A stretch of DNA of 63,888 nucleotides, filler included, from Phoronis australis (lineage: Eukaryota > Animalia > Phoronida): NCBI GenBank assembly GCA_002633005.1. It is 8 parts of 8 records of this genome, joined end to end, with 100 filler letters (N's around TTAATTAATTAA, not from the genome) between each part and the next. Parts side by side here need not be neighbours in the genome. Positions count along the whole stretch, not along the records: positions 1 to 17,236 come from NMRA01000423.1; 7 more parts are not named here. One strand, written 5' to 3'. Both the position numbers and the translations under genes were made by a program. The notes beneath the pieces were generated by a model. That model was not told the origin of the DNA. It searched no databases and worked only from the letters and a program-made list of their open reading frames with translations. Below, piece after piece: positions 1 through 63,888 of the stretch (the stretch's first letter is position 1; each line of letters opens with the position of its first letter).

Positions 1-588
1 GAGAACGGTTTTTGAGCATCGGCAATGCAAGCCGAATATTTCATATTGAGAAAGCACATCTTTGAAAAGAAGAACCAACACTTGTTGGGAACGGTCTTTG
101 TGCGTCGACGGCGCACATTTCTTATTGGGAAAGCCAGATTTTCAAAAATTAATCGCTCAGACCATTTGAGTCTCATTTACCTGCAATTATACTGCTATCA
201 AATGACCGAGCCAGCATTGTTGATACTACGACCGCTCATCGAAATAATGTACACCCACGAAATTCGGACACTAGCGGAAACCCAAATTTGGAGGTCCGCC
301 AAATTCGGACACCACAAAATGATATTTCGCGAGATTCGTCCAAGAATGAATTTTTTCTATTGGAATTAATTTTCAGTGTCCGAAAATCACGCGACTTTAC
401 CGTACATAAATAGCCAGTAACGTGGTGACTAATATGTATGAATATAAGTCTCAGGACAGGATATACACCAAGTAATAAAAATGTAATACTGATTAAGATC
501 CCTTCTTAATAATATGGACATTTAAACAAAAGCAGAAAAGCACATATTCGCAGGCTGCCGGTATAACCTGTCCAAAATGAACAGGTAC

Positions 589-747
589 CAGTGGCGGATT
601 TAAGGGGGGGGGCCAAGGGAGCCATGGCCCCCTTAAAGTTCTCCCATATTCCATTGTGAACCGTTTGGGGTGTGAATTCTGACGGGCAAAATCCTGGCTT
701 TTACTCTGCCTTGGTCCACCCTAACTCAAAATCCTGGATCCTCCCTC
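589..747. mobile_element. Short non-autonomous TIR element (MITE)
   Basis: Starts CAGTGGCGGATTTAAGGGGGGG and ends AAATCCTGGATCCTCCCT, a degenerate inverted terminus with an internal GGGGGCC/GGCCCCC motif. Confidence 0.45.
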
Positions 748-1039
748 AGATACCAATATCCTAAATGCACAATGTCACATGGCATAAAAATAAGATTTTT
801 ATTAGGGCTGCTATGCAGTTACTAAATACTGTGTATCACAATGCTCCACAGGAAGAAGTTCAATACATGGAAACTATATATCTATGAAGTAAAAATATCT
901 ACAAAAATAGTACACAGCCCAGCTATACAGAAGGGCATCCACAGTCTCTCTCTAATAATTATACCACAGAATGTCATTTATACATGATTGCCATTGTTTT
1001 TGAGCGCCACATGAAACAGGCAAAGTCTAGAAATTTTCA

Positions 1040-1850
1040 CTGGAACTATGAAGTGGAAAAGTACTATGCAGTGGATTACATAAATAAGTTTTATGCAGGT
1101 AGAGCAATACCTGTTGAAAAAAGAATTTGTTCAGTTTAAGTTTCTTCATTCTGTGGGTATTGAGCTGTTTGACTGGCCTCGCAGAGATGATTCAGATGAG
1201 AAGCACATTTCGTGTATATTTTATGGTCCAGTAATCTTGAATGGTTGCGGACCATTTTCATTGCCTCATTACAGTGAAATCACAACGTTCCATAAGCACT
1301 TGAACAAAACAGCTAAATTAAACAAGGTTAAGTTCCATGTTCAGAAACTTGGAATTTTGAGACAGCAGTGTTTGAACAAGTTGCAGATGAGACATTTAGG
1401 GCTGTGGCTTATGAACTTTGCAATAATGTAACGTTTACTGCTAAGAAATTCACATGGTACGTCTGTCACGTATGTCCGTCACAGTTACTCGTCTCACAGT
1501 AATTAAGCTGACTGGAAAATTAATAAAGATATCCTCAAAATTTCTAATGTGTTTTATATGGTAAACAATCCACTAAATCACCATTATGATACCAATCAAA
1601 AAGTTATCACATAACACAATTCACAGAAAATTGCAAAGAAAATTTCAAAAAAATCAAATTCTTTGCGTATGTCCATCACACCCCTTTGATGGCATTTCTC
1701 TCTGCTACGCAACGTGATTGGACAAAATTTGATACATACAATTTCAAAGAGACCTACACATTGATATATTAATTATTTTTCTTGATTTAAAATTTTTTCA
1801 CAATTAATCAAAATGTTCTCCGATTGTACATCCGTCACAAATGATTGCCC
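1040..1850 (+). mobile_element. Decayed DNA-transposon right end with a transposase C-terminal-like fragment
   Basis: Frameshifted YYAVDYINKFYAGR / FVQFKFLH...FDWPRRDD followed by subterminal GTA(C/T)(G/A)TC(C/T)GTCAC repeats ending in ...TTGCCC. A related end occurs at ~5840-6220. Superfamily not determined. Confidence 0.4.
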
Positions 1851-1989
1851 ATGTGAACAAGGTTTGAGACATCACTAAAATGACAACTTTTCACCCCCCC
1901 CCCCCACTTTCTAAAGCTATATTTTAGCANAAAGCTATATTTTATCACTTGTCTATAGCTAGCTAGCTGGTTAATGCCTGTTACCTTAC

Positions 1990-2244
1990 CTTCTGTGGAG
2001 GGGAGCCTATGTTCATCTCAGTGTAGTACCCTTGACCTGGCTTGCCATGGAGTTCGACATTGTAGGACATATAGTGTGTACTAGAGTTCATAGCCATGAA
2101 CTCCCTTGGAGCCACGGACTTGCCCATTAGTCCAGAGGCACGCTTCAGGGGCATCTTGAATGATGTGGAGAGAGTCAGAACCCCACAAACAAAGTTGACA
2201 ACCAGCAGGCAAACTTCCAGCTTCACAGGTGTTCTTGGTGCCAT
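1990..2244 (-). CDS. BACE1: First coding exon of a beta-secretase (BACE)-like aspartic protease
   Basis: MAPRTPVKLEVCLLVVNFVCGVLTLST (signal-peptide-like) ... LHGKPGQGYYTEMNIGSPPQK resembles BACE GKSGQGYYVEMTVGSPPQT. It ends at a canonical AAG|GTAAGG donor (1989). An acceptor TTTGTTTCTAG lies at ~2398. Downstream exons were not recognised in 1-1989. Confidence 0.8.
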
Positions 2245-3742
2245 GTCATGTATGGGGTTGACCCCTAATGTAATTGAGGTAATTAATACACAACCTTCTG
2301 GGACGTTTTAATATCCAGTCGCCTTAGCTCCTCTTCTTGGCTCTCATGTGACTGAGATTCATCATGCTCCAAATGCAGCTTTGAGCCAATATGTTACCTA
2401 GAAACAAAATTTAGGCTAATCAGTTATGAGAGATGCAGTTAACTTCAACAAGAACATACTTAACAACGCAGCCTTTCACATATTATGTACGGCATCCAAT
2501 GTCTTGATTTTGGCACTGAAGATTGGCCTCAATTCCTTCAGTAAAATATTTTAAACTCACACAAAATTTCAGTCACAGGCTCAAAAATTTCCCAATTGAC
2601 ATGGATTTGGCATGGTCTCATCGCAGGGCTTTATCCAGGATTTCGAAAATAGGGTGTCCAAAATGGGGTTCCCAATAATCCAGGGCGTTCATGATTCCGA
2701 AAAAGCGTAACCCCCACCCGGCCCACCACCGTTCAGCAGCAATTCCCCCTACACACACACACTCATCGTGTAGCAGCAATCAATGGAAGACTTCAAACAG
2801 ACTAGTCTGAAAATGAATAAAAATGCTTTCAGTATCTAAGCACTCAATTCAACAAGTATTTGTGAATCTGCAGGGACTTATGTGATGATTTAAACCCTCA
2901 CCAATTTAGGACACAGTATGGCTGATACCTAGCTGCATGAAGACTATCATCAAAATATTATACATCTTTGCACCAAAGCATGAGTGCACCCAGCCTAAAA
3001 AAATGGGGGGCTCAAATTTTTGAGAATGTGGACAGATTGTGGACCTTTTACAAAAATTTACGGGTACGTTCAAAGCTATGAATTGTGCACTGATCGAATT
3101 TTGGTAATTCCTGCCTTTTAAGAGGACTTTTGCCTCGAATTCTAATTTTTTCAGAATTTTTTGTTTCTCTGAGGCAGATCTTTTTGCCCACTTCACCAAA
3201 TGAGGGGGGCCTGTTCAAGCTTCCGAGCCCCTCCCTGACAACGGCTGTGTGCGTGTATGCAAGGTAGACAATGACCATAGTCTCTACTGTCGATGTATCT
3301 AATTCTTTCAAACTCGAACAAATGTTCCTGTTATAAAACTTTTTCGTCGAGCAGTCCCTCGTTCAGTTTCCAAAATCAGTAACTCGAAATTTTTAATACT
3401 GCTCGCAGCAGGTGGTATGATGTCATATCTCCTAGCATGCGCAGTGTGAAAATGGCAAGTTACTGATTTTGGGAACTGAATGAGGGACTTCTCGAAGACT
3501 GTCTGATAACGGGAGTATTTGTTCGAGTTGGAAGGAGATAAATACATGAACGGCCTCTCAAGGTGTCTCTCATATTTATAACAATGCGACTTTGATGTTT
3601 TAGTCAGTGTGAGGCATAATTCGCCAAAAATCTTCTGGCATGTGAAGCACGGTGGTTACCAATCTACCATGCAAGGCTGTAGCCTTGGCGCAAAGCTATA
3701 TAGTAAATATACAGCTTTGCGCTGATGTGGGTAAAAACTTAC

Positions 3743-3920
3743 CAGATAAAATCTAACACAAAATTAGTTGCATTAAAAACTACACCCTTCTTTGGGTAAA
3801 CTAAACTATTTACTGGTGTTGGAAAAATTGGAGTTTACTATTATTCGGCACCTAAAGTTGTGTAGCGATCTTTTGCGTTGGCTTTCAGCGCCATGAAATA
3901 TTGCGTCACCTATTGGCCAG
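3743..3920 (-). promoter_or_regulatory. Possible promoter / non-coding first exon of the BACE-like gene
   Basis: Minus-strand donor TCTG|GTAAGT near 3742, plus ATTGG (CCAAT box) and TGCGTCA near 3902-3917. Inference only. Confidence 0.25.
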
Positions 3921-4129
3921 TGTCCTGTTTCCCCGATTCTTTATCCAACTGTTTTTCTTCCACAAGGTTGCGTACATGTCACCACAAATTTTTGAAACCG
4001 GTTGTATTTCGTTACCAGTTTTCAGTATTTTAATACCAGCAAACCGATTTTCACAACAAATTTTCTGCTGCTGCCAATGTCGCAAAATTTTAGTAAAAGG
4101 GGCGTGCACGTGACACGAGCGAACTGTTT

Positions 4130-4240
4130 TCAAAAGGACGATAAACTTTTCACTGTTACAAAAGGTGGAGAGTTACGCAAGAAAATGACGTTCGTTGCAT
4201 TGTTTTTCACCTAAATGGCTGTAATGGGCAAGGTGCTTGT
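4130..4240 (+). repeat. Interspersed repeat, also present at ~23455-23560
   Basis: ACGATA.ACTTTT...GTTACAAAAGG.GGAG..TTA.GCAAGAAAATG.CGTT...TTGTTTTTCAC.TAAA.GGCTGTAA is shared by both positions. Confidence 0.65.
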
Positions 4241-5839
4241 CTTGTAAGTTGATTCCTAGATTTTGCATGCACCCCGTCAAAAGTACTTGCAGTTATAGTT
4301 TACAATGTCATCTAGTTAGTCTTAGTAGAATTCAACTTAATCAAACAGTTGGACCACATAAATGAACTTATTGTTTTTCTGTTGGTACCCAGTCTTAGTA
4401 AAGAAATGCTTAGCTTTTGGGAAATTCAAGACGCAAAAATATTCATACAAAAGAAATCCTAAGGTGCTCTAGAGTATACTAAAGGAATACATGTCAAGTT
4501 GCTATTGCACTGCCGGGAATCAACATGTTATTTCTGTTCTGACCTACTATGCTGTGTTTTGTGTTTAAAAAGCCGATACCGGGAACTTTCAAGTGGTAGG
4601 AATCTTATCACCTACTTTATTGAGCACTTTTGTCACACCCTCACTTGCTGTAGGCACTCTTTTTGTGTTTTTCAGTGTATTAGGTCATTGGGTGGCTTGT
4701 ATGAAATTATGTCATTGCAAATGATTACATTGTCTCATCTTAAATATTTTTGATCCTTCAATCTTTTTAAGAATTAGACTATTTTTTTCTGCTGAGCTTC
4801 GAGGAGATTAAACCGGCATTTAGAAAGGATACAGGAAATTGTTGAAGTCCACAGGACGAACAGACGCAACCAGGAGAAAAATAAATATCTGCTACAATAT
4901 TCTCTGAAACTCATGGATCAATAAATTCATAATTGTGCTTGTGCCTACTATGATGTGATATTATTTAAAGCCTCTCTTTAAATTTGAAAAGAAGACATGA
5001 CTCATGTCATGAGTTAAAGAGCGGGATGAAAACCTAATCATTTTTATCACTAAATAGAAACCAGCATCTGATAACCTTATCATTTTTATCACTAAATAGA
5101 AACCAGCATCTGATAAGTTAGCCCTACATATTCCTAAATCATAATCAATCCTAAATGCAAAAAATATTTTGTTTTCATACAGGAAGATACCGCAGGTGAT
5201 TTGAATCAAAATATGAATGCCAAAAGTTGATGATATCAACTAAACCATATACTTCACACTTTAATTTAAGAAGATACTGAATTCCTGTTACTAATACTTT
5301 AAAAACATCACAGTTATTACTAAAATGGGCATGCATCAGAACCATCGACATCATGGACCAGAGAATAATTTTGTACAAGCTCCAAGGGTGAGTTCTAATT
5401 TAAAAAACAATTCACTAAAATGCATATTTATGACAGTAATTAGTAATTTTTTAAACCTTATTTCACACTTTATATTTTGACTATCATATTTACTTGTTAG
5501 TTTTGAATTAATGTTCTATTTAATGCTTAAAAACAGATTTTCCTGATAACTAACACTTGTCAAATACAAAATGATTATTATTATCATTACCATTGATAAT
5601 GCTTACCCTCTTCAAAAGGAAGTGAAGATTTTAGGTGATTGTTTTATATCTTTAATCAAATGTGTTGAAAAGTTAAAAACCTAGGGTATATTCCTAGTAT
5701 GGCCTTACTTGTGATGATTTCGTGCATTTTAATTAAAAATCATTGAATTAGTGGCAAAAGTCCAATATAGCTTAAATACAGCAAAAGTTTGAATCATTCT
5801 AAATTGACATCTTAGTCACAACATACAATTTAATATTAG

Positions 5840-6220
5840 AAATTCAGAGCGTACATCCGTCACACTAACTCAACTTATATCGAGCTGTCTGACAAAAATT
5901 TCTTAGAAAACATCATCAAAAAATTAGTGTGTTGTACTTTGCAAACATTCCACTAAATCATCATGTAAAACATAAATTGTAACTTAATACAACTAGCAGA
6001 AAATTAACAATAAAATTTTAAAAAATTCAAATTCTCTGCGTACGTCTGTCACACCCCTTTAAAGGCAATTTTCTCAGTAAGATTAAAAGAGAGAGGAAAA
6101 GTTGATACATGCTTTGAAAGCTATTAGTGAGACCTATTAATTGGTGTATTAATTATTTTCCAAGGATAAAACCTTTTTTCACAGTTGATTAAAATGTTCT
6201 CTGTCACAAATACATTTCCC
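5840..6220 (+). repeat. Second diverged copy of the transposon end at ~1460-1850
   Basis: Shared blocks GCGTACATCCGTCACAC, TCCACTAAATCA, AAATTCT.TGCGTA.GTC..TCACACCCCTTT, GAGACCTA and TATTAATTATTTT, ending ...TTTCCC. Confidence 0.6.
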
Positions 6221-8231
6221 ATAGGTCTTTAGAAGCTTCTGTTAAGATGCTCTATTAAAAACATAGTTTCACACCAAAACAACTGCTTTTCGACACAAAT
6301 AATAGCACTGTGTGAATCTGTTGCACAGGGCAGTTCTTGACTGCACAGCTTGGTTAATTAGAAAAGCCCAGTAGTAATGACCTTATCCCACTTCAGCCCA
6401 GTCAATTCTGAGAACAGGTATATGTAGTTACCTAACCCTCTGTGATGTCAGACCTGTGCCTGACAGCTGTGTATTGCAATGGCTATAGGCAGTCAACCCT
6501 CCAAAGTTTTGCTTGCTTCATATGACAATTCTTTTCAACTCCATTTGTTGGCATAACTAAACTGTTTTTTGCCAATGAGATGTAAAGACCAGAGTATCAC
6601 AGATAATAAAGCCTAATACAAAATATTACAGTTTTCATCTTTTCATTTTCAGCAGTGAGTAGGAAGGATATCACCTTTTAATTTAAGCACGTATACAATT
6701 GAAATTTGAGTGGAGGTGGCACTCTCAATGACATAATTACAAGAACACTTGAAATGGAAATCTTCTGAACTTGTTTTTTAAATTTACGTGTTAATCTATT
6801 GAAATAACAATAAACTCAAGGCATCAAGAAATATTACCAGAAGATGCCAATGAACATATTATTTCAGAGGTTCGTTATGGCAAGCTAATTCTACCATGCT
6901 TTGGTCACTGAGTCAAAGAAATCAATGAACAAATCAGAGGACGATTATGATTTAATCCACAGCTCAAATTAAAATCAAATGCTTTCAGTCGGAATTATAT
7001 ATTTGGTTTCTACAGTGAAAGACTTTCAAGGTAGTTGAAGGTTACATCTACTATACATAACTTAAAACTGAAATAATCTCTGTACAGTAAAGTTGATATG
7101 TAAGTCAAAATACCGGTAATCTAATTTCTTTACCAAAACAAATAATTTAGAATGCACAATACTTTAGAACATTTACGCATTATAAACGTTATCCAACATG
7201 ACAAATTTACACGATATGAAAGTGGATGTGCCTATCTATTACCATGGCGACCAGTTGTTTCCTTACATTAGCATTTGACAAGCATGATTTGAAAAAATAA
7301 GAAGTTGCATGGAAAAAGGATTGGAGACTGAAAGCTTCACACTCCAACATGGCCTATTTCTCTAATTAAGAGCGTTTACATTTTTTGGGCCTTGATAACT
7401 TGAATTAAGAAAGCAAAAAGTTACAACGCAAGTATTAAAAGAACGATTCATACGTAAAATTTAGAAAATATAATTATGTTGTGACACATAATCAAACCTT
7501 GAAGCGCAATTGACTTTCAAAGAAAAAAACGATATCAAAACTTTTTCAACTAATTTTAAGCTGAGTGTATGGTCAACTGAATGGGATATTCACACTACAA
7601 TTAATTAGAATATTCCTTATATTTTTTGCACAAAAACATAAACATTGTGCAAAATTTTTTTTTTTTGTAGCAGCTTTCATCAAACTGTATCAAAGTTAGG
7701 TAAACATTCGTCATTTCGTTTCAACCTTTATTGAAAGAATACTCGTGGAAAAGGTGATAACTCCTACCTCTATGTAAAAACAATGTGTAGTCACAAAGAC
7801 AATATGGAGGGAAGCTAGCTACAGAGACGCCTAGGGGTTATAGTATGAACTATCATATAATTCTCTAAAAGTTAAGTCTTCCCAAAGAACATAAAAATAG
7901 CCGATTGAACATGCCCTTCAGTTCAGCATAAGTCGCCATGTCGTCAGTGCCGCTAGACATAAGACAATATGTTCAACGTGAATTTTGAGCACTTTTATCA
8001 CTCAAAAAGTAACATCTGCTTCGCTGAAATCCAATGAAAACTATTGAATCGCTCAGAATAGTAGCTATAGATCTTTCTCTCAATTTACGATGAAAATTTC
8101 ATCATAAATTGTTGGTGAAAATAATTTATACACGGTTTTAAATTCATAACTTATGCCGCTGTTGTCCATGGTGGCCGACCCGATCCAAACAAATGACCCA
8201 AATTTCGCCACCAAAATTGCAATAAATTTGC

Positions 8232-8653
8232 ACTGCTTAACCTGATTTTGATAAAAAAAATTACCAAAAAATTATCACAAAAATGACATTTTCTCCGGAA
8301 CAGTATGTCCCGGGCCAATTTAAACGCTTTTTGCACCACTCTCTTAGTCTCGTGGAGAGCTTTCTCATGATGTATGGAACACGCAGATTTTCTTTTTTTT
8401 TTTTCAAAAATACTGTTTTCCCTAACCTATCTGTATTTTGATGACTGCTTAACCTGATTTTGATAAAAAAAATTACCAAAAAATTGACACAAAAATGACA
8501 TTTTCTCCGGAACCGTATGTCCAGGGCCAATTTAAACGCTTTTTGCACCACTCTCTTAGTCTCGTGGAGAGCTTTCTCATGATGTATGGAACACGCAGAT
8601 TTTCTTTTTTTTTTCAAAAATACTGTTTTCCCTAACCTACCTGTATTTTGATG
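8232..8653. repeat. Direct tandem duplication of ~210 bp
   Basis: ACTGCTTAACCTGATTTTGATAAAA...CCTAACCTA.CTGTATTTTGATGA occurs twice (~8232-8443, ~8443-8653) with a few substitutions. Confidence 0.85.
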
Positions 8654-8742
8654 ATATAGTATAATATAGTCAGTAGTATAATACTATAGTCTTCATGCAG
8701 CTAGCTGATAGCTCAATGCTGCCTGGCTAGCAGGGTTGTGGC

Positions 8743-9263
8743 CTAGTGTAACCTTCGTTTTACCAGTGAGCTCTTACCATCATCATTGCCAATCGAAAGG
8801 TCGTCGTTTAGAGACCCATGCAGGCCGTGGGTTCATTATGCCACCATGCCACAGGAATGTTCGACACCGCTTTCGCGTAGTCAAAAGTTGCTGCAGCACC
8901 TCACGGAGTATCACTCCCTACTAGAACAACAGGCGCTTGAGTTCATATCTGTTCCTAGATCACGACTGACTTCTCCCATTACTGAAAACTTGTACATGGT
9001 TACGAGTCATCGGGAAATTCGAGCGCCTGTGGTCAGAACTGACCAAGCTCTTGATTGATTAATCACCGCCAGAGGTACTTAGGCGGCAGATGGCGCTTCT
9101 GGAATTCAATATGGTGGCGCCCAGGAAATTGAGAATGAACAACGTGAGTCTTGCCTTTTCACCTTATTTTGTGTTGTTATTATGTGATGGAAGTCGGAAC
9201 CTTGTTGCTGGCAAAGGATTAGGGTAATTTTTTGCAATATGTAGTGAAAACAGGAAGTTCCGG
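8743..9263 (+). repeat. 5' LTR (portion shared with the 3' copy; true right end uncertain)
   Basis: CTAGTGTAACCTTCG...AAACAGGAAGTTCCGG matches 16348-16867 with scattered substitutions. Confidence 0.9.
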
Positions 9264-9318
9264 GTCACTATGCTCGTGGTTAACAGCCTCGTTTGGGATA
9301 TATGGGTGACCCTGTTCC

Positions 9319-9394
9319 GGCCCGTATTGGAATATTCCAATACGGGCACGGCCCGTATTGGAATTCCAATACGGGCAGCCCGTATTGGAATAAT
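9319..9394. repeat. Tandem palindromes CCCGTATTGGAA(TA)TTCCAATACGGG
   Basis: Two complete perfect palindromes and a third half, running into the N gap. Confidence 0.85.
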
Positions 9395-9707
9395 NNNNNN
9401 NNNNNNNNNNNNNNNNNNNNNNNNNNNNNNNNNNNNNNNNNNNNNNNNNNNNNNNNNNNNNNNNNNNNNNNNNNNNNNNNNNNNNNNNNNNNNNNNNNNN
9501 NNNNNNNNNNNNNNNNNNNNNNNNNNNNNNNNNNNNNNNNNNNNNNNNNNNNNNNNNNNNNNNNNNNNNNNNNNNNNNNNNNNNNNNNNNNNNNNNNNNN
9601 NNNNNNNNNNNNNNNNNNNNNNNNNNNNNNNNNNNNNNNNNNNNNNNNNNNNNNNNNNNNNNNNNNNNNNNNNNNNNNNNNNNNNNNNNNNNNNNNNNNN
9701 NNNNNNN

Positions 9708-10223
9708 AGTATGGGTACATATAGTTAATTTTGCTAATGTATCTAAAGTGGTGAAAGCCAATGAGGTGGTTGCGATGGTCGGGGGTGAGGTTGATGACCA
9801 CGTGGAGGTGGGTCAAGTGGGGGTTCAGGTTGATAAGGAGGGTGTTCCGGAGCATATTAGAGAGTTGTATGGCCGGTCGGTGATTGATATGTCGGAGGAA
9901 AACGCATTAAAGGTGAAAGAGCTATTAGTTGAATATCAAGATGTTTTTGCCAAGGGGGATTTTGATTTGGGCAGCTTTGAAGCTATTAAACATGAGATAG
10001 ATGTGGGAGATTCCAGGCCTGTTAAGTTAAGGATGAGACGGACACCTATAGAGTTTGTGGAAGAAGAAAGGGCACATTTGAAAAAGATGCTGGAGGCGGG
10101 AATTATTAGAAGGTCAGTTTCGGAGTATGCGAGTGCTCCAGTTATTCTTAGGAAAAGAGATGGGTCGATTAGGTATGCGATCGATTATAGGGAATTGAAT
10201 AAAGTGACTAAGAGAGATACTAC
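9708..10223 (+). other. Duplicated pol segment (second version of 12021-12510), probably assembly-derived
   Basis: Near-identical to 12021-12510 and bounded by an N gap and a single n at 10224. It retains 26 nt (RRTPIEFVEEERAH region) that the downstream copy lacks. Confidence 0.85.
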
Positions 10224-10231
10224 NGTATGCT

Positions 10232-11347
10232 GTGGGGCAAGGATGGTCGGATAGAGAGTGTCTGGATAATTTGATTTTTTGTTTAGAGGGTGCGGCGGGG
10301 GAGTTTTTGACCATGTATTTAGAACGGAACGGCGAAAGTACATATTTTGAGGCTTGCACGCAGTTAGAGAAGAGATTTAGCTCGCTGGGGTCACCAGAGA
10401 TAGTGCAGTTAGAGTTCATGGGTTTAGTGCAAGGTAAGGAGGAGTCGGTTCATGAATGGGGCGATAGGGTGTGGAGTATGGCGAGTAAGGCGTTTAGGGG
10501 GGTGCCAGAGGAATACATGATGAGACAGGCGGTGTTGAGGGTGTGCTACGGATCATGGGATAAGGAGGCAGGGTTGAACGTAGCCATGATGCAGCCAGTT
10601 TCGTTGGAGGAGGCGGTCTTGAAGTTACAGATGCAAACACAGGTAAAAAGGGCAATCTTGGGTAAAAATGGGCCTCGTCTGGCGGGTGATCCACTGAAAA
10701 TTCAGAAAGTTCAAAAAGAGGGTTCTGGGGGTGGTAGTGAGGAGGTCATGGAAAAGATTTTGAGACAGTTGGAGGAGTTGAAGCAGCAGANTGGGCCTCG
10801 TCTGGCGGGTGATCCACTGAAAGTTCAGAAAGTTCAAAAAGAGGGTTTTGGGGGTGGTAGTGAGGTCATGGAAAAGATTTTGAGACAGTTGGAGGAGTTG
10901 AAGCAGCAGATAAATTCTTCTACATCTAGGTCTAGCGGGGGTTGTTATACGTGTGGACAGTTGGGACATTTCAGTCGGGAGTGCGGTCAGAATAGGGTGA
11001 AAGGAGTTCCTAGGGAGGTGCGGTGTCAGATATGTAGTAGAGTGGGTCACAAGGCGGATGAATGTTGGTCGAAATCGGGGGACAGGTCTAGAAATGTAAG
11101 AGAAGGAGGTCCGAATATAAGGTGTTTTGTGTGTGGGGTGTTTGGTCATGTGGCGAGAAATTGTCAGAAGGTGAAGAGTAATAAGAGTATTCGACGTACG
11201 TGTAAGGAGTCCCAGAGTAGTGGAGATGAAGGGAGCGTTGATGGAAGAGAAGATCAGGTGGAAGTACGAAGAAGTAATAAGAGAAGGAATGAAAGTTGTA
11301 GCGGTAGCGGTAGTGGTGCTTTAAACGGCAGGGGATTGGAGAATTAG
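10232..11347 (+). CDS. gag: Gag (5'-truncated by an assembly junction) with three CCHC zinc knuckles
   Basis: CYTCGQLGHFSREC, CQICSRVGHKADEC and CFVCGVFGHVARNC, preceded by a capsid-like QGKEESVHEWGDRV motif. An internal ~120-nt duplication surrounds the n at 10791. Confidence 0.9.
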   Translation: MGQGWSDRECLDNLIFCLEGAAGEFLTMYLERNGESTYFEACTQLEKRFSSLGSPEIVQLEFMGLVQGKEESVHEWGDRVWSMASKAFRGVPEEYMMRQAVLRVCYGSWDKEAGLNVAMMQPVSLEEAVLKLQMQTQVKRAILGKNGPRLAGDPLKIQKVQKEGSGGGSEEVMEKILRQLEELKQQXGPRLAGDPLKVQKVQKEGFGGGSEVMEKILRQLEELKQQINSSTSRSSGGCYTCGQLGHFSRECGQNRVKGVPREVRCQICSRVGHKADECWSKSGDRSRNVREGGPNIRCFVCGVFGHVARNCQKVKSNKSIRRTCKESQSSGDEGSVDGREDQVEVRRSNKRRNESCSGSGSGALNGRGLEN

Positions 11348-11379
11348 GCCGACCTTCAATCCATTTTAAGGGTCTGGTT
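11320..11379 (+). promoter_or_regulatory. Programmed -1 ribosomal frameshift signal (T TTA AAC + predicted pseudoknot)
   Basis: Heptamer 11320-11326 is in X XXY YYZ phase with gag, and the -1 frame is open into pol. After a 6-nt spacer, stem 1 is GGATTGGAG (11333-41) / CTTCAATCC (11354-62) and stem 2 is AATTAGGCC (11342-50) / GGTCTGGTT (11371-79, with G-U pairs). Confidence 0.8.
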
Positions 11380-14300
11380 AAAAGGGCTGAGATTGATGTG
11401 ACGGGGTGGAGAGATATAGGTGTAGTCCGAGAAGAAGATAGTGTGAAGTTGGAGGTAAAAAGACTTAGTGCCGATAAGACGTGTTTTGTGGAGGTGGTGG
11501 TGGGAGGCAAGAAGTGTCAGGCAGTATTGGATTGTGGCGCTCAGGTTACGGTGGTGTCTGATAAGTTTTACAACTCGTTGCCTTGTAAACCTAAGATTGT
11601 TAAAGCGGTTAAAATGAGTACGGCTGGGAGAGATTTGGATATGGGAGGGTATGTGACTGAGATGGTATCCCTGCACATGGGTAGTAAGGTATACGGTAGT
11701 AGGTTATATGTAGCGCCGATTGAGGATGATATGCTTTTGGGGTTGGATGTGATCAGAAGGAATGGTTTAATTTTGGACTTCAAGAAGTTAGTGGTGAAAG
11801 ATGGGAGGCATTCTTGTCGGATATTTAGAGGGCAAGGGGGTGTGGAACGGACTGTTGAAGAGGAGGTGGTTTGTTCAGTTAAGCGGGTGGTGATTCCTCC
11901 TATGTCGGTTAAGGCGATTTGTGGTAAAACGAAGGGGTATAGTCGTAGAGGATGTATTCGGCCAGTCAAAGAGTCAGGGGTGATGGTGAGACAGGAACCT
12001 TGTGTGGTTGAGGCTGGTGAAGTATGGGTACATATAGTTAATTTTGCTAATGTATCTAAAGTGGTGAGAGCCAATGAAGTGGTTGCGATGGTCGGGGGTG
12101 AGGTTGATGACCACGTGGAGGTGGGTCAAGTGGGGGTTCAGGTTGATAAGGAGGGTGTTCCGGAGCATATTAGAGAGTTGTATGTCCGGTCTGTGGTTGA
12201 TATGTCGGAGGAAAACGCATTAAAGGTGAAAGAGCTATTAGTAGAGTATCAAGATGTTTTTGCCAAGGGTGATTTTGATTTGGGTAGCTTTGAAGCTATT
12301 AAACATGAGATAGATGTGGGAGATTCCAGGCCTGTTAAGTTAAGGATGAGACCGAAGGGCACATTTGAAAAGGATGCTGGAGGGGGGAATTATTAGAAGG
12401 TCAGTTTCGGAGTATGCGAGTGCTCCAGTTATTGTTAGGAAAAGAGATGGGTCGATTAGGTATGCGATCGATTATAGGGAATTGAATAAAGTGACTAAGA
12501 GAGATACTACCCCTCTTCCGCTGATTGAGGAATGTATTGATTCGATGGCAGGAAGTAGTTTGTATAGTAAGTTGGATGCTAATTCGGCGTACTATCAGGT
12601 AAAAGTTAAGGAGGGGGATGAACATAAGACTGCCTTTTTGACTAAAGAGGGGGTTTTTGAGTTTGTTCGGATGCCTTTTGGATTGAAGAATAGTGGGGCG
12701 ACATACTCTCGGAGCATGTTTTTGGTGTTGGATGGTCTTTTGTGGGAGAAGGTGATCGCGTTCTTGGATGATATTTTGGTAGTAGGTTCGACGATGGATG
12801 ATCATTTGTCTAATCTTAAGTTAGTGTTGGAAAGGTTTAGAAAATATGGACTTCGTCTAAAGCCTAGGAAATGCGAGCTATTTAAAGAACAGGTTACTTT
12901 TTTGGGTCGGCAGGTTAGAGCGAATGAGCTGTTTATGGGCGAAGAGCATATAGCTTCGGTACAGGAGTGGAAGAAACCTGAGACTACCAAAGACGTGGAA
13001 AAATTTTTGGGCTTTTGTAATTATCATAGAATGTTTATCAAGAATTTTGCAGAGATGGCAGCTCCTTTATACTTGATAACGGGGAAACAGAAGTATGTGT
13101 GGAGTGGTATTCAGCAGGAGGCTTTTGATATGCTGAAGAAGGCGTTAACGTCACCACCAGTATTATCTTTGCCAAATAGGGAGGATCAGTTTGTGCTTGA
13201 TGTTGATGCATCCAATTACGCTGTGGGGGGTGAATTGATTCAGGTTCAAGGAGGGGTGGAAAGAGTAATTGCATATGGAAGTGCGGCGTTAACTAAGGAG
13301 CAGAAGAGATATTGTACTACACGGAAAGAGTTGTTGGCTGTTCTTAAGTTTGTAAGGCAGTTTCGACATTACTTATTAGGGAAGCGTTTTACGGTAAGGA
13401 CTGATCATAATAGTTTGGTGTGGCTTTTGAATTTTAAGGAACCGAGGGATCAGTTGGCACGGTGGATGGAAGAATTGAGCCAATATGATTTTGAAATTGT
13501 ATATCGGTCAGGTAAGGCCCATGTGAATGCGGATGTTTTGTCTAGATTTGTGGAAGAAGATAAATGTGGATGTTATCAGGGGGAGGTCAATGTCAAGGAT
13601 TTGCCGTGTGGAGGTTGTAGGTATTGTGTGAGGGCGAGTCAGAAATGGGCTAACTTTGAGTCGCAAGTTAATGATGTGGTGCCTTTGGCTAGTAGGTCGG
13701 GATCTACCAGGGTTCGGGAAGTCGGAGAGGTTGAAGGGGAGTGGTCAGGGTTATGTATTGAGTGTATGGAAGATTATGTAGTGTTTCGGGTGGGAAATGG
13801 AGGTAACGAGTATACGATGGCGAGACGGAAGGTTCAGGTGAATAATATCTCGGTGCTTGACAATATTGAGGAAGGGTGCTTAGTAGTAGAACAAGAAAAG
13901 GATATTGGATTGAGGAATCTTAGGGAGTGGTTATTACAAGGTACGATGTTGGACAAAGGGGATATGTTTCTACTGAGTAAAGGCGAAAAGAAACTTTTGG
14001 TTGATAAGGATAGGTATCAGATAATGCGAGGATTGTTAATGAAGAGGAATAAGAAGGGGGAACTGGTAATAGTGGTTCCGGAGACATTGAAAGGTCAGGT
14101 GTTGCGTTTGTATCATGTCATGATGTTCCATTGGCGGGGCATCAGGGGGTAGTGAGGACGTTGGCTAAGATTAAGGAAAGATATACGTGGCATGGGATGA
14201 ACAATGATGTTCGGAAGTATGTGGAGGAATGTGTTCAGTGTAGTCTGGGGAAAAAAGCGAGCAGGAAGGCTAGGGCTCCGATGACTCAGTTTCATGCTGG

Positions 14301-15414
14301 TGTTCCTATGGAGAGAGTGCATGTCGATTTTTTAGGGCCTTTAAGCAGGACGGAGAGGGGCAATGAGTATGTGTTGATGTTGGTGGATCAATTTACGAAA
14401 TGGGTTGAATGTGTGCCGTTGCCATCTCAGTCGGCCGAGGTGACAGCTAGGGCTGCAGTTAATGAGTTTTTTAGTCGTTTTGGATGCCCGTTGAATATTA
14501 TGAGTGATCAGGGGGCTAATTTCGAGAGTACGTTGTTCAAGTCTATATGTGAATTGTTGCACATTCATAAGAGTCGGACGACTGCATATCGGCCATCTTG
14601 TAATGGTCAGGTGGAGCGATTTAACAGAACACTGATGGATGCGCTTAGATGTTATGTTGATAAGCATCAAGGGGACTGGGATTTATTTTTACCCCAATTA
14701 GCTGGTGCGATGAGAGCGTCTGTTAACAGGAGCACAGGATTTACGCCGAACATGTTAATGTTGGGGCGTGAGGTAAGTTCCCCGGCTGATTTAGTGTTTC
14801 CGGAGTCGTCCGTGCTGGATGGTGAGAGAAGAATGAGTGAGGTGGATTATGCGTCTAAGTTAGGGACGGTTCTCAGTGAAGTTCATGAGATTGCTAGGAA
14901 TTCTCTTAAAGCTAGTCAGAGGATTATGAAGAGAGACTATGACCTGAGTATTAACAGATTGGGTTTCCAGGTTGGCGAAGTGGTGATGTTGTTGGATGAG
15001 AGGGTTTGTAAAGATCCTAGGTTGTGTAAAAAGTTGATGCCATGTTGGAAGGGGCCGGCTATTATTGTGGCTAAATTGTCAGATTATGTGTTTCGGGTTA
15101 AGACCAGGGATAGGGCAGTAGTGGTTAATCATGATAGGATGAAAAAGTGTAAATGGCCAGAGTACAGATTACCTTGGTGGGTAAAAAAGGTAAGGGATGA
15201 TACGGAAGTGATGGCGAGGTGGGCGGATGGAAGGGTTACAGGTAAATTGTATTGCATTTGTAGAGAACCTAATGATGGGACTTTAATGGTACAGTGTGAT
15301 GGATGTTTGGAGTGGTTTCATGCCCGGTGCATTGGAGCTAATGCGCAGGAGTTGCATGATATGGAAGATTATATCTGCCCTATATGCCGTAATGACGGTT
15401 ATGATTATTTGTAG
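11320..15414 (+). CDS. pol: Pol polyprotein: protease, RT, RNase H, integrase, PHD finger (two frameshifts in this assembly)
   Basis: PR AVLDCGAQVTVV; RT RYAIDYRELN, MPFGLKNS, FLDDILV; RH LDVDASNYAVG, RTDHNSL, HVNADVLSR; IN H...GH...CVQC, HVDFLGP, SDQG, ERFNRTL; PHD YCIC...CDGC..WFH..C...CPIC. Frameshifts at ~12352 (26-nt deletion) and ~14115 (5-nt TCATG duplication). Confidence 0.93.
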
Positions 15415-15415
15415 G

Positions 15416-16009
15416 ATGGCTCAACGTGTGGTCGAAGAATTGACGGCAGCGTTGAGGAGGGAACAGTTGGTCGAGCCATTTAAGGTGATATCGAGGCTTG
15501 TTGAAGGGNAGGCGTGTCAGTGGGCTGGATGTTGTTTTGTTGGGGATGATATTGGGGCACATGTTCGCTTTTGGCATTTGCCGAGGTGTGTTTATAGGAG
15601 GGAGTCTGGTTTCGTGTTGAAGTTGGTTCGTCAGTTGGGGGAGATCTTGGTGGGAAGTGGGGATTTGGCGGTGATTAGGACATGGTTATTGGAAAATGGA
15701 GGGGATTTTGGAGAGTTGGGGGATGCGGATTTTAGGGAGGTTGTGAGGGTTTGTAGAGAGTTAGGGTGGGCGGTGCCGAAGGGTAGGTGCTTGAGGAGAT
15801 CACAGGTGATGTTGTTGTCTTGGAAAGGGGTTGAGGGGTTGATGAGGAGACTTTCGGTGGGACAGTTATGGGATTTGTTGAGGGATAGGCCTTTTTACAG
15901 AACTCAGGGTGGGGCATGGATTCGTGGATCTGGAGGGGAGGAGAGTAATGGGGTTTGTGGCGGTTGCAGTGGGATGAGGGATGGGGTGCTACAGTCTGGG
16001 AGGGAGTAG
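15416..16009 (+). CDS. ORF3 of the Gypsy element (197 aa), unknown function, C2H2-like motif
   Basis: ATG lies 1 nt after the pol stop (TAG G ATG). The protein contains CQWAGC...AHVRFWH and has no obvious signal peptide or transmembrane segment. One n at 15509. Confidence 0.55.
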   Translation: MAQRVVEELTAALRREQLVEPFKVISRLVEGXACQWAGCCFVGDDIGAHVRFWHLPRCVYRRESGFVLKLVRQLGEILVGSGDLAVIRTWLLENGGDFGELGDADFREVVRVCRELGWAVPKGRCLRRSQVMLLSWKGVEGLMRRLSVGQLWDLLRDRPFYRTQGGAWIRGSGGEESNGVCGGCSGMRDGVLQSGRE

Positions 16010-16347
16010 GTGTGTTGAGGACTGTAGTGGTGCTTTCTGTATATATGTTGATTTGGATTATTACATGAGAGTTATTATTTTGATATGGATTTATTATTTT
16101 GATAGGTTTTATTATTTTGGAACCAGGTTAGTGTTTTGTTTTGGAGTATCTATTCGGTGTTGGGGGGTTTTCTTTATGACGGGGAGGTGTATGGTGGGTA
16201 ATATTTACGGATTTCTCCGATGTTGACCGAGTGGCCTCGGTTGAGATTATTGGTTGGTTGAGTGGCCACTCCGGGTCTACTCTTTGGGCGGTTCGGACGT
16301 TCTGTGCTGGTGCTGTGATCAGTGTTCATGCAGGTAGGTATTCTACA

Positions 16348-16867
16348 CTAGTGTAACCTTCGTTTTACCAGTGAGCTCTTACCATCATCATTGCCAATCG
16401 AAAGGTCGTCGTTTAGAGACCCATACAGGCCGTGGGTTCATTATGCCACCATGCCACAGAATGTTCGACACCGCTTTCGCGTAGTCAAAAGTTGCTGCAG
16501 CACCTCACGGAGTATCACTCCCTACCAGAACCACAGGCGCTTGAGTTCATATCTGTTCCTAGATCACGACTGACTTATCCTATTACTGAAAACTTGCACA
16601 TGGTTACGAGTCATCGGGAAATTCGAGCGCCTGTGGTCAGAACTGACCAAGCTCTTGATTGATTAATCACCGCCAGAGGTAATTAGGCGGCAGATGGCGC
16701 TTCTGGAATTCAATATGGTGGCGCCCTGGAATTTGAGAATGAATAACGTGAGTGTTGCCTTTTCACCTTATTTTGTGTTGTTATTATGTGATGGAAGTCG
16801 GAGCCTTGTTGCTGGCAAAAGATTAGGGTAATTTTTTGCAATATGTTGTGAAAACAGGAAGTTCCGG
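16348..16867 (+). repeat. 3' LTR, cut on the right by an inserted repeat
   Basis: Similarity to the 5' LTR stops at GTTCCGG, exactly where CAGGGCTCGACATAACG begins. Confidence 0.88.
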
Positions 16868-17236
16868 CAGGGCTCGACATAACGAGCTGCAGGTCGCATT
16901 TGCGACCTGAAATTTGGAAATGCGAGCTGAGATTTTTGTCAGCTCGTATAAAGTCGCAAAATGCGACCTGGAATTTCCAACGAATGCGAGCTGAGTTTTT
17001 ACACTTCTCAACAGATACCTGGCAAATACAAAGCAGCTCTTGTTAATCCGACCGTTATTTGGTTGTTGCCAAATACAAGTTCAAAAGAACACTAACCGAG
17101 AACAGGCCTCCCGATGACTTGTAAGCAAGTCGCGTGAACATGGGATATGAAGAATCGATCTTTGACGCGTTTCATTGGCTAACACTTTCGGCCACTTTTG
17201 TAAATTCCCGGATTCGCCGAAGAAAGTTTCGGGCCA
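16868..17236 (+). mobile_element. Non-autonomous DNA element with a CAGGG (hAT-like) terminus; related copies at ~40940-41190 and ~43800-43970
   Basis: Shared blocks GCAGGTCGCATT.GCGACCTGAA.TTTGGAAATGC, TTGGTTGTTGCCAAAT, GAACACTAAC.GAGAAC and CCGAAGAAA.TTTCGG. Confidence 0.6.
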
Positions 17237-17336
17237 NNNNNNNNNNNNNNNNNNNNNNNNNNNNNNNNNNNNNNNNNNNNTTAATTAATTAANNNNNNNN
17301 NNNNNNNNNNNNNNNNNNNNNNNNNNNNNNNNNNNN
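17237..17336. other. Artificial contig spacer (44N-TTAATTAATTAA-44N); also at 21797-21896, 23819-23918, 46125-46224, 49401-49500, 59147-59246, 61850-61949
   Basis: The identical 100-nt pattern occurs seven times, and the 12-mer puts TAA in all six frames. Confidence 0.97.
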
Positions 17337-20300
17337 ATTAGGATGTGCGCCCAATTGTGAGAGTACAGCCAAACTAGAAACGTCAGGTCAAAAATATTAT
17401 ATTAAAGGAAAGTTCTCTTTACTTCAGTCTATGCTCGATGAGGCCCCCGTCTTCTCCACCACTAGAGCATAGCCGTTTGTTCAAACCAGAAACACCGTTT
17501 CGTTTTTTTCTTCGAATTTTTCTCCAATTTCTTTTCAATCCTGCTTAGTCCGTTTGTCTCAATTCCTGGTAATTGTTCTCCTTCAGTGAGTCACATATGG
17601 CATTATATACTAAAGGACTGCAGTCAGCATTGAGCTGAAACCAGGCATTCTTTATGGTAAATTTTGGTATGTTCTCCGTCAGATGACTCTAGGTTATCAT
17701 TTCGCTCGTGTTTGAAGGAGCCTTATCTTGCTGAACCACGTAATTGTTCCCAGGTTAAAGTGGCCTGCAACCCGAGATAAGATTTTCATTCGATAACTGC
17801 TTGTACGTGTGCAGGTGGCGTTGACTGGCTCTGTCAGTGTCAATAAAATGATTGCTTTTCTTCCCAGAATAATCTATAACTTCGTGGAAAATCTAGTTGT
17901 CTCGTGATAGAGTCGAGAGAGGCTGAATTTCTTGATTTTGTTTCCCAGAAACGCGATCTCATTTGCGATTTTAGTGATTTCTAGCGTAAAGTCTATTTGT
18001 TCAATAAATACCTTTCACACCATTGGCTGATCTACGGCCATGCAAGTATTGGCATCGAGTTCTTTAGGCCTATTTCTTTGTAACATTTCGATCTCTCCAT
18101 GATTCACGCACTCTTTTGAAGGATTTTGTCTCCAATTTTTTGCCAAACTTCGCACAAAAGAGTTGCTGACTTGTAAATCACTTGCACCGGCCTTCTGTCA
18201 GAGATTTGTGATTCCATGGGTTTTCCGCCTCGGATTGAATAAGTTCCTTAACACGATCTTCCATTTATTCGAACATGCGTCTTGGGTCTCATACTTTTAC
18301 TTGTAATTTTTACCCTCCTATACTGAATTTCACAGTACTTCCATATTTTTGATGTTTTTCTGAGATGCTGTGTATACTTATGAAGGAACCCCTGAAGATA
18401 CATTGTGAAATGCCTGAACGAAATCGATAGGTCAATTATTGACAATTTACATGTCAGAAAGTGACTCACTTTTTGGGACACTCATGCTATATATAAAAAT
18501 AATAATAAAGATTATAACTAAGTTAAAGAAATAACAAAAAATAGAAAGGTACTTAACAAGAAAAATAGGAGCACACAAAAACGGCGACACACTCCCAAGA
18601 AAATGAGTTGTAAGTATCCTAAGAAGGGCCCTCAACAGTCAGGGTATAGTTCAGTAACGCTTGGACTTACGCTAGGACCTCAATAAAATCTAGCCAAAAT
18701 CACGTCGTGTTCGCATTTAAAATGCAATATTTCATATAACCTTGCTTTTAGCAAGGTCCTTGCGTAACTGAACTCTTACACGGTTATTGTGTCTGCACCG
18801 CCAGTAGAATCTACAAATAAGGAAATTGCCTAAAGAAAAAACGGACAACGGATACTAAACATTGGTTGAAGGAGGTTTTTCAAATACACGTTGTATTTTT
18901 TATGTCTCCACAGAAAACTCTGACTAACATCCCGCTGTATGAGGTCATCAATTTTCACTCTGGCTGATTTAGCAGATTGTGTTAAGAGTTTCCTAATCGG
19001 TGCCGGATGCATAAAAGTTATTTGCTCTATGGTAACAATGACGTCACATTAATTATCACGCGTCACATTGTTATTGTTGAATAATGCACCTGGGCCCGGT
19101 CTCTAATCTTTGTACTCCAACCGAATTCGAAACTATTTTTGACAATTTCTCTGCTCCTTTTGTTCGAACTTAAGATAATTGGTGATCAGACTGTGCTCGA
19201 ATACATTATAGTTTATGCATAGAAGTTTCTAGTTCAAGTTTGCTCTTGAAGACCCTTATATTCGTGCTACAAACTCGAGTAAAAACTCGAACTTATTGCT
19301 TTAATATTGGGTTTACAAACTGTGAACCAAAGGCAATAAATTGTCTACGTCATAGACACTTATCTTGAGTTCGCCTAAAAGTAGAGTAGAAAATGCCAAT
19401 CCTAATTTCGGGTTCCATTTCGAGTAAAAAGATTGGAGACCGGGTCCTGATGTTATGCAACAATCAAATTTATCCAGCAGGTAATTTTGAGGTTTCATGC
19501 AATCCAGTTCTGTCTTAATTTGTCAGGGGTAACGAGCGTCAGTGGTACTTGATGTAGGGTGAAATTGCGAAATCTAACTTAATTTAAGACTGTGGTTGAA
19601 ACGACGACGACTACAAAACTATCACGAATTTGAGTCGTCGCTGCTGAAATGTCAACTTATAAACTATTTCAACGGTGCATCATTGGTTTCAATGATAATC
19701 GCAGTTTTGAAAGGTTCACCTTTCTTGAAAACGCGTGTCAATTTGACTTCATTTTTCTCTCATGACTTTCTTCATGATATCTTTACCATCTTATAGCAGT
19801 CTTTCCAAATTACACCATTGCAAAACGTACATGTATTGTTCTTAGCCATCTTCATCGCGGATCTGATGTCAGTAACTGGCCACATAGTCAAACACAAAAC
19901 CAATTGCGAGTTAAAAATAGCATTTCTACATCTTTGAAATTAATAATTTAATTGGTGAAGTGTGACAGGCGTAACTTGGGAGAAAAACGATAACATAGTT
20001 ACTTAGAAAGTGAATGTTTGCAATTCTAATATCCAATCAATTCTTTAAAAAATCAGACAAAATGATACGATCCCTTCTCAGTGGGAGTCTTAAGTTTTTG
20101 TTTCGTTTATTTGCAATGCTTCGTAATTACCTAAATACGTTTTTTCTCCAAAGAAAATAAGGTTACAATTAAGGTCCGATAACTCAGCACTTGGCCAACC
20201 ATGATATCATCCATACGGTGTTTCTTGTACGTGTCGTTAGTATTGACGTTTTCTGAATTGTCCAACGCCACTAAATTTGCGAATCTAAAGGCAATAAAAG

Positions 20301-20580
20301 CTTCATGCACGCAACGCTTTATCAATGTTTCAATACAGCCTACTATGTTTAAAATGAAAACTTGCAGAACCTTTTTGAAAACTGCAGCAAGTCAGATCTC
20401 TCACAGCCCTCTTGGGTGACACGGTGAGGCGTACATGTAAGATAAACTACCTGTAGGATACACTTTGTGTTGAATTTTCCGCCATTGAACTAAGTATTCG
20501 CCTCGTGTTAAAAGACAAAGAGCTCACATTATTTGTGTTCAACTTTGACCTTTATGATTCTCTCTATATTGCCTTTACAG

Positions 20581-20655
20581 AAATATCAAACTACGGTGCT
20601 GTTGGAGGCATGTATGATAGAGACGGGAAATGGTTCGTGAGCAAGTGGACTGAAA
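20581..20655 (+). CDS. Candidate isolated internal exon (ISNYGAVGGMYDRDGKWFVSKWTE), gene unknown
   Basis: TTTACAG acceptor and GTAAGC donor enclose 75 nt that are open only in phase 1. Confidence 0.25.
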
Positions 20656-21904
20656 GTAAGCATTATTGAACATCACCGATAAAACCATTTGGCAAGATAC
20701 TTACTGGTTAGCATTATTGCCCGGATGCAGTGTCGTTTTTTCTCGGTGGGAATGCCACCTTTTGCATTTATCCATAGTATTCAAATAAAAAGTAGAAAAT
20801 AGCAATATTTGTCTTTGGACTGTAGCCATAGATTTAAATTCTGCACATTTAATGGATAATTTCCGACCTCTAAAGCTTTAGTGGATTACAATTACAATAA
20901 TTACAGTAAAGAGTTAGCTAACATATCAACTAGGGAACAGTACTAGTACTATTCAATTCCCGAAGCAGAGAAGACAGACTTGATTACGTCCAGATTTACG
21001 TAAAGCAATCAGATTAAGATACACACTAAAATGATAAGTAATGAAATGACCAGGAAAAGAAAAAACTATCTGGAACCTGTGCTTCGCCTGGGTACCAGCC
21101 AGTGTAAGGGAATCAGCTTTAGCCAGGTTTTAGTTATGCGAGACATGGGGAAACAAAATATCTCGTAAAAGCTGAGATGTTATCAATACTTTCTAAAAGC
21201 CATTATTTGCTATTGTCATCCATTTTTTTTCATCCAATTTCGTTTTTTTTTTTTGTTATAGTCATTTCAGCACACACAAATGTGATGGTCATATTACCGC
21301 AACTTACATACACACATTGTGTCTTTATTGCCATACCTCAAATTTACATGTACAGATCTTTTCACGAATGTACCTTTCCTGTGTTTAGCTATAGTGAACA
21401 AAGTCCTCAATCAAATTATCTTGGTGCTATTCCCATCACTGTAGTAGAGCTTGGAGTCGGTTGCTGTACAAAAGGAATATGGCAAAGAGAGAGCTCAGTA
21501 GCCTTGGCATGTAGAATACAGGAACTCCTGTGCAACAAATCTCTCACAGATTTCAGACCTTCAGCAAAAGAATTGGTGGCCAGCCACATTCACATAGGGC
21601 CTATATGTAAAAATTTACTGGCCCCGCATAAAATTTACTAGCACCGCAACAAATTTACTGGCCCCGAGCCACTGTGTATTTCGAACGCTGTTCTCACAAT
21701 GTGTTGTCTTCCAGCACATAGAGCATATGCGCACCCAGCGTTCGATATGGGGCGGGGCTCGAATTCCCGACCTTGTGGGCCATTTTCAAACAAAAGNNNN
21801 NNNNNNNNNNNNNNNNNNNNNNNNNNNNNNNNNNNNNNNNTTAATTAATTAANNNNNNNNNNNNNNNNNNNNNNNNNNNNNNNNNNNNNNNNNNNNTTCT
21901 TGAA

Positions 21905-22000
21905 TGGCATCCTCAGCTTCTGATCGTCCCCAATACACTACATATGATTATTTAATATTTATATATAGTGTAAGGGGGCGATCAGAAGCTGTGGACGCCT
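21905..22000. repeat. Fold-back (inverted repeat) element; one arm recurs at ~48925-48968
   Basis: GGCATCCTCAGCTTCTGATCGTCCCC..TACACTA ... TAGTGTA..GGGGCGATCAGAAGCTGTGGACGCC. Confidence 0.7.
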
Positions 22001-24521
22001 GGGAATTCTCGCATATTTCTGTCCGAGACAGAATCGGCTGTTGTTAGCCTTCACAGCTCCAGCAACGCATTTGCCCATGTGTTCACGGCGTATGCCCATT
22101 TGTATAAACTAACTGATGAGATAAATCACAAAAGTAGGCAACAAGTACACAGAAAAAAGTTAAAACCAGCAGTAAGGAAGGGGCCTGGTAAGCTGATACA
22201 CGTGTCGAGAAAATGAAGTATGTAACAGTGCAACACACGTGTCTAAATAACACTAAGAAACACAATAAAAATCTGTAGAAAAAAATCCCTGATTAAGCCT
22301 AACACAATTCTGGTTAAAAATACCTTATATCTTACGAATTTAACACAAGAAATCTTGCACACTTCAACAAACCAAGAGCAACGAAACGACAACGACCGCT
22401 CATTCGGGGCCAGAAACTACTTCCCGTATTGGAATGATGACGTCCATGTCGTGAACACATCCACTAAAACAAGAAACTGTAGGAACACCGCATTTATCCA
22501 CCTTCACTCTTATCAGGCTTCTATTGTGAGTCAGCATGCGTGAATAATTGGCTGATAAGCCACCTCTGGAACTACTTTTGGCTGAATGGATGACCAGGCC
22601 ATAAAATGATAATATTAGCCAAGACCAGTTACTAATGCAACAAAGAATAATGTCGTAGTATCTTCTAGCCTTGGTGGAAAGCTGTATACCGCATTGGCTC
22701 TAATAAACGCTTAGAAAAAATCATTTCACGGGGAGGGGATTCTTATTGTAGCCTACGGCAGTTAAAAGCCGGTTTCCCAAACGGGTAAAATCGGAAGCTA
22801 GGATTCATAAAATTCACGCTTTTTGACGAATTTTTAGCCTATGACAGTCTTTCTACAAAATTGTGGTGCATTGCTATGAACTTCCGTTGTTAAATTACGA
22901 TAATTTTTCAAAAAAGTGTGCTCATCACAGGGCGAAAACTTGCCGACTGATGCGTCGCCGCTGAATCGCCATCGTCAATAGGAAAACTTGTANTTGAAAC
23001 CCGGTTTCCCAAACGGGTAAAATCGGAAGCTAGGATTCATCAAATTTATGCTCTGTGACGTATTTGTAGAATATGACAGCCTTTCTACAAAATTGTGGTG
23101 CTTTGCTATCAACTTCCGTTGTTAAATTACGATAATTTTTCAAAAAATTGTGCTCATCACAGGGCGAAAACTTGCCGACTGATGCGTCGCTGAATCGCGA
23201 TGGTCAATAGGAAAACTTAATGTACTCTTGAATAAAAATATAGTTTTGACTCAACAAATTACCTGAAATCTTCCTCATGTTTTACAATTTTTAAAGTTCA
23301 TGTGGAGTCCAGATTAATTGCGATTAAGTCCAAATGTGCGCTACATCGTACTCCACAACACGAGAAAAATCTCTGGATGAAGACACATGTTGTCACGTGA
23401 CGTTTGTTTTGAAGGTCGTCTACGTATGGGAGTGAGTGAGCGTGCGTGTGCGGGTCATCGACGATAGACTTTTTTGTTACAAAAGGCGGAGGATTATGCA
23501 AGAAAATGGCGTTTACTAGATTGTTTTTCACTTAAACGGCTGTAACGTGCAAGGTGAGTGCTGGTTAACTCACAGATTTTGTGTGCACAGGCCGACTGTC
23601 GTTAGCTCTGCCGTGGAGTATTAATAGTCCAAGGCTCGATCTACATGTTGGGGACGAAATGAACTACCCGGGCTGTGTGAAATTTCTGGGTCTAACGGAG
23701 ACACTGACGCAGTGGTCAGTCAGATCGCTGTATCAAGACTATAGTCAAAATCCAAATTCGTTTTATCGTGTCCCTGTCAATAATAACGGCATGTTAAAGC
23801 CTTCTTAATTTTCGTACTNNNNNNNNNNNNNNNNNNNNNNNNNNNNNNNNNNNNNNNNNNNNTTAATTAATTAANNNNNNNNNNNNNNNNNNNNNNNNNN
23901 NNNNNNNNNNNNNNNNNNCATAGCTTTGATTTTCTCTTGGTCAACCCTGGGTATGAGAGGTTTTTCTCCACATAATGGATAGGTGGTGGTGCCAACAAAA
24001 TACCTGGATAACCAGGCAAAATGTGTTCCCAAAAGAACACCAGTAGGTGACTTTCAGGAAGCAATGGGTGCTGATCACAACATCAGATGGCCAGTGATCT
24101 ATCACCACTTGGCGGTGCCAAGAGGTACTTCTTTGCATAAAACATAGTTTGACTTCATGAAAAGACTCTTTGTACTCTGTATGCGATCAGACATAATGTG
24201 ACCTAGAGGCCACTAGTACCTGATCCCATGTGATTAGCTGCAATGTTGCTACTTGAAAGTCTCCCATTGACGGAAAATACTTCTGTACCCCTTGACTAGG
24301 CTCCCTGTGGCCTGACAATCAAGTCTGGTGTTGGCAAATCCAGAAAACCACATGCTAGTCTCTTAGCTTAGTCTTTACACAATTTGTATCGGGTGTTTGC
24401 CATTTTGTATGAAATGGTAGTCTAGATAATACCATTCCAGAGCTGTTGAGATATGGTGATTCACTTTCACCAGTTTTGAGATGAAAAAGTAGGTAATAGA
24501 CACTTACATTGGTCCCGTATC

Positions 24522-24572
24522 TTGAGAACCAGTTTTGTCCATTGAATAACGGGCATCAAACTGGTTCTTTTA
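24522..24572. repeat. Short hairpin element; inverted copy at ~29178-29228
   Basis: GAGAACCAGTTT...TTGAATAACGGG.ATCAAACTGGTTCT, with its approximate reverse complement in a later SCPx intron. Confidence 0.6.
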
Positions 24573-24796
24573 ATCCAGGACCCCATGTTGGTGGCTATTG
24601 CAAAAAATTGTATTACATCCATTAGCGACTTACCAAGTTCGTGTCTTGCTTAAGAATATTTATTGTTTCTCGTATTAGATTAAATAGGATGTCTTTGATA
24701 AATAGTTTTGCCAGGTGAGGTGAAGGGAATCTAAGTTCACTATAACATTTTGAAAAATGACTCTCGTTTACTTCATTTTATATTTTGGTGTTTTAG

Positions 24797-27700
24797 TTAC
24801 TAAGGCTCTCAAAGATGCTGGTATTCGCTACGAAGACGTCCAACAAGCGTGTGTTGGTTATGTTTATGGTAAGTCTGTGATGAATGGACATTACTGCTGC
24901 AGTGCAGTTTATGTTGCAACATATGTTCATGTGTTGTCAGTCAAAGTTCAAATCACTCTTTCTCATCTTCACGTTCTTGGAAAATTGTTATCAGATGCTA
25001 TAAATACATCTTTAATAATTTGATGCAAATATAGCTTATATATCACTGATGTAAAATTACAACCTAATAATTTCAGTTGTAACAAGCTGGACATTTTAAT
25101 TTAATATTTTGTTGGAGAATTATTATTTGGAACTATATAACAAGCAAATAGTAGATTGTATTTTTCGTGTTGTCAATGAGATTAATGTCCCCTCGCTTAA
25201 TTTCAGGTGACACCACTTGTGGACAAAGAGCAGTTTATGAGCTTGGCATGACAGGCATTCCTATTTTCAACGTGAGTTTTTATTTACCGTGACTAATTGT
25301 CACGACTTTCGTTCTTCACTGTTGACTGAAGCAGCAGTGTGTGTAACTCACATCTGATACAATGTTGTTGTGTCGTTTGACAGTTTTTGGCTCAGGATAC
25401 AGGGAATAGCAGCACCGGCATTGGATTTTTTTGATATTTTGTGCATTCGAGTATTTTATTAATCCTTTTCACGTGGTGATTTTAATGCCGCCTGAGCTGG
25501 GACGTAATGGAGGTTGAATGTCATGGTTGCGTAAGTCCTCTTTTAAATGCCCCAGTTGTTAAAGGAGGTTCAACCTGCCTTCTGTTAGAAAAAGCAAATT
25601 TTTGACAAGACCAGCCACCGTTATGAAATTGGTCTCAAGTTGTGTCCTAGTCAAAACAGGTGTCATTTCTTGGCTTGGAAAGAGTTGACATTTGATTATT
25701 GGTTGAGACCAGACACTACAAGTTGACTTGTCACGCCGTGTCATTTTATGCACCGAGCTAAGTCTCGAAGAGTAACGATGTCTCAGTTCTTACAAATTAA
25801 AACCACTTCTCATTTGGGTAAGGAACATGTTGTGACCAGTTTTATGATAGTAAGTGGTCTGAATCCAAATTAAGTTACTTCAACGAAACATAATATTGCC
25901 CCTTTAATTAGTACTCGTCAAAATAAATTCCGACTGCTTATAGATGTCCCGAATTCCTGTTGGAGGAAACACGTTATTTGTAGTTATGCTGCATTCTGTT
26001 GCAGTAAATGACTAGATTCTACAAGTTCTTGCTAATCAGTAGTTTTCAAAATATACTAAACACACACAGTATTCTGCCAGACTCCAGTAGTTTTCAAAGT
26101 ATACTAAACGCACTTACACAGTACTCTGCCAGACCGGACTCCAGTAGTTTTCAAACTATACTAAACACACGTACATAGTCATCTGCCAGACCAGACTCCA
26201 GTAGTTTTCAAAGTATACTAAACGCACTCACACAGTACTTTGCCAGACTCTGCCAGACTTGCAGAAAGTTCTTGTAAGAGTTATTATGCTGGTTGGTCAC
26301 AATAAAACTTTAGTCAAACTTTAGTGGCAATTTAATGTGATGTTATGCCTAGCTGCTAATTATTTGCTTACGACTAGATTTGCTAGGTAAACTGTGGCGT
26401 GGTTTTGTTGAGATTTAGCCAATGAAAAGGAAGTGGATATTTAGTCACGGTTTTGTGCATTGAAACTTGCCTTTTCTCTGTTCATTTCCCATTGTGCTCC
26501 ATTGTAAAGGAAGGATACTTGATTTTTAAGAATGAATTTGACTTTCATCCAACTGTCTTGACTAGGCATTCTGGGTCATTTACTTATGGTTTTTCTCCAT
26601 TCATGGATAACTTGTATCTTTCAGGTAAACAACGCATGCGCTACTGGTTCAACAGCTCTGTTCATGGCCAAACAGTTTGTACAAGGTGGCATGGCGGACT
26701 GTGTGCTGGCACTCGGCTTTGAAAAAATGCAGAGGGGATCCTTGGCTGCTACGGTATGTATTGGGATCCCAGTGTGATCTTGAATCACTGTGTTCATTGT
26801 TGGTGCCATTTGTTGCATTGGGTGCCAAATTATCTGACAAAATTCAAATTCATTGTTTTTATGGGCAACAACACATCGGGATTGGTAATGGTGATTCTGT
26901 TTTGCTCTCGGCTGTCGCTATGGGGGAAATTACGCCAGTGCTCAGTGGTTGTGATCAGCAATTCCGGGTCATTTTTATGGTTTTTGTGTTAAATTACCTT
27001 GAAATCATTGTGAATATGAAGAGGGATGGGTATCCCCAACCACATATCCTCACAAGTTGAATAGCAATGAAAGAAAAATATGAAATGCTAAACAAATTTT
27101 TTTAGCGAAGCTCAAAGAATTTTGGCATGATAACAAATGAATACGATATTTGTAAAAAGGAAAAGGGAGGGGAAAAACTTTCAGACACTAGTTTTCATTC
27201 ACACTCACTCAGATTGTATTGCTAATTTTGTATATTGACGAAACATATGAAATCATAATTTCAATTATTCCAGTAGTTTACGAGTACATCTTATTACTTC
27301 TGTTAACATGAATCAGAAAAAGTGTTTTTTGTTGCAATGAAAATTAGCAAGTAATTACAAATATCTTGACACTGGTTTGAAAAAGATCAAACTTTTTGTG
27401 ATTATTTTTTATGCTTACTGAATTTTAATCACATCCATGTCGAGTTTAACGGCCTTCACTCTAGTAGTCGAGCCTGCCCGTAATAACTGTCCCTCAAGAG
27501 ACATTCTCACAGATTCCGTACACTTGGTCTCCTGGTTCCCATTTCATGACGGATCATAAGACCAGTCTGGGCTAAGGCGGTTGAAAACTTTAAGTTACCA
27601 ACAGTTCATTAACGTGGTTCGTGGAAATGGGCATCAAGTCTGAATGTGAAAAAAACAACTTCCTGTCAGTTGCAACATGCTCGCTTATCTGAAAAAACAT

Positions 27701-30700
27701 CGCGTTTGTAGTGACGTCCCTACGACTGTCTTAATTACGTCTCCGCTAATGACCTCTGACCCTTGATATCTCTTTTGCAGTTTGATGACCGGACAAACCC
27801 AATGGAGAAACACGTGGAGCTGATGATCAACACCCACGGGTTTGAGTCGTCTCCCATGACTCCACAGATGTTTGGCAATGCTGGCAGGGAACATATGAAG
27901 CTGTATGGTAGGCACTGGAGTCTTGATGTTAGGTGCTTGTGATCGCTGTGGGTGGTAACTACCTCAGTCAACCATGTGTCATGGGCATGGAACACCACCT
28001 ATCTTGGAAGTAGTGAAAAAATTTCATTCAAGGAGCTATTCGTTCCGTTTTGATTCTTTTTGTTTAACCTGTCTTTGTTTTGATTTTTTCTTTGCTTTAA
28101 AGAAAAAACTGTGGTCCAAAAGCATACTTTTATCCCTCCGCTACCGAATGATAAAGACAAAATAGACTTTACGGTGATGTTATCATTTCTATGAAATTGT
28201 ACATCTCTAGTTTGTTTTCTGTTAATGTCGTTCCTGACAATTAACGTGAAGATCAAACTTTTTCGTAGTTTTATGGGGACTATGGTTGCATTTCTTGGCG
28301 AAATGCGTGTTCTGCACACTCTGACTTGAGTTTGTAGGGAGAGGCAGTGCTCAGTGTCTTCAATTGTATTTTCGTTTTCTTTAGGTACCAAACCAGAACA
28401 CTTTGCCAAAATAGCTTGGAAGAACCACCATCATTCAACCAACAACCCGTGAGTAATGCACTAGAAATAAATTTGAATACACGATCGTAGGTTTGCATTG
28501 CAATTTGTTATTTCTATTTTGTCAAGTTCATGTTTCATATTCCTATTGAGATAAATCTTTCTGCTTTCTACTCACTGGTAGCAGAGTTTCTTATAGTTGC
28601 GGAAACAGTTATTCACTTGTCTTGGGACACAATCATGAACAAATTTCACCTCCTTGAAGACTTTTCAATGATTATGCAGCTAAATTCTGGACCATGTTGT
28701 AGGAGCTATTACCACCTTGGTTGACACTTGTGTATGCTGATGCCCACTGAAGTCTTTTCTCTGGGTAGTCAGAGTTTAATTAAAAAGAATTGCTCAATTG
28801 TTTTACGTTTCCAAAGTACATAATATAAGATTTTGTTCATTTCAAGGCTCTCGTAATGCGCGGATCCCTTTGTTACTTTCAGCTATGCTCAATTCCAAAC
28901 AGACTATTCCCTGGAACAGATCCAGTCCGCACCAATGATTCACGAGCCACTGACCAAGTTACAATGCAGGTGAGTGGGCAGTCATCACCTCCTGTCACTT
29001 GATATGTGCTGTTATTGGTAGCAACGATGATGACTGTGGTTTAAACCCACACAAGGCTATTCACATCGCTTGCTATAAATTGTTACGTTGTAGAGTGCTT
29101 AGCACTTTGGAGGCACAGGGATTATTTTTTGTCATTATGAATCCTTGGACTATAGTCGTTTGCAGGCATCGTGGATTTTGAGAACCAGTTTGATACCCGT
29201 TATTCAACGGATAAAACTGGTTCTCAAAATATTATACCCTGTTAGTGACTTCTGTCAATCCTTGTTACTGTTTAGTTAATGGATTACCTTATTTTGTTCC
29301 CATTCTTTTTATATTCTTTGTTAATGGTAATATTTTTTTGGATAAGTTGCAGTTTTGCAGAGCCTTGATATTTGGCATTGGCAGGTGTTAAGTCAAAGCA
29401 TGCCTTTGGTTTGTTAAGAGAGTCTTGTGCTTGCCAGTTGCCCTAATATGTACCCTAATTTGCGAGATCAAGGTTTTTCAGGAAGCAGTGGACTATTGGT
29501 GTAGCTCAGCATTCTATTCAAGTGTGTGAACAAGCTGCGTCTCAAAAAAGTTTGATTTGTCATGTTTCTGCTTTTGTCCAACTTTCTCTTAATCTGTTTC
29601 CCTAGTCTGACAACAGGTGGCTCTTTTGTTTGAATTGTCGTAAAAATAATTACTCCTGAGTGAAGACTAGTATCGATTTCTCGTCTGCTTCCCCAGTCCC
29701 ACATCAGATGGCTCTGCAGCGGCCATCGTCGTTAGCGAGGACTTCGTAAAGAGGCACGGTCTCCAACGACAAGCCATAGAGATTGTCGCCATGGAGATGT
29801 GCACGGACACCTCTAGTACATTCGACGAAAGTAGCTGCATTAAGATGGTACGTTACTGAAGACAGTGCGTATTTTTCAATTGTGTTTTTTAGTGTGGTAA
29901 CCACATTTGAATGGTTCGTGTTTTAGTCCAGCTTGGACTGTAATTGGACTACTGATGATGATTGTATGTAACTGATTACAATGAAATGGTTTGTTAAAAT
30001 TGATTCTATTGTTGGATGGCGCAAACTGAAGAACACTTAAAGTTATGACATTAAAAAATCAAAATGAAAGTTGTTTACATATTGTCTCCAGGTGGGGTAC
30101 GACATGACAAAGAATGCCGCTGAGAAAGTGTTCGCAGCTGCTGGCCTGACGCCTGGTGACGTCAACGTTATTGAACTGCACGACTGTTTTTCGACCAATG
30201 AGCTGCTTACGTATGAAGCCTTGGGGCTCTGCGCTCCTGGTGAGTACTTGCAAACGGTGGATGTCAGACCTCCAAATCCAGCATCTGACATTTGTAAACA
30301 CAAAGCCTGGAGAACAGATGCTGCATCTAGACCTCCAAATATCAACCAACTGGTGTCTCATGCAGTGGCTAATTGTATCCAGCATTTTTTGTGTGGCATA
30401 TTTTTCGTTATTTGTTATTTTTTGCTTGCGTCCTAAATTGATCAACAATGGTTATTGCAGATATTTGCTCTAGCCCCACCTTCCTGAGTTGTTTTCAACC
30501 TTAGTTATGTAATGAGTCTCCTGTAAAATACATATAGATGCAAACTAGTAAGGGTATTTTATTGTCAGAGTATGACAATTACTTTCAATATTAATTTTCC
30601 TGTTAATGTTGGATTCTTCCCTTGTTTACTTTGCCTTGACTGCATGTGAAGACTTAACATTCTTGGTACAATCTGAGGTCGTGACCCATTGACCTACTTA

Positions 30701-33700
30701 CACAGTCTGTTCTGTTATCAGTGGTGGCATTGAATGGACTTTGCTTTTCATATCTTAGTACTATGACCACCATGTGTGTGTGTGTGTGTCTAGCACTGTA
30801 GAGTCTCCTGGGTATAACCTGCTTGGGACATCTCTGTTCTTATTAAGCTGCAAATCTGGCTTAAGGTATGTAGGTATTGGATATTTAAACTGCTCGTTAT
30901 TTCTAGGCAAGGGTGGAGAGTTGGTGGACAGGGGAGACAACACCTATGGTGGTAAATATGTGATCAACCCTAGTGGTGGGCTTATCAGTAAGGGGCATCC
31001 CCTGGGGGCAACAGGTAAGAAGGGGCGATAGAATCCCACTTGGTAGTCGACATGTCAATTTGCAGAGTAGTAAAATGCTTTGTGTTGACAGTAGAACATC
31101 ATGAGTAATAGGTTAACACGTGTGATGAAAGGTGGAATTTCAATGCTTTGAAAAACACATCATTTTGATGAAATCTGATTGATATGTTGTTAGTAAACAT
31201 GTATTGAGTAGTCATAATGCTGTTCTTGTGTGAGCTGATCTGAAGAATTTGAAGCTGCGTGTAATAACAATTTGTTATTTTTGTACCCAAAGTCTTCAAT
31301 ACCCTTACATTATGTAAATGAAGATGATGAGATGTCGAGGAATGTGGATCACATTAATTTTGAAACTTTGTTTGCCAAATTGTATTAAACAGCTTTGCAA
31401 GAAGTTGAATATCTGAATTTTCATTGGCACATTAATTCTTGTTTGTATGCAGCTTTTGTATTGTATGCACTTCTAGTATGTTTGTGTTCATTATAAGAAA
31501 ATTTTAGAGTGCCTTTTAGAGTGTCACATCGTACATTGCATTAGATTTTACATGAGATAATGGTGTTATTCAAACTACAGAAAATTCAGTTTCACTAGGA
31601 ATCACTTATTAGTCACGTACACATTAGAAAGTCTATGTCTTCATAATTAATGTTTTTGTTAATGAAATCTTGGAATAGATACATTGAATTCTTAAGCATC
31701 AATAAATATCCACGTATACTCAGCAAGTGACTAATCGCTTATAAGCTCAAACTAAGTTTTCAAATTTTACACGACCGAGCCAAACATTTTTTGTTGCAAA
31801 ACCCAAGCTTGATGCTGCGTAAAGCTCAAAACAGGTAACACAGACTGCATAATATTGCTGAGGAGAGACAGCAATTAAAACGTTCATCCACTGGTAAACC
31901 TGTACACAATAATATTCTGAATACGGTTATCAGCGAATGGTTTTACTATGAACCAATTTTTTCCTTATGTCAGGCATCCCAAAATTTTACTTCCACCTGC
32001 CATAGAAGCTTGGGAAAATGCCACAATTGACTGATTGGCTAAAAAGTGTTGTTGCTTCTAACCTGTGATTGTTTTGAAAACTGATTTGGTACTTTTTAGT
32101 TGCATTTTTATGACTTTTGAAAAAGAAGTTTGGAAACTTTGCTAGAAATGATGTGGGCAGGTGCAGTGAAGCAAACGTTTCAACATGAATCGCGGCACTG
32201 ATCAGAACCAACTATGCTTTTTTTAACCAAATACAGAAGACAAACGTTGTACAATATTTTCGTTGTTGTAATATTCTAGTGTGACTCATGTACTGCTTTG
32301 TCATCCTGTCTCGTGTTTTTAACTGCTGGGTCCTACAGATGTGGGCATAGACCGGTAGGACACCTAGACCAGAAGGACACCTATTGGAATTTGTTGACTG
32401 TTTCGTATTATACAAACTGAAACATGTTAATTTTTAGGTTTGGCTCAGTGTTCAGAGCTCAACTGGCAACTTCGAGGCATGGCTGGTAGAAGGCAGGTAG
32501 ATGGCGCTAGGGTCGCCCTGCAACACAACATTGGGTTGGGTGGGGCCGTGGTGGTGACGCTATACAAACATGGCTTCCCGGAATATCTGAGGTAATGCTT
32601 GGAGCTAGAATGTTTGTCTATAATGGTTTGTTTAAAAGTATGAGACTTTCGAGCAAAAACTGTGTTCTGTATTTAGATTATGCTATTTTTGTTAGTGGGT
32701 GAAAATACTTTATTACAAAATTGAATTGATGTGAACTGAGGTGTTGATTCTTGTTTTTATTTCTAAAATTATTGCAAGGTCATATTTTGTTTGCTTAGTG
32801 TGGACAAACTTCTGGTTTATGGTTGCTCTGCTTTATGTACTCTGCTTTGTTTGCAGTAAGATGGATTTTGCATTAGTTTGATAAAATCTCTCTGACAAGC
32901 TGTATTTGGCTTATGTGAGTCATTATTTGATAAAACAGTAACAGTAGTTTTCAAAATGAGCTGAAATTCAAGTAAGTTTTGCCACACAAACCACAACTAA
33001 ATTTCCGTTAGAATCTGTTGCAAGTAAGGCTAAATCTTGACGAAATCTCAACGAGTGTTGCTCCATCCACGTTGAAGTCACACAGCTTTCTGCTTAAAAG
33101 TCCACGACGTGGATAAATAACATCACAAGCTCGATGAAAATGGTATTTTATTGCAAGTTTGACAGTTTGGCAGAGCTCTTCTGTCGAGTTTATTTTACAA
33201 ACTACTGTACTTCTGGAAATGAGGCTTAATGTTCTGACCAAACAAGAAAGTGCGCAGGGACACCCTACTGAAGTGATAAGAGGCATGTATTGGTTATGCT
33301 CCAGTGTCATACCTTACAGCCAACAGTCGCGGGTCCAAGCAGTGCCCACCAGCTCAACAGGTGACGACTTCAAGAGCGCCCCTGTTTTCAAAGAAATAGC
33401 CAAAGCATTGGAGGCGGACGGAGAAAAGTTGGCCAAGAAAATGAAAGGTATAGGTTGTGGTTTGGTAATAATCGCCGCCATTATCATCATCATCACCATC
33501 ACCTTTACCACAATCACCATCATCACCACCACGATCATCAGCTTCATCACAATCATCAGTATCACAATAACCATAGTCACCATGAACGTCATCACTATCA
33601 TCATCATCATCATCATTATCATCATCATCATCATCATCACTATCATCATCATCGTCACTATCATCATCACTATCATCATCATCGTCACTATCATCATCAT

Positions 33701-34189
33701 CATCACTATCATGATCATATTTAGGACTGCAAAACAATTTGTCTCAGCATCTTGCTTTCTCAAATGAGAAGTGATTTTTGGGTTTGCAAAGACCAGACAG
33801 TTCGTTATTTCTGAAGAACATGCTCTGCACATAAAATGCCACACCATGACAAGCCACCTTGTGGAGTTTGATCTCAAGCAATAACAAACTGTCAGTTTTT
33901 TGAAAGCCCCGAAATCACTTTAATGTCACAAAGGAACAATTGGAAACAGATTTCGTTACGCTAACTCGTTCAAAACGAAAGTTCTGTATGGAAATATGGG
34001 AAATAGCTGCTCAATCTATATTCTAAACATTGTTTGTGGATTTATTTTGATCAGTAACATTTGCTTGCTTTGTTATCTGTGCAGCTATTTACTGCTTCAA
34101 AGTGACGAACGGACCGGGCGGGAAGGACGCTGTCTGGGTTGTGGACGTGAAGACTGGTAATGGTGCTGTCCGCTACGGTGACACTAAGA
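24797..34189 (+). CDS. SCP2: Sterol carrier protein X (peroxisomal thiolase + SCP2 domain), partial. Exons 24797-24868, 25207-25271, 26625-26753, 27781-27907, 28385-28448, 28883-28969, 29697-29847, 30092-30239, 30907-31014, 32438-32591, 33320-33447, 34085-34189
   Basis: All 12 exons have AG/GT ends and compatible phases. The spliced product has [28 protein letters not shown] (catalytic Cys), [60 protein letters not shown] and [10 protein letters not shown], then the SCP2 domain [19 protein letters not shown]. The first and last exons are not in view. Confidence 0.96.
26037..26250. repeat. Intronic minisatellite, ~4 units of ~48-57 bp
   Basis: CAGTAGTTTTCAAA.TATACTAAAC.CAC...AGTA.TCTGCCAGAC repeated. 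Confidence 0.85.
33480..33718. repeat. (ATC)n-type microsatellite
   Basis: Imperfect CAT/CAC/TAT triplet run inside an SCPx intron. Confidence 0.95.
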
Positions 34190-34557
34190 GTAAGTGGTAA
34201 AGATATGGCTAAACCTTGTCGGAATTATGTAACACTGAGTAAGTGGTGGTGATATGACTAAACTTTGTCAGAATCATGTAACACTGAGTAAGTGGTGACA
34301 ATATGGCTGAACTTTGTCAGAATCATGTAACACTGAGTAAGTGGTGACAATATGGCTGAACTTTGTCAGAATCATGTAACTCTGAGTAAGTGGTGACAAT
34401 ATGGCTAAACCTTGTCAGAATCATGTAACACTGAGTAAGTGGTGACAATATGACTGAACTTTGTCAAAATCATGTAACACTGAGTAAGTGGTGATGATAT
34501 GACTAAACTTTGTCAGAATCATGTAACACTGAGTAAGTGGTGACAATATGGCTGAAC
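34183..34557 (+). repeat. 49-bp tandem repeat starting at an SCPx exon/intron junction
   Basis: Unit GTAAGTGGTGACAATATGGCTGAACTTTGTCAGAATCATGTAACACTGA. GTAAGT recurs every 49 nt from 34190 to 34533, then the array runs into an N gap. Confidence 0.92.
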
Positions 34558-34864
34558 NNNNNNNNNNNNNNNNNNNNNNNNNNNNNNNNNNNNNNNNNNN
34601 NNNNNNNNNNNNNNNNNNNNNNNNNNNNNNNNNNNNNNNNNNNNNNNNNNNNNNNNNNNNNNNNNNNNNNNNNNNNNNNNNNNNNNNNNNNNNNNNNNNN
34701 NNNNNNNNNNNNNNNNNNNNNNNNNNNNNNNNNNNNNNNNNNNNNNNNNNNNNNNNNNNNNNNNNNNNNNNNNNNNNNNNNNNNNNNNNNNNNNNNNNNN
34801 NNNNNNNNNNNNNNNNNNNNNNNNNNNNNNNNNNNNNNNNNNNNNNNNNNNNNNNNNNNNNNNN

Positions 34865-34950
34865 CATCCACTATACATTGTTAATACAATAACCACAACA
34901 CATCCACTATACATTGTTAATACAATAACCACAACACATCCACCATACAC
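34865..34950. repeat. 36-bp tandem repeat on the right side of the gap
   Basis: CATCCACTATACATTGTTAATACAATAACCACAACA, about 2.3 copies. Confidence 0.8.
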
Positions 34951-35409
34951 TTTTAATAAGATAATGATAGCATGATGGCTAAATATTTAGTGAAGAAATT
35001 TATGAGTCTTGACCAGATGTGAATTACCTAGTTTCCAAACAAATTAGATTTTGATAGGTTTTAAAGCGCCCATTACTTGTGTAATCGCCCATACCCTATT
35101 TTGTGCTAATTTCTGCGTAAGTGTCCACCTCTTGATTTAAATTGACCAATCAATCAACTCCCCTCTTGATGTAATGGCACGCGAGCACCTGATTTTGATA
35201 CCTTTATGTCCTGGGTCAACCCATACTTGAATTGACCAAATAATCCAACCCCCTCTACTTGTAATTGCAGGCATGAGAGCACGGGATGTTGACAGATTTA
35301 TTTCCTCAGATTTAAACTGAGCAATATTCACACACCCCTCTGGTTGCAAACAGTTTGTGTCAGCCAGGAACGAATCGTCTGTGTTTTTAATCCAGTGTGT
35401 TTGCCAAGT

Positions 35410-38400
35410 TTGAAGAGCAAATTAATCTAGGACGTCTTCTGTTACCTGAGCCTACTATCTTTGACGGTGATCCGTTAATATACCCAGGGTGAAAATACAC
35501 CTTTGAGTCGTTGATAATAGGTCCATTCCACAGAGCGAATTTATTACTTGGGAAAATGTCTGATCCGGCCAAAAAGGCAATTAACAGCTATTTCTTTTTT
35601 GTCACCGCACATAGCCTATGCTGAGGCTAAGAAGCTCTTAGAAGAACACTATGGCGACCCCTTTGTAATTGCAAATGCTTTCAGGGATTAATAAGATGCT
35701 TGGAATAAAATTCCTGCGCGACAGTTATGCTCACTGTGAGTTTTCTGAATCAGCCATGCATGCAGTAGGCAATCTAGATATATTAAATGAGTGTCATGAG
35801 AACAGAATCGTTGATGACTCAGGTGTGAAAGGGGTAGAAGCTTTCCACCTTTTCCCCAAGTTTCTCAATCAGATAACAGATTTTCAGAAAATCACCTTGC
35901 CCACTACTTGTCTTGTTTTTCAGGGGAATTGATTCCAACCGGTCTCATTCTCCGAGCCCCAAAATGGCTAAAAATTGGCCACACTCGAGCGTCATTGCTG
36001 AATGCCAACTTATGAATGCAACATTGGACTATTGATCAGATATAATTGCCCAAATGCGTTAATACCCAAAAGGATTACTGCCTCCCCTAACGATGGTGGT
36101 CCGTATGGCCAAGAGACCTCTTTGGGATGGGGCATTGTTGGTTTAGTTAACCCTAATCAATTAGATGACTCAGAAATTCACTGCGACCCGACTGGCACAA
36201 GCCATCGAGTACTTTCTTGTGATGCCCCGTTAATTCTTTCCTGAGCACAGGCGATTTTTGCAAACCCATTGACACTAGTAACAGTATTAAGACGAGCGTA
36301 AAGAAAATACCTACAGATGATATTATTAAAATGCTTGAGCTAGATTTTTGCGAGAGGTCTACCATTGATTCAGTCTCTCAAGAGGACTTAAGGTTTTTGA
36401 ATATCTTAGAACATGCTGATGACCAGAGGTCAGATGGACACTACGAAATGCCACTGCCATTTAAGATCACAGAACTTTCACTTCCTGATAACAGGCAATT
36501 GTCACTCCGACGTCTGAAATCACTGGAAAGACATCTAAAGTCTGATTCCAAGTATAAGCAACTGTACGTTGATTTTATAAATAACGTTTTTGATAAGGGA
36601 TTTGCAGAAAAGGTTCCGATTACTGAGCTTGAGCTAGAAATTTCCTGTTAACTACATATCCCATCATGTCAAAAAGTCTAATAAATTGAGAGTAGTTTTT
36701 GATTGCAGCGCCAAGTTTCGAAACATATCTCTCAATGATTATTTATTACCTGGACCTAATCTGACAAACATCTTAATTGGTGTTCTCTGCCGCTTCAGCC
36801 AAGACAGGGTAGTCCTTATATGCGACATTGAAGCAATGTTCCATCAGTTCCATGTAGACGAGAGACATAGAAACTTCCGTAGGTTTTTGTGGTGGGAATA
36901 TAGATTTTGATCCCTCTGGGTATCATAAGACAGTGCATATGTTCGGGGACACCTCTTCCCGAAGATGTGCGAATTTTGGGCTCAAATTTAATGCCACCAA
37001 ATACAAAAATGAATTTGGTCCCGAAGCGGCTAAATTTGTTCACAAAAATTTTTATTTGGACGAAGGACTATTATCAATGCCGACTGACCAGGAAGCTGTT
37101 ACTTTGATTGAAAACACCAAAGCACTGTGCACTAAAGGTGGATTAAGACTACACAAGTTTATGTCCAACTCTAAAGCAGTGATGGAGTCACTTGATCCTA
37201 ATGATCACTCATGTCAGCTAAATGATGTGAATCTCCTGCACAACAGCCTTCCGCTGGAAAGAGCACTCGGCGTGCATTGGTGTGTCGAATGGGACACTTT
37301 CCAATTTAGAATTACTCTGCAAGATAAGGCACTGTCCAGACGAGGTATTTTAGCCATTGTAGCTTCTGTGTATGACCCCTTAGGTTTACTTGCTCCTGTC
37401 ATTTTACGACGGAAACAGATCTTGCTGCAACTCTGCAGTGATCATGCAGACTGGGATTGTTCTCTTCCAGATGGTTTGAGGGTCCAGTGGGAACTATGGA
37501 AAAATAGTCTTCAAGAGTTAGAGAGTTTGAAAATCGAAAGGTGTTACAAACCACAGGCTTTTGGTGACATTTTGTGTCAGTACAATTACACGGCTTTTGT
37601 GATGCTTGTAATGTTAGCTATGGGGAATGTTCCTACCTCCGTCTGAAGAATTCCAAAGACGAAATTCACTGTGCTTTGGTTACGGCCAAAAGTAAAGTTC
37701 TACCTTTACGACCAGTTACAGTACCCAGACTTGAATTGACAGCGGCTGCATTAGCTGTTACAATCAGTTCTATTCTTAAGAACTAGAGTACGACAGCATC
37801 AAGTTTTTCTGGACAGATAGTCAGATTACACTTGGTTACATCCAGAACGACGCCAAGCAGTTCAAAGTATTTGCTGTCAATCGTGTCCAGCAAATACAGG
37901 AACACAGTGATCCCTTTCAGTGGAGACACGTTAGCTCAGCCAAAAGCCCTGCCGGTTTGGCCACAAGGGTATCAATCCCTGCAGTTTTGTTGGTCGTTCT
38001 GAATGCTTTTCAGGCCCTAGGTTTTTATGGAATGGCTTTCTCTCGCATGATTCTGACATTTCACAAGTGCATCTCTCTGACGACGACCCTGAAGTTAAAT
38101 GAGTGAAATCATTAGCAACTCAGGACGCACAGTTCCCGCAGTTTCTTGAGTCTAATCAATTTGAAGGGTTTTCTGATTGGTTGAGAGCCCCAAGATCTAT
38201 TGCAAATTGTATGAAGCTCAAGTATAAATTGAGAAATCGATCGAGTAATGCTAATGCTGATGTGTCTATTACAGTGCAAGATCATTAAACGGCTGACGTT
38301 GAAATTATCAAATCGGTCCAAAGAAATGCTTTTGAAGCAGATATTTCTACTCGTTTAAGTTCTACTCACCGAGTGCTAAAGAGATCTAGCCCACTACTTC

Positions 38401-39690
38401 CGTTAGACCCCTTTTTAGATGCAGGTGACGTTCTGTGCATAGGTGGCCGAATTAACTGTGCTAAGATGTCACGTGAGTTCAAGTACCCTGTGATTTTGCC
38501 CCGTAAGCATCATGTTACCCAATTGCTTATTCATGAACAAGTTCAGCACCAGGGTCGTGGTTTAACTTCTTATCAAATACGTTCCAATAGCTATTGGATT
38601 ATTGGCTGTAGTGCTGTTGTTTCACACTTTATAGAGAACTGCGTTACTTGCAGAAAGCTCAGATCTACCACTTAGCGTGCAGAAAATGACTGATTTGCCC
38701 GAGGACAGATGAGAGCCCTCGTCACCTTTTACATACTGTGCAGTTCATTATTTTGGTCCGTGGTATGTTAAGAGTGGTCGTAAGTGATGTTGGCATGTGT
38801 TTTTGTATGTATATCGTCGAAAGCTATCCATATTGAGCTGTGCAATGATCTTACTACTGATTGCTTCATCAATGCATTTCGTCGTTTAGAGGCGTTTAGA
38901 GGCCCAGTTTGACTTTTGCGTTTCGACCAAGGAACCAAGTTTGTTGGCGCTCTAAATGAGCTTAAGACTGCGATGAACGGATGTGATATTGATCAGATGA
39001 AGCACTTTCTATTGAAGAAGGGTTGCGACGACATTGTTTTTCAGATGAATGTACCTCATGCCAGCCACATGGGCGGCATCTGCGAAACAGATTTGTACCA
39101 TTAGAAGTGTACTGTCTTCCATGTTAGATCAAAGCAGCACTCATTAGAGAACTTTGATGTATGAAGTGACTTCGATTGTCAACAGTCGACCTCTGTCGGT
39201 TGATAATCTTAATGACCCATTGTCCTCAGAGCCTCTCACTCCAAACCATCTCTTGACAATGAAATATTAAGTTTTGATGTTGCCCCCTGGCGCATTTAAG
39301 TCGGCTGATATGCACTCCAGAAAGATGTAGAGACAAGTGCAACATTTAACAGATGTGTTTTGGTCTCGATGGAAATCAGAGCATTTGCTGAGTCTCAAAA
39401 AGAGACAAAAATGGACCAAACCAATGACTAATGTTAAGATTGGTGATATTGTTATAGTTAAAGATGATAACTTGCATAGAAGTGAGTGGAGATTGGCCAG
39501 AGTTTGTGATGTTAATCTTAGCAAGGATGGTTTAGTTCGCTCTGCTAGACTGACTGCTAGTGATCCTCGATTGGATGCCATTAAGGGCAGGCGTACTAAT
39601 GGCATTAAGTTGATTGAGCGTCCAGTGCATAAGTTTATTATTTTGCTCAAGAATTGTGACCGATTCATTGGCAGAATAGAGGTATAGTTA
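35410..39690 (+). mobile_element. Degenerate BEL/Pao LTR retrotransposon (gag-pol pseudogene)
   Basis: Pao-type motifs across many stops and frameshifts: GHYEMPLPF, RVVFDCSAK..SLNDYLLPGPNL, CDIEAMFHQ, NFYLDEGL, RALGVHW, SVYDPLGLLAP, TVPRLELTAA, FWTDS, LDPFLD, PVILP, DQGTKFVGA, FWSRWKSE, GLVRSA, ERPVHK. LTRs were not identified. Confidence 0.92.
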
Positions 39691-40249
39691 ATTTATCGCA
39701 CATGTAGGTTGTGATATACCATATCAATTTCTCATACCGGTCAGCTTGGTAAGAAAGCGCCCGCGACTAACCCCTTGTTACTGCCGGTCGCTCATGAATA
39801 GAGCTTCCTCACAATAGTTTCAATAGAGCTAGTGTGAGTCAGCCACCACACCAGCTGGGGATTACCAGATTGCTGAACGATAAACCAGTGCTTGCAAAAA
39901 ACGGCATTGTCATACTCACAAATTTACCCCTTTATTCTTAATTTCATGTATACCATTAATATTGTCGATCAAAAACATCTCTGTTCGTGTTCGAACAGTG
40001 ACATTTGATGCACAACTTCCCGATTCATGAAAATATTGCACACACGAGAAGCCGTAAATTAATCCGCATGTGATGCGGTTTCATTCAGTTGACAAAATGG
40101 TTGGTTAAAGCTCAAGAAACCTGAATGTTTTATTCTGAAGATACCTAAAACTTGATTTGTTACTTTTTGTACAGCAGGGCTAAGAAACAGTTACTTATTT
40201 CGCATTTGATGTAATTGAATGAGAACTATTTCTTGCCCACTCACAACCG

Positions 40250-40690
40250 ACTGTAGTGCGCAGACGACAAGTGACCATGCAGCGCTCCACTTGGATTGCT
40301 ACCAATTCTCAAATGGCAACAGTGCAGAAGTGTGCGCATGCAAGCTTCACGTGTTGGAGAGATTAACTAGATGTTTGATGAAATAAATGTTTGAAAAACT
40401 AATTCAGGTGTTCTTTGTGTTTGGTGATGTTTATGCTCGATACTCCTAGACTCAATGAGTTGCCAGTATACAGTAAGGTTTAGAGCGGCTGTCTTATCTC
40501 GAACACCCAGTGCCGCTAACTTGCTGTTGGGTGAAACACGCTACGCAATGAAGGGGGGTGAGTCTAGTGAACCCATACAGTGGGAGTCCAAGGAAAAATA
40601 GTTTGAACAGTCACATATCTGCATCGGTAAAACAAATTTCTAGACAAAGCGCCAACTACTCAGGTAATCAGCTCCCATGGTTTGCTGTAC
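40250..40690 (+). repeat. Interspersed repeat, second copy at ~43135-43720
   Basis: Shared CTGTAGTGCGCA.ACGAC.AGTGAC, GAAGTG.GCGC.TGC.AGCTTCAC.TGTTG, TTTGAAAAACTAATTCAG and TGAGTCTAGTGA. Confidence 0.7.
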
Positions 40691-42197
40691 ACCTTATTCA
40701 CGCAGTCTCCATTTTAAAAATGAGCCTCTTTTTAGGTTTTAAAAACAAAGCATTCTGTGCTTAATAACAGCCCAAAGCGTGATTTTTTTCGCGTGCCTCG
40801 TTATATTTATGTCTCATAATGTCCTATATCAGTCATAGAAAGATGAGAGTGAAAATTGGCTCCACAGTCAGAGACTGGTTAAACATCGCTAAGGGTGGCT
40901 TCATTGTAAATACGAGCAGAGACTTTGGTCATGTTGTATCGTAACATGCGACCTGGAATTTCTCACGTAAGCGAGCCCAGTATTTGGCCTGGCAAACATA
41001 TCATGTGAATCCGGCCGTTAATTGGTTGTTGCCAAATTAAGATGAACACTAACAGAGAACGGCCCTCTTCATTGAGTTGTAAACATGTCACGGGATAATT
41101 CAGAAACGATCTTTGATGCATTTTGTTGACTAGTGTTTTCGACTACTTTTGCAAGTTTTTGAATACCCCGAAGAAAATTTCGGACCACGGCATAGCTATG
41201 TGATAAAACATCACAGCGACGTTTCATTCTTTAACAATCAACTTACCCACTTTTTGATGAAAACAAACATTTATTTTTCATGTAAGATGTCCTGATTATT
41301 CTATTACAATATCCCCGACAATATCGCACTGCGGCACTCAGGTCCCGCTGTTTGAGCGCATTGTCCCGGCAGATGAAAGCGACTTGGAAATGAGTCTTGT
41401 TTTTGATGGTGTGACAGCAGACAAGTTCTCAAGCCTTTTTGGAACTGAGCACACACGTAAGTCCGAGTTGCCCATCATTCACATATGTTGCTGCCAATGT
41501 AACATGCACTCAAGTGTGGGAACTTACGCGTACACCATTCCAAAGACGCACATCAAAAGAAAACAGCCACAGTCCTAACGAAAAGAGTATACCGGCTCAA
41601 CTCTGCACATCTGTGAGTCTCAAGACATCATTAAGGTAACATTTACTGATATTTGCCGTTTTGCTTGAAATTTGCCTTTAATGCATTCTACTTTGCGAAT
41701 TATGAGTCCGTGAACAGTAACTCAATATTTTGCGTCTTCCAGTTCTACGGACGAACGGGCGGACAAACATACATGTCAATTGTAATGCGTTGCGAAATAA
41801 AGCTTCAAGACGTCCCATGCAACTTGTTGTTTGACTCGCATGCAGCTACATGCCATGTTTATTTTCTACCTCAAAAAAACTCTAAAACTATTCATACACA
41901 CGCACGCATTCACACACATCAGGCAGGTGTACTAATAAGTTATACATGATTGGGATATTACGCTAAACAGTTGCCGCAGCAATTTAAAAAGATAAAATCT
42001 CACTGAAACCCATAGTTTTGGTGAAGATTAGGAAATATAATTTCATCTAAATTTATTGTCGATGATAAGAAATCTATACCAATATTCTTTATTTGGAAGC
42101 TACATTTTAACACAAAATTAATTCACCAATCCCAGCTGTTCACATCTATATGCCAAAAGGAAGCTTATCTGCAACATAAAGCTCAAGTGAGTCCTAC

Positions 42198-42351
42198 CTG
42201 AACTTGGCCGGGCTTGTTCCCCAGATGTGGTGATCTCACTTGGTGTAGGTGAAATGGCCAACATGGGAGCACAAGGGTGCTCAGACAGTTTGCGCATGGT
42301 GTTGAGTGGTAGTGAAGCACTACGTGTGTGAGATGGCCTGTTTCTCCTCAG
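42198..42351 (-). CDS. RUBCN: Rubicon-like gene, exon following the RUN domain
   Basis: ATTTTAG acceptor and CAG|GTAGG donor enclose 154 nt open in phase 0, matching the upstream exon: LRRNRPSHTRSASLPLNTMRKLSEHP...RPSS. Confidence 0.6.
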
Positions 42352-44172
42352 CTAAAATGTATGTACTCTTAATAAAAGCATTGAGTCAAGAAGTAAGACA
42401 ATATCAGAGTCATGGCGAAACTAATGGGACTACATACTGTGTCCCCGTCATGGAGAGAAATAAATGGTCATGACACATTGTGACAACTCACTCTAGCTAC
42501 TCTGTCATAATGTGGAATTCCACGTCATTTTATCGGATTATTTTTAGTGTGAACTCCCAGGCGACATCCCTACAAGGAGGGTGATAGGAACATGTAGCGT
42601 GACAAGTCTCCCTCTTGTATCGTCTCTGGCAATTATTCTGTGGAGCTGACCTGATTTTGAGTCAAAGAGTGCCCATATCGTATGGCACTCGGTACTGGGC
42701 TGGAGGTTTCAGCTCTCGGGAGATTTTTGAAATACCTGCTCTAATGAGGTTTATATACTGTAAACGTTCGGGTTAACACCCTAGGCGGTTAAATTGGCAA
42801 ACCCAAAAATTTGGGTGTGGGTGGTTAACCAGACATGGGCGCTAAAACATGAAATTTCCAGATATCGTGGATGGGCGGTTAACTGAACATGTGCACTTAT
42901 TATGACAGACAAACACCTGAGGCGGTTAATCTTACCTCATGATCAGAGTCTCACACAACACACGTACTCGGAACGCATAGAACTTTTCAAAGAGCTTTAT
43001 CGTCAAGTCGCCAAATGGCGCTAAAAATGTCATAACAGCAGATGATCTCAACAAATGTTTTGGTGCCCTCAGATTAGTCATTCACCATTAAATTTACAAA
43101 CTTGGTGGATAATAGCCCCTGCCATCATATTAGAGCTGTAGTGCGCAAACGACCAGTGACAATAACTTGGATTTCAACTATTCTCACGTAATAACACTTT
43201 AGAAGTGCGCGCGTGCGAGCTTCACATGTTGCAGATGTAACAACAAACATAAAATTTACGGTGCTAGCTGTCAAGTTCCGAGTCAAAGACCTGTGTTAAA
43301 ATTAGATATAATAAAAGTTTGAAAAACTAATTCAGATGTTTTTTTGTGTTTGGGATGTTTATGTTTGAGACTACATGACTCAATGAAATTTTCAACGTAT
43401 GGTTCTGCGGCTAGCTGTTTTATCGCAACCACCCGATGTTGCTCACTTCCAGTTGCGTGAAACATGCCACGCAAAGAAGACGAGAATCGGGGGTAAGTAG
43501 ACATGACACGGTCGTCAATCAAAAGTTACCGCAAAGGCATTACTCAAAAACAAGCATTTGTTTAAGATTTTATTTTAAAAAATACTAACACTAAGACTGG
43601 GATGAGTCTAGTGAGCGCATCCAAGGAAAAAATTACAAGTTCGTACATGTATCTGCGTCGGTAAACAATAATTCGTAGATGAAGCCCCAATTATTCAAGT
43701 AATTGGCACCCGTGGTTTGCGCGGCTATACGACAAATTAGTGAAGAGCTCCAACCAGCAACGCCTCCTTACCAAGTCAGTGTTGTTGCAATCGGGACTCC
43801 GTGCTCGGCATAATGAACTGCAGGTCGCATTGGCGACCTGAATTTTGGAAATGCAAGCCGAGATTATGGTCGTCTTGTATCTAATCGCAACATGCCACCG
43901 TGAAACTGCAGCATACGCGAGTCAATTTTTTGGCGTAAAATAAATACCTGGCAAGCATAAAGCAACTCGATGCTCCATGCCCGCAGCTAGCTGCGTGCAC
44001 CTCATTACCACTGACGTCAATTTTCAGTCAGTCTACGTCGAAGATATCTCAGACTCGAATAGTGAGAATTTTGTTCAGGCTGAAACTGCCCAATGTAGAA
44101 ACAAAAATGTTCGGGAAGCTAAAAAGGCTAGCAAGTAACAGCATATGTTCACGAAAACAACAACGGTTTTAA

Positions 44173-44220
44173 AACTTGACATGTTTCGGTGTCATTTATT
44201 AAACACCATCCTCAGAAGTC
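44173..44220 (-). ncRNA. Minimal type I hammerhead ribozyme
   Basis: Minus strand reads GACUU CUGAGGA U GGUGU-loop-ACACC GAAAC AU GUC^AAGUU: conserved core, stem I, 5-bp stem II, palindromic ACAUGU stem III and a GUC cleavage triplet. It lies downstream of a Penelope ORF. Confidence 0.85.
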
Positions 44221-44300
44221 ATAATACAGTGGCCACCTAGCTAGGCCCAGCAACAAGTAATGAAGCACAGAAACAGTCAGTTACAGGGAGTGACAATGAA

Positions 44301-44590
44301 CTAGACCAACAATGACAACCTGTGGTGTGTCAGTTGCCTATTGAGATTGGGCTTGCACCAACTGATATGTAAAGCCTCACGAATTTTAAGCTCCTTTGTT
44401 GTTACTGCCTGGTCTATTATTGCAAAGTCATTGAAAGAGCACTGCTGATAACAGTGATTGGAGCTCTGCAGGTGAATATTTACATGTGAATTACTGTCAG
44501 AATTTAAATGTTCCTTGGTCCTGGTTTTCAAATGGCAAACAGTTTTGCCTTTATAACTGGAGCCACATCCAGCACAGCTAAATTATCTGA
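44301..44590 (-). mobile_element. Penelope-like element 3' fragment (GIY-YIG endonuclease)
   Basis: FSCAGCGSSYKGKTVCHLKTRTKEH...FAIIDQA...LKIREALHISWCKPNLNRQ. Confidence 0.85.
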
Positions 44591-45451
44591 TACCCCGACA
44601 GTTACACTCATCAAAATAGGGAGAATTTGACGTTTGAGTGAGTTATGGAGATTCTTCAAAATATTAGAGCTTCCCACCTTAAGCGAATTGGAAGGGTTGG
44701 CAAAACTACTGTCCCATTTCTCTGGCCTGATTTTTTCGAATATATGTTTTATTTAGTGCACTGTAGACAGAAACTCAGTGCGGCAGACTGCGTCGCAAAA
44801 AGCAGAAGTATGGAAGCCGGCGGTATTCTTAAACTTTGTGAACATGGGACAAAAACGTTCAAGTATCATATTTTATAGTAAATCCATGACCTGAGACAAC
44901 AATTCATTACTTGAATTATAATTCACATTGCCAAACCACCGGCTCGGAGGCCGTCATTGCACTCTTTGTGATCATCGATCTAAAATCGGGGAATCGCGCG
45001 TTTCCTTAGCACTGGGCGATAAATTTTCAATCTTTAAAAGTCGGGGATGGGCGTTTAATCGAGATGTGGGCGCTTAACTGGAAATCTTCAAAAATCCTAG
45101 AGGGGCGCTTAACCGAGCAGTGGGTGCTTAACTGGAAATCCACCAAAAGTTGGGGATGGGTGGTTAAGTGAACATGGGCATTAACCCGAACGTTTACGGT
45201 AAGTTAATACCAAATGAATGTATCCTATGGTAAACTATAACCTTACTGAAGGTTTTCAAGACATTTTGACCACACAATGGTTGTTTAGATGAAGAATGTG
45301 TCTTAACCTAGATGTCATTAAAGTCAATGAGTAACTCTTTTCTTGATTTTTTTGATACGTCCCTTTTACAATGGAGCGAGTTAATATTTTCAAAGGCATC
45401 TTCCTTAATAACCAAACGAAGTTCACATCTATGAGAGCATGCACAACTCAC

Positions 45452-45558
45452 CAGCTTTGGGCTGATCTCAGCAAGGAGGGCGGGCCGATTCTGTTCAACA
45501 GCCTCCAGACATATGAACATAGCCTGGAAGTACTCTTTGTTGCACAAGAAGGCATCAG
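45452..45558 (-). CDS. RUBCN: Rubicon-like gene, exon encoding the end of the RUN domain
   Basis: [35 protein letters not shown] closely resembles Rubicon [21 protein letters not shown] (recalled sequence). CTGTTTCAG acceptor and CTG|GTGAGT donor. Confidence 0.75.
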
Positions 45559-45864
45559 CTGAAACAGACCAAGATCACTGGAGACAATTGACACATCCTC
45601 AATGTTGAATAATTCTCACCATCTGGGTTAATAAAAAATTAATCCTCTTTCTGTTACCTGATTAATATATTCGCTTACATGGGCTACGAGTGCTCATGAC
45701 AAACTGGTAGACCTGTTAGACCACCAATGTCACTTAGCCAATTTTGAACACAAATTGCCCCTTCCTATACTTCCAGCCCTCTTGTCCCAGACCTGTTTGT
45801 CCTCTTCATATCTCCATTAATACTTTCAGTTCTCCTAGATCCTTGCAACCCTGTATCCCTAACC

Positions 45865-46124
45865 CCGTGCCATCCGATCCCTTACCCCATGCCATCCGGT
45901 CCCTGATCCCATGTCTTCCGGTCCCTGACCCTATGCCATCTGGTCCTTGACCCCATGCCATCTGGTCCGTGGCCCCATGCCATTCAGTCCATGGCCCCAT
46001 GCCATCCGATCCCTAAACACATGCCATCCGATCCCTAACTCCATGCCATCCGATCCCTAACTCCATGTCATCCGATCCCTAACTCCATGCCATCCGATCC
46101 CTAACTCCATGCCTTACGATCCCT
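45865..46124. repeat. ~22-bp minisatellite
   Basis: CCATGCCATCCGATCCCTAACT and variants, running to the contig end. Confidence 0.9.
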
Positions 46125-48702
46125 NNNNNNNNNNNNNNNNNNNNNNNNNNNNNNNNNNNNNNNNNNNNTTAATTAATTAANNNNNNNNNNNNNNNNNNNN
46201 NNNNNNNNNNNNNNNNNNNNNNNNAGAAAGTAGATGCCCAGGGCTACTAGGGCATCGCTACATCTGTGGTCCAAATACCATGTTTCTCCAGATGCCACTG
46301 AAGGGCCAAGGGCTAATAACTTTTCAACCTAGAAAACAAATCAATGCAATCATACCTAGAGCTAGGAAAAGCCGACTGCAATTTAAATTACCAATCACCG
46401 GTTTGATTCTCATTATTTCTCAAAATCTGGGACTGTAACATCCGTACCTCATCAATCACCTGATGTTGCAATCAATCACCTGGGGATTTTCGACCACATG
46501 AGTTTGATGGGAGTTGTTAATGCAGGAGCATTAGTCTTTTGTTTAGGATTTTAATGTCCACTAGAGGCGTTGTATGTACACCTTAGGGTGTTTCCAGAAT
46601 GCATTGTAATTGCTGTCTACCCCCGCTCCTAGATAATTGTTTATTGGCTAAATAGATGCTACCATTGTAATATAACCAATCACAGTGCAGTTTTGATGGT
46701 TTTTAGCTTCAGCAATCATTTACAGCGCTCATTTCGAATATTGGTTTCAACATGTTGTGATGCATTGTAGAGAGATTATTAGCTTGGTCACTCCAGTAAG
46801 TACATGTAATTCTGTTAAGGCTTTACGTTTAGTCTATTCATGTAGGTCTGCTGGATATTGTATGCCTAGTGTTTAATTGTTGAACTGTAACGGCTGCTTT
46901 GTTGTGGTTTTGTCTTATGCGGGTTCAAGTCCCGTGTACTAGCTGTATTGACTATTGGATAGGCCTAACGTTTTGAGAACATTGTTTGGTTCCATTGTTT
47001 GACTAACTGTATTTATCGTTTGTAGATAACCGTCTCTTCAAGAATAAATCATTTTAAACGAAGCTGACGCGTTATTCTATTGCCCACACTAATAGGAGTC
47101 ATTAACATTCAAAATCCAGACCAATGTAAAACTAAAGAAATCTGGTGTATCAGCAGTGTGGTGTGTTAACGATAAAGCTCACTCCTGAGGTTATGGAAGT
47201 CGACCTCGATGCATGATTAAAAAATTTACATGCTCTAGCATGTACCTTACTAGCACTTGGTAGAGACTTGCCTCTCCAAACAGCTTGCCCATAGGCTATT
47301 GCTTATTTGCCAGTCAGTTTGGATGCTTGACTTAAACGCTAAAGAACCCCGGTTCAAGTCATGGCACTGGTAGATTTTCTGACTTGCAAAACCCAGATAC
47401 GGAAATCGGAAATGGTTATTCGGCTTTGCTTTTGATGACCAACAAGGCTTGATGCTTTGCATAATGCCAATTCATCAAATGCAACCTGGTAAAATGCCAA
47501 GGAAACTGATGTCACCAAACAGGAATTAAAGTCACCAAACCCTGTTGGCAGCAGCAGAAATTGAAATTGACGAGACAACCGAAGTAAAAACCTGGCGAAT
47601 TTGTGTGTAAGTGCACCAGAAATCATCCGGTTGGTGTTTTTATTCCGCTCGAGCGCATTTATGAAGAGTATCCCACATACTGGGCTTGCATCTAGGCGAA
47701 CTCGATCTCTGCTGAACTATACTGTAGTAGTTGCCGAGATTATCCGACCCCAGAATTGAAGCAGTGACCCCAATAAAAATGGCAAGCGTGCAAACCCTTC
47801 AGTTACTGCTAATAGGCAGTACCACTTATAGTGAGTGGCTAAGGTTCATATCACTCATTGGAAGCACATCTACAACAATTCCAACTTCCGTCCATGTAAT
47901 ATTTTGAATGTATGCTCGGATGTGGTATGGTGACTTCGTGGTGACCTGAGCTTTTAACCAGGTGGCCAAACAAAATCTGGCTGAGGTTGCATTGCCTGTA
48001 GCATGTGTAGCCCGCCCCTACTGCCTACCCTACATCTGTCAATGTCATCCTTTTTCATCTAAAAATATGACATGTCAGCATGTGGAGACACTCAGACCAG
48101 ACTTAAGTAAGATAATACACGGTAGTGTTGGCTTACAAAGTAAATGGGATTCATCCAGGCCCCTCAGGGATTATTCAGTGACTGCCTGGTTTCCAAGCAA
48201 GACTGAAACCGGCAGAAGTCTCAAAGTCAAACATGTTAAAGTGGGACCGCTGCTATAGTGCCAATGAAACAGCTTCTCCTAATCACAAATGGGTCGCTCT
48301 ATATCATGAAAGTGCTCACAAAAGATTCAAGATATCTCATTTTACCTTTGCCCATGGCGTCGGATCAATCTGAGAGAGCGAGCGCGCTAACTGAAGCAAC
48401 GAATTTCTGTAAAATTCACTTCCCATCGTTCATCTTCCACTGCAGACTGCCCCTTATGAAAATAAAAAGAATATTTCGTTTCATAATAAACTGCAGAACT
48501 AGCAGAAATAATTAATACACCATGATTAGAACATTTTTTTGAATTCAAAATAATATGATAAACAAGTTTCACTTAAATTTTGTTTTTTGAAATTAGAAAT
48601 TTTAATTCGGAATTTCTTTTAAAAAGTGCTACAGCGCCACCTGCCATCAGAATATTAGTTTGTGATATTGCCGCCAGGCGCCAGGTCCCGCACACGACAA
48701 AT

Positions 48703-48873
48703 ATGGCAGCTTTTGAGTTGTTGTCGGAACAGGGGTTTCGAATTGATGGAAGGAAACAACATGAATTACGCCGGATGCAATGTAAACTTGGCGTTTTTAG
48801 TCAGGCTGACGGGTCAGCTTACATTGAGCAGGGAAATACAAAAGTTCTGGCAGCCGTGTATGGACCACATGAG
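48703..48873 (+). CDS. EXOSC4: Exosome component RRP41, first coding exon
   Basis: MAAFELLSEQGFRIDGRKQHELRRMQCKLGVFSQADGSAYIEQGNTKVLAAVYGPHE (RNase PH family), good Kozak context AATATGG, donor GAG|GTACTT. Confidence 0.95.
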
Positions 48874-50749
48874 GTACTTTGAGCTTGACACTTTTCTCTT
48901 GAACACATGGTCATGGATGCCCACAGGCGTCCTCAGCTTCTGTTCTGATCGTCCACAATACACTATATAATGTACTACAAGGTATGACACTCCGGACCAG
49001 AAATTCCATAGGTGCTTCACTGCAGCCGTCCATAGCAAACATAAAACTCAATAAATTTACACAAAACAGAGGTTCAACAAACCATGAGGAATTGTTCTTT
49101 CAATGCCATTTTCGGTGTCCTGCTTCATCCAGTTCGCAAGAAATTTGCGGTCAAAGCACAAACATCTTCTCAAAAAGCCCGTCCATAGAAACTCCTTTGT
49201 AAATCGAAGGTCAAGAACGATTATTACGGAATTATCCGATGAGTTACGGATGAACGGCAATTCCCGATTTGTCACGGAAAGTTACGAAATCGTGACAATC
49301 AGCTATTGCCTTTCATCCATAACTCATCGGATAATTCTGTATCGTTTCCTTTTACAAAGGAAAATCTCTGGACGAGCTTTTTGGGAAGATTTTTGTGCTT
49401 NNNNNNNNNNNNNNNNNNNNNNNNNNNNNNNNNNNNNNNNNNNNTTAATTAATTAANNNNNNNNNNNNNNNNNNNNNNNNNNNNNNNNNNNNNNNNNNNN
49501 AACAACAATGGCCGCCAGTGGCCGTCCACTAGGATTTCGCTAGCTGAAACGTCTCCCTCTCTACGGTCTCTGCTATCACCACTAGTACACGCGCGCCCTC
49601 TAGTTAATGTAAATTTCCGAATAGCCCCATTGTGTGTCGTTCATCATGTTTCTACAGGGTCACTTCTCAGTATAGGTGGCGCTGTGTCAGAGGATAATTC
49701 CTTACCGTGATAGGATTCTGTTTCCGTCAGCAACTAGAAATTCGAAACAAGTAAGAGACGCAGGAAATTGTTTGACACTGTTTTGAGGTTGACCAATTCT
49801 AAACTTGCGAATTCGAAAATGATACAAGTACACATTGCGTGTAAGTTGAATTGGTAACGGAACTAGAATCCCACCTCGGTAAGAAATTTTGTGAGCATGA
49901 GAAAAATGGCCTAATTCAGTTTTCGTTTTAAGCCAGCTAAGCAGGGCAAACTGTAGCTATCAAGTTTCTTACAACAGTGGATTACCCCAAGATGTCAATG
50001 CAACATAATTATACTTCTAAACTGAATGGAGACCGCTAAGTGCTTCTAATACCTAGAGTTGCCGGAGACTGAATGTGTTTTGAAGTTTGGCAGTTTTATA
50101 ATTGGCCTAATTATCTCCGTGGTGATTGAAATACAGCACTCCTTCGATACAAATTGTAACACTAGGTTGACACTGTCAGTGGTTTTTGATTGATTACCTG
50201 GATTCTTCATGTACTTTAGTTAAAGTAATGCTGTAAACGTATAGTAAAGTATCGGAGCATATCGATAGTATTTTAACCCGTATTGTCTCAATAGAAAACA
50301 TTTGGTAAAATGCCAATTCGGTAACAGCAATATTAGTTTTATCGGTCCCGCAGAATGACGTAACAATTACACAAATATAACATTAACGTAATAAAACGTT
50401 TCACACGCATGCTGTGTATATATTGTCCGAAAAATGGAAGTCGCCAAAGGTTGTCACTGGCTGAGTGGTGAACCAAACTAGCACTTCAATCTGATTATAG
50501 AGTAGCGGAGCTAACTTGTTAAGCAGGCGAATGCCAACAAGATGTCGTTTGGGTTGTCATAGGCCTAGCGTTCCTGGATAACAGTGGAAGTAACGCCATA
50601 TTGTTTTCTGTGTTATCCAAGCTCTCATTTTTATTGTACGGAGTTTTGGTTTAATTTTCTTTTCTTGTCCTTGAACAATATCGTGTTACATGTTTATATG
50701 GTGATGTCTGAATAAACCAACGATAAAACGTATCTTCAAACGCTCATCT

Positions 50750-51140
50750 GCATTGTCGAGATTCTTATTTCACCAATGCCGTACGTCTGTTTCTCATAAT
50801 CTATGTTTTAGATATCAAAAGAGCAGACGTTATGGCAATATTTGTAAAATACGGCTGAAAATCGTGGCTTCCGACGGAGAAGTGGCTTGCGTCAGGACTC
50901 TTAGAAGAGAGCAGGGCATGTGGCGAAGACTCTGTACTGCCCACTACGAAACATAATACTTTCTTTGTGATGAGCTTCACCATATGAATCTGAGTTCTAA
51001 AATATTGCGAAATGCTAACCTTATTCAGTTGAGAAGAAAATTATACTACGTCTGCATGGATTTAGCCACAGAAGATCACATCTGTGACCATTTTAGGGGT
51101 AATTGCGTTGATGCTTTTGATATCTTATATAGTCTGGATT
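50750..51140 (+). pseudogene. Possible decayed FBXO25/FBXO32-like fragments
   Basis: Short disjoint peptides RRYGNICKIRLKI, MWRRLCTAHY and LIQL...DHIC weakly recall FBXO25/32 motifs in the same order. Unverified. Confidence 0.2.
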
Positions 51141-51464
51141 ACGATGTAGAAACTGAGTACCGCTTGGCTTCAACCTATTAAATGGGTAACACGTGACAAC
51201 CAAATTCTCTTTGTTTGCGACACGATATGATGCTCTTTGCACGCTTTCGCTTTTCGGTGCGTGAAATCGGATTTAGGAGGCGGGGGAAATGAAATATGGT
51301 TGGCTATGTTTATGCTTTGATGTTTTTATTAAAGATTCACGTGTTTCATATTAGTTCTCAAACTGTGAAGCAATTAGGTACAGTTATGTGAATCTGTGCA
51401 GTCAGATTGATGTAATTTGTGAAATAAAAAAATGATCGGTTATCTTTCTGTTTTTGTGCTTTTT

Positions 51465-52625
51465 AATAATCCACACATTTCATGTTGCTTCCCAGACGAA
51501 TGTAGCAATTAGGATCAGGGCGTTTCAATGTATGTCTCGATTAGGTACTGCAAAGAAGTTTGACTACATACGTGTTGGAATGATCCACTCAAGCAGCGTT
51601 ATATAGGCCTATTCAAACTGAGCATCAGATCACCCTGTTGTCTGTCAAGGATATGCACAAGGACCACTGCAGGGTAATGTCAGAATATAGTCTGACAGTA
51701 TTTTTAGTTGTATTGTTTTGTTTTGTAATTCAGTTTGATTGGCATGATCGACCCCTGAATTAAGTACAATGATGATGTAATTTGTTTACTACAGAATAGT
51801 ATGGAACTTTCTAGTAGACTGAGTTCAGTAGTGATGATGTAATTTGTTTACTGCAGTGTGGAACTTTCTAGAAGACTCTGGCATGACAGTGATTAATGCA
51901 GTCTGGAATAATCTAGAGACTAGTACATGTTTGTAGAATGGTTGTATAGATTCAGAAATGTTCTAGAATGTGCTTGAATCGATGTAAAGTTCCAGAACAA
52001 TGCATTAGGCTATAAATACACAAGCACGGGTTTGTGTTAGTCAGATCAAGTCAGTTCAAGAGGAGATCAAGTCAGTTCAAGAGGAGCTCAAGTCAGTTCA
52101 AGAGGAGCTCAAGTCAGTTCAAGAAAGTTAATCAGGCGAATAACAGTTGAGTTGCAGTGAAGAGAATCAGCAGTTACTGCGATAGTCAATAGAGAGCCAG
52201 CTATAGAGACAGCAAGTTATTGAATCAACGAGTGTAACAGTTGCTGAACGTGTATCAGAAGTTCATCACAAGTCAAGGCTTCGCAGCACTGGTTGGAGCA
52301 TAGAACAGACATTACTTCGGACGTTTTGTTTGAGTAGGCTTGTGAACATACGGTCGGGATTAATAAAGGATTAACTCGAACCAGTCTTCAATCAATCGTC
52401 GCACCGAAAGCTATTAGCACCGGTCTGTAACAACCTGCGCCCACCTACACACGGGGGAAAAACGTAACAGATACCTATGGCATTATTACATTTGAGTAAA
52501 TCAGGACCATTACAGTATCACTTGATGCTTGACAAAAGATTGCCTGGAACGCTTAGCAACACAACACATTGATTTTTGAAAGCCGCTCCTCAGTATAGGA
52601 GCTGAACCAACTACTGGAAATGTTT
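51465..52625 (+). repeat. Interspersed repeat interrupted by a solo LTR; uninterrupted copy at ~56545-56905
   Basis: ATGTTGCTTCCC.GACGAATGTAGCAATTAGGATCAGGGCGT and GACCATTAC.GTATCACTTGATGCT..ACAAAAGATT.CCTGGAAC are near-contiguous at 56.5-56.9 kb but separated by an extra ~800 bp here. Confidence 0.8.
51678..52469 (+). mobile_element. Solo LTR
   Basis: TG...CA ends (TGTCAG...GTAACA), TATAAATA at ~52011, 21-bp tandem TCAAGTCAGTTCAAGAGGAG(A/C) x4, AATAAA at ~52363, and degenerate 5-bp flanks GGTAA/GATAC. Confidence 0.7.
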
Positions 52626-53800
52626 TTAGTAGTGCAAGGACGCTTTTAGGCGTCTTGCATTACAACCAGACAAAATTTTGTAAGTAATATTCAATAGTGA
52701 AATCGGATGCCAATTTTTAATGAATTTATTTTCTTTTGGTATTATCGAGATAATACCCTGTTTTTGCGATGTAGATAATTCTCCTTTATTGATGCCTTCG
52801 GAACAAATAATATTTAAGGTCTGGCAAAAAAAATTAATAAATTCTACTGTAAAGCCATTCGGGCCAGGACTTTTGTTGTTTTTTAAATCTTTCGGAGTTG
52901 CATGAATTTTCTCCAAATATCGAAATTTTTAATAACAAGACCTTAGCTGCGAACACTAACATATGAACGGCAGTTGGTTTGGTGCTCTGCACGCCATCTT
53001 TCTCGAGTTCTTGATAGCCACTATTCACTGAAGGTGGGAATCGCAGTCATATTGTCAACTGTATATGTTTGCCTTCAATCACCAACCGATCTCTATTCAG
53101 TCACACTTTGTTTACTTGCGGGCACCGTCTCGCTGACTTGAGAAAAGGTATCAGGCGCTTTCGATTGACAATGATGGGAAGTCCTCATTCACAAATATTT
53201 TCGAGCCTTGAAACTTTCTCTTTTCCATCCACACTTGTTGTCGTTGTTTATAGAACGAAAACTTTGCAACGATAGTACCTTTATCGCCATTCGGGTGCAC
53301 TCTTTCAAAGGTGATGTTGTCGACGCCCATATATCGCTTTAACACTACACGTAAACTATTCTCGCACGACATATCCTGGGATTGCTGGATCGCCACAAAC
53401 ACGAGATTGTTTCTTCTAGAATGCATTTCGAGAGATATGATTTTGGATTTCAAATACCCGTTTTCTTTCTCCAACATAGAACTTTCTCTACACACTGTTT
53501 GGAATTTGCTAAGACCTCTTCCGAAGTGTTAAAGGCTAAGTTCAAAAATTCTTTTATGTGACCGAGTTCGTTCATAATCTCCGTATTAAACCTTTTCAAC
53601 TCACTTTTTAATGATGAAAACCACTCGGGTTCATTCTCTGGCACTTCCTCGTCGTCTATTGGTGTAGGAGATGATGTGGCTCTTTTTCGGCGTCCACTTT
53701 CAAGCAACAAGGAGAAGATAACTTTGAAAATTTGCAGAGCAACAAAACGCACGTTTTGTGCAGGAGCCATTTTACCGGAAGACCTTTACAACTGTTGCTT
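52626..53800 (-). mobile_element. Degenerate L1/Tx1-clade LINE: ORF1 plus an N-terminal RT fragment
   Basis: ORF1 coiled coil then LEMHSRRNNLVF, FERVH, IVAKF, IFVNEDF. ORF2 piece LKNNKSPGPNGFTVEF, GIISIIPK, NWHPISLLNITYKILS. Confidence 0.85.
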
Positions 53801-54094
53801 ACCACCGCAACAATGCAGTTTGAAGAAAGTGGACATTGTCACTGTCTAATTTCTTGGAAAGAAGTTGAGTTTTTTTAACTCCTTTCTACCGTTGCAATCG
53901 TTTCGTGCCAATTCAAAAGGTGTTTTGAAGATATTCGACAGAGCCACTGTCTATTTTTTAGAAAGAAATCGACTCTTGAGAATTCTACCTACATTTACAA
54001 TCTTTGCATTCCCTGCAACAACGCATTTTCGAATAATTTGGACAAGGTACATAATTTCTCCGGAAACCTGTCCATCATGTTTTACCTGGTCACG

Positions 54095-54500
54095 TGCCCG
54101 AGTGTCAGGTCAATCTTTCTAGATACAGCCTCTGCTTTCGACTGTGTCCCTCATGACCTATGCCACAAACTTCGATTCTATGGCATTACCGAGAATCACC
54201 TCATATCTCTGTTCGTACGTACCATGTTCGTGTCAAGCGTGCTTTTTCAACATCATCTCTTCCTGGGTTTTTGCACGCAGGTCTACAATAGGGTAGCGTA
54301 ATAGGCCCTCTTCTCTTCTTGGTTGATGTTAGTAACATTCATGATAACCTGTTACGTGTAACTTTATGCAGATGACAAGCACTTTTTATCCCTTTGCAAG
54401 AGGCAGCCCTGAGATGTTGTTGCTGCTACAAAACGACTTGAATAAAATCAGCTCTTGATCACAAGAATGGAAAATGAGATTTAAACCAGAAAAAACCTTG
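54095..54500 (+). mobile_element. Degenerate CR1/L2-type LINE RT fragment
   Basis: Across frameshifts: IFLDTASAFDCVPH..KLRFYGI, GSVIGPLLFL, LYADD, LQNDLN...WKMRFKPEK. Confidence 0.75.
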
Positions 54501-56375
54501 ACCTCACCTTCTCCAAATCTGATAATTTTCTCCTCTATGTGGGTCCATCCTATGACCTTAAACGTAATAACGAAATCATTCTTAGAAAATAGTCGCACAG
54601 ACGTTTTGCAATATTTCTGACCGAAGCATAAAAATTTTCCCTTCGAGTTTTTATCTCTGCGACCCTGCAATCTATTACTTCCACTGGCGATCACTGTGAG
54701 AAACATCGAACGTTTTATCTACCGATATATCATTAAATGTCCTTTGGTTTTGGGACATCTTTTGTTAGATCATTTCCAGATTGGGGTTAGCCGTTGGGTG
54801 GGACGCAAGCGTCTGTGACTAGCCACTGACGTATATAAGTACTCGCTGATCACATCTTGTTGATAGGTGCATGAGCACCTCTCTGGCCATTGCTTGAACT
54901 TTTACTTTCTCACTGGTGGCCAGTTCTTGAACATCTCTGTTGTCCTGGTGTTGATGTCGACTTTTAAATGGGTGACTTGTGATTTACGAAGACCACTTAC
55001 TGATACAAAATTAAGAAGTATTACTGCTTGTCAAGACGGGTTAGTTTCAGTTGCTCTGGAAGTGCAAATGAACTCAGTGAGTGGGAAGTTGACATTTAGT
55101 ACCAGACCATTGTTTATAGCGGTTTTGTCTTTTCCCAGTGCTTTTCCGTTGCTAAAATCTTGTCAATGCAGCTAAAATGATTAGGGCTTTATGTCAACAA
55201 TCGCAATATTCTATAAAAGTAGCAATTTATTTTAACGCCACGTATGACCTAACCTGGCTACAAGTCATATTTAGGGGCGAATTATTCGAAGGTATAGTTT
55301 TTTTGTTTCAGATCAATAATTATTGTCTACACCACACGCCTCTTCCTGTTTCGCGCATGCTCAAATTCAGATTTTTGTTTCAGTTCTCACCTCCCGCCAT
55401 GAATTCGATGATGCAAAACATGTCGCCACCGAGAGACTGCAAGAGCCAAAATTTAGTTAGACATATCTTTACTTACTATTCTGCACGATTTAGCCGTGTT
55501 CACCAAATTTCAGCCTCGCAGTTGTTACTCATCATGATTAAGTGATAAATGTGCTCACAATTCCCGTTGGACTTCGTCTCATTTCTGGCGGCACCTACAA
55601 TGTCGACTTTTGCTGAACTGAAAGGCATGTTCAATCGGCTACTTTGTAATTTGTAAAGATTTAACGTTGATACATTTTGACAAACGTTGCTTCAAAAAAG
55701 AAACTTTGTTCAATTTTCGTGTTTTTTGTGTTTGTGGCCAGCGACCAGTTAGGCCTAAGAGTAGTCTTGGCGCAAAGCTGTATAGGCCTACTAACAAGCT
55801 GTATTTTGACTATAGTCTTCACTGGTAGCTGGTGACTGAGGCTAACTAAGGTCTGCCGCGGCAGTGTGACACAGGACTAACCAGCCCGTAATTTCATGCA
55901 AGTGTCTGAAACTACCCTTGAATATATGCAGCATTTATCATTTGACCATTTTACTTCGACAAAACAGCTTGCAACCGCATGCATTTACCGTTCGCCAGTG
56001 TCTGGTCTCGATCCGCACCGGGTCCGATAGGCTGCGGTCCCGAGTCTNCAATTTTACTTCGACAAAACAGCTTGCAACCGCATGCATTTACCGTTCGCCA
56101 GTGTCTGGTGTCGATCCGCACCGGGTCCGATAGGCTGCGGTCCCGAGTCTGGCAAAATAATTTCTGTCAAAATTTATTCGCCATATTTCTTCAGCAAATT
56201 CCATAAAATTGTCCGTAGTTTGATTTTATCAAAATTTTAAAAGGCGCGCTGTCGCTTTTTTATCCCCGTTTGCTGGCTGGTAACAGTACAGGCACTGCTC
56301 CAGTAGCACTGACGGCGCCTTTCTCGGCCTGGGTTCCTGAATGAATTGTACTTTCGGGTTCGCGGCAATTTCAAA

Positions 56376-56402
56376 ATGGCGGTGTTTCTTCGGGTGCGAA
56401 TC
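56376..56402 (+). CDS. Candidate short first coding exon (MAVFLRVRI), gene unknown
   Basis: CAAAATGGCG start context in a CpG-richer patch, followed by a GTGAGT donor after 9 codons. Confidence 0.25.
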
Positions 56403-59400
56403 GTGAGTGGCGCGTTCATTTAAAGTGTTTTCGAGTACGGATCGTGTATTAGTTATGGGGGTAGGTACTTCTTGGATCCTTATAACATCTTCTTACCATG
56501 TAATAAGGGTTAACAACGCGTGAGAGAAGGACTTTAATGCTTTTTAATGATCCACACGTTTTATGTTGCTTCCCCGACGAATGTAGCAATTAGGATCAGG
56601 GCGTGTAAATATATGACTCAATTAGGTACTGTGAAGAAATTTAAGTGCATACGTGTTGGAGTGATCCAAGTAGCTTCATACCTTCAAAATGAGCTTAAAA
56701 CACAACCTTTTTCACATCACTCTGATCTTTGTCAAGGAAATGCATAATAACCGCTGCAGGTTCTTATGACATTGCAGAATTTGAGTGAATCACGACCATT
56801 ACTGTATCACTTGATGCTGAACAAAAGATTTCCTGGAACACTCAGCAACAGACCAAAGTGATTTTTGAAAGCGATATGAGTTGAACCAACTACGGGAAAT
56901 GTTTCTAATTGTGCAAGTGAAAAGCTTTGTGTATTGTGTCATTTGGGTGTTTTTTAAAACTAGACTACAACCAAAACCTGCCGTTAGATACATGATTATT
57001 CAAGCACAATTAAGCACAATTCATTCAATGTTTGATCATTTTTGAATTTTATCTCTGAACAAAAATTGCCTGAATCATACCGCTCTTCATGTTGCACATA
57101 CACGACACTATCATACAATGTAGAAAATACAATTATCCAGGCATTTAGATCAATATAATACCTCTGGAGTTCTGTTTACTAGACTGATGTCTATGACGGA
57201 ACTTGCCTGTTAATCTAAGAAGCTGATGCATCACAAAAGGCTCTACATTCACATTTTTCTTAGAAAGGCAAACCTACATCATGTGCCTCCGAAATTCTGT
57301 CTCCCAAACAGCCAAATTACTCAAACAACAAGGCAGAAGACATTTGTCTAGTTTTGACATCACAGGATGAGGTATTTTTCATGCTATTCTCGTATTTGGT
57401 ATTGCCGAATTTGCATTTTGTCTGTATCTGTGAGGTTTTGTTTTTTATTTTTAGAACTGAAACAGAGAAGAACTGTGAGAATGTCAATGAGAAATGTTTC
57501 ACGTCTCTCAATAAAGCACTCTTAATCGGTATTAACTCCTCTTGACTTGCCAACACTCACATTGGTTCTCAATACTGCCGCTCCCTGGATCTCCTCACTG
57601 ACGCCAAATATGCACTGCCACACTGGGAGTAAATCGAGTCAGAGCACAACACTTCATACTCAAATGAGGGTAAGGTCACATGCAAATTACATTCAGTCCA
57701 TTCAGCCTTGAATATACACGTGACCATAAGCCACCCGGAGCAAACAAACGTGAAGTATCTTACAGGAGGGGTAAACCATTTTATCGAACAGGTGAAAGGC
57801 TATTGACAGAGCTAGATCACGACATCTTCGCTTTAATTTACAAATTGCAGAGGTAGCTTTATTTCAAAAAGATCCTTCAAGTACGAAAGCAAACAGACAC
57901 GTCACAAAATGAAGGTAAGGCGTATTCACCTCAACTAAAACAAATACACTAAAATACCAATAGACCAATCTACGAACTTGAAAGAATTTGAGGCACAAGA
58001 AAAATTGCCACTGGGGACGTATTAGCAGTTGAAAAAGTCCGAAGGTCTCCATCAGACGAGATGGTCTCCAAATGAATACTTCCATCCAGTCTCATTAATC
58101 ATCCTTGAACCAACTCGGAAAGAGACCCTGAAAAAATCAGAAGGAAAAATGTAATGGCCACAGGGGTGCAGACTCCGCCTGTAAATGCTGGTGTCGTCGT
58201 CTCTATAACGGATTATATTTGACAAATTTAAAGAGCATCCCTCAAGGAACTGGGAACAAAGGGTAACACGCAAATTAACACTCAGGGACAGAGCGGTAGA
58301 AAATACGTCCAAAACTGGCTCCTGCCATCCAATCCGTCATGTACATGTATTCTACAAAATTCACCAAAATCCATTAAAGAGTGTCAGAGTTACGGCCGAT
58401 CAAACTTGTAGTGGAACTTGAAAGATTATCAACACTGCTGTGGAACGCAGCCGAAATCGGATAAATTGAGAAATCATGTAGCTAATCTCTCTCTGACATG
58501 ATTACAAGTGCAGAATTTCATGACCATCCTATAAACGGTCCAGCAGATGGCGTTAAAACCTGGACACTCATTCCTGCCACTTGGTGTCGCTTTTCTATTG
58601 AATTGACCAATCAGAGAGCCAGATTGTATTGTTGTGCTTAGTTACTTCAATATGGCTGCTCCCATAGAGTGTGATAACTGTCTAATTCAAGGTTTATCAA
58701 ACTGCACAAAATTGTGATGTCAGAGCCTAAAGAAGCTTAGTAACGCTTCCTGACGAAAGCTGATGGACTGTGGAACTCTGTAGATCAGTAGATCAAAAAG
58801 AAGAAGAGGTGTCACAGTTTGTGCAGAAAACAGCTGCATGTCCTGGCTTAGCCTACACCGTGTATTGCTGAGTGCTGTAGACTAGAAGACCAAGTGTCAG
58901 ACCAACAAATTGAGAGGACATAGAACGGCATAGCAGCGTTTCAAGGCACCAACAGTAGTACTAAAGCTGAAGTTGCTGAAAGTGATAGAGATGTTATCCA
59001 AGATTTCCCAAGAAAATCAGTTATACTTCCAAAATCTGAAATACCCAATAAACCTGAACAAGATAGGAAAATTCTGAAACATGAGTGCATCATTTGTTAG
59101 CAGGAAAAGTATATTATGGACCATATTTCAAGAAAGAGAAAGAAGTNNNNNNNNNNNNNNNNNNNNNNNNNNNNNNNNNNNNNNNNNNNNTTAATTAATT
59201 AANNNNNNNNNNNNNNNNNNNNNNNNNNNNNNNNNNNNNNNNNNNNGTCAGCAAAACTTGAACAAATCGATGAAAATCTGTCGCGGTTTGCTCGAGTTTC
59301 TCTCAGTTACCGGGTGCCATTTGAGGAAGTTACGTGAAATTACGCATGTTGATGAATAAATGTCTAAGGGACACACATCTTACAAGTTTCACCCAATACC

Positions 59401-59823
59401 TTCTCATGCTATTTTACAAGTGTCACGCGCTAGCGTCACGCGCTTCGCTGAGTCTCGCACTAACCTTTGCCTGACTCACGTGATTCAGCTGACATGATTT
59501 ATGATTATCGCGCACGCGGTGATAAAATTAACGGCAACCAAAAAAGTGAAGTTGTAATTCTTCGCCAAAGTCAACTTAATTCTCACAACTAGGCTTAAGA
59601 TATGTATAGCAGTAGAAAGGACCAATGATGAAAGAAAGCGTTTTTTAAATGATAGTTTTAAGAGCAGAATGTATTTTTGACGAGGTGAAAACTCGAAATC
59701 GGTAATCCAAATCCGGTCACAGCCCGTTTAAAATACACTGAAGTAACGAAATGAGTACAGAAAGCGAATGGAAGTATTGTAGCCCCTATATGGCCAACCG
59801 AGGGTCTACGTCATGTTGCCTAC

Positions 59824-60018
59824 TAGATGGCTCCGCGTTGGTTTGAATGCGCTAAATCTCTCCTTACTCCCAGCTCTCCTAATGTTGTTTATCCATTTTT
59901 CACGAAGTTCTTGGTTTGCAGGGAACACATAAAAACTCAGATTTTTATCTCTCTTGTTGTTTTTGAAGCAGCCAGGAACACAACAAGTGTATCCGCCGTA
60001 AGTTTTCTTCGCGCTCAT
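59824..60018 (-). CDS. THAP zinc-finger domain fragment (transposon-derived or host THAP gene exon)
   Basis: MSAKKTYGGYTCCVPGC..N...LSFYVFP.....REKWINNIRR...FKPT..HL. The C-terminal CxxHF is missing; a possible GTAGGC donor lies at 59823. Confidence 0.7.
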
Positions 60019-60384
60019 ACCGCATGTTATGCTTGATACTATGGCCGCTTTCGGAATCCTGACCACAGCACCCACAATGCACCATTTTAACCTAATTTCA
60101 ATATGGCGTCGCTGCAAATCCGCTATTGTTTAAGTCCTTATAATAGAAGAATACTTGCGCAATGTTGATGTTCAGGTCACTCACTTAATATAGAGAAAGG
60201 TAAAATCATAACAGTGTCCAGCGCCTTGCATTGTATAATCAGAAGGTTAGGCTTTAAGGGAACTGCTCTCTGTGTAAATACTCTGGATATGCATTTGAAT
60301 TTATGTATTTAAGTATGTGTAGGCGAGCCCTACGATGTACAATAAATGATATGCGCGCGCCCGCGCGTGTTTGTGTGTTTCGGT

Positions 60385-61220
60385 TTATTTTGGTAGAATA
60401 CCTTCTTTTATACATGTTTCATTGAAAAGTGAGCTGTTCTTGGCCTTAGATAGTTTGTTCAACAAATTTTCATATTGTCTACATACATGTAAATATCTTT
60501 TGTCAGATGGCAGTTGAAATAGTAGATCACCGAGTGTGAGAGGTATCAAAAAAACAAACGTATGAGTATACATAAAATAAAACACTGTAAAAAACATTTC
60601 ATAGTAAAACAGTTGCTGTACTTCGAATAGCCTTTAGTCATCCAAGGCAAATAAATTGAAACTTATAAACCATATTGTGTATGATACATGAAACAAGAAC
60701 AATGACTTTAAACACAAATATAAGGTAACATAAATAAGAGCGAAATTTCTGAAGGAATTGTCATGGGAACTAATGTACTATGATATGTTTTAAAATATGA
60801 AATACATAGGTATTACAAAATATGGACATTTACGTATATAATGACAAGGTACGATGAAACCTAGTATCTTGGGAATTTATGTCACGAATTTCAGTTTTTG
60901 ATATTGAAGCTTCGAGAATTTTTAGACAAAAAATATCCCGTTCAAAATACCTGACAATGTGTGAACGGAACATTATTTTCTTTTTGTGGATTGTTTGAAA
61001 GTGATCTTTAATGGATCCGTTGCGCAAATGCATAGATAACCGGCGAGATAAAGTGCAAGTTGTATAGGCAACATATCGTGAACAAATAGTGTTAGAACGA
61101 ATACATTAGTTGGGAGCAATTGAACTGATAAATCAAGTTTTGGCCAACATTTGGATTGACTTTGCGCACATATTGTTTTTAATAGGATCTTTAGTTTTAT
61201 GGTTTTGGTAAGGGACAATT
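60385..61220 (-). mobile_element. Penelope-like element: GIY-YIG 3' end followed by the ORF 5' start (pLTR / partial tandem)
   Basis: Frameshifted NLIYQFNC...YVAYTTCTLSRRLSMHLRNGSIKDH...LKILEA...INSQ, then LGDLL...RQYENLLNKLSKAKNSSLFNETCIKEGILPK. Confidence 0.75.
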
Positions 61221-61595
61221 AACGAAAGGCTATCTTATGGTTTAACGGTCTTAATCTGAGTACTCGTGAGTTCTCAAACCGGTTAGAATCGCTAAACAGG
61301 TGTCCTATACTTACCTATAGAAGCCAGTGGCAGACAACTGCACTTGGTCCATATTGGCAGCTCGGACCCAGTCGACCCACGTACCATCAGGTTGTGAGTC
61401 AACATAGGGCTGAAGTCGACTTTTCAGTTTACTGCATGCATTCTGTAATAGAAGTATGAAAGTGAACTCAGAGAGAAATCACCTTGGTCAACATACATGT
61501 AGCAACTTTACATTCAAGCATAAGTCAAACCTGTACAAATATCAATACATGACATGTTTTTACTTCATGAACGAATAGAAAGCCACTCTGGATAC

Positions 61596-61765
61596 TCACA
61601 ATATTCCCCTAACTCACATGTCTTATTTTGGGAACCACAATACCGTGGAAATGTTTAAAGAAGTGCATACTGCAGATATTCACAATATTCCCCTAACTCC
61701 CATGTTTTATTTTGGGAACCACAATACCGTAGAAAATGTTTAAAGAAGTGCCTACTGCAGACATT
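61596..61765. repeat. Direct tandem duplication of ~85 bp
   Basis: TCACAATATTCCCCTAACTC.CATGT.TTATTTTGGGAACCACAATACCGT...TACTGCAGA occurs twice. Confidence 0.85.
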
Positions 61766-62282
61766 CATAATAACGTCATTCTGTTGCCATTGTGTTGTCT
61801 AAAAAGAGTGCATAACAGGTGAAAAAATACATTGCGAAACTCGAGCTTTNNNNNNNNNNNNNNNNNNNNNNNNNNNNNNNNNNNNNNNNNNNNTTAATTA
61901 ATTAANNNNNNNNNNNNNNNNNNNNNNNNNNNNNNNNNNNNNNNNNNNNCCCTCCTGGCTCAATCCCCGCCTACGGACCTGTAATCGTACGGTACCTGTT
62001 TGGATCGGTCAGATATCTGTGAACGAAGCATGACTTCATGTATGCCTGGTGTAATCTAGGGACAGGGTCGTGGATATACTGTTGCGCAACTGATCTGGTT
62101 CTGAGGTATCTGTGGACAACAAGGTTAACGAAGCTGACATTTATAGCTTAATTTGCGTAACGATGGTGATGAAAACATGAAAATACAAAACTTTGGTCAA
62201 GTCTTATAGCGTTGTTCTTTTGTTTGCAAAATTTATGCCAATGCGACAAAAATATAACAAACTGGACACTATCGTCTTTCGG

Positions 62283-62378
62283 GTAAAACTAAAACGACGA
62301 GCGTCGGTACTAAAATGTATTAAAATATGGGGATATTTTAACATATTTTAGTACCGACGCTCGTCGTTTTAGTTTTAC
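62283..62378. repeat. Near-perfect 96-bp palindrome / hairpin
   Basis: A 34-nt arm, GTAAAACTAAAACGACGAGCGTCGGTACTAAAAT, is the exact reverse complement of ATTTTAGTACCGACGCTCGTCGTTTTAGTTTTAC. Confidence 0.9.
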
Positions 62379-63002
62379 TATTTTATATTTTTATCCGTCA
62401 GTAACTGCAGGGCATTCCAACATCTATTTGATCATCTTTCTGAATTGAGTAGACCGTTGGCAGCACATCCATGTTTATTTATGTCGCTAGGTAACAAGAC
62501 GTTTCTTTTCATGCGCCGAACGCTTGAACATTTGATCAAAGTAAAGAAGTTCATGACTTTAAGCGAGCGAAAACACTGTACCTTGTGTTGCACTAGGTAT
62601 TTGCTGTGGTATTATCCAGTATACTGCATGCCTACACCCATATGACTATATGTGTTCACACGAGAATAAACTGTAAAGTCAGCCGTTCTTTGATTGGAAA
62701 CTTTTTATGTTAAAACTTGCGTCACTTGTGTTTACATTAATATTTTCTAGAGTGGCTCTTGTCAGTTATCCATAGTTTTCTCTAACTTTGTTGATCAATG
62801 ACCAATATTCCTTTGTGATTTTGGAAACATTATGATTGAGATGAGTTTAACATTTATATTTTGTTTAGTTTGTATTATAATTACAAATCGCTCAACAATA
62901 GCTAGTTCCCTTTGCGTCCTTAATTATGTTCTGTGCTTCACTATACCACGGTTTAGGGTAAGCTCGAACATGACTCCTAGACTCTAGACTTCGATATTGG
63001 TG

Positions 63003-63327
63003 CTGAGGTCATCAAGACGGTCATTAGACATCCAGCCACTGAGGTCATCAAGACGCCATTAGACATCCAGCCATTGAGGTCATCAAGACGGTCATTAGAC
63101 ATCCTGCCACTGAGGTCATCAAGACCGACATTAGACATCCGGCCACTGAGGTCATCAAGACCCCCATTAGACATCCGGCCACTGAGGTCATCAAGACGGC
63201 CATTAGACATCCAGCCACTGTGGNTTATCAAGACGGTCATTAGACATCCAGCCACTGAGGTCATCAAGACCCCTATTAGACATCCGGCCACTGAGGTCAT
63301 CAAGACCCCCATTAGACATCTAGCCAC
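63003..63327. repeat. 36-bp minisatellite, ~9 copies
   Basis: CTGAGGTCATCAAGAC(GGT/CCC)CATTAGACATCC(A/G)GCCA. Confidence 0.92.
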
Positions 63328-63888
63328 GAAACTGACCATGTTTTCAAGCACAGAATAATAGGATCACACAAATGTCTAAATCTGACTACTTTGGGAACAT
63401 CATATCTCGGTAACAGCTGATCGATAATTCACACGAAACTTTCTGATACTTTGTTGTAGTTACTGCTCTCCAAAACACAATGAGGAATTGTTTTTACAAT
63501 TCAGAGAACATATCAACTTATAAGACTTCTCTGGTGTTCACAAAAAAGTTAGATAAAGCGAAAACGAAATAATATGCCTAATTAAGAAAAATTTAACGAC
63601 GTTTTTTAGTTTTTTTCTTGATCACTTATATCACATGGAATTGAGTTATGTTATTGATTCCGATTATTGCTATCAATGTATCTTTCTTTGTTGCTAAATT
63701 ATAATAAAATACCTGACCACATGACCCAATTAATGGCAGACTGATGAAAATTCAATAAATCACATTTTAAAAGCCGACGTTTGAAAAATGTATGGTGATT
63801 TAGAATCTACGAATTTTTTAGGCATTTGACTAAACACACAAACGTCCTTTAAAAAGTCATTCATTAAATAAACACAAAGCAACGCTAA

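Follow-up and report, generated by a model that had tools for sequence, protein, structure and literature searches.

Results

A Ty3/Gypsy retrotransposon with an integrase-terminal PHD finger

The window analysed here is a stretch of 63,888 nucleotides of Phoronis australis DNA and consists of nine contigs, with N runs holding the spacer TTAATTAATTAA at 17237-17336 and at seven later places. Positions 1-17236, which have their own gap of 313 N at 9395-9707, are alone continuous with the element described below; an Rfam scan of this part gave no match. The element is a Ty3/Gypsy LTR retrotransposon with the domain order gag, PR-RT-RH-IN-PHD, ORF3, polypurine tract (PPT) and LTR (Table 1). It has the PR-RT-RH-IN order of Ty3/Gypsy pol, in which single-frame relatives agree, together with LTR, PPT and primer-binding site (PBS); the 5′ LTR and 5′ end of the window copy are unassembled. 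Elsewhere in the window, a BEL/Pao remnant was observed at 36858-38675 (E 1.4e-16 for Pfam Peptidase_A17, plus a zinc domain of integrase type), and exons at 24790-26755, on a different contig, presumably belong to a thiolase/SCPx gene, which they resemble by eye.

Table 1. Features of the retrotransposon and its insertion site in the window.
Feature	Position	Strand	Evidence
BACE-like gene, first coding exon; acceptor 2397, ATG 2244	1990-2397	-	splice join, protein match
Likely empty allele of the insertion site	8743-9259	.	self-comparison, junction contigs
Second copy of a pol piece, 97-98% like 12021-12510	9708-10223	+	self-comparison
gag without its 5′ part; three CCHC knuckles seen by eye, of which two pass Pfam	10226-11347	+	frames, Pfam
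pol: protease ~11488-11760, RT ~12434-12913, RNase H ~13100-13486	11314-14152	+	Pfam, frames
Integrase: H2C2 end, DDE core, SH3-like domain, short variable linker	14131-15249	+	Pfam; Foldseek
PHD finger, C4-H-C3, integrase C-terminus	15250-15390	+	Pfam PF00628; solved-structure matches; predicted model
ORF3, 197 aa, C-x4-C...H-x4-H zinc-type and helical domain	15416-16009	+	profile, alignment, spliced join
Polypurine tract	16181-16187	+	sequence; relatives have the same tract
3′ LTR, 160 bp, TG...CA	16188-16347	+	RNA reads, diverging contig flanks
Non-coding upstream exon of BACE-like gene, minimum extent; donor 16383	16383-16480	-	X4 contig, X5 reads

Four RNA reads extend beyond 16347 into a PBS-like sequence, which we take to be of the tRNA-Leu type, and the flanks of other contigs part from the window at 16348 and 16351. 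RNA molecule ends map to 16280/16282 in the LTR, likely the start site of LTR transcription. A splice donor follows 16333; in run X5, 20 RNA reads exit the LTR there and enter sequence absent from the window, which would be either the gag leader missing from the assembly or a host exon under the control of a different LTR copy. RNA over the interior of the element was thin and mostly sense in two of three runs, and the third run had hardly any. One DNA contig and three RNA reads belong to an internally deleted copy (11184-15704, 4519 bases skipped). The plus strand of 9708-16347 has a G-over-C skew of 0.3-0.6, far above that of relatives (0.0-0.25). The second pol piece at 9708-10223 would be either an assembly artefact or a piece of another copy.

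The pol gene of the window copy is interrupted by frameshifts near 12350 and near 14110-14150; position 14131, which the original prediction took as the start of the translation, is therefore no protein start and serves below as the origin of residue numbering. Contigs of run X2 deviate from the window at both frameshift sites, so that the breaks are not common to all copies. The catalytic triad of the integrase is intact (D66, D126 and E162), with 35 residues between the last two (D-D35-E), and a GPY/F-type motif, WKGP, lies at 15046 within the SH3-like domain. Foldseek comparison of the predicted integrase model matched foamy virus (E 5.9e-19) and Ty3 integrase (E 1.2e-16).

The finger resembles readers of H3K4me3

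The frame 14053-15414 is free of stop codons, and in this one frame Pfam recognised Integrase_H2C2 (E 1.4e-16), rve (3.1e-12) and PHD PF00628, the latter at 15250-15390 (E 2e-9; 37.8 bits, cut-off 24). The peptide of the original prediction, a complete PHD finger in frame with the integrase, is thus confirmed, and both domains pass Pfam. All C4-H-C3 zinc ligands are present, and the predicted integrase model has a pLDDT of ~90 over the finger. Searching the window element with Pfam to E 0.1 gave the PHD and no chromodomain; the suggested parallel to chromoviruses stands as an analogy, but the element is not a member of that group.

Among solved structures, the top match of the finger was PHF2 (2e-13), then DIDO, BPTF, CXXC1 and SPP1, and further TAF3 and KDM5. 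Judged by these matches, the solved structures nearest to it are those of H3K4me3 readers (PHF2, DIDO, BPTF). The fingers of PHF2, DIDO1, BPTF, CXXC1/SPP1 and TAF3 are its best sequence matches and share the cage positions; unlike the retrotransposon finger, those of the PHF2/DIDO1/BPTF type belong to host chromatin proteins. An aromatic cage that includes an invariant Trp and an adjoining acidic Arg2 pocket are given as hallmarks of H3K4me3 readers in PMC3241642. The Tyr before the first Cys, the Met in the MVQCD strand and the Trp two residues before the His were all confirmed, and these putative cage residues (Y374, M386, W395) align, with the acidic D390, to PHF2 and BPTF. The cage originally proposed holds for Tyr, Met and Trp; a fourth cage position, which the original prediction did not name, is Asn in the window copy and Tyr in PHF2 and BPTF in the structure-match alignments. 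Since most relatives have Asp, Trp or Tyr at this position, the affinity of the window finger may differ.

The PHD finger is a trait of an animal clade

A protein search found 591 relatives at E 1e-20. The finger was present in 100 of the best 120 integrase relatives, a ranking that favours PHD-bearing proteins; among the 20 others, 17 stop short of the SH3 end or no more than 53 residues past it, and three have other tails. Named hosts are Mytilus, Pecten, Mercenaria, Plakobranchus and Elysia, the crinoid Anneissia and the crayfish Procambarus. In the 90 of these 100 finger-bearing relatives that were parsed by pattern, Trp was invariant (90/90), Met (88/90) and Tyr, Phe or His before the first Cys (88/90) were nearly so, and Asp or Glu stood after the third Cys in 80/90. 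Five of seven proteins scanned have PR-RT-RH-IN-PHD or RT-RH-IN-PHD in a single frame.

Two checks with less bias than the ranking of relatives, the tree given here and the five-bin search described with ORF3, support the same conclusion. In the RT-RNase H tree (62 rows, a quick version with midpoint root and without named reference RTs), all 14 PHD rows fell on one side of a branch with SH-aLRT 100, nested in a 21-row group that includes two PHD-less TatD carriers. None of 15 integrase tails from outside the 14-row set had a PHD. Integrase-PHD fusions, which the original prediction had proposed to search for, therefore recur among the relatives and form one branch. The median pN of 153 pairs was 0.20 for the integrase core, 0.34 for the PHD and 0.56 for the linker at a pS of ~0.8, with synonymous sites near saturation in most pairs; in those 4 of the 10 closest pairs in which it was estimable, omega of the PHD was 0.08-0.16. 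On these estimates the finger is under purifying selection, intermediate between core and linker. Among the differences listed between the window and other copies, eight of nine single-base changes in the integrase-PHD frame are synonymous, and one further two-base difference hits a variable residue of the finger.

A host exon captured by chance, or a chimeric assembly, could also place a functionless finger behind an integrase, and the window copy is indeed broken, lies on a draft scaffold and is accompanied by a duplicated pol piece. However, an independent X2 contig covers 14916-15343 with six letters different and crosses the integrase-PHD join, which is therefore no assembly chimera. The G-rich skew of the finger, 0.34 compared with -0.05 in host DNA, matches the rest of the element, and conservation and purifying selection extend over the clade. 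The original prediction had named a finger confined to this copy as evidence against itself; other copies and the whole clade carry it. Chance capture is hardly credible on these comparisons, and we regard it as refuted. The PHD is a conserved and likely functional trait of the clade.

A search of longer proteins with the C-terminal region as query had returned only two KDM5 proteins among 25 candidates, a weak result overturned by the later searches. In viral contigs, a single-protein query gave no match; an alignment query gave nine distant loci, and both eukaryote-type ones were without PHD. The loci L080-L118 show that bacterial bins (Sedimenticola, Thiodiazotropha, SUP05, Rubritalea) contain LTR retrotransposon contigs of animal type in large number, which likely come from contaminating host DNA.

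ORF3 and its relation to the finger

The element has a third ORF, which the original prediction had overlooked. A zinc-domain profile of the clade, with the window left out, matched the window ORF3 at E 3.4e-5, and the alignment agrees. Neither Pfam PF01026 nor the TatD profile of the clade matched this ORF3. One contig of run X4 shows the LTR donor 16333 spliced to the base before the ORF3 ATG, and the pol stop codon TAG is at the same time the splice acceptor. As with env genes, ORF3 is likely translated from spliced RNA. Of 20 relatives, 14 have an acceptor plus ATG after the pol stop, compared with 267 of 1000 control windows, and a donor-like motif precedes the PBS in six of seven LTRs checked.

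The PHD profile, built from 76 rows of the PHD-bearing set described above, matched 20 loci among 139 loci and the window. In 16 of the 20, the ORF directly after pol combines the zinc/helical domain with TatD, mostly in 700-1100 aa, and in a few of these it is broken. In the other four, two contigs end <500 bases on, and two close PHD-bearing elements, L006 (1090-2148) and L091, have downstream frames that match neither the zinc nor the TatD profile, possibly another type of ORF3. The PF01026 cut-off was passed by 15 of 22 ORF3 frames scanned. GExGxD, HCF/HSF and ETD, which we take to be the metal-binding motifs of TatD, are kept in 13 of 14 aligned TatD relatives, and the top solved matches of this domain are E. 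coli TatD and YcfH; in the relatives it is predicted to be an active nuclease. Similar proteins are annotated in Dreissena and Saccostrea. The nested position of the window family in the tree suggests that it likely lost TatD and kept the zinc domain.

When five bins were queried with the ORF3 domain, 23 matches and 20 loci came up: 15 with PHD and TatD (11 already known, 4 new), four that start inside ORF3 and one PHD-less sister. One bacterial bin alone had 21 ORF3-domain matches. The model of the zinc domain has a pLDDT of 90.8; Foldseek at E 0.001 found no match for it and the best Z was 2.8, which is no proof of a new fold. An Atlas comparison gave weak matches under its recognition threshold, or none. 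In five more distant PHD-less loci (L101, L103, L104, L105 and L107) pol is likewise followed by an ORF, which in several of them weakly matches a C2H2 finger; for the short C2H2 ORF3 in L107 a relationship is not supported (probability 0.4).

The joint presence of PHD and ORF3 zinc domain in those 16 loci would suit a finger that binds another ligand, such as H3K4me2, a non-histone methyl-lysine or the ORF3 product, and acts in regulation or escape from silencing rather than in targeting. Asp, which more relatives have at the fourth cage position than any other residue (39/90), can favour H3K4me2 when in the cage, and some PHDs bind non-histone partners; TAF3, however, reads H3K4me3 despite the Asp in its cage (PMC3241642). 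As a TatD-type ORF3 also occurs in the PHD-less loci L005, L015 and L097, we consider binding of another ligand improbable, and H3K4me3 remains the preferred ligand.

The element lies in an intron of a BACE-like gene

The BACE-like exon matches BACE1 weakly (E 0.0012). In a contig of run X4, 16379 is joined to 2364-2393, an exact GT-AG splice from donor 16383 to acceptor 2397; X4, guessed to be DNA, is likely RNA because the contig holds two GT-AG joins. Two X5 reads likewise begin at ~16379, so that one contig and two reads make up the evidence for this splice. The donor is 35 nt from the LTR, and the equivalent exon end in the empty copy is at 8778. The element therefore lies antisense in the 5′-UTR intron of the BACE-like gene, 35 nt from the donor. 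Placing the copy a few kb upstream of the BACE-like coding exon was thus correct as to the contig, but the splice evidence puts it inside the gene.

The 517 bases after the LTR are repeated at 8743-9259 (501 of 521 columns identical to 16348-16867), and X1 and X2 contigs link that flank to DNA before 8743. Depth in run X1 was 4.6 at the LTR-flank junction and 4.7 at the empty junction, values that do not give copy number. Two alleles set in tandem across the N gap are the simplest reading. As the assembled window element has neither a 5′ end nor a target duplication, a local tandem duplication is a possible explanation of the filled and empty sites. If the two-allele reading holds, the insertion is recent and heterozygous. 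The repeat at 8743-9259 was also considered as the 5′ LTR and rejected: the match begins past the genuine end of the LTR, and in the reads it continues into unique DNA.

The flank has a GC content of 0.46 and a CpG o/e of 0.81, compared with 0.32-0.39 and 0.52-0.66 in 1-8742; two stretches near the window start equal it in CpGs. It holds motifs that are presumably YY1-like and ETS-like. An acceptor-like sequence lies near 16587, beyond the mapped part of the upstream exon. We infer that the flank is at or near the BACE-like promoter, with an upstream exon that is perhaps not the first. The proximity to a gene noted in the original prediction is borne out, as the single resolved site adjoins the likely promoter-side exon; as one event, this fits promoter targeting. 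The printed ends of nine relative loci were mostly collapsed single-LTR contigs and offered no usable insertion sites.

A very high-copy repeat at 16868-17236 follows the exon copy beside the element and is absent after the 8743-9259 copy; related pieces lie at 40904-41187 and 43803-43968. At 8989-9031, 43 bases are common to many other transcripts and contigs, which continue on both sides into differing sequence.

Discussion

We propose that the PHD finger would bind H3K4me3 from the integrase C-terminus and that the bound finger would anchor the integration machinery on nucleosomes where active genes begin. By analogy with fingers of the PHF2/BPTF/TAF3 type, the Tyr/Met/Trp cage may grip trimethyl-Lys4 and Asp390 may hold Arg2; the variable linker of 20-30 residues would let the finger reach the histone tail as the core captures DNA, and new copies that land near promoters would find themselves in chromatin that is open and transcribed. 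Binding to H3K4me3 is predicted with good confidence from the conserved residues. A bias of integration toward promoter-proximal chromatin through this binding is somewhat better than an even guess. The broader picture, an old and widespread animal clade that lands at active promoters by its own H3K4me3 reader and carries a spliced zinc-TatD gene, is tentative and falls slightly short of even.

H3K4me3 is restricted to small parts of a genome, and therefore a specific reader should bias the sites of insertion. This, and the position of the one resolved site beside a likely promoter-side exon, stands against a finger that binds H3K4me3 but only boosts efficiency, either by keeping the complex on chromatin or by stimulating integrase as a general anchor on nucleosomes, with no marked site bias. 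We consider such a role rather unlikely, even though the conserved cage and the selection on the finger fit it equally well and loss of the chromodomain lowers transposition of MAGGY and alters Tf1 integrase activity (PMC3350952). Promoter targeting, which we prefer, is confronted with Gypsy-7a_cRei of Chlamydomonas, the one PHD-bearing Gypsy element with mapped insertions, which prefers intergenic DNA; promoters are not stated in the available text (PMC9940879).

Several related systems are known. Chromoviruses (MAGGY, Tf1 and those of plants) are likewise Ty3/Gypsy elements; their histone reader stands behind the SH3-like domain of the integrase and has been proposed as a guide of integration (PMC3350952, PMC3601003). 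However, they carry a chromodomain and the window clade a PHD instead; their mark is H3K9me2/3 of heterochromatin, that of the window clade is predicted to be H3K4me3 of active chromatin; and, unlike chromoviruses, the window clade has a spliced ORF3. Gypsy-7a_cRei, an active element, is likewise a Gypsy LTR element with a PHD proposed to influence insertion, but its host is a green alga, and the available text leaves the reader type unstated and a TatD ORF3 unmentioned; the order RH, PHD, INT in a legend suggests that its PHD precedes the integrase (PMC9940879). REM1 of Chlamydomonas is another PHD-bearing Gypsy LTR element, per a citation in PMC6673714. PHD-bearing Gypsy elements as such were therefore already reported, which answers in part the question of novelty raised originally.

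In animals, Ginger1-9_HM likewise has a Gypsy-type integrase and a C-terminal PHD, but it is a DNA transposon with terminal inverted repeats and without RT, and its PHD follows a Ulp1 protease; it is one of 16 tabulated families (PMC2836005). CopiaMBD of arthropods is likewise an LTR element of animals that has acquired a chromatin reader with a supposed role in directing insertion, but it is a Copia element with a methyl-CpG reader and silent chromatin as its target (PMC6673714). Retrotransposon PHDs are termed widespread (PMC6673714) and are reported in Chlamys and CR1 elements (PMC8557442). Juno and Vesta of bdelloids likewise have an enzymatic, non-env ORF3 in the env position, and ORF3s are typically spliced (PMC5408684); theirs is a DEDDy 3′-5′ exonuclease, in contrast to the TatD nuclease (amidohydrolase fold) and unclassified zinc domain of the window clade.

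In the freely accessible literature, the search found none that describes an animal Gypsy clade whose integrase ends in a PHD, nor any on a TatD ORF3. The word 'PHD' is absent from the main text of the marine Gypsy surveys PMC6238403 and PMC8556966; by word look-up it was not found in PMC13524379 or PMC5890265, and in bioRxiv 10.64898/2026.05.21.726589 it occurs in an acknowledgement only. The clade may already bear a MolGy/PolGy or Repbase name. The animal integrase-PHD clade would be a variation on reader-guided retrotransposons, a kind already known.

Element-encoded readers known so far mostly keep retrotransposons clear of genes, and retroelements that seek promoters usually rely on host tethers. 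If the proposal is true, an H3K4me3 reader within the element itself would open a way to promoters that needs no outside partner and would generate regulatory mutations in invertebrates, shellfish among them. The TatD ORF3, for which the search found no paper, would add a predicted type of accessory nuclease. Since PHD-less sister elements share the same assemblies, a clean natural comparison is at hand. Public annotations label Mytilus copies 'COMPASS component SPP1' and 'BPTF', and proteins of the clade are thus misannotated as SPP1/BPTF in public records.
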